From Gammaproteobacteria bacterium (GTDB lineage Bacteria; Pseudomonadota; Gammaproteobacteria; JAADHQ01): 49,418 nt of DNA. Below, in pieces: positions 1 through 49,418 of the stretch. Every line of letters begins with the position of its first letter. Within the stretch, counting starts at the first letter, position 1. Under the pieces are notes generated by a model, which searched no databases, had not been told where the DNA came from, and was given only the letters and a program-made list of their open reading frames with translations. Location of the stretch: assembly GCA_013151795.1 (NCBI GenBank), contig JAADHQ010000052.1, positions 7,565-56,982 on the forward strand. Direction: 5' to 3'. A program made the translations under genes and the position numbers.

Positions 1-72
1 GTTAAATCCGGCGGTAAATTATTCAGTGCTAAACGTGAAGTGAAGGTCACCATTGGCGGATGCGGCGGTTAA
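1..72 (+). CDS. soxY: SoxY sulfur-carrier protein, 3' fragment (gene begins upstream of the window)
   Basis: Frame 1 reads VKSGGKLFSAKREVKVTIGGCGG-stop, with the C-terminal GGCGG carrier-cysteine motif. Nt 1-72 are identical to 2389-2460. A soxZ follows. Confidence 0.85.
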   Translation, partial: VKSGGKLFSAKREVKVTIGGCGG

Positions 73-106
73 TCCGGCGTCAACAGAATAGAAAGAGGAA
101 AATAAA

Positions 107-421
107 ATGGCTAAAAAGTGGAAAGTACGTGCCCAGCTAAAAGGTGGCGTAACAACGTTAAAAGCGCTGATCACCCATCCAATGGAAACGGGTCGACGTA
201 AAAACAAAAAAACGGGCAAGAAAGTTCCTGCCCATTTCATACAAAATCTGACTGTCGAGCACAATGGCAAAAACGTTCTGAATGCGGACTGGGGTCCAGC
301 GATATCTGCAAACCCTTACCTGTCCATTAAATTCAAGGGCGCGGTCAAGGGTGACAGCATCAAGATTAGCTGGAGTGATAACAAAGGCATGAGTGATTCC
401 AATACTACAAAAGTAAGGTAA
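107..421 (+). CDS. soxZ: SoxZ (SoxY partner subunit), copy 1
   Basis: 104 aa with the HPMETG...VPAHFI core shared by all three copies. ATG at 107 follows a purine-rich stretch and lies directly downstream of soxY. Confidence 0.9.
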   Translation: MAKKWKVRAQLKGGVTTLKALITHPMETGRRKNKKTGKKVPAHFIQNLTVEHNGKNVLNADWGPAISANPYLSIKFKGAVKGDSIKISWSDNKGMSDSNTTKVR

Positions 422-440
422 TCGTCAGGTCTTGTTACAG

Positions 441-475
441 AAAAAACCCGGTAAATAGTTTTGCCGGGTTTTTTT
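441..475 (+). terminator. Rho-independent terminator after soxZ copy 1
   Basis: Stem ACCCGG (446-451) pairs with CCGGGT (464-469), followed by a T run at 469-475. Confidence 0.7.
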
Positions 476-764
476 ATGGTTTTAAATATAGAAAAGTATT
501 TTGAGGCAAGGTTACTGACTTAAGGTTGTTATGTTTACCCCGGCCGTTCTGGCTGCAAGATGCATTGAAAGCTGTGTTTTACCCGGTGTTTTAGCTTGAT
601 AATGTAATTAAAATAATTATTAATTATAAGGTATATCAAGCATTTGATATGAATTGATGAGTACGGTAATTTATTTTTGATTAATATTAAAGGTATAAGG
701 TTATTTGTCGTTAATTAGGGTTGAATATGAGATAAATTTTCCGGTTTGGAAAGGAGATGAACAA

Positions 765-1241
765 ATGAATTTTGATGTAAAAAGAAGGCTGATGCTAAAA
801 GGTTCAATGGCCGCTGGTTTAGCAACGGTTGCTGCCGCTGCTGGTTTATTAAGCCCAACAGTCGTATTAGCCGCCTGGCCAAAAGCTGCTTTTGAAGCCA
901 AGTCTATTAACAATGCCCTTAGTTCATTGCTAGGCAGTTCTGCAATGACTGATAGTGGTGATGTTAAAATCAAAGCTCCTTCCATCGCTGAGAATGGTGC
1001 GGTTGTTAATGTTGTGGTGAAGACAAAAATGTCTGATGTTGAGTCTATTAGTATTCTTGTGGAAAAAAATGGCAATCCTCTTGCATTTAGCGCAGATCTG
1101 GCAAAATCAGCTGATCCTTTTGTGAAAACACGCGTGAAATTAGGCCAGACTTCTAAAGTTATTGGCGTTATCAAGGCAGGTGGAAAGATCTATAGCGCTA
1201 GCAGGATCGTGAAAGTAACGGTTGGTGGCTGTGGCGGTTAA
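765..1241 (+). CDS. soxY: SoxY sulfur-carrier protein, copy 2 (Tat signal, GGCGG C-terminus)
   Basis: The ORF track starts at a TTG at 705. ATG at 765 sits 8 nt after AAGGAG (751-756). The protein has an N-terminal KRRLMLKG twin-arginine signal and ends VTVGGCGG. Confidence 0.9.
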   Translation: MNFDVKRRLMLKGSMAAGLATVAAAAGLLSPTVVLAAWPKAAFEAKSINNALSSLLGSSAMTDSGDVKIKAPSIAENGAVVNVVVKTKMSDVESISILVEKNGNPLAFSADLAKSADPFVKTRVKLGQTSKVIGVIKAGGKIYSASRIVKVTVGGCGG

Positions 1242-1275
1242 GCCATTTTTATAAAAAATTCCCAGGAGTAAGAAA

Positions 1276-1578
1276 ATGAGAGTAAATATTGTAAACAAAA
1301 ATGGTCAGGCTAATATCCGGGTTTTAATTAAACACCCGATGGAAACAGGCATGCGCAAAGATAAAGGAACAGGTAAAGTTGTCCCTGCACATTTTATACA
1401 GACACTGAAGATTGAACATAAAGGTCAGGTTGTGATAGATGCCAAGTGTGGTGTTGCGGTATCAAAAGATCCTTTCTTCTATTTCAAGGTAGGTGGAGTA
1501 GCTGCTGGAGACGCTGTTAAAATTACCTGGAAAGATAATCTGGGTAAATCAGAATCAAAAGATGAAACCGTCGCATAG
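1276..1578 (+). CDS. soxZ: SoxZ, copy 2
   Basis: 100 aa with the HPMETG...VPAHFIQ core. AGGAG at 1264-1268 lies upstream of the ATG. Confidence 0.9.
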   Translation: MRVNIVNKNGQANIRVLIKHPMETGMRKDKGTGKVVPAHFIQTLKIEHKGQVVIDAKCGVAVSKDPFFYFKVGGVAAGDAVKITWKDNLGKSESKDETVA

Positions 1579-1601
1579 ATAGTTGTTGCTTCATCGGGAA
1601 T

Positions 1602-1629
1602 AAAAAACCAGTTTATAGCTGGTTTTTTT
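1602..1629 (+). terminator. Rho-independent terminator after soxZ copy 2
   Basis: Stem AAACCAG (1605-1611) pairs with CTGGTTT (1619-1625), followed by a T run. Confidence 0.7.
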
Positions 1630-1995
1630 GTGACAATGATTTCATGTGTATCTGATTAATTCGTGAATTCATATCTTATATATAGTAAAGACAGTTTCGT
1701 CCAGACTGGGTAAGAGGTTCTTTAAGTTAACGATGTGCGAAAAAGTCGCCTTGGCTTGCTAGACGGCATGCTGGTTTCTTGTTATTTTCAGTTAAGTGAT
1801 TTAGCTGTTACTACACATAGCTAAATTGCAATCAAAAAAAATGCAATTTGCAGTATTTTGTTGGGAGAAAAAATCGACACACATTCTAATTTATTGATTA
1901 TATTAGTATTTTAGAAGTGGTATGGGAATTGCCTTATATTTAATCAAGCTTTGAAAGCGAAACTAATATAAATATTTTTTTCAGGAGGGAATGAA

Positions 1996-2460
1996 ATGAA
2001 ACGAAGAACCTTATTAAAGGGCAGCCTGAGTGCTGGTGTAGCAGGCGTTGCAGTAGCAGCGGGTTTGTTAACACCGCAAATGGTAATGGCAGCCTGGCCG
2101 AAGGCGGCATTTGACGCTAAAGCCATAGATGGAGCAGTCAGTTCACTACTTGGCAGCAGTAAACTTGCCTCCAGCAGTGACATCAGCATCAAAGCGCCAC
2201 CGATTGCTGAAAATGGTGCAGTTGTTAACATCGCCGTTAGCACCAAACTGAAGAACGTATCGTCTATCAGCATACTGGTAGAAAAGAACGCTCAACCACT
2301 GACATCCAGTTTTAATCTTGCTTCAGTGACTGAACCCTTCATTAAAACTCGCGTAAAAGTAGCGAAAACGTCCAGCGTTATTGCCGTGGTTAAATCCGGC
2401 GGTAAATTATTCAGTGCTAAACGTGAAGTGAAGGTCACCATTGGCGGATGCGGCGGTTAA
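1996..2460 (+). CDS. soxY: SoxY sulfur-carrier protein, copy 3
   Basis: AGGAGGG (1983-1989) lies 6 nt before the ATG. The protein starts MKRRTLLKG (Tat signal) and ends VTIGGCGG. Confidence 0.9.
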   Translation: MKRRTLLKGSLSAGVAGVAVAAGLLTPQMVMAAWPKAAFDAKAIDGAVSSLLGSSKLASSSDISIKAPPIAENGAVVNIAVSTKLKNVSSISILVEKNAQPLTSSFNLASVTEPFIKTRVKVAKTSSVIAVVKSGGKLFSAKREVKVTIGGCGG

Positions 2461-2476
2461 TCCGGCGTTAACAGAA
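2389..2476 (+). repeat. Direct repeat of window positions 1-88 (87/88 identical; the only mismatch is 81 C versus 2469 T)
   Basis: Compared by eye. The identity covers the last 72 nt of soxY plus 16 nt past the stop, then collapses before the soxZ start. Confidence 0.9.
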
Positions 2477-2497
2477 CAAAGTAAAGCGAGAAAAATT

Positions 2498-2815
2498 ATG
2501 GCTTCAAATACAATACGACCACGCGCCTGGATTGATGGTGACATAGCAACATTAAAGATGTTGATTACTCATCCTATGGAAACAGGAAGAAGAAAAGATA
2601 AAAAGTCAGGCAAGGTGATACCTGCGCATTTCATTGAAACATTAAAGGTTGAGCATAATGGACAGGTTGTCCTGGATGCACTGTTAGGCCCTGCTGTTTC
2701 TAAAAATCCGTTTATTCAGTGCAAATTCAAGGGCGCCAAATCAAAGGATGCTCTGAAAATCAGCTGGATAGATAATAAAGGTGAAACTGATAGCAAAGAC
2801 GCCAAGATAAACTAG
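2498..2815 (+). CDS. soxZ: SoxZ, copy 3
   Basis: The ORF track start at 2441 overlaps soxY. ATG at 2498 (MASNTIRP...) matches the spacing seen in copy 1. HPMETGRRKDKKSGKVIPAHFI core. Confidence 0.9.
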   Translation: MASNTIRPRAWIDGDIATLKMLITHPMETGRRKDKKSGKVIPAHFIETLKVEHNGQVVLDALLGPAVSKNPFIQCKFKGAKSKDALKISWIDNKGETDSKDAKIN

Positions 2816-2858
2816 AGTTATTAGTTCGACAGGTTGTACAGTACAGTAGTACTATCAG

Positions 2859-2894
2859 ATCGGCATAAGGCTAAAGCTTTATGCCGATTTTTTT
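2859..2894 (+). terminator. Rho-independent terminator after soxZ copy 3
   Basis: Stem ATCGGCATAA (2859-2868) pairs with TTATGCCGAT (2879-2888), followed by TTTTTT (2889-2894). Confidence 0.7.
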
Positions 2895-2918
2895 ATGAAC
2901 CGATCATATAGGAAGAGA

Positions 2919-3584
2919 ATGCAGGAAAATTCTACCCTTATTCTGGAGCCTGTTCACCCGGCAAATGCGAGTGTCATATGGCTGCATGGCCTGGGTGCGG
3001 ATGCGCATGATTTCATTCCGGTAGTAGAACAACTCAATTTTCCAGATGAATTGAAAGTCAGGTTTATTTTCCCTAATGCACCAATGAGACCGATTACACT
3101 GAATGCCGGTGCGGTCATGCCTGGCTGGTTCGACATTATAGGTATCGGGCCTGAATATCGCGAGGATGAGGAGGGCATACGGTCTTCGCAGTTGATGATT
3201 GAAGCTTTAATTGAGAAAGAAAACCAGCAAGGGATTGAGAGTAACCGGATTATTCTGGCAGGGTTTTCTCAGGGTGGGGCTGTTGTTTTGCAGTCAGGTA
3301 TTCGATATCCCGGACCGCTGGCGGGCATCCTTGCCTTGTCCACCTATTTACCGCTACGTCATAGTGTCGAAAGTGAAATACAGGTGGTGCAGCAGAATAC
3401 CCCTATCCTGTTTATGCATGGCACACAAGACCAGGTTGTCCCGGTTGAGTTTGCAAAGCACGCGTATAACCAGCTAAAAACCAATAAGCTTAATGTAGCA
3501 TGGCAAGAATATGCAATGCAGCATTCTGTCTGTACGGAACAGATCAGAGATATAAATAGCTTTATTGTGGATAATTTGAGCTAG
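2919..3584 (+). CDS. Carboxylesterase/phospholipase-family alpha/beta hydrolase
   Basis: VIWLHGLGAD near the N-terminus and a GFSQGG nucleophile elbow. The ORF-track ATG at 2895 abuts the terminator T run, so ATG at 2919 after GGAAGAG is preferred. Confidence 0.8.
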   Translation: MQENSTLILEPVHPANASVIWLHGLGADAHDFIPVVEQLNFPDELKVRFIFPNAPMRPITLNAGAVMPGWFDIIGIGPEYREDEEGIRSSQLMIEALIEKENQQGIESNRIILAGFSQGGAVVLQSGIRYPGPLAGILALSTYLPLRHSVESEIQVVQQNTPILFMHGTQDQVVPVEFAKHAYNQLKTNKLNVAWQEYAMQHSVCTEQIRDINSFIVDNLS

Positions 3585-3686
3585 AACAGGTTAAAGCTAT
3601 AATAATGGGTGAAATTAAAGTAAATACTTGATTAATTCTCATAATTATATAAGATATTGCTTATATACTAATAGATGAGGGAATAA

Positions 3687-4721
3687 ATGAAAAAAATTGT
3701 TAACATATTGTTTTTATTGTTATTAATTTTTAATAATCCATATGCATATTCAAATGGTGAAGACCTTTATAACCACCATTGTTCTGCCTGCCATGGTATT
3801 AATGGGGATGGTGGTGTGGGTATCCCGTTATCTTTGCCGACATTTCTTGATAGAGCATCGGATGAGTATCTAACAAAAACGATTGAATTAGGGCGCCCGG
3901 GAAGAGTCATGCCCGCTTTTAGTGGGATAGGTGAGTCAGGTATAACATCCATAGTTAACTACATTAGAAGCTGGTCGAAAAAGGCAGCCCCTGTTTATGA
4001 AGTAAGCAGAATTAACGGCGACCGTGAGGCGGGTAAAAAATTATATCTTGAGCATTGCGTAAGTTGCCATGGTAAAGAAGGAAGCGGAGGAAAGGGAACC
4101 GGTGTTACATTTTCACGCTCAAGAGCATTGTCAATTATTGCCCCGTCGCTAGGGAATGAAGGGTTTTTAACATCTGCGAGTGACCATATGATAAAGGATG
4201 TGATCAAGCAAGGAAGGAAAGGTACGCCCATGATGTCATTTGCGAACAAAGGGCTGACAGACAAGCAAATCAATAATATTGTGAGTTACATCCGCTCGTT
4301 AGAAGATAAAAAAAGAGTAAGTCACCCGGATGTGCTTCCACCGCTGCTGGTTTATGAATCAGAAGCCTCGATTGAAGAAACACTGGCGGCAATAAAAAAA
4401 GCAATTGTTGGATCAAATTTCCGAGTTATTCGTGTTCAACGTTTTGATGATGGATATGTAGAGAAGGGTAAAGGAGACGATAAGAAAATTATAATTTATT
4501 TTTGTAATTTCAATATGTTGTATAGCGCATTAGCGATAGATCCAAGGGTTGGATTATTTCTTCCTTGTAGAATTACATTGATTGAAAAAAATGGAAAAGT
4601 AAAGTTAATGAGTATTAATCCTGCAACGATGAGCAAGAAATTTAATAATGATGAACTATTGAAATTATGTGATGAAATGACAAGCTTGTATGAGTCAATA
4701 ATGGAGGAAGCAACATTATGA
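3687..4721 (+). CDS. Exported dihaem c-type cytochrome fused to a C-terminal DUF302 domain
   Basis: Signal peptide and two CxxCH motifs (CSACH, CVSCH), each followed by a downstream Met-containing segment. The C-terminal ~120 aa (FRVIRVQ...GLFLPCRITLIEKNGKVKLMSINP) look like DUF302. Confidence 0.7.
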   Translation: MKKIVNILFLLLLIFNNPYAYSNGEDLYNHHCSACHGINGDGGVGIPLSLPTFLDRASDEYLTKTIELGRPGRVMPAFSGIGESGITSIVNYIRSWSKKAAPVYEVSRINGDREAGKKLYLEHCVSCHGKEGSGGKGTGVTFSRSRALSIIAPSLGNEGFLTSASDHMIKDVIKQGRKGTPMMSFANKGLTDKQINNIVSYIRSLEDKKRVSHPDVLPPLLVYESEASIEETLAAIKKAIVGSNFRVIRVQRFDDGYVEKGKGDDKKIIIYFCNFNMLYSALAIDPRVGLFLPCRITLIEKNGKVKLMSINPATMSKKFNNDELLKLCDEMTSLYESIMEEATL

Positions 4722-5173
4722 AAATTATCTCCAGATGGACGGCGCTCTTTATATTATGCATTGGCAGTATTACTGCGAGTGCACAAGATGTAATGATTGC
4801 AAGGTCATTGCTTGCGTTTCCTGAAGCCATGTCATCATTGCAAAATTCAATTATTGATCACAAATACACACTGTCTCGTGTACAAAGAGTGGATATTGGT
4901 CTGAAAAAAGCAGGATTTAAAACAGATTTATACAGAGTTGTTTTTTTTGGCAAGCAAGAAGAATTAAAATGGATATCTGATACGCACCCTGAGTTATCAG
5001 CATACTTACCATTAAAGTTTGCTATCTTTGCTGAAAAAGATGAAACAGTGGTGGTGGCATTGAATCCGGTGCTTTATAGTGAAATAGCAGATGAAAAGAA
5101 ATTAAATGTAATTTATAAGCGATGGGCAGAAGATATAAAATCTATCATGAGTGAATTCAGAAAATCAGAATAG
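4718..5173 (+). CDS. Exported DUF302-domain protein
   Basis: ATGA overlap with the upstream gene. Signal peptide ending ASAQD. LYRVVFFG...AYLPLKFAIFAEKDETVVVALNP resembles DUF302. Confidence 0.6.
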   Translation: MKIISRWTALFILCIGSITASAQDVMIARSLLAFPEAMSSLQNSIIDHKYTLSRVQRVDIGLKKAGFKTDLYRVVFFGKQEELKWISDTHPELSAYLPLKFAIFAEKDETVVVALNPVLYSEIADEKKLNVIYKRWAEDIKSIMSEFRKSE

Positions 5174-5177
5174 GTAC

Positions 5178-8015
5178 TCAAATATCATTTAAAGTAGCAT
5201 TAAGTTTTTCTTCGATACTCTTTTTATAAGCGAGTAATTGAACGGTTTGAAGCGGTGCATCACTGGTGTGATTGGCCTGATTTATATCAATGTCAGTGAT
5301 ATATATAGGGTAACGTTGACCTTTCTGGCGTTTACTTAGTATGTAGGCAACGGCTTCGTTTAAAACATTATTGCCAAATTCAAGGTTTGAAAATTCATGA
5401 CTGTTGCAATAAAGGTAGAAACTTTCATTCTTTAAATTGAAGATGTCGCCTATAACCTGGATGTTAAAATAATTATGCTTATTGGATATTTCAGGGTTCT
5501 TTTTAATATCAACATGCAGACTGCCATTGATGGTTTTTAATATAGGGTGAAACTCGATCGTTAAGGTATTTTCAGGTGATAGCTCGGTAGATAGTTGCAT
5601 ATTATGGCGTTTAATAGCAGCTTCGAAAAAATGTTTGTAGTGCCCGAGCATAGTAGGCAAATCAAAGTAATCAATTGTTTGATTGTGTAAAGATCCATGT
5701 TCATCAAGTACATAAATATCGGCAGACCCTTTTTTGTCGAAGTAGAACAGTTGTATAGCATTTTGTTTATTAAAGCGTTGTATAAGTTTTAATACATCAT
5801 TGTCATTGGTATGCCGGTCAAACAAATAAGGGCTGAAATGTTTTTGTGGTGAACCAAGAGCATTAATCAGAGATGCATCATTACTTAATACCTGATAACG
5901 AGGTACGTCATTTTCTACCTGAACAAGCGTAAAGTTTCGGCCTACTCGAAGAATATACCTTGCAAATTTACCCCATTTATTTTTGTAAAAGAATAATATA
6001 AGGTCCTCGAATAAATTTGAAATCCTTCGAGATATGGTATCTGAGTAACTGGAGGCAAAACTATATGCCTTGGTGATGCCCGGGGTGTGTTTGCTAGAGA
6101 TGGGGGTCCAGGACATCTGGTCTGTAATGCAATCCAGAACACAGTAATCGCCATCGTATTGACTGGTAAGAACCTCTCCCCAGCTGGTTATAACAATACT
6201 GCTGCAAGTCTTAATAAGGTTTTGCCAGCGACCACCAAAACTTAAAGCGTCAGATCTGTTGCTTGTTAAATGCATGCCGCGCTGGGTATGTGACTGTAAA
6301 GGGTCGTATCCAATATTAATAAAAATAGCTGAACTCGATATATACGCGGGCCCACTTAATTGTTTAACACTTGATTTTGTAACTTTCCCCTCAGGAAAGT
6401 GATCGTTAAAGGTATCGATAAGCTTTAACAAGTCCTGGGATGAAATACCCTTAAGGAAGTTTTGCAGGCTAACAACTGTTTTTCGTCCAATTAGTCTATT
6501 GAAGTGACACCATGCAACAAGTTCTATAAGATTTTGTGTGCGTTTTATCGGAGCAATCTGTTTTGCTTGCGCTTCTTTATAATCTTGACGATACAGAAGC
6601 CATGTCGGGATATCATTAATTTGTACAGAAACAAAAAAAAGTTTTGGTTCAGAGAGGTCAACAGATATTCCAGGATTTATAAGATCAATTTTTCCAGCCT
6701 TTCTTTCAAAGGTTGTATATAGACGCCGACCCAGTATATTAAGATCTTCCTGGTTAATATTAGTTTCATGGGTATGTTGTCGGGCCATGTCAGTCAGTAG
6801 TCGATAGCTGCGGGTAAGCTCAGCTACCAGTACGCTGCGTTCATCAAGTACTTTATTAATTTTCCAGGTTTCACGTAAATCAAGGAGTAAGAGGTCATCA
6901 TGTGTCCAGTTCCACTTTGATGTTAACTCGGTCATGATGTCATAGGTGCGTGATTTAGTGTTATTTCTGGATTCTGTTAACCATTCGTGAACCTTGAAAT
7001 AGAAACATCTCCGTGCCAGTTGCAGACGTTCCTGAGATGAGTCCTGTTTGCCAAGATATTCATCAAGCTTGTTAATCATAAGAACATAAGAATCAAGCTT
7101 GTCGATGTTGGTTTCACCATCGTATATTTCACGTTTCAGGCGCGTACATAATAGTTCGGTATTTGGGTACTCACTTGCGTAGGACTCCATAAGCAAGAGT
7201 TTAAGAATAGATTTGTAAGGCGAAGATATTGCCTTGTTAAGTTGCCAGAGAGCAGCCCCGTAGAATTCCGCAGCAGAAATAGATTGAACATCTCCAAAAT
7301 CAATAATGTCGTGTTCAGAGATTATTTTTTTTGATAAAAGCATTTCAAGATGTTGGTAATATTGATTTTCCATATCAGGTGGTACAAGCCACCATGCGGG
7401 AATCCTGCCTGAAAGTAGCAGGCCTGAACGATAGAATTCCTCAATAAGTAATAGATGTTGAGCGGTGCCGCTACTCTCTTCAGACATTGTCTCAATGTGG
7501 CCTTCACGAATCGATTCAGGTGTCAGTACGAAAAAATTTGCTTCCAGATCGAGTGTACTTGCCCATTGGGTTAGCTTATCGCACTTCGCTTGTAAGGATA
7601 AAACCTGTTCTTCTGTCAGGTCACTGCGATGACAGACCCAGATATCAAGGTCGCTGCGATCAGTGTAAGCGATAGTGCCAGCAGAACCGATCAGGTAGAG
7701 CGCATAGATATTGTATTGCCGTAATGGATTTCGGCGGTCATTATAGGTTTTAACGAGGCTTTTTGCAGCCTCAGCACTTTTTTTGCCTGGGGTGTAGTCG
7801 TAAATGCCGATAGGGCATGTATCGTTGAGATAACCTGGGAGCTGCGGATCGTTATAGTGAAATAACAATGGCAGGATATCCAGGAAGATCTTTTGTCTGG
7901 TTTTTAATGAGTCTTGTATGGTTTGTAAGCGGCCATTATTGACCTTAAGGAAGCGCGCACGAACATCCTCGACTGATTTTTCATCTTTGGAAAAAAAACT
8001 TTTACGTTTTGCCAT
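5178..8015 (-). CDS. cyaA: Class I adenylate cyclase
   Basis: 945 aa. LPLLFHYN..PGYL, SDLDIWVCH, HLLLIEEFYRS and AAEFYGAALWQLNKAISSPYKSILKLLLMESY are collinear with enterobacterial CyaA as I recall it. Confidence 0.85.
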   Translation of the reverse strand: MAKRKSFFSKDEKSVEDVRARFLKVNNGRLQTIQDSLKTRQKIFLDILPLLFHYNDPQLPGYLNDTCPIGIYDYTPGKKSAEAAKSLVKTYNDRRNPLRQYNIYALYLIGSAGTIAYTDRSDLDIWVCHRSDLTEEQVLSLQAKCDKLTQWASTLDLEANFFVLTPESIREGHIETMSEESSGTAQHLLLIEEFYRSGLLLSGRIPAWWLVPPDMENQYYQHLEMLLSKKIISEHDIIDFGDVQSISAAEFYGAALWQLNKAISSPYKSILKLLLMESYASEYPNTELLCTRLKREIYDGETNIDKLDSYVLMINKLDEYLGKQDSSQERLQLARRCFYFKVHEWLTESRNNTKSRTYDIMTELTSKWNWTHDDLLLLDLRETWKINKVLDERSVLVAELTRSYRLLTDMARQHTHETNINQEDLNILGRRLYTTFERKAGKIDLINPGISVDLSEPKLFFVSVQINDIPTWLLYRQDYKEAQAKQIAPIKRTQNLIELVAWCHFNRLIGRKTVVSLQNFLKGISSQDLLKLIDTFNDHFPEGKVTKSSVKQLSGPAYISSSAIFINIGYDPLQSHTQRGMHLTSNRSDALSFGGRWQNLIKTCSSIVITSWGEVLTSQYDGDYCVLDCITDQMSWTPISSKHTPGITKAYSFASSYSDTISRRISNLFEDLILFFYKNKWGKFARYILRVGRNFTLVQVENDVPRYQVLSNDASLINALGSPQKHFSPYLFDRHTNDNDVLKLIQRFNKQNAIQLFYFDKKGSADIYVLDEHGSLHNQTIDYFDLPTMLGHYKHFFEAAIKRHNMQLSTELSPENTLTIEFHPILKTINGSLHVDIKKNPEISNKHNYFNIQVIGDIFNLKNESFYLYCNSHEFSNLEFGNNVLNEAVAYILSKRQKGQRYPIYITDIDINQANHTSDAPLQTVQLLAYKKSIEEKLNATLNDI

Positions 8016-8053
8016 TTTCTTGTTTAAGCTGATTATATTAATGTACGCTGAAA

Positions 8054-8935
8054 TCAGGCAACATCTTGTCCGTTGTTTGTAGATGTTGTTATAGAATTTA
8101 TTAAAGATTGTTCACAATCATCAAGTAATTCAGACGAACTCATATTTTTATTCCACTCAGAGATCCCGAAGCTGACAGAATAATCACTGTGCCATTGACC
8201 GATAACCTGTTTAAGTTTATTGATGAGCTGCAAAGATGAATGTTTATCAGTTGTTGGTAATAGAATCGTAAATTGTTTACTACCAGAGCGAGCAATCATG
8301 TCTGACCATCGTAGTTGATCTTTTAGCAGGTGCGTAATCTTTAATAATTTTAGTTTAAAGTCGGCACAGTCAGTATCAAAATTAATATTCAGTTTTATGA
8401 CAGATAACGGTGTTTCGTAACGACGGCATTGAGAAAGCTGGGATTCCATTACCAATAGTAATGCGCGCTGGGTTAACAGGCTGGTGTCTGTGTCTATTAA
8501 CTGGAGCTGCCGTGCTTCTTCCATGAGGCGTTGATTCTCTCCATAAAGGTCGAGTACGATTGATATATTTGTAAATATATGTGTGCGAGTATCATCTGTA
8601 TTGTTATCGAAAAAAGAATGTGAAAATTGATAAAGCGTATTATCTTCAGTAGTAATTTCTACTGAGGCCGATGATGTAAGAAGTTTTGTTACGAGAGGGT
8701 GGCTGGAAACCTGTGGATCAGTACTGGTATAGTTTTCATTGATGAAAAGTAACGTGCATAAATCGGGCGAAATCTGGATTATTCTATTATCTTCAGTTAC
8801 TCGAATAATATAGCCTGGACAGCTCTCAAAGATAGATTGATTAGCGACAGTGAGGTTATCAATCTTCATTTGTAAGATCCTTTTTATTTCTGGTGTTAAA
8901 ATACAGCCAATATTTTGACGTTCGTCCGTAAGCAT
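8054..8935 (-). CDS. GGDEF-like domain protein with a degenerate active site
   Basis: The C-terminal ~160 aa have GGDEF-domain layout (DTDTSLLTQRALL...RRYETPLSVIKLNI...), but SGSKQFTILLP replaces GGDEF. It lies 38 nt upstream of cyaA on the same strand. Confidence 0.5.
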   Translation of the reverse strand: MLTDERQNIGCILTPEIKRILQMKIDNLTVANQSIFESCPGYIIRVTEDNRIIQISPDLCTLLFINENYTSTDPQVSSHPLVTKLLTSSASVEITTEDNTLYQFSHSFFDNNTDDTRTHIFTNISIVLDLYGENQRLMEEARQLQLIDTDTSLLTQRALLLVMESQLSQCRRYETPLSVIKLNINFDTDCADFKLKLLKITHLLKDQLRWSDMIARSGSKQFTILLPTTDKHSSLQLINKLKQVIGQWHSDYSVSFGISEWNKNMSSSELLDDCEQSLINSITTSTNNGQDVA

Positions 8936-9050
8936 GATTTATATCCATGTTTTTGTTTTCTTTAATTGGTTAGCGGTCGAAAAGAGAAATGCTTTAGCAG
9001 TAATTATTTCGGAGGAGACGGGGTCCTTAGTGGAAGAATTCTGTCATTGA

Positions 9051-9401
9051 TTAATCGTACTCGTAGTCTTTTTTCGCCAGCCCTTTAACTTTATCAACAG
9101 GAAAGCGTTTTTCATTGATGATGATTTTATCATTGGAAGATTTAATCAGGTCTATTTCCAGCTTGTCGGCTATCCGGATAAGGAAAATAAGTATGTCAGC
9201 AAGCTCATGACTGACAGCAAGTTTTTTATCAGCATCTAATTTTCGACTTTGGCCTTCAGTAAGCCATTGAAAATGTTCAACAAGCTCTGCAGATTCTGCG
9301 ATAAGTGCCATGGACAGGTTTTTGGGAGAATGAAATTGATCCCAGTCTCTGCGTTTGGCAAATTCAGCGAGTTTTTGACGTAAGTCTTCAAGTGAGTCCA
9401 T
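9051..9401 (-). CDS. MazG-like nucleotide pyrophosphohydrolase
   Basis: 116 aa. FAKRRDWDQFHSPKNLSMALIAESAELVEHFQW is typical of the small MazG/YpjD-type family. Confidence 0.8.
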   Translation of the reverse strand: MDSLEDLRQKLAEFAKRRDWDQFHSPKNLSMALIAESAELVEHFQWLTEGQSRKLDADKKLAVSHELADILIFLIRIADKLEIDLIKSSNDKIIINEKRFPVDKVKGLAKKDYEYD

Positions 9402-9596
9402 TGGGCATTATCTCGTAAATGTATGTAAATTAAACATAACACCCAAACCCTCAAGATCCAATTCATATTAAATAATTATAATCAATGAGTTATGAGCAAT
9501 TCCGGGTTATGAAAATTCAATGCCAGGATCGCTTAATATTTAAGGGTTATGGCCGAAGTATAGTAGGTGAAGAGGGAGTTAAATTAAATTGATTTT

Positions 9597-12341
9597 ATGA
9601 ATATTGAACAAAAAAATACATTTTTTATAGCAACGATGATGGTCATAGTGTTGCTATCTCTAAGTGCAATTGCAATATTTATTATTGATGAGCACGTTCA
9701 TGCCGAAACAGGGGTGCAGCTGGACAGTGTTTATAATTACGGAAAAATTCAACTTGAGCACCAGCGAAAAGAATTATCACGAAGCGCGAGTTATCTATCA
9801 TCGGATGCAAAGTTTAAAAATCTGGCAAAAGAACTCAAGTTGTCAGAGATAAAGCAATACATAAAAGAGAATAAATATTTCCGCGGTAACGATATGGGGT
9901 TGCTTTTTCTGGAGAAAAACGGAATAAAATATTCCGCGGGATATTCACCCCGTGCAGTTTTTAACTCCAGACGAGTTCTTGAGTTGAATGAATACAGGGA
10001 TTTAATCAATAAAGCCAAAGAAAAAAATGGAACAGTGACGGGTTATTTATTTATAGACGAAGAAATAATTAACGCAGTTGCAACGCCAGTTATATCTCAG
10101 GGAAAAGTATTGGGTGTGTACTTACAAGGTATTGTTATACGAGGCGCTGATCTGATAAAAGCTAAAGGAAGAGCCAATATAAATGTTGTATTGTTCAAAT
10201 CGAAAACCCTTAGAACAAACAAAGGACATTCCTTTAATTTAATTGATGTTGTTCAGAATATTGATGCAGGTACATTAAGTAAGACCAATATAAATGGCGA
10301 GTCTTATTTTAGTAAAAGTTATCCGTTGTCTGATCGAGTAGATGGGACATCAGGTTTGTATATGATGCTAAGCATACCGGTAGACGAAAAGATTGCACCA
10401 TATATAGAGAAATTCAAGCATGCAGTTTATGCATCACTGATTATTATATTGATAGCGGTTTTAATTGCGATACAAATAAGTAGATTACATTATTCGAAAC
10501 CGATAAAAGACCTGGTTGCGGCCAGTGGAACAATGGGCGAAGGTGATTTGAATGTAGAAGTTCCGCATCAGGACAGAAAAGATGAATTAGGAAGTTTGTC
10601 CAGATCACTGGAACAGATGCGTTCGAATAATCTCAGAATGAGAGTTGAAGAATCGCAGATAAAAGATCGTGTATCGGATTTTGCAAAGATTTCATCAGAC
10701 TGGTTATGGGAAACTGATGAGCAAGGTAAGTTTAATTACGTGTCACACTCTGTTAGTGAATCCATCGGGTTTTCAGTTGATCAGTTATTGCATAAAAACA
10801 TGAATGATATTTTTATAAATGATAACTTGTCTAATGTATCGGTTATTTTTTCTAATAGTAGTAAAGAGCGCAAGGGGCTTAAAAATGTCGAGGTCTGGTT
10901 AACGACAAAAGAAAGCTACAGGATATGTTTGAGGTTAAATGCAGCGTCATATTATATTGACGGCGTTTACAGTGGCTACCGGGGTACAGCAAGTGATGTT
11001 ACAAAATTAAAAACTGATGAAGAAAGATTACTGCGGCTTGCAAACAAGGATCATTTAACCGGGCTATCAAATCGAGCGCGGTTTATGGAAGATCTCGAGC
11101 GCGAGATGCATATTGCAGAAAGGCAGCAAACGCAGGGAGCATTATTGCTGATTGATCTTGATCATTTTAAATTGGTAAATGATACCGCAGGTCATGCAGC
11201 AGGTGATGAGGTTATAGTACAGATAGCAGGGTTGCTTCGTAAGATGTCACGTTCAGTTGATTTAACTGCACGCTTGAGCGGTGATGAATTTGTAATTGCG
11301 TTTATTAACACTAATATAAATCAGATAAAATCACGAGTTAACGAGATTCTGAAAAAAATAAGTGCATTAAAACCTATGTATAGCGGAAAGATAATGAATA
11401 CGTCCGCAAGTATAGGGGTAACTGTTTTTCCTGATCATGCAGATACTGCCGTAGAGTTATTGGCAAAAGCAGATATGGCCATGTACAAAGCAAAATCAGA
11501 GGGCAGGAATCTTGCGAAGATACATATGCCGGATGATATGCAGCAAGAAAAAATGGGTTCAGATCTTGTTTGGAAAGACAGGGTGCATGAAGCACTTGAA
11601 AGCGAAAAATTTGTATTGGCATTTCAACCTATTCAGCCTACTACAGGTGAAGATCCATCTCGTTTTGAAGTGTTGGTAAGAATGAAAACATCAGGTGATA
11701 GCTTATATTATCCGGGTGATTTTATTCCAACGGCTGAAAAGTTTGGTTTGATCAGAGAACTTGATACCTGGGTAGTGCAGCATGCCTTAAGTTTATTGAG
11801 TAGTCTGCCAGAAGCGTATTCGCATATTTCATTTACGATTAATTTATCCGGGTTATCTGTGGGCGAGCCTGCGATGTTTGATCTTATAAAAAGTGAGCTT
11901 GAAAAATCTAATATAGATCGTTCCCGTGTAATATTTGAAGTGACTGAAAGTGCCGCTTTTCAGGATATAACACGTGCAATAGAGTTTATTGACAAGATAA
12001 AGAAACTGGGGTGCAGAATTGCTCTGGATGATTTTGGCGTCGGGTTTTCATCTTTTTCATATTTAAAACAGCTGCATGCCAATATTCTGAAGATAGACGG
12101 AGGTTTTATACGGGATATAAATAACAGCAAGGAAGATCAGCTATTTGTTAAAGCGCTGGTTGATGTGGCTCGGGGCATGGGCATGATGACCGTTGCTGAA
12201 TTTGTTGAAACAAAAGAAGTCTATGATACTGTTCGTGGCCTGGGCGTAGATTATGTGCAAGGTTATTATATCGGCAAACCTGTTGTAGGCCGGTTTGATG
12301 ATGTTATGTCAATAAAACAAGCTCATAAAGTAGCAAGTTAA
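9597..12341 (+). CDS. Membrane sensor with periplasmic domain-HAMP-PAS-GGDEF-EAL (diguanylate cyclase/phosphodiesterase)
   Basis: Two TM segments flank a ~250 aa periplasmic region. The GGDEF site reads SGDEF and the EAL site reads [12 protein letters not shown] and KIDGGFI motifs are present. Confidence 0.9.
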
Positions 12342-13729
12342 GTCAGTTTTTCACGTGCTCGATTGATTGCAGAACGTACCTGTTCCGGTGCCGTACCGCC
12401 AATGTGATTTCTTGAAGCGATAGACCCCTCAAGTGTTAATACCTCGAAAACGTCATTTTCAATTTGCATGGAAAATTTTTGTAATTCATCCAGTGACATA
12501 TCAGAAAGGTCTTTGTTTAATTCAACACCGGATTTTACCGCCAGACCCACAACTTCATGTGCATCACGGAAAGGCAAGCCTTTACGAACGAGGTAGTCAG
12601 CAAGGTCGGTAGCAGTAGAAAATCCACTGTGAGCAGCTTTATACATGTTGTCATTTTTTGTTTCAATTGCGGGGACCATATCAGCAAAGCTGCGTACGCA
12701 GTCCATGACAGTGTCTACTGTATCAAACAAGGGTTCCTTGTCTTCCTGGTTGTCTTTATTGTAGGCCAGAGGTTGTCCCTTCATTAACGTTAATAATGAG
12801 ATCAGGTTACCATTTACTCTTCCTACCTTGCCCCGTACAAGTTCAGGTACATCCGGGTTTTTTTTCTGTGGCATGATTGATGAACCTGTGCAGAAACGAT
12901 CAGGAAGATTAATAAAGTCAAACTGAGCTGATGCCCACAGGATCAATTCCTCAGAAAAGCGGGAAAGATGTGTTAGTAGTAACGATGCAGCAGCATTAAA
13001 TTCAATAGCAAAATCACGGTCGCTGACTGAGTCCAGTGAGTTTTCTGAAGGCCGCGTGAACCCCAGTTGCTCTGCAGTGTAAAAACGATCAATCGGATAA
13101 CTTGTGCCAGCAAGTGCTGCTGACCCAAGCGGAGAAACATTCATGCGTTGCTGGCAATCAAGAAACCTGCCTTGATCGCGTACCAGCATTTCAAACCATG
13201 CCATCATATGATGGCCAAAGCTGATGGGTTGCGCGACTTGTAGATGGGTAAAACCAGGCATGATGGTATCTGCCTCGGCTTCTGCAAGGTTGAGTAAAGC
13301 TGTTTGCAGACGTGTCAGTTCTGATTTGATGTGGTCGATGGCATCACGAAGATATAAACGGATGTCAGTAGCAACCTGATCATTTCGTGACCGCCCGGTA
13401 TGCAGTTTTTTTCCGGCGGCACCAATTTTGGCAGTGAGTCGTGCTTCAATATTCATGTGCACGTCTTCAAGCTCTACTGACCAGGCGAAATTGCCTGACT
13501 CGATATCGATCTGTATGTCTTCAAGCCCCTGTAATATTTGATCACGATCAGTTTTTGTCAGGATGCCGCATTTTTCAAGCATGCGTGCATGGGCTTTTGA
13601 GCCAGCGATATCGTATGCATATAAGCGCTTGTCGAAATTAACAGAAGCGGTAAATTTTTCAACAAAGGCATCGGTAGGCTCAGTGAAACGACCCTTCCAG
13701 AGTTTATCTTTACTATTATCCTTGCTCAT
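12338..13729 (-). CDS. argH: Argininosuccinate lyase
   Basis: 463 aa with the [12 protein letters not shown] fumarate-lyase signature and full-length collinearity with ArgH. Confidence 0.95.
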
Positions 13730-13884
13730 TTTCTGGAATCCTGATTAAGACTGATATATCAGGAGTATATCAGAAAGTCAGATCATGCTGCTACGGGGTA
13801 GCGATCTGCGTAAAAAAGAGTAATCTATAGTCTGTTAATGGATAGAGACCGTGTGAATCAGGAAACATTATAGATAATCATAAT

Positions 13885-14940
13885 ATGGAACAGGAACGCT
13901 CAAAAGAGTTATTAGATGAAACGATATTTTTACCTGACTTCTGTGGCATCAGGATGGTTTTTACGGTTGTTATGGTTGCTGAGTTACTGGCGTTCGCAAT
14001 TTTATTAACCACCTCAATTGAACATTCATTGAGTTGGGACAAGCTAGGCATGCTGTCATTGTTTATTCAATGGATAGCATTAAGCAGTATTGCTATTTTA
14101 TGTATTTCCAGAAAATGGCTGGTCAGATTGAATGATACGCTGGCAGGTTACCTTAGTTATCTGATTGTGCTGCTGGTTACGCTTGTTGTAAGTGAGATGG
14201 CATACCGGGTTATGGTTTACACGGGTCTGATGCAAGACCTGAATAGTCACATGGATTTTGTATTACGCAATTTAGGGATCAGCGCTATTTTAAGCGCCAT
14301 TATCCTGCGTGTTATCTACCTGCAGTATCAACAGAAAATGCATATACAGGCTCACGCGAATGCACGTATACAAGCACTGCAAGCACGGATAAGGCCTCAT
14401 TTTTTGTTTAACAGTATGAATACCATTGCTGCATTGATCCGGTCGCAACCTGAAAATGCAGAAGCGGCTGTTGAGGATCTGTCAGACCTGTTTCGTGCAA
14501 GCCTTGATAGTGGGCAACAAATGGTTAGCCTTACCGATGAGGTTGAAATAGCTCGCCGATATATTCACATAGAACAATTGAGGTTAGGTGATCGATTGAC
14601 AGTAACATGGGATCTGGATGCAATACCTGATAATGCTGTTTTACCCGTGCTGACGTTACAGCCATTACTTGAAAATGCGATATATCATGGCATTGAAAAA
14701 ATACCGGGCGGCGGTGAGATCAGGGTGCTTGGGGAATGTCAGGGCGACTGGATAAATATTTTCATTACCAATCCTTGTCTGTCACCAGGAATGGCCGGGC
14801 AGTCACAGGGGAATAAAATGGCGTTCAGGAATATTGATGAGCGTTTGCAGATTGCATACGGAAAACAGGCAGGCTTGAAAATTGTGCGTGAGACGGAACA
14901 CTGTCAGGTTAATATTGTGTTCCCTTGTCAGGAAAAATAA
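13885..14940 (+). CDS. algZ: LytS/AlgZ(FimS)-type sensor histidine kinase
   Basis: Multi-TM N-terminus, RPHFLFNSMNTIAALI His-kinase box and an ATPase domain. The argH-algZ-algR-hemC order matches Pseudomonas. Confidence 0.75.
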   Translation: MEQERSKELLDETIFLPDFCGIRMVFTVVMVAELLAFAILLTTSIEHSLSWDKLGMLSLFIQWIALSSIAILCISRKWLVRLNDTLAGYLSYLIVLLVTLVVSEMAYRVMVYTGLMQDLNSHMDFVLRNLGISAILSAIILRVIYLQYQQKMHIQAHANARIQALQARIRPHFLFNSMNTIAALIRSQPENAEAAVEDLSDLFRASLDSGQQMVSLTDEVEIARRYIHIEQLRLGDRLTVTWDLDAIPDNAVLPVLTLQPLLENAIYHGIEKIPGGGEIRVLGECQGDWINIFITNPCLSPGMAGQSQGNKMAFRNIDERLQIAYGKQAGLKIVRETEHCQVNIVFPCQEK

Positions 14941-15671
14941 TGAATATCCTTATTACGGATGACGAGGCTTTAGCAAGAGAAAGGTTGCGTTTGCTGGTTG
15001 AATCATTAGGCCATACAGTTTCAGGTGAGGCATCACATGGCGAACAGGCATTGCAGATGTGCGAGACCTTAAGCCCGGATATAATATTACTTGATATAAG
15101 AATGCCCGGTATGGATGGCCTTGAAACAGCAAGGCACCTGATGGTATTAGAGAATCCACCCGCCGTTATATTTATTACCGCGTTTGATCAGCACGCCTTG
15201 CAGGCATTTGAAATAAATGCGTTAGATTACCTGTTAAAACCGGTGAGAAAAGAACGCCTGGAAGATGCTTTAAACAAGGCTGGCAGGCTGAACCGTGTTC
15301 AGTTGGCAAAAGTAAGTGATGATCAGCAGCAGGTAAGGTCACATATTTGTACGCGTTCACGTAATCGATTATGTCTTGTCCCTGTTCATAAAATTATTTT
15401 TTTTATGGCGGATCAAAAGTACATCAGTGTATTTTCAGAGGACGGAGAGGTGTTGATTGAAGAGTCATTAAAATCGCTGGAAGAAGAATTTCAGGAGAAA
15501 TTCATTCGTATTCATCGTAATGCTCTTGTGGCAAAGGATTATATTCTATCTATGGAAAAAGCCGTAACTGGTGGGCAATCGCTTATTATGAAGGCTACAG
15601 ATAAAACGCTGGAAGTAAGCCGTCGGCATGTGCCTGCTGTACGCAAGATTATTAAAGGGGTTGGTGGTTAA
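14940..15671 (+). CDS. algR: LytTR-family response regulator
   Basis: ATG at 14940 overlaps the kinase stop (TAATG). Receiver domain (ILITDDE...LLDIRMPGMDG) plus a C-terminal LytTR domain. Confidence 0.8.
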   Translation: MNILITDDEALARERLRLLVESLGHTVSGEASHGEQALQMCETLSPDIILLDIRMPGMDGLETARHLMVLENPPAVIFITAFDQHALQAFEINALDYLLKPVRKERLEDALNKAGRLNRVQLAKVSDDQQQVRSHICTRSRNRLCLVPVHKIIFFMADQKYISVFSEDGEVLIEESLKSLEEEFQEKFIRIHRNALVAKDYILSMEKAVTGGQSLIMKATDKTLEVSRRHVPAVRKIIKGVGG

Positions 15672-15715
15672 TTAAATAACGCGTTGACGTTTTTTTATGA
15701 TTGATGGTCTTGTTG

Positions 15716-16246
15716 TTATGGATTTATTCGTATCTGGTTTCTGGCAATGGTTTTGTTATTTAGTTTAGCCAGAGAAATATCAATGGCATCATCAACGCGG
15801 CCACCAAATAATTCCACGGTATTGATACCTAAAATACGCTGATGTAATTCATTACCTTTTGAATCAAGAAACAACATGGTAGGGGTGAGCTGGGCATTGT
15901 ATTTATATGCGAAGTCACTGGTACTGATTTCCTCACCATTAAAATCGAGAATATCTTGTTCATCATCTATATTTATTTTATAAATTAATGTGAGTTTGGT
16001 GTAGTCCCCGCTAAAGATCATGGGCTTTAGAATTTCTTTTTCCAGTAACACGCAGTATGGACAATCTTCCGCAGTGAAGACAAGAATGATAGGGATATTT
16101 TTATTGCGCGCAATCTGACCAATTTTGGCCATGTCACTAACCACAGGCACACGTGCTGATGATGAGTGGTTAGGTGTTGCAGCGGTGACGGCATTAAAGC
16201 TAAATATTGATGCTATCAGTGTTAATAGTATGAATGTTTGTTTCAT
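15716..16246 (-). CDS. Exported thioredoxin-fold protein (CPYC)
   Basis: Signal peptide and a FTAEDCPYCVLLE CxxC motif. The ORF-track start at 16252 is TTG, so ATG at 16246 is preferred. Confidence 0.65.
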   Translation of the reverse strand: MKQTFILLTLIASIFSFNAVTAATPNHSSSARVPVVSDMAKIGQIARNKNIPIILVFTAEDCPYCVLLEKEILKPMIFSGDYTKLTLIYKINIDDEQDILDFNGEEISTSDFAYKYNAQLTPTMLFLDSKGNELHQRILGINTVELFGGRVDDAIDISLAKLNNKTIARNQIRINP

Positions 16247-16432
16247 AATCAAACCGGTAGTTAATCTCTATATAATATTAAGACTGCTAATGATGTAGCA
16301 AGTTCATCATAAGGTCAGTTAATCAGGATGATATTTTGGCATAATTTAGTGACTGATGCATCGTGAATGTACCTCATGCTATGGTATAATTTTATAACGT
16401 ATTGGTTTTGTTGATAAAGCACAGGAATTTTC

Positions 16433-17368
16433 ATGACAATTGAATGTATTAGAATTGCGACACGAAAAAGTCAATTAGCCTTATGGCAGGCAGAATTTGT
16501 TGCTAAAAATCTGAAGGAATGTCACCCCGGGCTTGAAGTTGAGCTGGTTACCATGACAACAATGGGAGACCGTGTACTGGACTCTCCGCTGGCAAAAATA
16601 GGTGGTAAGGGGTTGTTTGTAAAGGAATTAGAGCAAAGTATGCTACGCAACGAAAGTGATATTGCAGTGCATTCGATGAAAGACGTTCCCGTTGAGTTGC
16701 CAGAAGGGTTACATATATTAACGATTCTGGAGCGTGAAGACCCAAGCGATGCTTTTGTGTCCAATGATTTCAAATGTCTGGATGATTTGCCGGAAGGAGC
16801 AGTGGTTGGAACATCCAGTTTACGCCGTCGCTGCCAGCTGGCCGAGATCAGACCTGATCTGGTCATAAAAGACCTGCGAGGTAATGTAAATACCAGGCTG
16901 GCGAAGCTGGACCAGGGAGATTATCAAGCGATTATTCTTGCCAGTGCCGGTCTGCGAAGGCTTGAAATGCCAGAACGTATACGTGAGTCACTAGCAGCAA
17001 ATGTCATGTTGCCAGCGATCGCACAAGGTGCAATAGGGATTGAATGTCGGCAAGGTGATACGGAGATTGAAACATTACTTGCACCATTAAATCACCCGGA
17101 GACAAATACCCGGGTATTGGCAGAACGTTCGATGAATGCTCGACTGAATGGTGGCTGCCAGGTACCCATTGGTGGATTCGCTGAAATAGAAAAGGACGTG
17201 ATTATTGTTCGTGGCCTGGTTGGGCGTCCGGATGGCAGTGAAATGGTGCATGGCGTGATCAGTGGTCGCCCTGAAGATGCAGCAGAGCTAGGTGATGTAT
17301 TAGGGCAGGATTTATTGTCACGCGGTGCAGCTGAGATTCTGCAGGAATTATACGAATCGCAAGATTAA
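16433..17368 (+). CDS. hemC: Porphobilinogen deaminase (hydroxymethylbilane synthase)
   Basis: 311 aa. [18 protein letters not shown]...[16 protein letters not shown] and GTSSLRR motifs. Confidence 0.95.
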
Positions 17369-18173
17369 AATACAGGAACTACACATCGACACCCAGCAAC
17401 TAAAAGGTTTCTCGATACTGGTGACGCGACCTGCATCACAAGCCGGGCCGCTGTGTAATGCTATTTCTGAAAATGGCGGGCAGGTAGTCAGTTTTCCTGT
17501 GACAGAAATCCAGCCCATTCCCGTTTCTGTCGAATCTGAACAAATTCTTAAATGCTTTGAGCAGATAGACATGGTCATATTCATCAGTGTTAACGCTGTT
17601 CAATATGGAGCATCTGTCACACGTCTTTTAAAAAGTAATCCTTGTAGAACTAAAATAGCCGCAATAGGGCAGGCAACAGCTAATGCGTTGGAAGCGTTAA
17701 ACCTGAAAGTTGATATAAAACCGGAGTCGCCTTTTAACAGTGAGTCTCTTTTGAATCTGGATTGCATGAAAAATGTCAAAGAGAAAAATATATTAATTAT
17801 CAAGGGAGAGGGTGGGCGAACATACCTGGCTGAGCAGCTCACTAAAAGATCTGCCCGGGTCAGATTTCTGGATGCTTATAAACGTATTACCCCTAATAGC
17901 AGTGCAGAGTCAGTGATAAAACAATGGCATGATGGCGAGATTAATGTCGTTACCTCCTTTAGCGTAGAGGCACTGGATAATTTATCAGCTATGCTTGGAG
18001 AGCCGGGTAAATCATTATTAAATAAAACGCCGCATATTGTAATAAGTAAAAGAATGTTTGATCATTTAAAAAATACAGGTATTACCGCTCCGGTAATGAT
18101 AGCGGATGAGGCCAGTGATAAAGCAGTTGTGGATGCATTGATCAGATTAAAAAATACCGCAACCAGAGGTTGA
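17325..18173 (+). CDS. hemD: Uroporphyrinogen-III synthase (start codon uncertain)
   Basis: ILVTRP core motif and position between hemC and hemX. No in-frame ATG precedes the core. The GTG at 17325 overlaps hemC by 44 nt. Confidence 0.75.
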
Positions 18174-18175
18174 GC

Positions 18176-19297
18176 ATGACTGAAGAACAGAAAGAAACAG
18201 ATGAGCGGGTAGCGCAAGAGCTGGAAGTGGATAATACGGCAGATGATATTGCGCCGGATAGTCCTGTCCCGGAGGAAAAAACAGAAGTTAGTCAGGATAC
18301 GACTGTGGTCTCTGCCAGTTATAAAATTATCTTATTGATAGTTGTCCTGCTATCTGGCGCAGCACTTGCTGCAAGTTATATGTTGTGGATGCAGATGAAA
18401 AAAAGCAACGCTGATTTGTCGTTGCAAACAGACAAACAGATAAAGCAATATTTGCAGGTAGTCGAAGATGCTCAAGAGAGAAAAAGTCAGCAGGTAACCA
18501 TAGCGATTAATGAAAACCGGAACAGTAATCAACAAATACGGAAGATGCTTGAGTCGATACGAAAGGTAATAGACGAACAGTCAAAGGGTGATATTAAACT
18601 TGTTCAGGCAGAGTCAGTTTTAAGGTTTGCGAAAATACGATATGAGACATTGCATGATCTTTCAACGACAATAATTGCACTGGAATTGTCATTAGAGTTG
18701 CTGAAGGATTTTACAAATCCTGTCATCGCAGGGATCAAAAATCAGGTTTCACTTGAGCTTCAGTCAGTTAAAGATCTGGTAGTGCCGGATATTTCTTCAG
18801 AGTTGATTAATCTGGATGTTCTGGTTAAAAGTATTGATAGTCTGCCACTCCTGTCTGCAACGGTCAGGGATTTGAGTGCTCAATCAAGTGACCCAGATGT
18901 TAAAGATGTAGCAGAAAAGAGTTTAGGAGAAAAATTCAAGGGGATGTTAAAGGCCTTGCAGCCACTGGTTACCGTGCGCAGAACAAAAGGAGCAACAGTT
19001 CCAATGCTTGGTGCAGAGGAAGAAAGACTGGTAAGGCTTATACTAAAGAGTCGCTATGAGCAAATAAGACAAGCCTTGATAAACAAGGATAGTACTTTAT
19101 TGAGATCCGGAGTTAGTTCAATTCAACAGTGGTTGTCAAAATATTTTGATGCGGATAAAGAAGTAGTTAAAGATGCCCTGGCGCGGCTGGAGCAATGGGG
19201 GAATATGGACTTGGATATAAATTACCCATCTATTGGCCTTTCTTTACAACAATTGATTGATTTACGTGCGCAAGGGCAGTTGCAAACAACGCCATGA
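18176..19297 (+). CDS. hemX: HemX-family membrane protein
   Basis: Acidic N-terminus, one TM and a coiled-coil periplasmic part. hemCDXY synteny. ATG at 18176 lies 6 nt after GAGG; the track start at 18170 is TTG. Confidence 0.7.
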   Translation: MTEEQKETDERVAQELEVDNTADDIAPDSPVPEEKTEVSQDTTVVSASYKIILLIVVLLSGAALAASYMLWMQMKKSNADLSLQTDKQIKQYLQVVEDAQERKSQQVTIAINENRNSNQQIRKMLESIRKVIDEQSKGDIKLVQAESVLRFAKIRYETLHDLSTTIIALELSLELLKDFTNPVIAGIKNQVSLELQSVKDLVVPDISSELINLDVLVKSIDSLPLLSATVRDLSAQSSDPDVKDVAEKSLGEKFKGMLKALQPLVTVRRTKGATVPMLGAEEERLVRLILKSRYEQIRQALINKDSTLLRSGVSSIQQWLSKYFDADKEVVKDALARLEQWGNMDLDINYPSIGLSLQQLIDLRAQGQLQTTP

Positions 19298-20544
19298 TTA
19301 AATTTTTATTTATATTGATACTGGTTCTGGTGGTTGCTGTCAGTGGAACACTGGTTTTATTGGAAGATCCTGGTTACGTCTTGTTTAGTTATGCTGACAC
19401 TACTATTGAAACAACAGTTTCAATGTTAATTATTATATTTGTGTCTGTCGTTATTGCCTGGATTATATTTATTCGGATAATAAAATTAACCGTGTTTTTA
19501 CCTGACCACATGTATGCCCTGGGGCAGCGCCGAAGACAGGAGCGTATCAGGAAATATTTCCATCAGGGTTTGTGTGCTTTGGCCGAGGGTCGCTGGAAAA
19601 AGGCTGAAAAGCTATTAATGACATCAGCTAAAAATGACAAGCTGCCATGGTTAAGCTATCTTGCTGCTGCACGCGCAGCGCAACACATGGGGTCGAATGA
19701 AAAGCGTGATTATTATTTACAGCTTGCAGTAAAAAGTGATAGTGACGCAGAATTTGCTACAGAATTAACACAGGCCGAATTACAGCTTGCACGTGGACAG
19801 CAAGAGCTTGCATTGGCTTCACTTAATCAGTTGGTAGAAAAAGATCCAAATAATGCCTTTATTATGGAGATGCTGTTAACGGTTTATCAGCAACTGGGTG
19901 AATGGTCAATGCTGAAAGAAAGACTCCCTGAATTTACAAAGCTGGGTATTATTAATGAAGACCAGGCAGATAAACTGGAGCTAGAGGCGTTGTTGTTTAT
20001 AACGCGGAATAATGTGAAACAGGACGGTGTGACAGGCTTGATTTCAAACTGGGAATCGTTAACCAGGAAACAGAAAAATAATGAAGTGCTGGTACATGAA
20101 TATGCAAAACAGTTTCTTTTACTAAAGGAAGATGATAAAGCAGAGCAGTTATTAAGGGATGCGATTAAACACAACTGGAATACAGGCCTGGTATATTTAT
20201 ATGGCCGTGTTAAAAGCGGGAATCCGGAGCAGCAACTTAAGCTGGCAGAGAGCTGGGTGAAATCGTACAGTGACGATGCAGTGGTTAATCTTAGTTTAGG
20301 CCGTATATGTATGCATAATCGTCTTTGGGGTAAAGCGCGTATTTATCTTGAAAAAAGTAATGAGCTGGGAGTAAGGGCTGAAACCTATTTTGAGTTAGGT
20401 GTATTACTTGAATTTCTTGAAGACAATGAGGCATCAATGTTGTGTTATCGAAATGGTCTGAAGCTTGCGGTGAATGATATAAATGTACAGGTGCAGGATT
20501 TCAGTAAAGATTCTGCAGGTGATGTTACGAATGGAATAAATTAA
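19294..20544 (+). CDS. hemY: HemY-family TPR membrane protein
   Basis: ATGA overlap with hemX. Two N-terminal TM segments followed by TPR-like repeats. Supported by synteny. Confidence 0.75.
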   Translation: MIKFLFILILVLVVAVSGTLVLLEDPGYVLFSYADTTIETTVSMLIIIFVSVVIAWIIFIRIIKLTVFLPDHMYALGQRRRQERIRKYFHQGLCALAEGRWKKAEKLLMTSAKNDKLPWLSYLAAARAAQHMGSNEKRDYYLQLAVKSDSDAEFATELTQAELQLARGQQELALASLNQLVEKDPNNAFIMEMLLTVYQQLGEWSMLKERLPEFTKLGIINEDQADKLELEALLFITRNNVKQDGVTGLISNWESLTRKQKNNEVLVHEYAKQFLLLKEDDKAEQLLRDAIKHNWNTGLVYLYGRVKSGNPEQQLKLAESWVKSYSDDAVVNLSLGRICMHNRLWGKARIYLEKSNELGVRAETYFELGVLLEFLEDNEASMLCYRNGLKLAVNDINVQVQDFSKDSAGDVTNGIN

Positions 20545-20627
20545 TCTGATGTTGCCGGTTTTTTTATTCAGAGCAGTAAGTTATCTATGTTGAATATATT
20601 TTACGATAAAAATATTATGAGTTAATA

Positions 20628-21659
20628 TCAGCCGGTTTCTGTTTGTTCCATTTGAGAATTAAATTCAAATGCATCCGAGAATAATTGTTTTTCAGGCACT
20701 CCCTTTTCCATAAATTCATCTCGTGCACCATATACCATTGCAGGGGGGCCACTCATGTATATGTCAAAATTTTTCAGGTCAGGGTATTGTTTCATTACTG
20801 CCTGGTGTACAAAGCCTGTTTTTCCTTCCCAGTTATTTTCAGTACCGGGTTCAGAGAGTACGGGTGTAAATTGAAAAAGAGGAAAGCGATGTGCCCACTC
20901 AACGGGAAGGTCAGGCATATACAGGTCTCTTAACGAACGCACCCCCCAGAACAGATGGATGGGCTTTTCAAGTCCTATGTGAAAGGCATGCTCAATAATA
21001 CCTTTTAAGGGTGCGAAGCCTGTTCCGCCACCCATGAGGATAATGGGTCTTGGCGAAGATTCCTGTAACATAAAACTGCCTAAGGGTGCTTCGATTCTAA
21101 GGATCTCACCAACCTTCATACGATCAAAAATATATTGTGTATATTCACCGCCATCAATGTGCCTGATATGCAGTTCGATGTGATCGTCATCATGAGGCGC
21201 ATTGGCGATAGAAAAGCTACGGTGTTCACCATTGTCCTGAATGAAATCAAGGTACTGGCCAGCAAAAAATTTCAGGCGAATATTTTCAGGTAATTTCAGG
21301 TATACCCGCATCACATCATGAGAAAGTTGCTCCAGTTTTGCTACCTTGGCGGGCATCCTCAGGATTTTTATTTGCTTGAGTTTTTCAACTTCATCAATAG
21401 CAATCTCAAGATCAGAGCAGGCATGGGCCTGGCAAAAGAGGGCATAACCATCGTCCTGCATATCTTTTTTTAAGCCTTTGGGTATTTCTTTATAACTGAC
21501 AGAACCTTTAAGTAATTTCCCCTTGCAGGCACCACAACGCCCACCACGACATCCATAAGGAAGGCTGACCCCGGATTGTAATGCAGCTTCCAGTATAGTT
21601 TCGTCTGCGGAGGCGAAAAAAGAGTGCTGGGTAGTAGGAATGCTGATTTTATACTTCAT
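20628..21659 (-). CDS. 2Fe-2S ferredoxin-FAD/NAD(P) oxidoreductase (Fre / CDP-6-deoxy-3,4-glucoseen-reductase-like)
   Basis: CRGGRCGACKG...C plant-type ferredoxin cysteines, RSFSIAN FAD motif and GGTGFAP NAD motif. ATG at 21659 (MKYKISIP). The 59 upstream in-frame codons read through a repeat and are not credible. Confidence 0.8.
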   Translation of the reverse strand: MKYKISIPTTQHSFFASADETILEAALQSGVSLPYGCRGGRCGACKGKLLKGSVSYKEIPKGLKKDMQDDGYALFCQAHACSDLEIAIDEVEKLKQIKILRMPAKVAKLEQLSHDVMRVYLKLPENIRLKFFAGQYLDFIQDNGEHRSFSIANAPHDDDHIELHIRHIDGGEYTQYIFDRMKVGEILRIEAPLGSFMLQESSPRPIILMGGGTGFAPLKGIIEHAFHIGLEKPIHLFWGVRSLRDLYMPDLPVEWAHRFPLFQFTPVLSEPGTENNWEGKTGFVHQAVMKQYPDLKNFDIYMSGPPAMVYGARDEFMEKGVPEKQLFSDAFEFNSQMEQTETG

Positions 21660-21804
21660 TAAAATGGTTCGAAGGAAAAAGGACGTGCATTGTCGCTTAA
21701 ATAATAGCTGATTAAAACCCTCAGGTTTTAGGGTTATTACATTATTTTTGTGGGGGAATAGTTGATGTGGCTTTGTGGGGGTGTTTTGGGCTGGATATTG
21801 GGGA

Positions 21805-21971
21805 CGCAAAGGTCGCGGAGGACGCAGAGGGCGCAAAGAAGATCTTTTTTGGGGTTTAAAGTTTATGTGGTTTTACGATTCAAGCTTGTCGGCGTTTGTT
21901 ATACAGGTGAGAGGGGAAAGTAGCCCTGATTTAATAACTTTGCGCCCTCTGCGTCCTCCGCGGCCTTTGCG
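21805..21971. repeat. GC-rich inverted repeat: 34-bp arms (21805-21838 and 21938-21971, 33/34 complementary) around a 99-bp spacer
   Basis: The left arm is CGCAAAGGT CGCGGAGGA CGCAGAGGG CGCAAAG. The reverse complement of the right arm differs only at position 9 (T versus C). Each arm is a run of 9-bp CGCnnAGGn units. Confidence 0.85.
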
Positions 21972-22029
21972 GTAAAAGTATTCACCTCAAAAAACACAGA
22001 TAATAAACATCAACAACAATACAAAATAT

Positions 22030-22680
22030 CTACTTACTCTCAATAGGCAGACTACGCTTACTCCGCAGCCATTTGGTCAGTGGTTCCCATTGCTCCAGGT
22101 CTTGATAAACACTCGACGGTGCCATTTCGTATATGCCGATGCCGCGTTCAGCGGTGCGAATGTAGTTTTGGGTATCGCGCAGGGTGGTGATGAATGGAAT
22201 TTTCAGGCTTTTCAGAAATTTTTCAAGGCTGTGAAATACCAGGGTGTTTTCTCGTACGCGATTAGCAATAACGGCAATTTTTGTTTGTTTACGTGAAACT
22301 TTGCCCTGTAATAACAAATCATGAATAAAACTGGCCGCGGCACGCATGTCGATGGGTGATGGTAAAACGGGAATAAGAATAGTGTCAGCGCGCCTTACCA
22401 GTGTGGTCATGTCTTTGCCATAGGTAGCGGCAGGTGCATCAATGATGACGATATCGGTATCTTTTGGTGGTCGGACGGGTTCTTTCCAGGCGCGGATACC
22501 GGTGATTTCAGGGTACTCTTCCGGACGTACTTTTAGCCACTCAGTACTTGAGCCTTGTGGGTCAAAGTCTTCAAGCACGACATTTAATTCTTCTTCATAA
22601 GCAAAATAACTAGCCAGGTTGGTTGCGATGGTCGATTTACCACATCCGCCTTTGGTATTCAGTACCATGATTGTACGCAT
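22030..22680 (-). CDS. Orphan ParA/MinD-family P-loop ATPase (small, type Ib-like size)
   Basis: 216 aa with a deviant Walker A (LNTKGGCGKST), DFDPQGS and IIDAPA (Walker B-like). No parB-like gene is adjacent. Confidence 0.85.
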   Translation of the reverse strand: MRTIMVLNTKGGCGKSTIATNLASYFAYEEELNVVLEDFDPQGSSTEWLKVRPEEYPEITGIRAWKEPVRPPKDTDIVIIDAPAATYGKDMTTLVRRADTILIPVLPSPIDMRAAASFIHDLLLQGKVSRKQTKIAVIANRVRENTLVFHSLEKFLKSLKIPFITTLRDTQNYIRTAERGIGIYEMAPSSVYQDLEQWEPLTKWLRSKRSLPIESK

Positions 22681-22750
22681 TTTATTTGCCCCTGATTATT
22701 GCTCCTTATCTGGTGATATACCATATCACTCTCTTTAATTTCTCACCACA

Positions 22751-22808
22751 AAAAAAGGCCACGCACTGCGCAGCCTTTATGTTGCAAAACAGCTGTTTTG
22801 TGGCCTTT
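22751..22808 (-). terminator. Compound hairpin plus T run downstream of the carbonic-anhydrase-like gene
   Basis: On the minus strand, AAAGGCCAC (22808-22800) pairs with GTGGCCTTT (22762-22754). The stem encloses the palindrome CAAAACAGCTGTTTTG and is followed by a T run. Confidence 0.45.
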
Positions 22809-22879
22809 AATAACGCAGCCAGTAAATGATGAGTTGCAAGGCTTTGCTGTTCAAGACTAAATCGTTCGTTTAATCCATA

Positions 22880-23776
22880 TTATTTTACGATGGCTGAAAG
22901 AAGATCAGGATTGGTAACGAGGTTTCTTACGCCGTGAGCATGGTCTTCCTTGAAGACATTGCCTTTGCACCATTTACCGACAGTCTCGATGTTAACCTTG
23001 GCCACTTTGGGATGAACACTCCACGTTACCTGAAAAGGAGAGCCTTTTTCATTGTAGCCCGGGCCTGTAGTTGAACCGGCGTACTGAACAGGGGCGCCAG
23101 TATTTGCAGGGATGTTCAGTGCCTGGTAAAGGTTATTTTTCAGGCCGTGTCTAGTCAGTTTGCCAAAATCGAGAGCATGTTTATCATTAACAAGGACGTA
23201 TACCTGGGTTTCAACACGTAACTGTGGATTATTGATTGCTTTACTCAGGCATGAGCCCAGAGTTGGTCCGGGTTTGATTTGTGCTGTTGAGTGAACATAG
23301 TGAACTTCAATAGTGTCTCCAGGGGTAAGCTTGCCGTGTTTATTCGGGCAGATTTCTGTGTGTATGGAGCTTTTCTCTGCTTTGCTCAGATGCCCGGAAT
23401 ACATGTAGCCGCTTTCGTACCCATTTCCATCACCATTTCCGGCATACTTGGTAAATTCGCCACCTTTATGTTCAGCATTCTTGTGAAAATGAATATTACA
23501 GAGATTCATTTTTGTATTAGCAGGGGCTGTATTGAATGCACGCTCGTTTTGACCTGCGTTTGAGTCAATGTCTCGTGGAGACTGGGGGCCAAATCCTTTG
23601 CCTTTGGTATTACTTGCAAGCATATGGTGTTGTTTTTTAATCACTTGATCAGAAACCAGGTCATGACCACCACCATGTGAATCTTTATTGCTTGCACTAA
23701 CGCCAGCTGGCATTAGTGTAGAGATAAGTAGCGCACTGAAAAGTGTAGTTGTTACTGTTTTTTTTATTAAATACAT
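22880..23776 (-). CDS. Exported carbonic-anhydrase-like protein (divergent alpha-type motifs)
   Basis: Signal peptide. QSPRDI, NIHFHKNAEH, IEVHYVH and GSTTGP...VTW parallel the alpha-CA QSPIDI, HFHWG..EH, LHLVH and GSLTTPP..V.W motifs. AGGAG precedes the ATG. Confidence 0.6.
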   Translation of the reverse strand: MYLIKKTVTTTLFSALLISTLMPAGVSASNKDSHGGGHDLVSDQVIKKQHHMLASNTKGKGFGPQSPRDIDSNAGQNERAFNTAPANTKMNLCNIHFHKNAEHKGGEFTKYAGNGDGNGYESGYMYSGHLSKAEKSSIHTEICPNKHGKLTPGDTIEVHYVHSTAQIKPGPTLGSCLSKAINNPQLRVETQVYVLVNDKHALDFGKLTRHGLKNNLYQALNIPANTGAPVQYAGSTTGPGYNEKGSPFQVTWSVHPKVAKVNIETVGKWCKGNVFKEDHAHGVRNLVTNPDLLSAIVK

Positions 23777-23875
23777 GAATTACTCCTAAACTATTTTTTA
23801 AAGCTCCTTAAACGGAGCTATTTATATAATGATAAACAGGAGTGAATGTCAATGATGAAAATATGTTATTAAGCT

Positions 23876-25348
23876 CTACTTTATTGATATACCAAGAGAT
23901 TCCCATATATCATCGATATGTAGTTTAACATCATTAGACATCTGGATAGGCTCACCCCATTCGCGGTTGGTTTCACCTGCTAGCTTATTAGTTGCATCAA
24001 AGCCCATTTTGCTGCCCAGCCCTGAAACGGGTGATGCAAAATCAAGATAATCTATAGGCGTGTTTTCAATGATGGTGGTGTCGCGAGATGGATCCATGCG
24101 AGTGGTCATGGCCCAGATAACATCTTCCCATTTGCGCACGTTAATATCATCATCGACGACGATAACGAATTTTGTATACATAAATTGCCTTAGGAATGAC
24201 CAGACGCCCATCATCACGCGTTTTGCATGTCCAGGGTACTGTTTTTTCATGCTCACGACAGCCATGCGATATGAGCAGCCTTCGGGAGGCAGATAAAAAT
24301 CTGTGATTTCCGGAAATTGTTTTTGAAGTATTGGTATAAATACTTCATTAAGTGCCACGCCAAGAATAGCGGGCTCATCAGGCGGCCGGCCTGTGTAGGT
24401 GCTGTGGTAGATAGGGTCTTTTCGGTGTGTTATGCGTTCAATGGTAAATACCGGGAAACGTTCAACTTCATTGTAATAGCCAGTATGATCACCAAATGGG
24501 CCTTCTTCGGCCATTTCGCCAGGATGAATGACGCCCTCAAGGACGAATTCCGCAGAAGCAGGAACCTGAAGGTCGCTGCCAATACATTTGATGACTTCGG
24601 TTTTATCTCCACGGAGTAGGCCTGCAAAGCCATATTCAGACAATGAATCGGGCACAGGAGTAACGGCACCGAGTATGGTTGCCGGGTCAGCTCCGAGTGC
24701 GACTGCAACCGGGAATGGTTCGCCCGGGTGTTTTTCACACCAGTCCTTGAAATCAAGTGCCCCGCCGCGATGCGCAAGCCAGCGCATGATAACCTTGTTT
24801 TTGCCAATAACCTGTTGGCGATAGATACCCAGATTTTGTCTTTCTTTATGCGGACCCCTGGTAACGACGAGTGCCCAGGTTATAAGAGGAGCAACATCAC
24901 CTGGCCAGCATGTTTGAATCGGAAGTTTTGACAGATCAACATCGTCTCCTTCCAGTATTATTTTCTGACAGGCAGCTTTTTTTACAACTTTGGGTGCCAT
25001 ATTGAGGACTTGTTTGAAAACAGGCATCTTTTCCCATGCGTCGCGCAATCCTTTTGGAGGCTCGGGTTCTTTAAGAAAAGCGAGCAGCTTGCCTACCTCA
25101 CGAAGCGCCTCGACAGAATCCTCCCCCATCCCCATGGCGACACGTTCAGTCGTTCCAAACAGGTTGGCAAGCACGGGTACATCAAAGCCTTTCGGGTTTT
25201 CAAATAATAGTGCCGGTCCGCCACCTTTTAGTGTGCGATCACAGATTTCTGTCATTTCAAGAGCAGGGTCAATTTCGGCAGTAATGCGTTTTAACTGACC
25301 TTTTTCTTCAAGTTGTTGTATAAAGTCCCTGAGGTCTCGATATTTCAT
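23876..25348 (-). CDS. ubiD: 4-hydroxy-3-polyprenylbenzoate decarboxylase
   Basis: 490 aa. [23 protein letters not shown]-terminus and full-length UbiD collinearity. Confidence 0.95.
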
Positions 25349-25480
25349 GGCGATGTCTGTTTTCAGTCGATAATCATGGTGACATTATGCACTATTTATC
25401 GAACAATAATGAAGCGATGAATTAATGCACGCGATATAGTAGTCAAGCGGACTGTGGCAGGACAATAATCAGGAAATAAA

Positions 25481-26581
25481 ATGAAGAATATAGACAAACA
25501 ACATGTCGATTTTTTTGCCGAAATATTAATGCAGCTAAAACCTGTTAGTGGTTTTTTTGTGGATTATCCCTTTATTTTCGCATTACTTATCATGGTGCTG
25601 TTTACAGTATTAGCAATGATTGCGGCAGTAATAGTACACAGGCTGGTTGGCCGGCTGGCAGCGAAAACGCGTTTTAGCTGGGATGATCACGTCATAGAAG
25701 CCTTACGTCGTCCAGTATTCTGGAGTGTTATATTCATTGGTATAATGACAGCCTTGCAACCGCTAGAGCCCGGCAAGATATTTCATTCAGTTGTAGAGTC
25801 TGTTTTGTTGACCATCATGATAATGCTGTGGTCAGGTTTTATTGTTAGAAGTGTCAGAATTGCATTGCGTGCAATGAGTGACAGTTCAAGTAAAACACTT
25901 ATTCGAAAACAGACCGTACCTTTATTTGATAATCTGGCTTTTATCGTAGTGGTAGTGGTTGCCATTTATTTTATTTTCAGGTCATGGGATATTGATATGA
26001 CCGCCTGGCTGGCATCCGCTGGTATTGTTGGTATCGCCATTGGTTTCGCCGCAAAAGATACATTAGCCAATCTTTTTTCTGGCGTCTTTATATTGGCCGA
26101 TGCACCATACAACATTGGTGACTATGTGGTTCTTGACAGCGGAGAACGAGGTAAAGTGACACATATCGGTATTCGCAGCACACGCTTGATAACGCGTGAT
26201 GATGTTGAAATTACAATACCGAATGCCATTATGGGTAATACGCGGATCATTAACGAATCAGGCGGGCCGCATGAAAAATACAGGATTCGGGTATCAATCA
26301 GTGTTGCATATGGTTCTGATATAGACCAGGTAAAGGCATTGTTAATGGAGATAGCTACGTCAGAACCACAGGTGTGTGCTAACCCTGAGCCGCGTGTTCG
26401 TTTCAGAATGTTTGGTGATTCAGGCTTGAGTATAGACCTGTTGTGTTGGGTAGAAAATCCAGAGCTCAGAGGCCGTGTACTGGATACGCTGAATACAGTT
26501 ATTTACAAACGATTTAACACAGAAAATATCGAGATACCTTATAGCAAGCAGGATATTTATATTAAAGAAATGCCACGTTAA
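25481..26581 (+). CDS. MscS-family mechanosensitive channel
   Basis: Several N-terminal TM segments. ANLFSGVFILADAPYNIGDYV pore/beta-domain signature. Confidence 0.85.
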   Translation: MKNIDKQHVDFFAEILMQLKPVSGFFVDYPFIFALLIMVLFTVLAMIAAVIVHRLVGRLAAKTRFSWDDHVIEALRRPVFWSVIFIGIMTALQPLEPGKIFHSVVESVLLTIMIMLWSGFIVRSVRIALRAMSDSSSKTLIRKQTVPLFDNLAFIVVVVVAIYFIFRSWDIDMTAWLASAGIVGIAIGFAAKDTLANLFSGVFILADAPYNIGDYVVLDSGERGKVTHIGIRSTRLITRDDVEITIPNAIMGNTRIINESGGPHEKYRIRVSISVAYGSDIDQVKALLMEIATSEPQVCANPEPRVRFRMFGDSGLSIDLLCWVENPELRGRVLDTLNTVIYKRFNTENIEIPYSKQDIYIKEMPR

Positions 26582-26618
26582 TGAAAATTAATCAGAATAG
26601 AATCGGGATAAAGAAAAA

Positions 26619-27566
26619 ATGAAAATGATAATATTATTAATAGCGATGATACCTTCATATGTGTTTGCATGGCAGCTGCCGGGTGTGGGTGATTTCAAAT
26701 TTGAGCCTGTTGCAAAAAATGTATATGTCATGCATGGGCCGCTTGCCTTGCCTGATAAACATAACAAGGGGTTTATGAATAATCCGGGGATTATAGTCGG
26801 TGACAAGGGCATTATCATGATTGACCCTGGCAGTTCTTATCAGGTAGGCAAGAAAATTCTGCAGGAAGCTGCCAGGATAAGTAAAAAACCGGTAGTCGCT
26901 GTATTTAATACACACATACACGGCGATCACTGGTTAGGTAATCATGCTGTAAAAGAAGCCTACCCGAATGTAAAAATATTCGGTCATAAAACAATGATAG
27001 CCATGGCAAATGATCAGGCTGGCCTGGAGTGGCTTGATATCATGAACAAGCTTACTGAAGGTGCAACTAAAGACACTCGACTGGTTGTGCCTGAAAATGC
27101 GAGCAAAGATAATGACAAGCTGGAATTTGCAGGGCAACATTTTAAAATTCATTCAATTAATCCGGCACATACCAGCGCCGATATTATGATTGAACATGTA
27201 GAGAGCAAAACATTGTTTACAGGCGATAACAGTTTTAATAAACGGTTAGGGCGTTTTGATAATACGTCGAGTATGCACGGGAATATAAAAGTATTACAGC
27301 ATTTGAAAAACCTGGGGATCAAAACATTTGTTCCGGGACATGGCAAAAGTGGTTCATATGATGTGGCCGTAAAACCTTTTTATACTTTGTTGTCTATTAT
27401 TCAGAAGACGGTGATGGCAGGTTATAAGCGAGAGCTTGAAAATTATGAAATCAAGGCGGGTGTTATCAAGCAACTCAAGGCATATCGTGACTGGGCAGGT
27501 TTTGATGAAGGCATCGGCAAAAATGTTGCAAAGATGTATCTTGAAGTAGAGGAGTTAAGTTTTTAA
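26619..27566 (+). CDS. Exported MBL-fold metallo-hydrolase (SoxH-like size and location)
   Basis: Signal peptide MKMIILLIAMIPSYVFA and the HIHGDH (HxHxDH) zinc motif. Confidence 0.8.
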   Translation: MKMIILLIAMIPSYVFAWQLPGVGDFKFEPVAKNVYVMHGPLALPDKHNKGFMNNPGIIVGDKGIIMIDPGSSYQVGKKILQEAARISKKPVVAVFNTHIHGDHWLGNHAVKEAYPNVKIFGHKTMIAMANDQAGLEWLDIMNKLTEGATKDTRLVVPENASKDNDKLEFAGQHFKIHSINPAHTSADIMIEHVESKTLFTGDNSFNKRLGRFDNTSSMHGNIKVLQHLKNLGIKTFVPGHGKSGSYDVAVKPFYTLLSIIQKTVMAGYKRELENYEIKAGVIKQLKAYRDWAGFDEGIGKNVAKMYLEVEELSF

Positions 27567-27574
27567 GCTTTTTT

Positions 27575-28114
27575 ATGAATGAAATTTATGGCTTCCCGCC
27601 TGTGGCGACCAGAGAATCACGTATATTAATACTGGGTTCGATGCCGGGCATCAGATCATTGGAAGAAAATCAGTATTATGCGCACAAGCAAAACAGCTTC
27701 TGGATAATTATTGAGGCATTGTTCGGAATTAATAGCGCGCTTGAGTACGAACAACGGATAAGGCTTGTCAGCGAACATGGAATAGCTGTCTGGGATGTTC
27801 TTAAAGAATGTATCCGTGAGGGTAGTCTTGATTCGTCAATTGAGGCGGGTTCAGTGCATGCAAATGATTTCGAATTATTTCTACAGCAACATAAAAAAAT
27901 AAAATGTATTTTTTTTAATGGCGCGCGTGCCGAGCAGGAATATAAAAAACATGTGTTGCCCATATTGCCAGAAAGATTTAATGCGATAAATTATTATCGT
28001 TTGCCATCGACCAGCCCGGCACATGCTTCTATAACCCGACAGGAAAAAATTGAGCAATGGAAAATAATTAAGCAATGTCTGTATCACAAACAGAGTGAGT
28101 CAGATGTGTGTTAA
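27575..28114 (+). CDS. DNA-deoxyinosine (hypoxanthine) glycosylase, UDG superfamily
   Basis: 179 aa. ILILGSMPGIRSLEENQYYAHKQNSFW N-terminal signature as I recall it for this family. Confidence 0.7.
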   Translation: MNEIYGFPPVATRESRILILGSMPGIRSLEENQYYAHKQNSFWIIIEALFGINSALEYEQRIRLVSEHGIAVWDVLKECIREGSLDSSIEAGSVHANDFELFLQQHKKIKCIFFNGARAEQEYKKHVLPILPERFNAINYYRLPSTSPAHASITRQEKIEQWKIIKQCLYHKQSESDVC

Positions 28115-28156
28115 AAATTTTATAACGAGTAAAGATAATAAAAGGCAGGTTTGATA

Positions 28157-29008
28157 ATGGAACAGGAAATCCAGCAAGTTCAGGAAGTATATAAGCTGAT
28201 TACAGAGTTTTTTGTAACATACAGTTTTCAAATACTGGGCGCGATTATTGTTTTTGTAATAGGGATTTTGGTGGCACGTAAAGTAGCCGGTATGGTATTC
28301 AGGATTTGTGAGCGTAAGGAGCTTGATGTTACGTTGAGCCGGTTTATATCCAGCACAACAAAAATTATAATTATTGTAATGGTGGCAATTATTGCACTTG
28401 GCAAGGTTGGAATCAGTGTTACGCCGTTTGTGGCGGCCATTGGTGCCTTGTCGTTAGGTGCAGGTTTGGCAATGCAGGGCTTGTTGTCAAACTATGGTGC
28501 GGGATTAAATATTATTATTGCCCGCCCGTTTGTTGTCGGAGATACGATCCATATAAAAGACGTAATAGGTCAGGTAAAAGAAGTGCATTTGGCATTTACC
28601 CTGCTTACGGATGAAGATGGTGTAGAGATAACTATTCCTAACAAGCACATCGTTGGTGAAATCATTAGTAATTCCCATGCAGAAACATTGGCAGAAGAAA
28701 CTATCGGCATTGCGTATGATAGTGACCCTGAAAAAGCGATTGAAATTATTACCCATGCGCTGTTAAAAACAGATAATGTCAGCAAAGAAAGAATGCCTCT
28801 GGTGGGCATAGAGGATTTTGCAGACAGTAGTATTAATATAGGTATTCGTTTCTGGGCACCAACCAGCCAGTATTTTGAAACGCGTTATCGGGCCAATTCA
28901 GCAATTTTTGCAGCAGTAATGGAAGCCGGTATCAATATTCCTTTTCCTCAGCAGGAAATACGAATACTTAATGATGAGTATTTATCTCATAAAGTGGACA
29001 AAACTTAA
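28157..29008 (+). CDS. Small MscS-family mechanosensitive channel
   Basis: Three TM segments followed by NIIIARPFVVGDTI. The track start at 28151 is TTG, so ATG at 28157 is preferred. Confidence 0.85.
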   Translation: MEQEIQQVQEVYKLITEFFVTYSFQILGAIIVFVIGILVARKVAGMVFRICERKELDVTLSRFISSTTKIIIIVMVAIIALGKVGISVTPFVAAIGALSLGAGLAMQGLLSNYGAGLNIIIARPFVVGDTIHIKDVIGQVKEVHLAFTLLTDEDGVEITIPNKHIVGEIISNSHAETLAEETIGIAYDSDPEKAIEIITHALLKTDNVSKERMPLVGIEDFADSSINIGIRFWAPTSQYFETRYRANSAIFAAVMEAGINIPFPQQEIRILNDEYLSHKVDKT

Positions 29009-29013
29009 TGGTG

Positions 29014-29045
29014 CTGGCGGAATAACAGGTTTGTTATGCCGCCAG
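29014..29045. terminator. Long hairpin between the convergent mscS and prlC genes (no clear U tract)
   Basis: CTGGCGG-A-ATAACA (29014-29027) pairs with TGTTAT-G-CCGCCAG (29032-29045). The right arm overlaps the prlC stop codon. Confidence 0.35.
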
Positions 29046-31079
29046 TCCACTATGCCTTAGCAAGGCATCAATTGTAGGTTCACGACCTCTGAAGTCGACA
29101 AATAATTCCATGGGTTCTCGTGAACCACCTTTTTCAAGAATAGCCTGTAAAAAACGCTGCCCGGTTTGTGGGTCAAAAATATGGCTTTCTTCAAATGCTG
29201 AAAAAGCATCGGCTGATAAAACTTCGGCCCATTTGTAGCTGTAATACCCCGCAGCGTAGCCGCCTGCAAAAATATGAGAAAAACTGTGGGGAAAGCGATT
29301 AAATGATGGCGGCTGAAGAACAGCAACCTGTTGGCGGACCTCATCAAGCAATGCATATACCTGCGCACCTTTTTCAGGATCATAATCCCGGTGCATGCGA
29401 AAATCGAATAAGGAGAATTCCAGTTGACGTACCATTTGCATGGCAGACTGAAAGTTCTTTGCAGCTTTCATGCGTTGGTATAAATCATCCGGTATTTTTT
29501 CGCCGGTTTGATAATGTGATGCAAACAGATCAAGCGCTTCACGTTCCCAGCACCAGTTTTCCATAAACTGGCTGGGTAGTTCTACTGCATCCCAGGCCAC
29601 TCCGCTAATACCCGATACGCTGGTGTAATCTATTTTAGTCAGCATGTGGTGTAGTCCGTGACCAAATTCATGAAACAGGGTTTCAACTTCATTGTGAGTC
29701 AGGAGTGCCGGGTCATCTCCTACAGGAGGGGTGAAGTTACAGGTTAGATAGGCAACCGGGGTTTGTATTGTTTCATTGCGTTTTTTACGACTGATGCATT
29801 CATCCATCCAGGCGCCACCACGTTTATTGGCGCGAGCAAAGAGATCAAGAAAAAATTGTCCGCGAACATGACCATGACTATCTTTGATTTCATAAAATTG
29901 TACATCTTCATGCCAGGTATCGATGCCTGATTTTTGGGTAATCGAGATGCCATAAAGTTTACCTACAACAGCAAACATACCCTCAGTCACTTGTTGTGCA
30001 GGGAAGTAAGGTTTGACTTCTTCCTGTGATAGTTTGTATTCAGTTTGCCTGAGTTTTTCAGAATAATAGGCGATATCCCAAGCTTCCAGTTCCTTGAGAT
30101 GATGTTCTTTTGTTGCAAAAGCAGTGAGTTGATCCAGCTCCTGTTTTGCAATGGGTAGAGATTTATCGGCAAGCTCCTGCAGGAATTGTACGACCTGATC
30201 AGTGGACATAGCCATCTTGGTTGCGATGGAGCGTTCGGCGTAATTATTAAATCCTAATAGTTGTGCGACTTCATGCCTTAAAGCGAGAATCTCCTCCATT
30301 ACCGGGCTATTATCCCATTCACCTGCATTGGGACCTTCGTCTGATGCGCGTGTCACGTAGGTTTCATACATTTCACGGCGCAGGTCACGATTATCTGCAT
30401 AGGTGATAACAGGGTAGTAGGACGGGAATTCCAGATTGAGTAACCAGCCTTCTTTATTATCATTCTCTGCCTGTTGTTTAAGTAAAGCGATAGCAGTATC
30501 AGGTAGGCCGCAGAGGTCACTTTCACTGGTGATGTGTTTGCTCCATGCCTGAGTCGCATCAAGAACATTTTCACCAAATTTTGATGTTAGTCTGGACAGC
30601 TGTTGCATAATCTCGCGGTAGCGTTGTTTTTCCTCAGCCGATAAATCAATACCGGATAAATGAAAATCACGCAGTTCATTTTGAATGACCTTTGTTTGTG
30701 CTTCATCCAGTTTTGCGTAGGCGGGACTATTAGCAAGGGTTTTATAAGCTTTGAATAATTGTTCGTTTTGTCCAAGTTCAGTGTAATAGGCGCTGAGTTT
30801 TTCGAGACAGGCATTATAGGCATCACGTAATTCATCGCTGTTCATAACTGAATTCATGTGACTAACGGGAGACCAGATAGCACTCAGTCTGTCCATCATG
30901 TCTTCGATCGGTTCAACAAGATTATGCCAGTCAGGTGTCGTACAGGATTCCAGTAAATCGTCGAGTTGCTGGCGATTATCATTTAAAATCTGGTCGATAG
31001 CAGGCTCAACGTGTTCCGGTTTGATCTGACTGAAGGGAGGCAGACCGGTGAAATTTAATAACGGGTTTTCTGTGTTCAT
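29034..31079 (-). CDS. prlC: Oligopeptidase A (M3 metallopeptidase)
   Basis: 681 aa with the HEFGHGLHH zinc motif and full-length collinearity. Confidence 0.95.
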   Translation of the reverse strand: MNTENPLLNFTGLPPFSQIKPEHVEPAIDQILNDNRQQLDDLLESCTTPDWHNLVEPIEDMMDRLSAIWSPVSHMNSVMNSDELRDAYNACLEKLSAYYTELGQNEQLFKAYKTLANSPAYAKLDEAQTKVIQNELRDFHLSGIDLSAEEKQRYREIMQQLSRLTSKFGENVLDATQAWSKHITSESDLCGLPDTAIALLKQQAENDNKEGWLLNLEFPSYYPVITYADNRDLRREMYETYVTRASDEGPNAGEWDNSPVMEEILALRHEVAQLLGFNNYAERSIATKMAMSTDQVVQFLQELADKSLPIAKQELDQLTAFATKEHHLKELEAWDIAYYSEKLRQTEYKLSQEEVKPYFPAQQVTEGMFAVVGKLYGISITQKSGIDTWHEDVQFYEIKDSHGHVRGQFFLDLFARANKRGGAWMDECISRKKRNETIQTPVAYLTCNFTPPVGDDPALLTHNEVETLFHEFGHGLHHMLTKIDYTSVSGISGVAWDAVELPSQFMENWCWEREALDLFASHYQTGEKIPDDLYQRMKAAKNFQSAMQMVRQLEFSLFDFRMHRDYDPEKGAQVYALLDEVRQQVAVLQPPSFNRFPHSFSHIFAGGYAAGYYSYKWAEVLSADAFSAFEESHIFDPQTGQRFLQAILEKGGSREPMELFVDFRGREPTIDALLRHSGLAA

Positions 31080-31168
31080 GTATTTTTTGAATCCAGTGAT
31101 GGTGAAAAGATGTTAATCTGGCAGAATCCTAGTATATAGATATAGTGACAAAAAACGGAAATTAAAGC

Positions 31169-32152
31169 GTGAGCCATACACACCCCTATGATGCCCTGAC
31201 ACCGGATATGGTTTTACAGGCAATTGAAAGCCTGGGTTTTGAGACCAATGGCCGGCAATTGGCCTTGAACAGCTATGAAAACCGGGTGTATCAGGTAGGC
31301 CTCGAGGACGACAAACCCCTTATTGTTAAATTCTATCGTCCAGGGCGATGGAGTGTCGACGCCATCATGGAGGAACATGAGTTTAGTCTGGCTCTTGCCG
31401 GGAAGGAATTACCAATAGTGGCGCCACTCAGGGATGAAAGTGGAAAGACATTGCACAATTATAAAGGATTTCTTTTTGCTATTTTCCCGCGTGAGGGCGG
31501 TCACTGGCCAGAGCTGAATCAGCCCGAGCATAGAGAATGGATGGGACGTTTTCTGGCACAGATTCATTTGCTGGGAGAGTCAGCGCAATTTATCCATCGT
31601 CCTGGCATTAGCATCAAAACCTATGCTGAAGATTCTGTTCAATACTTACTTGAAAATAATTTTATACCCCGTGATCTTCTCCTGGCCTTTCAAACATTAA
31701 CAGATGATTTATTAATCCAGGTCAGACGTTGTTATGAACGGGCAGGTCAGGTGAAGCAGTTACGCATCCATGGCGATTGTCATTCAGGGAACATCCTCTG
31801 GACTGACGATGGCCCGCATTTTGTTGATTTTGATGATACGCGAACCGGTCCTGCGGTTCAGGATTTATGGATGTTGTTATCCGGCGATCGTCAGGAGATG
31901 AGCATACAGATGTCAGATATTATTGAAGGCTATGAAATGTTCAGGGAATTTGATGTGCGCGAATTACACCTTATTGAGCCCCTGCGAACCATGCGAATGC
32001 TTAATTATTCGGCCTGGCTGGCAAGGCGTTGGGATGATCCGGCGTTTCCGCATAATTTCCCCTGGTTTAATACACCACGTTACTGGGAAGACCAGATCCT
32101 GTCTTTGCGAGAGCAGTCAGCACGTCTGGATGAGCCAATATTAATGATATAA
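31169..32152 (+). CDS. srkA: Stress-response Ser/Thr kinase SrkA (YihE/RdoA family)
   Basis: LNSYENRVYQV and HGDCHSGNILW (APH-like catalytic loop). GTG start, with no in-frame ATG near the N-terminus. Confidence 0.85.
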   Translation: MSHTHPYDALTPDMVLQAIESLGFETNGRQLALNSYENRVYQVGLEDDKPLIVKFYRPGRWSVDAIMEEHEFSLALAGKELPIVAPLRDESGKTLHNYKGFLFAIFPREGGHWPELNQPEHREWMGRFLAQIHLLGESAQFIHRPGISIKTYAEDSVQYLLENNFIPRDLLLAFQTLTDDLLIQVRRCYERAGQVKQLRIHGDCHSGNILWTDDGPHFVDFDDTRTGPAVQDLWMLLSGDRQEMSIQMSDIIEGYEMFREFDVRELHLIEPLRTMRMLNYSAWLARRWDDPAFPHNFPWFNTPRYWEDQILSLREQSARLDEPILMI

Positions 32153-32363
32153 GGCCCGAAAAACATGATTCATCATGCTATTTTGGACTAACCGATTATC
32201 TGACATTTAATACCGTTTCTGAAAGAAATGCTTCATCCGGCTCGCAGAGACGGTAAAAACATGTAATGATGCTACTATAAGGACATGATAATAGCTCAGG
32301 GGCATCTATGTGTCTCTCGAAGAGAATATCGATGCAGATAAAAAAAGTATGGCAGGAATCTGA

Positions 32364-32675
32364 ATGCGTTACGGTATTATGATCAATCTGGATTACGATA
32401 CTCACCCTTATGAAGAGTGTCGTGATATTTGGCTTGCCATTCGCAGCGCGATGGTTGAAAGCGGTTTTCGTATTGAAGGCCGTTTGTTCACAATAGAGAT
32501 GTCGATAGAGGATGCAGGTAAGCTGGCATGTACCATAATGGAAGGAGTGAACAAAAATGAACTTCCAGATCATGATTTATTTGATTTCCTGAAGGAATTT
32601 TATGGTTACGATCATACGCAGACAGTTAACCTGTTACTGCCACCTACCGATAATATTGATCTACATGAAGATTAA
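32364..32675 (+). CDS. Small hypothetical protein (possible VapD/Cas2-like ferredoxin fold)
   Basis: AGGA lies 6 nt before the ATG. The pattern MRYGIMINLDYD...GFRIEGRLFT...LKEFYGYDHT loosely parallels VapD. The antisense ORF 32196-32573 looks non-coding. Confidence 0.45.
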   Translation: MRYGIMINLDYDTHPYEECRDIWLAIRSAMVESGFRIEGRLFTIEMSIEDAGKLACTIMEGVNKNELPDHDLFDFLKEFYGYDHTQTVNLLLPPTDNIDLHED

Positions 32676-32716
32676 TGTTCTGCCTTCCCTGATCTAGAAT
32701 AATTCACTGAAAAAAA

Positions 32717-33385
32717 ATGACTAAACTCCAGTTTATAGAAAAGCCCGGGTATCGCGAGCGGCAGTTGCAGCGGCGATTTAATAATCCGTTATTTTCTGTG
32801 TCACAACAAATAGTCAGTCAGTCGCAGCTGGATGCCGCACGTCAGCAAGATAAAGAAGAAGTGGTTGTTTTTATCGAAGCCCTGCAGTCGCTATTGATGG
32901 AGGTTGGGTCTTTTTCTGGCATGGAAGAAACGGACAAGATCCTCGAAACCAAAGAACGTGCAGATAAACTCTATGAGCAATGTGCAGGGCTGACCGGTGA
33001 CCATAGTCGTGAGAGTGAAGGACTGTTGAAGCTAAATGAAGCCATTATGAAAAGTATCCGGTCTGCTGCAGGAGATGACCCGCTGGCAATTGAAGAATTA
33101 AGTCGCGAGCAACAAGCTCGGGAGATGCACCTCCGGTTGCTTGAATACCCACTCGTTGTGGACATGCTAAGAGCGGATAATGGCATAGAAGCGGATGAAT
33201 TACTGCCCACGATACTCTCTGAGAATGACGAATCAATTCATATAGCATTGAGTCTTTTTGATGCACCGCAGCGTGAGGTTCTGGCAGAAGAAGCTGATCG
33301 CTTGAAGCAGGATTTGCAGTCGCGTGGAGCCCTCAGCGAGTCGTTAGAAGCCAGGTTCAGCGCGATGACTTCCGCGCCACAATAG
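32717..33385 (+). CDS. Acidic, helix-rich hypothetical protein
   Basis: 222-aa ORF located 41 nt after the previous gene and followed by a hairpin terminator. No family recognised. Confidence 0.5.
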   Translation: MTKLQFIEKPGYRERQLQRRFNNPLFSVSQQIVSQSQLDAARQQDKEEVVVFIEALQSLLMEVGSFSGMEETDKILETKERADKLYEQCAGLTGDHSRESEGLLKLNEAIMKSIRSAAGDDPLAIEELSREQQAREMHLRLLEYPLVVDMLRADNGIEADELLPTILSENDESIHIALSLFDAPQREVLAEEADRLKQDLQSRGALSESLEARFSAMTSAPQ

Positions 33386-33420
33386 GTGGCTGGGTATAGA
33401 AGCCACCTCATTTCGTTTTC
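33385..33420 (+). terminator. Rho-independent terminator
   Basis: GGTGGCT (33385-33391) pairs with AGCCACC (33401-33407), followed by a T-rich tail. Confidence 0.55.
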
Positions 33421-33672
33421 TTAAAACATCCCCCCGAGTTTATTGGCAGAATATAGTTATTTGCTAATATTCCAGCGAATTATCCAGCCTTTCAGGCATT
33501 AAAGTTTAGTGTGAATTGACCGATATATGCTTAAAATGTTTAGATATTTTTCATAATAAGACTATAATTATCGGTGTGTAATACCCTGATTTTGTAAGGT
33601 AATATTTTTTCGCAAGTTATATAAATAATAAACTGTATTAATCACAAAAAATTAGAAATATAAGGAAAAGTT

Positions 33673-35895
33673 ATGGTGCAGCACATATGCAGTTATAGAA
33701 AACCGGGCGTTATTTTATTGTCCTGTTTGTTAGTCTGGTTTTCGCAAGTTAGCGCAGATGTGGGTGACAGTTTAGTCGTTAGCTCAGATGGCAGCCGATT
33801 ACGCAGTCTACCGTCAACTCGTGGTGTTGTTTTACAGAAACTAAAACGAGGTGATGCAGTAATTGAAATCCTGCGGAAGAAAAAATGGATTAATGTCAGC
33901 ATTCAGGGGCAAGGTATTAACGGATGGATATTTCATAAAAGCGTAAAGCCATTAGTACAGGATGCCAAAAGACTACAGTTAGCAAAAAAAATACAGAAAA
34001 AAACAAGTGGTATCAGTCATGGTTTGAAATTAAGTCTGGCAGAACTCGGCTATAAAAATGGTGTGCTGTTTGAAGGTTCTGCAGCTAATCATGCTCGACA
34101 ATTGTATTTTCAGGTGCCTCAGGATATGCCAACGAAGCGAGGCCTGCTTCGTATTCATTATCGTTTTTCACCCTTGTTGGAGGAACACTCCAATATGCGA
34201 ATTTTTGTAAATGATTCGCCCAGAAAGGTTGTTCGACTCAAGGGCAATTCTCATACCGGCTGGCTTTCTGTAAAACTGAATCGCGCAGATTTAAAAAAAC
34301 GTTTTGTGCAGATCGGCATCAAGAGTGCCATGTTGATTTCCAAAGACCGCTGTTTTGATGAGCGGGTTGGCGGTGCCTATTTACAGATTTTGCCAGATAC
34401 ATCCATAAACTGGGACCTGGGTAATAAAATAACCAGTATACGTAGTTACTGGCAGTTGTTGCCAGCAAAGGTAGTAGTGAGCCTGCCAAAGGGTGAGTTG
34501 AATGCCGAATTATTTCGTAATGCTTTGGGTTTGACGAAACAATTAATACGTAGTGGCCGTGAGGTTCGTTTTACACGTTTACCGAAGATGGGTGATATTG
34601 TGGTAGCGCCACGAGAAAATGTAAGCGCGTGGTTAAACGCAGAATACAAGGATCTGACGGTCGCTAACCTGGGTCAGGCTGGCAAGGATAACAACCTTGT
34701 ATTGATTAACTTACCGGACAGACAATTCCTTGCTGTATGGGGAACACATGACCAGCAGTCACTGAGTTTTCTTTCAGATTACTGGCGCAGTCTGGCAGCC
34801 AGTAGTGGCTACAAGGTTCATAGTGGGTCAGGGCCAGGAGAGCTGACTGAAGACAGTTATGTAATGAAATTAAAAGACCTCGGGATGAATACAGCCGCAA
34901 TTGAAATGGCAAGGAAGGCATCATGGGACACTACAATTAACCCGTCTCAATTACCACCAGGCCACCGATTAAACAAGGTCAGGGTGCGACTAATTGCTGC
35001 ACCGAGTACAACAGACAAGCCGGTTATGTTTTACAGTTACCTTAATGGAGTATTAATCAAGGCAGTACGGCTTGAAGATACAGGTGAGACACAGGATATA
35101 ATACTTTCTTTGCCGCAAGGGCAAATGGAGCGAACCAATAATCTTAATTTTGTTGCACAGCGGGACATATCTGCACTTGATATGGGTTGTACAGGTGAGC
35201 CTATGCGGTTCCCTATACAGATTAAACCGGATAGTGAAATAGAAACCATTCTTGATGATACCGTGCCAGAGCGATTTGCAAATTTACCTGCTTACTTCGC
35301 CAAAGGGTTTGATGTTTATCTGCCTGACTCGTATTTGCAGCAACCAGAAAGATCACTGAGTTTCCTTGCCTCATTTATGAATGATATGGATTTGCCTTTG
35401 CGGTCAGATCGATTACGTTTTTATCAGCCAAAAGACAAGATCGAACCAGGCAAACCTTTTATATTGTTAGGCCGGGCACAAACCGCGTTTGATAAACAGA
35501 GTGTTTACCTGGATAAGGGGCGTATTGATGTTATTAACCAACAGGGTAATGTGTTGCTTGCAGTAGATGCCTTGCCCAAGGTTAGTATTGCCCAGATTGT
35601 ACGGTCGAATGATGCCTATGGCTTGTGGTTAATACCGCCCGAGTCAGGGAAATTGGCTCGCATCAGTGACATGCATCTGAGCCAGGATGATGTAGCGTTC
35701 GCCGATAAGAATGGCGTTTTGTTAACGCTGGATAGCTCGCAGCCGGGTTTATCACGCGTAGCCTACCCTGATAATGTTGGCTGGTTTGAATTATTTGGTG
35801 AATACCGGTTCTGGTATTTTGCGATTGCATGGTTGTTGTTAACCAGCTTGATAATATATTTGTATCGTTTATCCAAGTCACACCGTAAAAACTGA
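33673..35895 (+). CDS. BcsB-like periplasmic synthase subunit with an N-terminal SH3b-like domain and a C-terminal TM anchor
   Basis: Signal peptide and SH3b-like LRSLPSTRGVVLQKLKRGDAV...WINV..GWI. LSLAELGY...LYFQVP...LRIHYRFSPLL...SNMRIFVND resembles the BcsB N-terminus. A single C-terminal TM (FWYFAIAWLLLTSLIIYLY) matches BcsB topology. Confidence 0.6.
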   Translation: MVQHICSYRKPGVILLSCLLVWFSQVSADVGDSLVVSSDGSRLRSLPSTRGVVLQKLKRGDAVIEILRKKKWINVSIQGQGINGWIFHKSVKPLVQDAKRLQLAKKIQKKTSGISHGLKLSLAELGYKNGVLFEGSAANHARQLYFQVPQDMPTKRGLLRIHYRFSPLLEEHSNMRIFVNDSPRKVVRLKGNSHTGWLSVKLNRADLKKRFVQIGIKSAMLISKDRCFDERVGGAYLQILPDTSINWDLGNKITSIRSYWQLLPAKVVVSLPKGELNAELFRNALGLTKQLIRSGREVRFTRLPKMGDIVVAPRENVSAWLNAEYKDLTVANLGQAGKDNNLVLINLPDRQFLAVWGTHDQQSLSFLSDYWRSLAASSGYKVHSGSGPGELTEDSYVMKLKDLGMNTAAIEMARKASWDTTINPSQLPPGHRLNKVRVRLIAAPSTTDKPVMFYSYLNGVLIKAVRLEDTGETQDIILSLPQGQMERTNNLNFVAQRDISALDMGCTGEPMRFPIQIKPDSEIETILDDTVPERFANLPAYFAKGFDVYLPDSYLQQPERSLSFLASFMNDMDLPLRSDRLRFYQPKDKIEPGKPFILLGRAQTAFDKQSVYLDKGRIDVINQQGNVLLAVDALPKVSIAQIVRSNDAYGLWLIPPESGKLARISDMHLSQDDVAFADKNGVLLTLDSSQPGLSRVAYPDNVGWFELFGEYRFWYFAIAWLLLTSLIIYLYRLSKSHRKN

Positions 35896-35947
35896 TTGAA
35901 TATAAAATTCAGCAGTGATGATAAGCAAACGGTAACGGGAGCATAGT

Positions 35948-37840
35948 GTGAACAGAGATGGGCGCGACATAGATGATGTTAAACACATCCCGTTGGGCGA
36001 GTTGCTGATTTCAGCTGGCGTGCTGGACAAAGATCATTTACAACAAGCATTATTAATACAAAAGGAATGGGGAACCCGGCTGGGAGATATTCTGCTGGCC
36101 AAGGGTTGGGTACGTGCACTTGATTTTTATCAGGTATTGGCAGACCACTACGAATTGCCTTTTATTAATCTGATGGAAGAGTCAGTTGATAACCGGCTAT
36201 TAAATGAATCTGATATTGGCATGTATGCTGAACACCTTATTTTACCCTGGAGAGAAAAGGGTGGAAGATTAACTGTAGTGATGGCTGATCCAGGTCCGGA
36301 AGCTATGGCCTTTGCATCTCAGCATTTCGGTAAAGATATTGATTTTGCAGTGACGTCGAAGTTCGACATCATGTGGATGTTGCAGGAAAATAATAATTCA
36401 TTCTTAAGTCATCAGGCAGTCTATGCACTGTCAGACAATGATATTGAAATGTCAGCTCGTCAGGTTTTTACTGGCAGGCAGTTAATTGTTATCTATTCTT
36501 TAATGACATTTTTTCTGTTGGCGTTAACAATGTATCCTATCGGTACATTAGTTACAGTGAATTTTATTATAGCTGTATTTCTTTTGGTTAATTTTGGGTT
36601 ACGTGCTTTTTTAACCTGGGTGGGTGGCGACCGCCATATAGACATCAAGGTTACAGACAATCAGGTTAGCATATTAGACGACAAGGAATTGCCGACCTAT
36701 ACCATTCTTGTACCCATGTACAAAGAGCCTGAAGTTATACAATACCTTGCCAGTTCTTTACGTAAACTTGATTATCCTTTATCAAAGCTGGATATAAAAT
36801 TAATTCTGGAAGAGGATGACGATGAGACAATCGAGGCGGCGAAAAAACTGGGTCTCGAAGGTATTTTCGAAATTATACGTGTCCCGGATTCTCTACCGAA
36901 AACAAAACCTAAAGCCTGTAACTATGCCCTGCATTTTGCGCGTGGTGAATATGTAACTATTTATGATGCAGAGGACAGGCCGGAACCAGACCAGCTAAAA
37001 AAAGCGGTCGTGGCATTCAGGGCTGCACCCGATAACACTGTTTGCATACAGGCCCGGCTTAATTATTTTAATGCCAATGAAAACTGGCTAACCCGCATGT
37101 TTACGCTGGAATATTCATTATGGTTTGATTTTTATCTGCCTGCACTCGAAGCACTTAAAATACCTATCCCGCTTGGGGGCACATCCAATCATTTTAAAAT
37201 GGATGTTCTGCGCGAGGTAGGTGCATGGGACCCTTTTAATGTGACCGAAGATGCCGACCTGGGTGTAAGAATTACACAAATGGGATACCGGGTAGGCGTT
37301 GTAAATTCCACAACCTTTGAAGAGGCGAACAGTCGATACGGTAACTGGATCAGGCAACGTTCACGTTGGATAAAAGGGTACATGCAAACCTACCTCGTGC
37401 ACATGCGGAGTCCGATTAAATTATATGCCAGCCTGGGTCATGTGGGTTTCTGGGGGTTTCAATTTTTCATCGGTGGGGCAGTGCTGAGCACTCTGCTTGC
37501 TCCACTTCTGTACGCTATGTATATCATGTGGCTAATAACAGATACACATGCTTACGATATAGTATTTCCACCATTGGTCTTATATATCAGCCTGATTAAT
37601 TTACTGGTGGGAAATGGTTATCTTATATATCTGTCAATGCTGGGGGCATTTAAACGGCATCTGTATTCATTGATTCCGTTTGGTCTGACCATGCCATTTT
37701 ACTGGTTGATGATGTCAGTGGCCGCATACAAGGCACTATGGCAATTAATACACAATCCGTTTTATTGGGAAAAAACATTGCATGGCATAACTAATTATAA
37801 TTCCGATGAGACAGAAGAAAAGGCCAAAGATGTCACCTAA
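35948..37840 (+). CDS. Processive family-2 glycosyltransferase (synthase) with an N-terminal MshEN/T2SSE_N c-di-GMP-binding-type domain
   Basis: GTG start 6 nt after GGGAG. Residues 15-67 form a tandem 24-aa MshEN motif. After that come 2 TM segments, the GT2 core (VPMYKE, YDAED, VTEDADLG, QRSRWIKG), 3-4 C-terminal TM segments and WEKTLHG. No PilZ domain. Confidence 0.85.
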   Translation: MNRDGRDIDDVKHIPLGELLISAGVLDKDHLQQALLIQKEWGTRLGDILLAKGWVRALDFYQVLADHYELPFINLMEESVDNRLLNESDIGMYAEHLILPWREKGGRLTVVMADPGPEAMAFASQHFGKDIDFAVTSKFDIMWMLQENNNSFLSHQAVYALSDNDIEMSARQVFTGRQLIVIYSLMTFFLLALTMYPIGTLVTVNFIIAVFLLVNFGLRAFLTWVGGDRHIDIKVTDNQVSILDDKELPTYTILVPMYKEPEVIQYLASSLRKLDYPLSKLDIKLILEEDDDETIEAAKKLGLEGIFEIIRVPDSLPKTKPKACNYALHFARGEYVTIYDAEDRPEPDQLKKAVVAFRAAPDNTVCIQARLNYFNANENWLTRMFTLEYSLWFDFYLPALEALKIPIPLGGTSNHFKMDVLREVGAWDPFNVTEDADLGVRITQMGYRVGVVNSTTFEEANSRYGNWIRQRSRWIKGYMQTYLVHMRSPIKLYASLGHVGFWGFQFFIGGAVLSTLLAPLLYAMYIMWLITDTHAYDIVFPPLVLYISLINLLVGNGYLIYLSMLGAFKRHLYSLIPFGLTMPFYWLMMSVAAYKALWQLIHNPFYWEKTLHGITNYNSDETEEKAKDVT

Positions 37841-39335
37841 AGTTAATCGGCTGGAATTGTTTCTTATTTTTATGGCAGTTACCTTGTTGCTGAGCCTGTG
37901 TAGCATCTGGTTGTTGTCGCATAATTATGTCAATGAATTTGCACTGAGCAGATGGGCTAAAGTATTGTCCGTACTGGATTCTCCAGAGACCCGGATAGAA
38001 CATCTGGGGCTTATATATCCTCATTTTCCTGTTTATGTCCTGATGCCATTTTATTACCTGCCTGGTCTTGATTCCGGAGCCGCACCATTTTTTGCCTCTG
38101 TTGTTGTTGGCGCAATATTAATTGGTATCTGGAATTATCATCTGGCCAGAAAGCAATACAGCTTGTCTATACGACTTGCGATGATTTTGCTTGTTGTTAG
38201 TCACCCGTATTTCCTGTGGGGGATAACGACGGGGGCACAGCATGCACTTAGTTTATTGATGTTTTACTGGTTGTATATGGCATTGGTAAGGCTGGTGAAT
38301 GTTCAGGATGTACGTTCATTTATTATGATCGGTCTGGTACTTGCGATTTATTTTTTTATTGATGAAAGAACCTTCTATTTATTTATGGCATTGTTGCCAC
38401 TCATTTCAATTATTGCCCCCAAACGTATGCTCAGAGAGTCTACGACCAGTGTCTATTTAATAATAGCCGCACCGTTGGCGGTTTCTGTCGCATCATGGGC
38501 CTATTTGAACTGGATATTTCATAATGATGCCAGTTTGTTTTTAAGTTCCTCCGGTTCTGCATTTCGCGGGGCATGGCAAGACACCCCTCATATTTCATGG
38601 CTTAGATCATATGGGGGCGATTTTTTTACACCCACGATTCTGACCGGGCTGCTTTCGTTAATGGCCTATCCTGTCTTGTTCTGGTTGTTGTATCACGCGA
38701 AACGACATCGAATATTACTGGGCAGTACGCTGGTATTATTGATACACCCGGTTGTGGCGTCTGGGCTGGCAACCAGTAATTATTTTCTTGAACATCCAAT
38801 GAATATGGTTTTTCTGTTTAGTGCAGGGATCATGGCAGGCATCGTATTGCTCCCAAGGGAAACAAAAAGTGCGAGAATGAGCTTGCTGGCATTGCTTGCA
38901 CTGAGTAGTGCGATGGCCTGGTTTAGTTTTTCCTGGTTTGCCACGGCCGATATGCAACGCTGGCAGTCTGCGGTAATGGGCAAGTCGTTAAAAGACAGTA
39001 GCCCTGGTGATGTTATTCTAGGGCAGTGGCTGGATAAAAACAGGCAGGTGACATTGCTTGATGACAAGACAGCCTATCGGGTTATAGTGGCAAGAGGTGA
39101 TGCAAAGAATCTGATATTGCCATTTTCATCCAAGTTCAAAACTAATATGAAAAACAAGTGGCCAAAGATAGCTCAACTGGCAGTATCGGAGCCTGGTTAC
39201 ATACATAATAAACAGGATCACCTGAATCAGCGTTTTCCTGATTTGTATTATAAGGGAATGCCGGGTTATAAGCTGGTATATGACAATCAGCATTGGCGCG
39301 TATATCGACAGATAATATCTGGAGCAAATCAATGA
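37806..39335 (+). CDS. Polytopic inner-membrane protein (about 10 or more TM segments plus a C-terminal soluble domain), function unknown
   Basis: Overlaps the GT2 gene. The alternative ATG at 37830 gives an 11-nt overlap. The hydrophobic repeats and topology recall GT-C/ArnT-like proteins, but no motif could be assigned. Confidence 0.7.
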   Translation: MRQKKRPKMSPKVNRLELFLIFMAVTLLLSLCSIWLLSHNYVNEFALSRWAKVLSVLDSPETRIEHLGLIYPHFPVYVLMPFYYLPGLDSGAAPFFASVVVGAILIGIWNYHLARKQYSLSIRLAMILLVVSHPYFLWGITTGAQHALSLLMFYWLYMALVRLVNVQDVRSFIMIGLVLAIYFFIDERTFYLFMALLPLISIIAPKRMLRESTTSVYLIIAAPLAVSVASWAYLNWIFHNDASLFLSSSGSAFRGAWQDTPHISWLRSYGGDFFTPTILTGLLSLMAYPVLFWLLYHAKRHRILLGSTLVLLIHPVVASGLATSNYFLEHPMNMVFLFSAGIMAGIVLLPRETKSARMSLLALLALSSAMAWFSFSWFATADMQRWQSAVMGKSLKDSSPGDVILGQWLDKNRQVTLLDDKTAYRVIVARGDAKNLILPFSSKFKTNMKNKWPKIAQLAVSEPGYIHNKQDHLNQRFPDLYYKGMPGYKLVYDNQHWRVYRQIISGANQ

Positions 39336-40330
39336 TGCGTTGTTTGACAATATGCTTGTTGATGTTTATGCCTGTCATGGTAAGCCATGCCAATATTGCA
39401 GATGACTATTATCAGGGCGTTAATTATCTGCAGACCCCTAATGTATCATTGAAATCTTTTACATCAATGCAATCCTTGCGCAAGATAAAAGAGGCGGGTG
39501 CTAATACCGTTGCACTTGTTGTGTTTTTACAGCAGGATTCAGCAACATCAAAATATTTAAAACCATCTTCTGCTGTCACTGAACATCAGTTAATTCAGGC
39601 GATCGCAGATGCACATGACATTGGTCTGAAGGTTATTCTTAAACCACAAATACTGGTCACAAATTCATGGGCGGGTGAAATTAATTTACCTGACACCGAT
39701 GATTGGCAGCAATGGTATAACAGTTATCAGAAGTTTATCGTGCGATACGCACAAATTGCACAAACCTATAATGTTGAAATTCTTGTGTTGGGTACAGAAT
39801 TACGATATGCAGCCAGGCAACCGCAGTTTCAACAGTTAATAACAGCGGTGCGTAAAAAATATCGTGGAGAGATAAGTTATGCCGCTCATGGTATCGCCGG
39901 GCTTGAGCGTTTTCCATTTTGGGATTTGCTGGATTCAGCCAGCGTGACTTTATACCCGTCCCTGGGCAAGGACTGGGATGAGAACAAGGCTGGTAAAGTC
40001 ATTTCAGAAAAAGTAAAAGCACTGCAGCTGGTTGCAAGCAAAATAGGTAAACCCTTCTGGATTGCGGAAATCGGTATATCATCTGCACAAGGGAGTCATC
40101 AGCACCCCTGGCTCGTTACAAACAATCAGCAAGGCGTACCGGATGCAGAATTACAGGCAAAGGTACTGGGCCTGTGGTTGAAGAATTTACAGCAGAGATG
40201 GGTAAGTGGAGTGATGGTATGGTGCTGGTTCAGTGATCACGACATGGGTGGCTTGACCGATACCGGGTTTACCATTCAGAACAAGGCAGCTGAAACGGTA
40301 GTCAGTTGTTACTGGAAAAAACAATGTTAA
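39332..40330 (+). CDS. Exported TIM-barrel glycoside hydrolase (clan GH-A-like)
   Basis: ATGA overlap with the upstream gene and GGAG 7 nt before the ATG. Signal peptide ending SHA. LVLGTEL and FWIAEIG are candidate acid/base and nucleophile strands. Confidence 0.6.
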   Translation: MMRCLTICLLMFMPVMVSHANIADDYYQGVNYLQTPNVSLKSFTSMQSLRKIKEAGANTVALVVFLQQDSATSKYLKPSSAVTEHQLIQAIADAHDIGLKVILKPQILVTNSWAGEINLPDTDDWQQWYNSYQKFIVRYAQIAQTYNVEILVLGTELRYAARQPQFQQLITAVRKKYRGEISYAAHGIAGLERFPFWDLLDSASVTLYPSLGKDWDENKAGKVISEKVKALQLVASKIGKPFWIAEIGISSAQGSHQHPWLVTNNQQGVPDAELQAKVLGLWLKNLQQRWVSGVMVWCWFSDHDMGGLTDTGFTIQNKAAETVVSCYWKKQC

Positions 40331-41298
40331 TGGTGAGTATTTTTGAGAAACAATTGTTTCAGGCGCGGGATAACGTGACCGTCGATATTTTCTGGTACAG
40401 GCGCGCCGAGTAAATAAAGAATGGTTGGCATGGTGTCATAAATATAGACGCCCTTGCCATGTTTGGTTTCGGGTTTTATACCCGGGTTAATCGCCATCCA
40501 GGGAATAGTGAAATCCTCTGGACGCTGATACCAGTGAGTTTTGTCTTTACCGCCATGATCGGCAGTGATGATGAGCAAGGTATCGTTGGCGTGTTTACTG
40601 TTTTTGATGGTGTTGTAGATCTGGCCTATAGCCTTGTCAGCAGCCGGAATGGCCTGGTTGAGATATTCATTGCTCATCCAGCCATATTGGTGGCCTGTTT
40701 CGTCAGGTTCCCTGATATGAATAAAGGTCATATTGAAAAACTGTTTGGGCCAGACATGAGAAAATTTTTCAGATAACTCATTTGCATGGGTTTGGTGGTA
40801 TTTAATGTCTTGTTGACCTGGGCCATAGATATAGTCCAGGGAGTCAGGGTGAAACAGGAAGCCGAGTTTTTTCTTGGAAAAAAAGGCAGCATTTGTTTTT
40901 CCGGTTTTTTTCAAAATCTGAAAGACAGTAGCAAAAGGTACGTGACCGGGCAGAGGTTTATTAGTGGTGATCTTGTGTCGCGAGTAATCCAGGCCCGTTA
41001 GCATAGAGGTGTGGCTCGGTAGTGTAACGGATCGCTGGATAGTTTGCGCTTCCGGGTAATAAAGATTACTACGGCTTAGTTCAAAAAGGTTTTTTGCATT
41101 GCTTCTGTTAATCGCATCAGGCCGCAAGCCATCGATACTGACAAGGACAATATGTTTGATAGCCGGGTTTTTAACAGGTGAAGGGCCAAACGGGATATTG
41201 GTACAGGACGTCAGCTGGGTTAAAGCGAAGACAGTTATAAGTAACCGAATCAGGTTACTTAAAGGTATTTTATGATGAAATGATTTTGATAAATTCAT
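40327..41298 (-). CDS. Lipoprotein of the nucleotide pyrophosphatase/phosphodiesterase (NPP, alkaline-phosphatase superfamily) family
   Basis: Lipobox LTQLTSC. VSIDGLRPD, TLPSHTSMLTGL (catalytic Thr context) and ITADHGG. Confidence 0.8.
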   Translation of the reverse strand: MNLSKSFHHKIPLSNLIRLLITVFALTQLTSCTNIPFGPSPVKNPAIKHIVLVSIDGLRPDAINRSNAKNLFELSRSNLYYPEAQTIQRSVTLPSHTSMLTGLDYSRHKITTNKPLPGHVPFATVFQILKKTGKTNAAFFSKKKLGFLFHPDSLDYIYGPGQQDIKYHQTHANELSEKFSHVWPKQFFNMTFIHIREPDETGHQYGWMSNEYLNQAIPAADKAIGQIYNTIKNSKHANDTLLIITADHGGKDKTHWYQRPEDFTIPWMAINPGIKPETKHGKGVYIYDTMPTILYLLGAPVPENIDGHVIPRLKQLFLKNTHH

Positions 41299-41308
41299 GG
41301 TTATAGTC

Positions 41309-41330
41309 TTTACGAAAAAATTTTCGTAAA
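41309..41330. promoter_or_regulatory. Perfect 10-bp inverted repeat TTTACGAAAA-AA-TTTTCGTAAA in the divergent control region
   Basis: Read directly from the sequence. It sits 11 nt upstream of the NPP gene's ATG and about 70 nt upstream of the OMP-CotH operon. Confidence 0.4.
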
Positions 41331-41398
41331 AGATTGCTCCGATTTATACTGAATATTAGCATTATTTTTAAGTGCACCGTAAGAGCTGGATTAATAAT

Positions 41399-42241
41399 AT
41401 GTTTACCAACAATTTGAATGGCAGACCAAACGTAATGTTGCAGCAAATAGCATTGATTACAGTTTTGTTTATAGTGACCGGTTCGGCACAAGCTGGTGGT
41501 TGGTTGCGCTCTGAAGGAGAGCACCGGTACTCGGCATATCTATCCAATTCTTCATCAAACAGGTCCTGGGACAGGTATGGCAATGATACCGTGTCAGGTT
41601 GCACGTCAAACGTCACTGCATTAACGCATGAATATGAATACGGTTATTCCTATTACCGTACCTTGTTTGGCAAGGTTAATATGGCCACATCAGAATGCGG
41701 GGGTGACAAGGTCAGTGGTCTGGGCGATGTCTATCTGGGTGTCCGTGGCAGGTTAAATCTGTACAAGAACGGAAGTGCATGGGAAGCCATTCTTATAATA
41801 CCAACCGGATATGATGGACAGCGGAGTAATCGGCTGGGATATGGCGAGCTGGGTATCGAGCTGGGATTATACGGGACGACCAAATATTCAAAAAAATCGA
41901 CTTTTGCCTATGGTGGAAGCTTTCGCTTCTGGAACGGTTCACCTTCTGATCAATTCCGCACAAGGGCAAGCTGGTCATATAAGCAGAATAAACAATGGGC
42001 AATCAGAACCAGTCTGGAGGGTAACTTTTCCCTGAATAATGGTAATTCTGTAACGCCTGCTTCTATAAACGGTGATTTTGAATCAGAGTTTGATGTTATC
42101 CGTGGAAAGATAGGCCTGAGGCGTCAGATAGGCCCGAGGCTCGGGTTGACTGTCGGGTTGTACAAGAATTTGTGGGGTCGTAATGCCAGTCAGCGTCAGG
42201 GTATATATCTTAATATCGCATATGTGTGGGGTAGGTTATAA
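41399..42241 (+). CDS. Putative outer-membrane beta-barrel protein
   Basis: Signal peptide ending SAQA. Gly/Tyr/Ser-rich alternating pattern and a C-terminal strand IYLNIAYVWGRL. The start is ambiguous (GTG 41372, ATG 41399 or ATG 41435). Confidence 0.45.
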   Translation: MFTNNLNGRPNVMLQQIALITVLFIVTGSAQAGGWLRSEGEHRYSAYLSNSSSNRSWDRYGNDTVSGCTSNVTALTHEYEYGYSYYRTLFGKVNMATSECGGDKVSGLGDVYLGVRGRLNLYKNGSAWEAILIIPTGYDGQRSNRLGYGELGIELGLYGTTKYSKKSTFAYGGSFRFWNGSPSDQFRTRASWSYKQNKQWAIRTSLEGNFSLNNGNSVTPASINGDFESEFDVIRGKIGLRRQIGPRLGLTVGLYKNLWGRNASQRQGIYLNIAYVWGRL

Positions 42242-43927
42242 ATGAGCATGAGTCAAAGGAAAAAAATCGTGATATGGCTAGGCATGATTAGTAGTTTATG
42301 CTTGTGGTGGCAAACAGGTATGGCGCAGGAAACGGTCCCGGTGTTATCTGTCCACCTGGAAATGAAAGCACGTGATGCTGATGTTTTATTTAAAAAAGAT
42401 CCATATGATCGTTCAACCTTTCCTGTCAGCATGCTTGTTGACGGAAAACAATTGAATGGTCGGATTTCAGTAAAAGGAAGTTTCAGCAGAAGTTTTGATA
42501 AGAAATCACTGAAGATAAAACTTGATAAAGGCTCGAAGTGGCGTGGACAGAGGCGTATTGCCCTTAACGCTATGGCGACTGATACTTCGATGATGCGTGA
42601 ATGGCTGGCATGGGATCTGATTCACACACTAGGCATGGCAGCGCCCAAGGTGAATTATACGCAGTTATATATTAACCGGCGATACATCGGTATGTTTCTG
42701 CATATTGAGTGGATTGACCCTGGCATGCTGGCAAAATTTGGACTGGGTGACGATGGTGAATTTTTCCATCCGCTTGATAGTACCTTTTGTGGTGATCTTG
42801 GCTTGCAGTCTGTTGCCGATGTTGAACGTTGTTGGACGAAGTTATCTCCACGAGATAATGATTATTCACCGCTTAAAAAGTTAGTGAAGCAGTTGCATGA
42901 TGTGACAGCAGATGAATTTGACAGCTTCCTTGAGAAAAACTTTGATGTAGAGTCTGTTATAAACTGGATTGCCGTGAATGCGATTACCAGTAATGGTGAT
43001 ACATATAATAAAAACTATTTTATTTATTTCAGTCGAAAAAAAGGACGTTGGGTTCTTATTCCTTGGGATTACGATTTATCCTTTGGTCGAAACTGGGACG
43101 AGTTTCTTGAGTACCCGGCGAATATTCTGAATGATAACTTTCAATATTATTATCCACTTGAACTGGGGCTGCCAAACCCGTTAAAAGATAAATTATTGAA
43201 AAACCCTGTTTTGCTCGAGCGTCTCAAACAGAAACTCAGAGGTTTAATGGGGATGCCTGTGGAAGGTTATGCCGCCACGCCAGTCTGGTTCACACCCGAG
43301 GTTATGCATGACCGCATAGACGCACTAACATCTGTATTAACAGATAACCTGAATCGTGAACGCTATACAACAACGAATGCACAAAAATTACGTGAGCAGG
43401 CCAGCGCGCTGAAAGACTACGTGAGCTTTCGCTATAATTATCTTCGCAAGACAGTATTACAAGTGACAAACTGGGTTCCGGATCGTGCGAGCATTAAAGT
43501 TTCCAAGGCCGGCGAGACTGAATCGTGGGTAGACGGGTTTGGTAAAACATTGGGGACAATACAGGCTCTGAGCCTGAATCGTGCTGCAGAGATCGCTGTC
43601 GATGTAGAGCGGATGACCGTACCTGAATTCCTTCCGGAAGATACAGATGCAAGTCGATGTGTAAAAAGAACCTGGTTTCTGGTTAATAAAACGCCGTTTA
43701 GTCAGTTAAATGTAAATTTGTCGTGGCAATATTTACATGAAAATTCCAGAAATACCGAAGTTGGGAAAAATCTTGATGATGAAAGCAAATTAAATCTTTG
43801 GGTGATGGACTACGAAAAATGGAGGCAATTACCTGTAAGCATTAACAAGATTTCCAATGTGATAGAGACAAAGGGCATGGATATCAAAGCTGGCAGGTTG
43901 TATCGTTTTGTTGCTTGTCAGGAATAA
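42242..43927 (+). CDS. Exported CotH-family atypical kinase
   Basis: The start abuts the upstream stop codon. Signal peptide ending GMAQE. KKSLKIKLD and NKNYFIYF...WVLIPWDYDLSFG are typical CotH-domain motifs. Confidence 0.8.
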   Translation: MSMSQRKKIVIWLGMISSLCLWWQTGMAQETVPVLSVHLEMKARDADVLFKKDPYDRSTFPVSMLVDGKQLNGRISVKGSFSRSFDKKSLKIKLDKGSKWRGQRRIALNAMATDTSMMREWLAWDLIHTLGMAAPKVNYTQLYINRRYIGMFLHIEWIDPGMLAKFGLGDDGEFFHPLDSTFCGDLGLQSVADVERCWTKLSPRDNDYSPLKKLVKQLHDVTADEFDSFLEKNFDVESVINWIAVNAITSNGDTYNKNYFIYFSRKKGRWVLIPWDYDLSFGRNWDEFLEYPANILNDNFQYYYPLELGLPNPLKDKLLKNPVLLERLKQKLRGLMGMPVEGYAATPVWFTPEVMHDRIDALTSVLTDNLNRERYTTTNAQKLREQASALKDYVSFRYNYLRKTVLQVTNWVPDRASIKVSKAGETESWVDGFGKTLGTIQALSLNRAAEIAVDVERMTVPEFLPEDTDASRCVKRTWFLVNKTPFSQLNVNLSWQYLHENSRNTEVGKNLDDESKLNLWVMDYEKWRQLPVSINKISNVIETKGMDIKAGRLYRFVACQE

Positions 43928-43933
43928 TTTTAA

Positions 43934-45253
43934 ATGACAGCGCAAGAAAAAAAATACACGTTACTGGAAAAATTGTTACGACTGTTTACCGTTATCAAAC
44001 CCGGTGAAGGTAAGGCGGTCGTGTTATTATTGCTGCAGGCATTTATTCTTTTATTTGCATATTACCTGCTAAAGCCCGCTCGGGAATCGTTACTGTTATC
44101 TGAAAATAGCGCAGAAATACGAAGTTACGCAGTTGCTTTTCAGGCGCTGGTGCTTCTCATGCTGATGCCAGCCTATAATATTTTATTTCGTCACTATAAA
44201 CATGATCGCAGCAGGATATATATCTGGGTTACCCTGTTTTTTATTTGTAATTTATTATTATTTTATGTGCTGGGCGCTGCAGAAATAAAACTCGGCATTG
44301 TATTTTTTATCTGGCTAGGTGTGTTTAACGTTATGGTGGTTGCGCAGTTCTGGGCATTTTGCGCAGACCTGTATAATGTGGAAAGCGGCCAGAGATTATT
44401 TGTTGTTATTGCTGTCGGGGCATCACTGGGTGCGTTACTGGGAGCAAGTTTTTCCAAACAGGCAATTCAATATACCGGTCCGTTAGGGCTGATGTTACTG
44501 GCCGTTGTTTTACTCTGTATTACGATTATTCTTGGTTTGTTTGCCAGTAGAAATCTACCTGTACAGGATCGTAGCCACAGCCAGTTATTCAAGGGCAAGT
44601 CAAAGTGGATTCCCGGCAGTTTTCATCTGGTGTTTTCAGATCGTTATTTATTGTTGATAGCGACGTTTGTTGTGTTGTTGAACTGGATAAACAGCACGGG
44701 CGAATTCATACTGGCAAAAATGGTCGTTAGTCATGCAGAGGGTTTAATCGCTGCAGGTAGTGAAATCAGCAAAGGTAACCTGATCGGCAGTTTTTATGGT
44801 GACTTCTATACATGGGTAAACCTGTTCAGCCTGCTGTTTCAATTGTTACTGGTATCCAGAATATTTAAATACTTCGGGGTGAGATTTGCGTTGTACATCT
44901 TGCCTGTAATCAGCCTGATTGGTTATGGCCTGATTGTTTTTATACCTGTGTTCAGCATTATAAGGCTGGTAAAGATTCTTGAGAACAGTGTAGATTATTC
45001 TATTCAGACAACAACACGTCATACTTTATTTTTGCCGGTCAATACGGCTGCTAAATATGAAGGCAAAACTGTTATTGATACATTTTTCTGGCGTTTCGGA
45101 GACTTGATTCAGGCCGGTGTTATCTATGCAGGCACAACCTGGCTAAGTATGGAGGTATACCAGTTTGCGATACTGAATATGATACTTGCGGTAGTCTGGA
45201 TAGGCGTTGTTGTCGGCATTACCCGCGAGCATAAAAAATTATCTGCGGATTAA
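43934..45253 (+). CDS. MFS-type transporter resembling the TLC (ATP:ADP antiporter / Npt) family
   Basis: Starts 6 nt after cotH. About 11-12 TM segments. The N-terminal segment GEGKAVVLLLLQAFILLFAYYLLKPARESLLL resembles the TLC-family N-terminus. This assignment needs HMM confirmation. Confidence 0.5.
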   Translation: MTAQEKKYTLLEKLLRLFTVIKPGEGKAVVLLLLQAFILLFAYYLLKPARESLLLSENSAEIRSYAVAFQALVLLMLMPAYNILFRHYKHDRSRIYIWVTLFFICNLLLFYVLGAAEIKLGIVFFIWLGVFNVMVVAQFWAFCADLYNVESGQRLFVVIAVGASLGALLGASFSKQAIQYTGPLGLMLLAVVLLCITIILGLFASRNLPVQDRSHSQLFKGKSKWIPGSFHLVFSDRYLLLIATFVVLLNWINSTGEFILAKMVVSHAEGLIAAGSEISKGNLIGSFYGDFYTWVNLFSLLFQLLLVSRIFKYFGVRFALYILPVISLIGYGLIVFIPVFSIIRLVKILENSVDYSIQTTTRHTLFLPVNTAAKYEGKTVIDTFFWRFGDLIQAGVIYAGTTWLSMEVYQFAILNMILAVVWIGVVVGITREHKKLSAD

Positions 45254-45275
45254 GGTATTTTTATATGAATCTTTG

Positions 45276-45473
45276 TTAGTAGTGCGGCGGCGGGGTTTCC
45301 TCTGATGCATGTGCAATAATAGAAACCTCCTGAACCTGGCTGCGTATACTTTTAAGTTCCAGTTGTAGTTTAATGATCAACTCTTCCTGTTTTAAAATAG
45401 TGTGTGTCAGCTCATCAATTGCAGACTCCTGATGAGTAATACGAATTTCCAGATCTGTGATACGGTTTTCCAT
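45276..45473 (-). CDS. slyX: SlyX-family coiled-coil protein
   Basis: 65 aa. MENRITDLEIRITHQESAIDELT is typical of SlyX. Confidence 0.8.
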   Translation of the reverse strand: MENRITDLEIRITHQESAIDELTHTILKQEELIIKLQLELKSIRSQVQEVSIIAHASEETPPPHY

Positions 45474-45493
45474 GTTAATTTCTCATGTTCAGG

Positions 45494-46289
45494 CTAAAAA
45501 TAAATATCATAGCGTGTATTTTTACTTTCAATAGTAGCGGCAGGTTTTAGTTCACCTAAAGGCGGTGCAACTTTTGGGCGTTTAACAACCACACGTTTTG
45601 GTTTGCAGTTTATCGCGTTTTCCAATACCTGCACAGCATCGTCCGTCCTTGCCGGCAATATCATGAAAATAGCGCATTTCCTTTTTTACCAGTGCAGATT
45701 TATTTCGTGCAGGATACATGGGGTCGAGGTAAATAGTATCGGGAGTTTGCGATGCAAGTTGCTGTAAATAATTAATGGCATTTTCGTTGTGTAATCTCAT
45801 ATTGTTTGTTATCAAGCCGCTGATATCGGGATCATTCAATGCTCGATGTAAACCATTTTGTAATAGCTCATAAATAACCGGGTTACGTTCCAGCATTGTA
45901 ACGTGGCAGCCCAGCGTTGCAAAAACAAAACTGTCGCGTCCAAGTCCGGCTGTTGTATCCAGTATTACCGGATTGAACCCGGGTTTTATGCCAGCAGCAC
46001 GGGCGAGAGGCTGGTTTCTTCCTCCCCCGAACAGTCTTCGGTGAGCGGCCTTGCCCCGGGTGAAATCGATAGTGACTGGCCCCGGCGATGGCTTACCTGT
46101 TTTTTGAAGTTTACAGATATAACCCGGTGCGTGTTCATGTGATTCATATATTAATAAATATTCAGCATGTCCCAGTGCCGATAACAGAGGGATATTATAC
46201 AGGCATGATTTTTCCTGCACTAAAACCTGCAAGGATGATTGTTCGGTAAACAGGGCAATATTCGACTGATTAAGTGTTGTGTGAGTCAT
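45494..46289 (-). pseudogene. rsmJ: 16S rRNA (guanine1516-N2)-methyltransferase RsmJ, reading frame broken by +1 nt near 45640-45647
   Basis: The N-terminal frame has AAHRRLFGGGR, TAGLGRDSF, YLDPMYP and KKEMRYF, then runs into nonsense and a stop at 45582. The conserved C-terminus DDAVQVLENA..KRVVVKRPKVAPPL...RYDIYF-stop continues in another frame to 45494. The total length of 796 nt is not a multiple of 3. Confidence 0.75.
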
Positions 46290-46388
46290 TAATGAAATCA
46301 GTGTCCGGTGAGAGCTATTTACAAGTAACAGAAGTGTGTGTAATCCTGTGGATGATTGCAACTCTAATTCAGGCAGTGAAGGCTGGTT

Positions 46389-46934
46389 ATGGCAGTAAGG
46401 CATCTTGGAAGATTAATTCCCCGGGTTAATACATCGGCGTTCATTGATGAAAGTGCGCAGGTGATAGGCGACGTAGAACTTGGGCAGGATAGTTCTGTCT
46501 GGCCCATGGCCGTTATTCGTGGTGATATTCAAAAAATTATTATTGGTCAAAATACGAATATTCAGGATGGCTGTGTTTTGCATGTAACACATGACAGTCA
46601 GTATCAACCAGGAGGCTGTGAACTTCGAGTAGGTGATTATGTGACAGTGGGTCACGGGGTGATTTTACATGGTTGCACAATTAATGATCATTGTTTGATT
46701 GGTATGGGCAGTACAATTATGGATAATGCGGTACTTGAAGAAAATGTGATGTTGGCAGCAGGTAGCCTGGTAACTCCCGGTAAGGTGTTGAAAAGCGGGT
46801 ATTTATATGTGGGTAGTCCTGCAAAAGCCAAACGATTATTAACCAGAGAAGAGATTGAATACTTTGAATATGCAGCTAATCACTATGTAAAATTGAAAAA
46901 CCAGTACAAATCAGGCGATAATACAACCAAATAA
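46389..46934 (+). CDS. Gamma-carbonic-anhydrase-like hexapeptide-repeat protein (YrdA family)
   Basis: 181 aa. VIGDVELGQDSSVWPMAVIRGD, NIQDGCVLHVT and GYLYVGSPAK are collinear with YrdA. Confidence 0.85.
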   Translation: MAVRHLGRLIPRVNTSAFIDESAQVIGDVELGQDSSVWPMAVIRGDIQKIIIGQNTNIQDGCVLHVTHDSQYQPGGCELRVGDYVTVGHGVILHGCTINDHCLIGMGSTIMDNAVLEENVMLAAGSLVTPGKVLKSGYLYVGSPAKAKRLLTREEIEYFEYAANHYVKLKNQYKSGDNTTK

Positions 46935-46973
46935 TCAAAAAAATTAAAGCGTCAGGATGTAGCAGGGAATAAA

Positions 46974-47306
46974 ATGGATATATTTGTAGGCAACCTTCCA
47001 AAAAAAACATCGGTACTGGAATTAAGAAAACTGATCGGTGATGTAGGCAGTGCGCGATTTCGAGTGATAACCGGCAAGCAGAAAAATGGTCGCAAGTGTT
47101 GTTACGGACACGCGATTATCGGTTCCAGCCAAACAGGCACGGAAGTTATTACACGTCTTGATGGAGTTGAATTCAATGGCTGTAGTATTACAGCCAGGCA
47201 TTTTCTACATCGAAGTGAACACAATGAACGTCGTTCGAGAATGGTTTATCCAATAGGCTGGAATGGTGTTAATCGTCGGCGTGGTGACAGACGCGCACAT
47301 ATCTAG
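46974..47306 (+). CDS. Small RRM-type RNA-binding protein with an Arg-rich tail
   Basis: RNP2-like IFVGNL, RNP1-like CYGHAII and a C-terminal RRRGDRR. Confidence 0.55.
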   Translation: MDIFVGNLPKKTSVLELRKLIGDVGSARFRVITGKQKNGRKCCYGHAIIGSSQTGTEVITRLDGVEFNGCSITARHFLHRSEHNERRSRMVYPIGWNGVNRRRGDRRAHI

Positions 47307-47359
47307 TATTTTTTCAGGGCAGAGTTTATTTTTTTCCGGTTAGCGGTTTTAAAAAATAT

Positions 47360-48196
47360 TTAATTCTTTATTTTTCCCCGTAGCGCAGCAATAACTGTTT
47401 TTGTTTCAGGTCTTATTCCTCTCCATATATAAAAAGACTCGGCCGCTTGTTCAACCAGCATACCTAATCCATCCATACATGATTCTGCACCATGCTGTTT
47501 ACCCCACACCATAAAGCTGGTGGGTTCACTGGCATACATCATATCGTACAAGTGGGTTGACTCATTAATGCAGTCAACCGGAACAGGAGGGACGTCACCC
47601 TGCAGGCTTGCAGCTGTTCCGTTAATGATCAGATCAAATGTTTGTTCTGATAATTGCTCAAAACCGGATGCTTTAATATTGCCGAAGTCAGAAAACAAAT
47701 CAGCCAGGTCAATAGCCTTGTTATGAGTGCGATTGGCAATGGTGACAGACTGTGGTTGTTGTTCCAGTATGGGAAGCAGTACGCCGCGTACAGCACCGCC
47801 TGCACCAATAATCAGTATGCGTTGATTTTGTAAATTTATTAAATGATTTTTTAAAAGGTCGGTTACGAGACCAATACCATCAGTGTTGTCACCAGTATAT
47901 TGTCCATTATTAATAGTAATAGTATTGACCGCGCCGGCAAGCTCGGCACGTTGGCTGCGTTCGTTTACAAGATCCCATGCCTGTTGTTTAAAGGGTACGG
48001 TAATATTCAACCCTTTGCCGTTTTCCTGGGCAAAGTTATTAACACTTTTATTAAAGTTGTCCAGATCAACCAGTATGGCTTCGTATGACAGGTTCTGCTT
48101 GCATTGTTCAGCAAATAACTTGTGAATGTCGGGGGATTTACTATGCGCAATGGGATTGCCCATCACTGCATAGCGATCAGGTTTAGTACTATTCAT
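47360..48196 (-). CDS. aroE: Shikimate dehydrogenase
   Basis: ATG at 48196 (MNSTKPDRYAVMGNPIAHSKSP), NITVPFK and IIGAGGAVRG. 278 aa. The ORF track merges it with the upstream gene only because that gene is frameshifted. Confidence 0.9.
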   Translation of the reverse strand: MNSTKPDRYAVMGNPIAHSKSPDIHKLFAEQCKQNLSYEAILVDLDNFNKSVNNFAQENGKGLNITVPFKQQAWDLVNERSQRAELAGAVNTITINNGQYTGDNTDGIGLVTDLLKNHLINLQNQRILIIGAGGAVRGVLLPILEQQPQSVTIANRTHNKAIDLADLFSDFGNIKASGFEQLSEQTFDLIINGTAASLQGDVPPVPVDCINESTHLYDMMYASEPTSFMVWGKQHGAESCMDGLGMLVEQAAESFYIWRGIRPETKTVIAALRGKIKN

Positions 48197-48198
48197 TA

Positions 48199-49418
48199 TT
48201 AGCCTGAAAAAATGCCTTTGAGCATGAAGAAAATTATAATAGCAAGGCCAGCACCTGCAGGCAGTGTTACGATCCATGACATAAAGATAGTGCGTACAAC
48301 GCGCATATTGACTGCCCCCATGCCTCGTGCAATGCCGACACCGAGTACAGCACCAACCAGGGTATGCGTTGTTGAAATAGGCAAGCCTGTTCCTGATGCA
48401 ATTACAACGGTTGTAGCCGCTGCCAGTGTAGCGGCAAAACCCCGTGGGTGTCAGGTCAGTAATGCCTTTACCGACAGTTGCGATAACGCGTTTACCATAC
48501 ATAACCAGACCGGCAATAATACCGACACCACCAATGGCCAGTATCCATGCAGGTAAAACCGCTTTTTGTGAGAGCTCCCCGGATTCGGCGATGCTAACAA
48601 CAGCCGCCATTGGCCCAACAGCATTGGCAACGTCATTAGAGCCGTGTGCAAATGCCATCGCGCAGGCTGTTACCATCATGAGTATGCCGAATATTTTTTC
48701 TACATTGGTGTAATGAAAGTCGCGGTCAGCATTTGGGTCTATTTTTATTTTGCCGATGGCATAATAACCAAAAAACATGGTTATAAAGCCAAAAATTGCT
48801 GCCAGTGAATAATTTTGTAATGCACTTGTTTCAAGGCCGATGTGTTTCAGGCCTTTGAATAAGGTTACCAGTGTTACAATAAAGCCAACCACAAACATAT
48901 ACATGGGAACATAACGTTTGGCATTTTTTATTGGATCAGGTGTCAGGAATATCAGTTTTTGTACGCTCATGAATAACAGAAAAGCAAGTACGCCAGACAT
49001 AATCGGTGAAACAATCCAGCTCGCAACAATAGTGCCAACCTTGGGCCAATGGATGGCGTCCAGGCCTATGCCGACAGCTGCAAAACCAACAATGGCGCCG
49101 ACGATAGAATGTGTGGTTGAAACCGGCCAGCCTTTTTTTGAAGCGATTAGTAACCAGATCCCTGCAGCCAGTAATGAAGACAGCATACCGTAAATAACAA
49201 GATCCGGACTGCCTGTCAGCATGTCGTTATCAAGTATACCTTTACGAATGGTCTTGGTTACTTCACCACCGGCGAGATAGGCACCGGCGAATTCAAATAT
49301 TGCGGCAATGATGATTGCCTGTTTTAATGTTAGCGCCTTACTGCCAACGGATGTTGCCATGGCATTGGCAACATCGTTTGCGCCAATTCCCCATGCCATA
49401 AACAAACCAAAGATAATT
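48199..49418 (-). pseudogene. PiT-family inorganic phosphate transporter. The 5' end lies beyond the window, and a +1 frameshift sits in a G4T4 run (plus strand AAAACCCC, 48436-48443).
   Basis: The N-terminal frame has GANDVANAM twice and reads up to GITDLTPT. The conserved continuation GFAATLAAATTVVIASGTGLPISTTHTLVGAVLGVG...stop (48199) is in another frame. Confidence 0.8.

Follow-up and report, generated by a model that had tools for sequence, protein, structure and literature searches.

Four genes, all on the forward strand and tightly linked, occupy positions 33673 to 40330 of the 49,418-nucleotide stretch of gammaproteobacterial DNA analyzed here (the window). All four open reading frames (ORFs) were found among the window ORFs at the coordinates given in an earlier note on this DNA. 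The first gene (33673 to 35895), which encodes a 740-aa BcsB-like periplasmic subunit of the Sfz1 type, ends with a stop codon at 35893 to 35895. The second gene (35948 to 37840), which encodes a processive GT2 of the XagB/Sfz2 type, begins with a GTG at 35948, 52 nt past the first gene, with a GGGAG-like ribosome-binding site in the gap, and has its stop codon at 37838 to 37840. The third gene (37806 to 39335) encodes the polytopic membrane protein XagC/Sfz3 and overlaps the GT2 gene by 35 nt (ATG at 37806) or 11 nt (ATG at 37830). The latter ATG is the start annotated by NCBI (501 aa) and is likely the true one. The third gene ends with a TGA (39333 to 39335) that overlaps, as ATGA, the start codon (ATG, 39332) of the fourth, a gene for an exported GH113-family glycosidase of the XagD/Sfz4 type (39332 to 40330). 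The spacing described earlier, a 52-nt gap followed by two overlaps, was therefore confirmed. A scan for promoters and terminators (36 versus 31.6 and 14 versus 11.1 in shuffled sequence) gave no excess over shuffled sequence.

The 740-aa protein consists of a signal peptide, a weak SH3b-like head, a BcsB-homologous body, and a C-terminal transmembrane (TM) anchor. The description of this protein as BcsB-like with an SH3b-like head stood for the first part, with a match to Pfam BcsB (2.2e-13) that was confined to residues 119 to 249. The head was weakly matched by SH3_3 (E = 0.0046, 17.6 bits), under the 27-bit cutoff, and homologues carry precomputed SH3_3 assignments. A word-index search for homologues of the BcsB-like protein returned only 16 relatives and was replaced by iterative HMMs on the ORFs of fetched loci. 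The family profile matched Escherichia coli BcsB (6yg8/7lby) at 1e-12, and hhalign aligned residues 111 to 659 with Xanthomonas BcsB (probability, 98.9%). These sequence comparisons indicate homology to BcsB over nearly the whole periplasmic part of the protein. The homology is at the superfamily level; the BcsB equivalog models gave 17 bits against cutoffs of 750 to 945.

Pfam and NCBIfam scans of the second protein identified MshEN (PF05157, 5e-13; residues 15 to 149) on the N-terminal side of GT2 families and detected no PilZ, as the earlier note had proposed. TED is located at 433 and QRSRW at 470, and the aligned sequence has YDAED at 339 to 343. Its identity to Xanthomonas XagB is 57% across 606 residues, MshEN module included, and that to a homologue in Mariprofundus ferrooxydans PV-1, whose gene size and position fit sfz2, is 61%. 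More than 8000 homologues from many phyla were found, and homologues carry the JGI name "glycosyltransferase XagB." The family profile matched MshE (5htl) at 2e-13 and BcsA (7lby_A) at 5e-11. NCBIfam NfrB models matched the MshEN region, and NF008411 scored 38 bits (cutoff, 1170). The architecture "MshEN - Glyco_trans_2_3" was already catalogued in 2016 (Supplementary Table 4 in PMC5013675); Rsph17029_0522 of Rhodobacter sphaeroides is catalogued there with the same domain order.

The tandem MshEN motif spans residues 15 to 67 (53 residues) with the exact 24+5+24 spacing: PLGELLISAGVLDKDHLQQALLIQ, the linker KEWGT, and RLGDILLAKGWVRALDFYQVLADH. All Gly and hydrophobic positions are intact in both 24-residue motifs, as is the 5-residue linker, and the c-di-GMP motif model NF053729 gave 56.2 bits, above its curated cutoff of 38. 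The first motif has Pro in place of Arg at position 1, which the published relaxed motif allows, and the second ends in a His that lies outside the relaxed set. Therefore, the affinity of the module for c-di-GMP could be low.

These substitutions raise the question of whether the module is only structural, does not bind c-di-GMP, and leaves control of the synthase to transcription or to another partner. Such an explanation is in keeping with the eroded motifs of many homologues, with the histidine kinase that many loci have adjacent to the cluster instead, and with the demonstration that some MshEN domains, such as that of XpsE, are unable to bind c-di-GMP (PMC5013675). However, the intact positions and linker, the permitted Pro, and the NF053729 score make it unlikely for the protein in the window. 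Xanthomonas XagB also passes NF053729. The alphaproteobacterial and Actinosynnema homologues tested fell below the cutoff, and the model had no match in Mucilaginibacter; thus, judging from the motif model, c-di-GMP control does not appear to be universal in the family. A strict regular expression for the motif matched 10 of 80 loci, but it undercounts and so provides no evidence of motif loss. The literature searched contained no assay of XagB for binding of c-di-GMP.

The third protein (509 aa from the upstream ATG) had been described as polytopic without a recognizable motif, and it had no match in Pfam or NCBIfam. Its homologues carry the JGI name "membrane protein XagC," and it is 31 to 32% identical to XagC of Xanthomonas (E of about 1e-63; Xanthomonas matches at 5e-64 and 1e-62). 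Pfam gave only hints on family members (PMT_2 and DUF2142), and a profile search against PDB sequences returned nothing useful, so that the informative comparison was that of fold. With the AF2 model (pLDDT, 90.5; pTM, 0.90), the top 37 Foldseek matches in the PDB were all GT-C enzymes, the best being ArnT (5f15; E = 2e-5, TMq = 0.54). The model thus predicts a GT-C glycosyltransferase fold for XagC/Sfz3, which was not found in the literature searched. Within the family, D186 is invariant, and E65, E187, and R188 are nearly so; helix order and the positive-inside rule would place E65 and D186-E187-R188 in the periplasm. No gene for synthesis of a polyprenyl-phosphate-sugar donor was seen in the cluster.

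The identification of the fourth protein as an exported glycosidase of clan GH-A was upheld by a match to Pfam GH113 (1.2e-47). It also matched beta-1,4-mannanases in the PDB (5ylh, 1.4e-28; 3civ, 1.9e-21), and both of its Glu positions (GTE and AEIG) align with Glu in 5ylh, the best-matching mannanase. In phmmer searches, it matched the genes at the xagD position in Xanthomonas (3e-56) and the sfz4 position in PV-1 (4e-73). Judging from these sequences, the polymer is possibly beta-mannan-like, with beta-1,4-mannosyl-type linkages. Xanthomonas biofilm is dispersed by the beta-1,4-mannanase ManA, and expression of xag is connected with c-di-GMP/Clp (PMC8042644); a phosphomannose isomerase neighbors sfz clusters (PMC8250860). 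GH113 and ManA are circumstantial support for mannan, and the Bacteroidota loci, which have GH5 in place of GH113, do not discriminate between mannan and glucan.

Four further genes follow. The first (40327 to 41298), on the reverse strand and convergent with xagD, encodes an alkaline-phosphatase-superfamily protein resembling phosphodiesterases and sulfatases (Pfam Phosphodiest, 2.3e-25). It separates the XagD gene from the next forward-strand gene, was found among 80 loci only in the closest relative (L001), and is a lineage-specific insertion. The gene at 42242 to 43927 (+) encodes an exported CotH-domain protein (Pfam CotH, 1.1e-61) and is syntenic with sfz6 of Mariprofundus, and that at 43934 to 45253 (+) encodes a TLC/MFS-type protein resembling ATP/ADP transporters (Pfam TLC, 4.8e-12). 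The latter has the same position in four other loci (L001, L004, L005, and L007), and an ATP/ADP transporter has been reported as a conserved neighbor of sfz clusters (PMC8250860).

The forward-strand gene between the insertion and the CotH gene (41372 to 42241) encodes a predicted 12-stranded outer-membrane beta-barrel of the XagA/Sfz5 type (AF2 pLDDT, 88.3). Foldseek matched the model to the COG4313 channel 4rl8 (E = 1.7e-10; TM, 0.70 to 0.75) and also to FapF; a profile search against PDB sequences gave nothing useful, so that fold comparison alone was productive, and Pfam gave only a hint on family members (Phenol_MetA_deg). The polysaccharide porins BcsC, PgaA, and AlgE have 16 to 18 strands and are larger. 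A name lookup among barrel cluster members for "XagA" returned only "hypothetical protein," and the barrel in the window was assigned to XagA from gene order: hhalign matched it to the ORF that immediately precedes xagB in Xanthomonas (probability, 99.1%), and phmmer matched it to the gene at the sfz5 position in PV-1 (4e-30). On gene order, Xanthomonas XagA is a member of this barrel family and not a BcsB, an assignment not found in the literature searched, nor was the predicted barrel fold. The family is present in 33 of the 80 loci. The earlier statement that the cluster has no BcsC-like porin was literally true, as neither a BcsC TPR porin nor a GH8 BcsZ was matched in the ORFs scanned between 32717 and 49405, but this barrel, a candidate polymer exporter on the basis of its modeled fold, lies only ∼1 kb downstream.

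The window also contains, as had been pointed out, genes for a GGDEF-EAL protein (9597 to 12341) and a degenerate GGDEF protein (8054 to 8935). Both are more than 21 kb from the cluster with unrelated genes in between, and a functional tie between them and the cluster was therefore rejected.

In order to evaluate conservation of the gene order, neighborhoods were sampled from 80 genomes of many phyla. The BcsB-like gene was directly upstream of the synthase gene in 55 of the 74 loci scored, and the XagC gene was directly downstream in 66 of 76. The core order of BcsB-like gene, synthase, and XagC is kept in Pseudomonadota, Bacteroidota, Chloroflexota, Thermotogota, Cyanobacteria, and others, and because it is conserved across phyla, the grouping exceeds chance. 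Xanthomonas xag has no BcsB-like gene adjacent to the cluster; therefore, the family does not absolutely require the BcsB-like subunit.

The four genes are very probably a gammaproteobacterial copy of the named Xag/Sfz family of synthase-dependent exopolysaccharide secretion systems. Earlier publications describe the set under the names "bcsB-like + xagBCD" (Kato 2015, PMC4643136) and sfz1-4/sfb1-4 (Koeksoy 2021, PMC8250860). The arrangement is thus not novel as the earlier note had supposed, and its view that this is not a characterized synthase system holds for biochemistry but not for naming (xag, PMC3609779; the four-gene cluster, PMC4643136 and PMC8250860). Positions 33673 to 45253 are colinear with sfz1-sfz6 plus the ATP/ADP transporter gene (loci L007 and L005), and the gene lengths agree with Table 2 of PMC8250860. 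The sfz1-sfz6 genes of Zetaproteobacteria, which are candidate stalk clusters, have the order BcsB-like protein, MshEN-GT2, membrane protein, glycosidase, Sfz5, CotH, and ATP/ADP transporter, and sfb1-4 or "bcsB-xagBCD" of Ferriphaselus, another candidate stalk cluster, has the same genes in the same order (PMC4643136, PMC8250860). Unlike these clusters, the one in the window is in a gammaproteobacterial MAG, has an SH3-like element on the BcsB-like protein and the inserted alkaline-phosphatase-family gene, and encodes a CotH protein of 561 aa, compared to 1415 to 2270 aa for Sfz6. The synthase has one MshEN motif pair, whereas that of Mariprofundus has two. For xagABCD of Xanthomonas campestris and X. 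oryzae pv. oryzicola (Tao et al. 2010; PMC3609779), XagB, XagC, and XagD (GH113) are orthologous to the proteins in the window, and the XagA family is also present. However, xagA is directly upstream of xagB in Xanthomonas, whereas here the BcsB-like gene has that position and the barrel gene is downstream of xagD. The xagABCD genes are genetically tied to biofilm formation, and the elevated biofilm of an rpfG mutant requires xagA and xagB (PMC3609779). By this likeness, the expected product is a biofilm exopolysaccharide.

The cluster resembles BcsA-BcsB in combining a processive membrane GT2 with a homologous, C-terminally anchored BcsB subunit in a design that responds to c-di-GMP. The differences from canonical bcs operons noted earlier were supported: the B-like gene precedes the synthase gene, and the receptor module is an N-terminal MshEN rather than a C-terminal PilZ. 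In addition, the hydrolase is GH113 instead of the GH8 BcsZ, and there is an extra GT-C partner. E. coli NfrB is likewise a c-di-GMP-activated GT2 synthase fused to an MshEN-type module. The proposed difference from NfrB was correct for the E. coli protein, in which MshEN is C-terminal, the exporter NfrA is a TPR-plus-barrel protein, and there is no BcsB partner; one nfr cluster of Achromobacter, however, does contain a BcsB homologue.

In the NCBI annotation, the 740-aa protein is a BcsB, the BcsB homology is real, and the D, DxD, TED, and QxxRW motifs and the 5e-11 profile match link the GT2 to BcsA. The cluster might on these grounds be a cellulose synthase that has diverged, with a variant BcsA/BcsB pair producing beta-1,4-glucan and MshEN simply taking the place of PilZ. 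However, the GT2 is only distantly similar to BcsA (TIGR03030, 52 bits; cutoff, 699), the hydrolase belongs to a mannanase family, and cellulose systems do not have a GT-C partner. Furthermore, Xanthomonas (L010) also has a separate canonical bcsA-bcsB at 16669 to 21209, and Ferriphaselus with the cluster also has bcsABZC (PMC4643136). Thus, "cellulose synthase" was rejected as the best label, and the possibility seems improbable. Biosynthesis of the twisted stalk of an iron-oxidizing bacterium, as proposed for sfz/sfb (PMC4643136, PMC8250860) and suggested by full synteny with sfz1-6 of PV-1, is likewise improbable, because the association of cluster and stalk is purely correlative, the core is also found in many organisms that are not known for iron oxidation or stalks (Xanthomonas, Mucilaginibacter, Pedobacter, Sulfitobacter, and Thermomicrobia among them), and the subset of window ORFs that was scanned had no sign of iron oxidation.

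For the Xag/Sfz cluster, analogy with BcsA-BcsB and NfrB suggests that c-di-GMP would bind the cytoplasmic N-terminal MshEN of the GT2 and free the enzyme, which would build the polymer from a nucleotide sugar, the growing chain passing through the membrane channel of the synthase itself. By similar analogies, the BcsB-like protein, anchored by its C-terminal TM helix, would take and guide the chain in the periplasm, XagC would decorate it from a polyprenyl-phosphate-sugar donor or serve as a scaffold, the GH113 enzyme would trim or release it, and the XagA/Sfz5 barrel would be the likely outer-membrane exit. The polymer would probably have beta-1,4-mannosyl-type linkages and be expected to function in surface attachment or matrix formation.

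Taken together, a tentative proposal is that Xag/Sfz systems form a distinct, phylum-spanning class of synthase-dependent exopolysaccharide machine, in which an MshEN-gated GT2 operates with a BcsB-like partner, XagC, as a dedicated GT-C enzyme, adds sugars from a lipid-linked donor to the growing chain in the periplasm, a small 12-stranded barrel rather than a TPR porin exports a product of the beta-mannan type, and an exported CotH kinase, supplied by the ATP/ADP transporter, might bring about additional changes to the matrix. The locus in the window adds another copy to a cluster already known by name from plant pathogens and iron oxidizers. The comparison unifies the xag and sfz/sfb names, which the literature has treated as only partly overlapping, and offers hypotheses for work on both: that XagB has an intact MshEN motif, that XagC is GT-C-like, and that XagA/Sfz5 resembles an outer-membrane channel. 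The Xag/Sfz family is very widespread, with a link to biofilm formation and perhaps also to iron-oxide stalks.

The gene cluster at 33673-40330, which the earlier note had regarded as an uncharacterised exopolysaccharide module, belongs on sequence grounds to the Xag/Sfz family. When the GT2 synthase was used as the query of a homology search, >8000 relatives were retrieved, some of which carry the JGI name 'glycosyltransferase XagB', and homologues of the third protein, including Xanthomonas proteins with 31-32% identity, are named 'membrane protein XagC'. The xagABCD operon of Xanthomonas is up-regulated in rpfG mutants, the elevated biofilm of which needs xagA and xagB (PMC3609779). The same four-gene set, 'BcsB-like + xagB + xagC + xagD', was described by Kato et al. 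in iron oxidisers that form stalks (PMC4643136). In Koeksoy et al. the genes became sfz1-4/sfb1-4, two more were added, sfz5 (of unknown function) and sfz6 (with SH3 and CotH), and genes for an ATP/ADP antiporter and a phosphomannose isomerase were reported nearby (PMC8250860). All of the sequence-level defining features of the family that could be tested were found in the window cluster. The system has thus been named and described before, as xag and sfz, but the view that it is not characterised stands with respect to biochemistry.

The four ORFs lie on the forward strand where they had been placed from the sequence alone: the BcsB-like gene at 33673-35895, the GT2 synthase gene at 35948-37840, the XagC-type gene at 37806-39335, and the GH113 gene at 39332-40330. 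Direct reading also confirmed the 52-nt gap between the first two genes, which contains a Shine-Dalgarno-like GGGAG upstream of the GTG start of the GT2 gene, as well as the overlap of the GT2 and XagC-type genes and the ATGA overlap between the XagC-type and GH113 genes. The NCBI start of the XagC-type gene is ATG 37830, which gives a 501-aa protein and an 11-nt overlap with the GT2 gene.

The proposed BcsB-like identity of the first protein was supported by a Pfam BcsB match (2.2e-13) restricted to residues 119-249 and by a match of its family profile to E. coli BcsB structures (1e-12). Comparison with canonical Xanthomonas BcsB by hhalign (98.9% probability) extended over residues 111-659, and therefore the BcsB homology covers most of the periplasmic body, beyond the Pfam-matched N-terminal part. 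The Pfam SH3_3 score was sub-threshold.

The synthase proved to be an MshEN-bearing GT2 protein, with matches to several GT2 families in Pfam and NCBIfam, to Pfam MshEN (5e-13), and to the NCBIfam 'c-di-GMP_motif' domain NF053729 (56.2 bits; cutoff, 38 bits); the Pfam and NCBIfam scans detected no PilZ. TED is located at position 433 and QRSRW at 470, and YDAED was seen in the family alignment. A 53-residue MshEN signature with a spacing of exactly 24+5+24 (PLGELLISAGVLDKDHLQQALLIQ, KEWGT, RLGDILLAKGWVRALDFYQVLADH) agrees, except for the last His, with the published relaxed MshEN motif, and the domain order 'MshEN - Glyco_trans_2_3' is catalogued in Supplementary Table 4 of the same paper (PMC5013675). 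The family profile matches the N-domains of MshE, PilB, and PilF, and also BcsA. Identity to Xanthomonas XagB is 57% over the full length, with the MshEN region included.

An NfrB-type synthase was rejected because the order of MshEN and GT2 is the opposite in NfrB. A canonical Bcs label was likewise rejected: the synthase had no PilZ match, no ORF scanned between 32717 and 49405 matched BcsC or GH8, and the window cluster scores far under the equivalog cutoffs.

Among the homologues tested, NF053729 also exceeded its cutoff in those from Xanthomonas, Mariprofundus (two copies), Burkholderiales (locus L009), a Thermomicrobia-related lineage (L028), Thermotogae, and Sporomusaceae. Two alphaproteobacterial homologues and that of Actinosynnema scored under the cutoff, and the one N-terminal region scanned from Mucilaginibacter (L039) gave no match. 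Control by c-di-GMP is probably not universal across the Xag/Sfz family, judging from these domain scores. Extra MshEN elements occur in some XagB homologues; a 926-aa Beggiatoa alba protein (P0007) has three tandem MshEN domains, and Mariprofundus proteins (L007:9818-11872; L005) have two c-di-GMP motif copies, with NF053729 matching two stretches (112 bits).

Eighty loci with synthase relatives (83-43% identity; one genome per species), spanning Pseudomonadota, Bacteroidota, Chloroflexota, Actinomycetota, Synergistota, Thermotogota, Cyanobacteria, and others, were fetched, and their ORFs were searched, first using the window proteins as queries and then using iterated profiles. The gene neighbourhood was conserved: 55 of the 74 loci with sufficient flank have a same-strand BcsB-like gene immediately 5' of the synthase, and 66 of 76 have an XagC gene immediately 3'. 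GH113 was present in 17 of the 80 loci, and the family of the window 289-aa protein (41372-42241) in 33 of 80. The core BcsB-like/GT2/XagC trio is retained in Mucilaginibacter and Pedobacter (L038-L065), and a GH5 enzyme takes the place of GH113 at Bacteroidota loci. Members of one histidine-kinase family are encoded close to the synthase at 39 loci overall, which in Bacteroidota hints at another mode of control.

In Mariprofundus ferrooxydans PV-1 (L007), the gene order is BcsB-like, GT2, XagC, GH113, 289-aa family, CotH, and TLC transporter, and the gene lengths agree with the published sfz1-6 table (PMC8250860). Therefore, window positions 33673-45253 are colinear with sfz1-6 plus the transporter. 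The window has one additional convergent gene, encoding an alkaline-phosphatase-superfamily phosphodiesterase/sulfatase-like protein (40327-41298, reverse strand), between xagD and the predicted barrel gene. Its stop overlaps that of xagD by 4 nt, and among the 80 loci the insertion was found only in the nearest relative (L001). The gene for an exported CotH-domain protein (signal peptide) is directly followed by that for a TLC-type ATP/ADP transporter (42242-45253), a pair that L001, L004, L005, and L007 also have 3' of the cluster. The transporter might deliver ATP into the periplasm for use by the CotH kinase.

The Xanthomonas order (L010, L011) is 289-aa family, XagB, XagC, GH113. On this order the ORF upstream of xagB is taken as XagA, which makes XagA homologous to the window 289-aa protein and to Sfz5 rather than a BcsB. 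An independent profile comparison of the window protein with the Xanthomonas ORF at the XagA position gave 99.1% probability. The equivalence explains why both xagA (Kato et al.; PMC4643136) and sfz5 (Koeksoy et al.; PMC8250860) were not found in Ferriphaselus. In Xanthomonas cucurbitae a canonical bcsA-bcsB pair (L010:16669-21209) is located ~5 kb 3' of the xag operon, and thus both synthase systems coexist in one genome.

The XagC-type protein, previously described as motif-less, had no Pfam or NCBIfam matches, and its sequence profile matched no solved structure. Its AlphaFold2 model was confident (pLDDT 90.5, pTM 0.90), and the best 37 Foldseek matches of the model in the PDB were without exception GT-C glycosyltransferases, among them ArnT, DPY19, AftA, PglB/OST, PMT, AftB, ALG enzymes, and EmbA/B. 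XagC/Sfz3 is accordingly modelled as a predicted GT-C fold. In the family alignment, D186 is invariant, and E65 (located in the loop that follows TM helix 1), E187, and R188 are nearly so. Helix order and the positive-inside rule place these residues, by inference, on the periplasmic side, which would suit a GT-C active site.

The fourth protein was assigned to glycosidase family GH113 (Pfam, 1.2e-47) and aligns to solved beta-1,4-mannanases (5ylh, 1.4e-28), with conservation of two Glu positions that we take to be the catalytic pair of the family. The 289-aa XagA/Sfz5 protein is a predicted barrel: its model (pLDDT 88.3) has a signal peptide and 12 strands, and among solved structures the model most resembles the COG4313 outer-membrane channel 4rl8 (TM 0.70-0.75) and the FapF secretion channel. 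A polymer of the beta-mannosyl type is suggested, circumstantially, by the GH113 family, by the ability of the mannanase ManA to disperse Xanthomonas biofilm (PMC8042644), and by the phosphomannose isomerase neighbour in Zetaproteobacteria; the enzyme at Bacteroidota loci, however, is a GH5.

Elsewhere in the window, a degenerate GGDEF protein (8054-8935, reverse strand) may be a receptor for c-di-GMP and not a cyclase, because GSKQF replaces GGDEF and RxxD (RWSD) is kept, exactly five residues upstream. Its gene adjoins that of a class I adenylate cyclase (5178-8015) and is near that of a dCache-HAMP-PAS-GGDEF-EAL protein (9597-12341). In a single 681-aa ORF (47360-49405, reverse strand), a PHO4 phosphate-transporter region (residues 7-324) is joined to a complete shikimate dehydrogenase (414-676), through either the fusion of two genes or a lost stop/frameshift.

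The analysis itself shows orthology, synteny, motifs, and, from predicted models, folds; the mechanism proposed here goes beyond these. In it, c-di-GMP would gate the synthase via MshEN, much as in NfrB and BcsA-PilZ. The periplasmic partner would be the BcsB-like protein, XagC may modify the polymer or act as a scaffold, GH113 would trim the chain, and the chain may be exported through the barrel. No earlier mention of a predicted GT-C fold for XagC/Sfz3, of a predicted barrel for XagA/Sfz5, or of the identity of XagA with Sfz5 turned up in the literature searched.

Follow-up and report, generated by a model that had tools for sequence, protein, structure and literature searches.

Gene content and identity of the locus

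The window (the whole 49,418-nucleotide stretch of DNA analysed here) carries an NPP lipoprotein gene on the minus strand and, divergent from it on the plus strand, genes for an outer-membrane protein (OMP), a CotH-family kinase and a TLC-like carrier. All four open reading frames were found where the initial annotation had placed them, and the tight plus-strand spacing it described was borne out, with 0 nt between the OMP and CotH genes and 6 nt between the CotH and TLC genes. The former gap becomes 6 nt if the public gene call for CotH (P0121; 559 aa, from the second ATG) is taken. The NPP start lies 100 nt from the annotated OMP start, and the divergent intergenic region between the two (positions 41299 to 41398, from the ORF coordinates and public gene call P0241) gave no promoter scores above those of shuffled sequence and no match to Rfam. 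At its other end the NPP gene is convergent with a GH113-family glycoside hydrolase gene, which it overlaps by 4 nt. Comparison of related loci recovered the OMP-CotH-TLC order in many phyla, and the gene arrangement is found far more often than chance would allow.

The three plus-strand genes follow a set of exopolysaccharide (EPS) genes on the same strand. The first conserved gene of the cluster (33673 to 35895) encodes a BcsB-like periplasmic/membrane subunit (Pfam BcsB, 2.2e-13) in the Sfz1 position, an equivalence drawn at the Pfam level only. Colinear homologues with 23 to 60% identity were found in L005, L062, L075, L086, L100 and other related loci, in none of which were the ORFs further upstream conserved. 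It is followed by genes for a fusion of a c-di-GMP-binding MshEN domain with a GT2 synthase (35948 to 37840; Pfam MshEN 5e-13, Glyco_trans_2_3 8e-23), in which the NCBIfam c-di-GMP motif domain was also matched above its cut-off (2.2e-15); a polytopic membrane protein with about 11 hydrophobic segments, a C-terminal soluble domain and no Pfam match (37806 to 39335); and the exported GH113 hydrolase (39293 to 40330; Pfam GH113 1.3e-47). BLASTP against Sfz2 to Sfz6 of Mariprofundus ferrooxydans PV-1 identified homologues of all five in the window, with 60, 39, 36, 36 and 36% identity, respectively, and E values from 4e−20 to 0 (1e−115 for Sfz3, 4e−20 for Sfz5 and 3e−109 for the C-terminal 560 aa of Sfz6).

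In Zetaproteobacteria, the published sfz order is BcsB-like protein, MshEN-GT2, ∼500-aa membrane protein, glycoside hydrolase, ∼300-aa protein and CotH protein, followed beyond the cluster by genes for an "ATP-ADP antiporter" and phosphomannose isomerase (PMC8250860). The initial annotation was therefore mistaken in stating that no described system links these components. Sfz5, Sfz6 and the antiporter were given no function by Koeksoy et al. 2021, and in betaproteobacterial stalk-formers the three are jointly absent (PMC8250860). Homology identifies the region from 33673 to 45253 as an EPS cluster of the sfz type, synthase dependent and gated by c-di-GMP. Its colinearity with sfz plus antiporter makes the OMP-CotH-TLC trio the distal module of this EPS system; the trio does adjoin the EPS genes, as had been noted, although as a conserved part of the cluster rather than a mere neighbour. 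The polymer is probably mannose based, as judged from the GH113 hydrolase and from a ManC gene in L163. Homologous clusters also occur in Desulfobulbales, Nitrospirota, Nitrospinota, Azoarcus and Thiohalorhabdus, and the cluster is thus not stalk specific.

Predicted properties of the encoded proteins

The three family assignments made initially (PF08757, PF03219 and Phosphodiest) were all confirmed, and the proposed export signals, a signal peptide on CotH and a lipobox on NPP, were likewise recovered. The OMP gene (41399 to 42241 from the ATG of P0241, 280 aa; plus strand) has an alternative GTG start at 41372. Its product has no Pfam match, carries a signal-peptidase site (AQA) and was modelled by AlphaFold2 as a 12-strand outer-membrane beta-barrel (pLDDT, 83.2), for which Foldseek returned the COG4313 channel 4RL8 (TM, 0.71 to 0.73) and FapF (5O65/5O68; TM, 0.62 to 0.68). 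This Sfz5 homologue is encoded 5′ of CotH in nearly all related loci.

The CotH gene (42242 to 43927, plus strand; 561 aa) encodes a Sec-exported kinase of the Sfz6 type that lacks the N-terminal SH3 repeat array of Sfz6 and has an additional C-terminal beta-sandwich domain; SH3 domains (PF08239) are present in some of its relatives. The match to PF08757 (1.1e−61; 209.6 bits; cut-off, 23.8) covers profile positions 1 to 322 of 322. The predicted signal peptide ends at GMA|QE and is followed directly by the kinase domain, and a hydropathy scan detected no segment long enough to span a membrane. Sequence comparison with PDB entry 5JD9 gave an E value of 9e−25, and the AlphaFold2 model (pLDDT, 86.9) matched Bacillus cereus CotH (5JDA) in Foldseek with an E value of 3.8e−23 and a target TM of 0.84 at ∼22% identity. 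Residues D253, N258, D276 and D278 and four cysteines were invariant in 22 orthologues, and the cysteines add to the signs of export. D253 and D276 align with B. cereus D224 and D247 and are the counterparts of Bacillus subtilis D228, the catalytic Asp, and D251, a metal-binding Asp, for which mutant data have been cited (PMC7821199). Intact catalytic residues, on which the initial annotation had made its reading depend, are thus in place, and together with the structural model they suggest that CotH is a catalytically competent ATP-dependent phosphotransferase. As the catalytic and metal-binding residues are all invariant across phyla, a pseudo-enzyme is not expected.

The third gene (43934 to 45253, plus strand; 439 aa) encodes a divergent inner-membrane carrier of the TLC/NTT (ATP:ADP-antiporter) family. 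PF03219 was matched at 4.8e−12 (45.9 bits; cut-off, 21), with the best stretch confined to the C-terminal part. A profile built from the carrier family aligned over positions 6 to 438 with solved NTT structures (9J3N, 2.4e−17; 9J3J, 7e−12), while the single sequence reached only 1e−4 against 9J3N. The protein has a basic N terminus and at least 10 hydrophobic segments in a crude hydropathy scan, 12 helices and a cytoplasmic N terminus being expected of the family, and shares the motifs FWxFA(N/A)(E/D) and KxxGKxxID with solved ATP/ADP carriers. Conserved intramembrane charged residues are known from mutagenesis of plastid NTT1 (K155, E245, E385 and K527). Membership of an unrelated MFS family, the alternative raised at the outset, was not supported; the match to MFS_1 fell below its threshold.

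The NPP/alkaline-phosphatase superfamily lipoprotein (40327 to 41298, minus strand; 323 aa; Pfam Phosphodiest PF01663, 2.3e−25, 90.4 bits) has the lipobox L-T-S-C behind a basic and hydrophobic N terminus. In the alignment with Xanthomonas NPP (PDB 2GSN; 7.7e−10), D56, T92, D199/H203 and D247/H248 match, so the metal ligands and Thr nucleophile are in place; the C terminus is ∼100 aa shorter than in solved NPPs. The gene is confined to three lineages, namely, the window's close relatives (L081 to L083 and L100), L039/L162 and L094/L163; in the window it is a lineage-specific addition that separates the hydrolase gene from the OMP gene.

CotH and TLC genes in other genomes

A TLC gene was present in the cluster in 17 of 23 de-duplicated lineages with Sfz6-type CotH, compared with 0 of 13 lineages with distant CotH. 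In the other 6 Sfz6-type lineages the cluster contained none, and an additional locus, from a Mariprofundales MAG, was likewise without an adjacent TLC gene. At least two TLC subfamilies, only 24 to 28% identical to each other, hold the same slot, and in the carrier family tree the members linked to CotH branch basally and are paraphyletic. In L161, L162 and L163 the TLC gene begins before the CotH gene ends, the stop and start codons overlapping by 4 nt. The trio is intact in L165, where it has moved 5′ of the synthase genes, in L163, where it lies on a separate operon, and in L162, where no synthase genes are nearby. The genomic coupling of CotH and TLC carriers is therefore real and phylogenetically broad, and OMP-CotH-TLC is a conserved accessory module of the EPS cluster. 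The four-gene unit proposed initially stood in part: with NPP included, it is a separable module in three lineages, but NPP is not a general component.

The predicted co-occurrence, strong from the CotH side, was weak from the transporter side. CotH neighbours just 4 of the 80 closest transporter homologues, from which it follows that the carrier clade has functions independent of CotH. A secreted metallophosphoesterase of the PPP family adjoins the carrier in 35 of these 80, and its presence beside carriers unlinked to CotH is a recurring arrangement. In the loci examined for T9SS-secreted CotH proteins, no TLC or VTC partner genes were found; exported CotH is thus not universally dependent on a linked donor supply.

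Proposed function of the module

Taken together, the gene identities, the export signals, the complete active site and the shared gene order observed here are best read as ATP export feeding an extracytoplasmic CotH kinase, a reading to which we give a little less than an even chance. CotH, exported by Sec, would act outside the cytoplasm, on the polymer as it is made or on a protein of the matrix or envelope. Its phosphoryl donor would come from the TLC-family carrier, which would exchange ATP from the cytoplasm for ADP from outside the inner membrane; in a respiring cell the membrane potential, negative inside, would drive the exchange of ATP4− for ADP3− in the direction of export. The 12-strand barrel could provide outer-membrane passage for the polymer, the kinase or nucleotide, and the NPP lipoprotein, added in the window's lineage, could hydrolyse leaked nucleotide or phosphodiester products. 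Which molecule the carrier moves and in which direction, what the kinase phosphorylates and how the OMP and NPP contribute are all inferred. Against ATP export, periplasmic ATP could leak through porins, and the carrier is, by sequence, very divergent from characterised NTTs. The carriers unlinked to CotH, the Sfz6-type lineages without a TLC gene and the T9SS-secreted CotH proteins also count against it. More tentatively, the trio may be a dedicated extracytoplasmic phosphorylation system of free-living diderms in which a TLC/NTT carrier working "in reverse" exports ATP, the barrel, resembling FapF and COG4313 channels, lets the kinase, nucleotide or polymer cross the outer membrane, and CotH acts on a mannose-based polymer or on matrix proteins, whose charge and mineral binding it would tune.

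It is also conceivable, although unlikely, that the carrier and CotH are coupled through a cargo other than ATP, such as GTP, NAD+, a nucleotide sugar (GDP-mannose), a dinucleotide or another anionic cofactor. CotH would in that case use the nucleotide to modify the polymer in another way, such as by nucleotidylylation or transfer of a phospho-sugar. The substrates of characterised NTT/TLC proteins are diverse and include NAD and all NTPs (PMC5381601), the window carrier is distant from the characterised clade, and the cluster is tied to GDP-mannose metabolism. However, the biochemically characterised CotH proteins are all ATP-dependent protein kinases, and the ATP/Mg-binding residues are invariant in CotH of the window type.

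We hold it rather improbable that the carrier is an importer serving nucleotide or organophosphate salvage, taking up what periplasmic phosphoesterases (NPP here, PPP-family enzymes elsewhere) release. Its link to CotH would then be indirect, through ADP/AMP recovery or biofilm co-regulation, for example. The characterised bacterial NTTs are all importers, nucleoside monophosphates are products of NPP-type enzymes, and secreted metallophosphoesterases neighbour 35 of the 80 nearest carrier homologues. Yet import leaves unexplained why the tightest, oldest and most rearrangement-resistant partner is a kinase and not a hydrolase, and most CotH-TLC loci lack NPP. ATP uptake would also be of little use to free-living prototrophs, and uptake of ATP4− against ADP3− would be opposed by the membrane potential. 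In a further, very improbable reading, CotH has no enzyme activity and serves the matrix as a structural or adhesive protein, the role proposed for CotH invasins of fungi, and adjoins the carrier through shared regulation only. The long SH3 repeat arrays of zetaproteobacterial Sfz6, typical of wall or matrix binding, and the extra beta-sandwich of the window protein would suit it, but the catalytic and metal-binding residues are invariant and the coupling to a nucleotide-carrier family outlasts operon shuffling.

The periplasm is generally regarded as ATP-free, and we know of no transporter-fed kinase in it. The pairing of an exported kinase, predicted to be catalytically intact, with an ATP/ADP-carrier homologue offers a direct way to test this view. 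ATP export to CotH, if confirmed, would be the first instance in which a transporter supplies ATP for use at the cell surface or in the periplasm, and would give bacteria an equivalent of the Golgi Fam20 kinases. For NTT homologues of free-living bacteria, which have no assigned role (PMC5381601), the pairing offers a concrete hypothesis, with a cultured bearer in Thiohalorhabdus methylotrophus, and would, if true, give them their first physiological role there. The sfz cluster serves as a genomic marker of iron-oxide stalk formation, and this analysis found its homologues in a number of phyla outside the iron oxidisers. On the ATP export reading, three unexplained sfz genes would become a modification module that could control the charge of a secreted polymer and thereby mineral binding.

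Comparison with known systems

The locus itself is a variant on a described cluster; its proposed mechanism, if correct, would be novel. The locus shares with the sfz/sfb "stalk formation" cluster of iron-oxidising Zetaproteobacteria and Betaproteobacteria (PMC8250860) the gene order and homologous proteins, including the BcsB-like first gene and the TLC-type antiporter directly 3′ of the CotH gene. The host here is an uncultured gammaproteobacterial MAG with no sign of stalk formation. The window CotH has 561 aa and no SH3 array, in contrast to the 1415 to 2270 aa of Sfz6, and an NPP lipoprotein gene is inserted on the opposite strand. Features of Bcs/NfrB-like EPS systems are also found, namely, the c-di-GMP-receptor-GT2 fusion, BcsB-like partner and periplasmic hydrolase (GH113); no TPR-containing 16- to 18-strand porin (BcsC/PgaA/AlgE type) is present in the cluster, in which the 12-strand barrel is the sole OMP.

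In Gram-positive Pel loci, whose accessory genes encode CotH, a polyphosphate polymerase, DUF4956 and DUF4832 (Whitfield et al. 2020, PMC7112168), as in the window, a CotH homologue lies on a synthase-dependent, c-di-GMP-related EPS operon beside a membrane-associated phosphate-handling partner. That partner is a VTC-like polyphosphate polymerase in monoderm hosts, whereas it is a TLC carrier here, and the loci examined contained neither VTC nor DUF4956 genes. The Bacillus CotH spore-coat protein kinase (5JD9/5JDA) belongs to the same Pfam family and has the same fold and the same catalytic and metal-binding Asp residues, but it lacks a signal peptide and acts on coat proteins in the mother-cell cytoplasm. 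The window protein is exported through Sec in its diderm host and has two conserved Cys pairs and the extra C-terminal beta-sandwich. The TLC/NTT translocases of Rickettsia, Chlamydia and plastids (9J3N, 9J3J) share Pfam membership, full-length profile alignment and motifs with the window carrier, which differs in its very low identity, its length (∼440 aa versus ∼500 to 590 aa), its free-living host and the proposed export, as opposed to import.

The Fam20 kinases of the eukaryotic secretory pathway rely on transporter-mediated ATP import into the lumen. According to two reports, these atypical kinases modify secreted proteins or glycans topologically outside the cytosol, some of them in biomineralisation (PMC5865150, PMC3416761). 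The comparison with the protein kinase Fam20C and the xylose kinase Fam20B is one of analogy, with no homology claimed beyond the kinase superfamily, and the compartment and transporter family differ from those proposed for the window.

Gene content and organization of the CotH locus

All four ORFs named in the initial annotation were recovered at the coordinates it had given. An NPP-type phosphodiesterase gene lies on the minus strand (40327-41298; Pfam Phosphodiest, 2.3e-25). Divergent from it, three plus-strand genes encode an Sfz5-type outer membrane protein (OMP; 41399-42241), with a 12-strand barrel model and an AQA signal-peptidase site, an Sfz6-type CotH protein with a full-length CotH domain (42242-43927; Pfam, 1.1e-61), and a carrier (43934-45253; Pfam TLC, 45.9 bits against a threshold of 21). 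The OMP-CotH gap is 0 (or 6) nt and the CotH-carrier gap 6 nt, while the divergent spacer between the NPP and OMP genes is 100 nt, counted from the public gene start of the OMP. The plus-strand genes upstream of this trio begin with one for a BcsB-like protein (33673-35895), followed by a GT2 synthase whose N terminus carries the c-di-GMP-binding domain MshEN (35948-37840; Pfam and NCBIfam); a gene for a polytopic membrane protein lies on the same strand upstream of one for a GH113 hydrolase (39293-40330; Pfam). Within the synthase MshEN precedes GT2. The NfrB model NF008411 has these domains in the opposite order: the MshEN domain of the window protein aligned to its positions 480-614, on the C-terminal side of the GT domain. 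ORFs further upstream (29034-33385; M3 peptidase, APH kinase, and a 222-aa ORF) were conserved in none of the related loci and were therefore placed outside the cluster.

No Rfam match was identified anywhere in the window, and a promoter and terminator scan of 32000-46500 returned counts no higher than in shuffled sequence. The OMP, CotH, carrier, GH113, and Sfz3-like proteins matched no NCBIfam model, and Pfam searches at E values up to 5 gave no credible match for the OMP, the Sfz3-like protein, or the C-terminal domain of CotH.

Elsewhere in the window, a 681-aa ORF (47360-49405, minus strand) combines a PHO4/PiT phosphate transporter, whose profile match breaks off at position 285 of 350, with a complete AroE (shikimate dehydrogenase). 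The join is a Cys/Arg-rich stretch with an out-of-frame appearance; a frameshift near 48400, either an assembly error or the mark of a pseudogene, is probable. A protein strongly matching the delta-type carbonic anhydrase family, best known from diatoms, is encoded at 22880-23776 on the minus strand of this gammaproteobacterial MAG (PF10563, 5.7e-82).

CotH is predicted to be an exported, catalytically competent kinase

Substitutions D228Q and D251A abolish the activity of Bacillus subtilis CotH (PMC7821199). In a phmmer alignment to Bacillus cereus CotH (5JD9), these positions corresponded to D224 and D247 of that protein and to D253 and D276 of the window CotH. Across 22 orthologues from several phyla, D253, N258, D276, and D278 were all invariant. 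The AlphaFold2 model (pLDDT 86.9) could be superposed on B. cereus CotH 5JDA with a target TM score of 0.84 and carries an additional C-terminal beta-sandwich at residues ∼415 to 560, which was assigned to no Pfam family. The N terminus has the features of a typical Sec signal, with basic residues, a 15-residue hydrophobic core, and the sequence GMA|QE; its hydrophobic stretch is below the length scored as a membrane helix. Four cysteines (C183, C197, C473, and C559) are invariant in the Sfz6-type family, consistent with disulfides in an oxidizing, extracytoplasmic compartment.

The carrier, outer membrane protein, and phosphodiesterase

The carrier passed the Pfam TLC threshold, and its MFS_1 score fell under threshold. 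As a single sequence it matched the solved NTT carrier 9J3N ("ADP,ATP carrier protein 1") weakly (1.2e-4), though over its full length, and a profile of 23 carrier sequences matched 9J3N at 2.4e-17 and the chloroplast carrier 9J3J at 7e-12. These profile matches, together with the motifs FWxFA(N/A)(E/D) and KxxGKxxID common to the carrier and the solved NTTs, mark it as a true, though very divergent, TLC member, one whose sequence alone does not point to a substrate. NTT homologues are common in free-living bacteria, and characterized substrates of the family include ATP/ADP, other nucleotides, and NAD (PMC5381601).

The OMP fold predicted by AlphaFold from an 18-sequence alignment is a 12-strand barrel (pLDDT 83); the nearest solved structures were the COG4313 channel 4RL8 (TM score, 0.71 to 0.73) and the amyloid secretion channel FapF. 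Residues C56 and C88 (numbered from the ATG at 41435; ORF 41435-42241) are nearly invariant in Sfz5-type barrels and may likewise form disulfides outside the cytoplasm. In the NPP protein, alignment to the Xanthomonas NPP structure 2GSN identified the Thr nucleophile and the metal ligands, and a lipobox (L-T-S-C) closes the N terminus. Its occurrence was limited to close relatives of the window (58 to 62% identity), L039 and the related MAG L162, and L094 and L163 (a 1.2-Mb contig), and wherever found it was divergent from the OMP gene. An AP-superfamily gene of NPP-like size was also found directly 5′ of unrelated T9SS-type CotH genes at three loci, which hints that the partnership of such enzymes with CotH is recurrent but optional.

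Co-occurrence of CotH and the carrier

Starting from the transporter, a carrier-profile scan of a genome collection identified more than 570 relatives, and the best 80 loci (42 to 52% identity), from Gammaproteobacteria, Acidobacteriota, Myxococcota, and Desulfobulbales, were analyzed. CotH adjoined the carrier in only four of these 80; three were complete colinear seven-gene clusters, and the fourth had the arrangement NPP (minus strand)/OMP/CotH/TLC. Another 35 of the 80 encoded a carrier form of ∼540 aa with a C-terminal He_PIG Ig-like domain, convergent to genes for a secreted PPP-family phosphoesterase, which matched the Shewanella protein-tyrosine phosphatase 1V73/2Z72 (1e-31), and a secreted ∼320-aa protein of no family. 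Thus, with four loci linked to CotH and 35 to a phosphoesterase, the clade of these carriers, overall, is not CotH specific. The He_PIG carrier and exported phosphoesterase constitute a second, undescribed pairing of a carrier with a phosphoesterase, exemplified among loci L001 to L080 by L012 (11693-13666 and 13679-14647, both minus strand). Clusters 5 and 9 of the neighbor analysis were discarded as antisense artifacts from GC-rich genes.

In the opposite direction, metagenomes were scanned with a CotH profile, which gave 80 loci, and lineages were collapsed at 80% identity. Flanks were sufficient for judging in 23 Sfz6-type lineages (≥34% identity), and 17 of these carried a Pfam-TLC gene inside the cluster. 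Named hosts of a linked CotH-TLC pair are cultured Thiohalorhabdus methylotrophus, an Azoarcus MAG, and a Nitrospirota MAG. The TLC gene was usually directly 3′ of CotH, once on the opposite strand, and in one lineage (L112/L116) 5′ of the BcsB gene. At least two TLC subfamilies fill the same slot, with 24 to 28% mutual identity and HMM scores of 400 to 690 versus 105 to 133 bits. In a crude neighbor-joining tree from BLOSUM distances, without support values, CotH-linked carriers were basal and paraphyletic to unlinked forms. The remaining six lineages had no TLC gene in the cluster, and a Mariprofundales MAG likewise had none adjacent; where TLC is missing from a CotH locus, the last cluster gene gives way to housekeeping genes, with no substitute transporter.

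Several loci preserved the trio when its context changed. The OMP-CotH-TLC block was relocated 5′ of the synthase genes in the Nitrospirota MAG, formed its own operon on the 1.2-Mb contig (L163), with NPP divergent and the synthase and ManC genes convergent to it, and stood without nearby synthase genes in L162. CotH and TLC overlapped by 4 nt in both L162 and L163 and in T. methylotrophus (L161). In betaproteobacterial stalk-formers, Sfz5, Sfz6, and the antiporter of the sfz cluster are absent, all three together (PMC8250860). Joint moves and joint absence therefore indicate that OMP-CotH-TLC behaves as a single evolutionary module.

The 13 lineages with more remote CotH proteins (28 to 33% identity) all lacked a TLC gene. 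A general pairing of exported CotH with a phosphoryl-donor exporter was rejected, as a scan of 48 ORFs surrounding 13 distant CotH loci recovered no TLC, VTC, or DUF4956 gene. These loci featured T9SS sorting domains and BNR/sortilin and S15 peptidase neighbors. This distant subfamily (L135 to L160) has proteins of ∼900 aa with C-terminal T9SS sorting domains; at three loci a ∼320-aa AP-superfamily gene overlaps the CotH start, and an example locus is L155 (3091-4041 and 4038-5681, both plus strand).

A possible extracytoplasmic phosphorylation system

The initial annotation had proposed a self-supplied extracytoplasmic phosphorylation system, and this interpretation was supported in part. In the reading with the best support, an exported, active CotH phosphotransferase would modify an extracytoplasmic target of the exopolysaccharide system, and the TLC carrier would supply nucleotide. 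Electrogenic ATP4−/ADP3− exchange goes outward in mitochondria and would do so in a respiring cell. That CotH and the carrier are functionally coupled is considered likely. That ATP itself is exported to feed the kinase is the favored but tentative proposal, given slightly less than even odds; counted against the model were a carrier clade mostly without CotH, the six of 23 CotH lineages and the Mariprofundales MAG without TLC in the cluster or adjacent, and T9SS-secreted CotH with neither a TLC nor a VTC partner. Fam20B is a glycan kinase with a kinase-like fold in the eukaryotic secretory pathway (PMC5865150). Since such glycan kinases exist, a polymer would be a plausible CotH substrate, with a protein an equal possibility. 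As a mechanism this is a new idea, one that the comparative data strengthen and that is amenable to experiment.

The polymer itself appears to be mannose based rather than cellulose-like, as suggested by the GH113 hydrolase (a beta-mannanase family), the phosphomannose isomerase neighbor in Zetaproteobacteria (PMC8250860), and ManC in L163. This ManC gene (GDP-mannose pyrophosphorylase/phosphomannose isomerase; L163, 19739-21223, minus strand) heads the synthase operon there. In the window, a dCache-HAMP-PAS-GGDEF-EAL sensor protein (9597-12341, plus strand) and a class I adenylate cyclase (5178-8015, minus strand) are encoded 21 to 28 kb upstream of the cluster; the former is a candidate source of c-di-GMP for the MshEN-GT2 synthase.

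Relationship to the sfz cluster of Zetaproteobacteria

The zetaproteobacterial sfz cluster has a proposed role in twisted-stalk formation and encodes a BcsB-like protein (Sfz1), a T2SS-E/MshEN N-domain joined to GT2 (Sfz2), an unknown protein of ∼500 aa (Sfz3), a glycoside hydrolase (Sfz4), an unknown protein of ∼310 aa (Sfz5), and SH3 repeats with CotH (Sfz6), followed by genes for an "ATP-ADP antiporter" and a phosphomannose isomerase (PMC8250860). From the BcsB-like gene to the carrier gene, the plus-strand genes of the locus have exactly the same order, and identities of the window proteins to Sfz2 through Sfz6 of Mariprofundus ferrooxydans PV-1 (sequences from the supplement of PMC8250860) were 60, 39, 36, 36, and 36%. 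The earlier claim that these components had not been linked in any described system was therefore wrong with regard to gene linkage; it holds for function, as Sfz5, Sfz6, and the antiporter were assigned none in that study. Among the papers covered by the literature search, none tied CotH functionally to a TLC carrier or to periplasmic ATP, and later papers used sfz as a marker only.

The window locus is a gammaproteobacterial variant of a known sfz-type cluster, differing in that its CotH has no SH3 array and that NPP is inserted. Homologous clusters were also identified in Desulfobulbaceae/Desulfurivibrionaceae, Nitrospirota, Nitrospinota, Azoarcus, Thiohalorhabdus, and many Gammaproteobacteria (loci L005, L062, L161, L165, L166, and others). 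Given this spread, iron-oxide stalk formation may be over-called when sfz genes serve as its marker.
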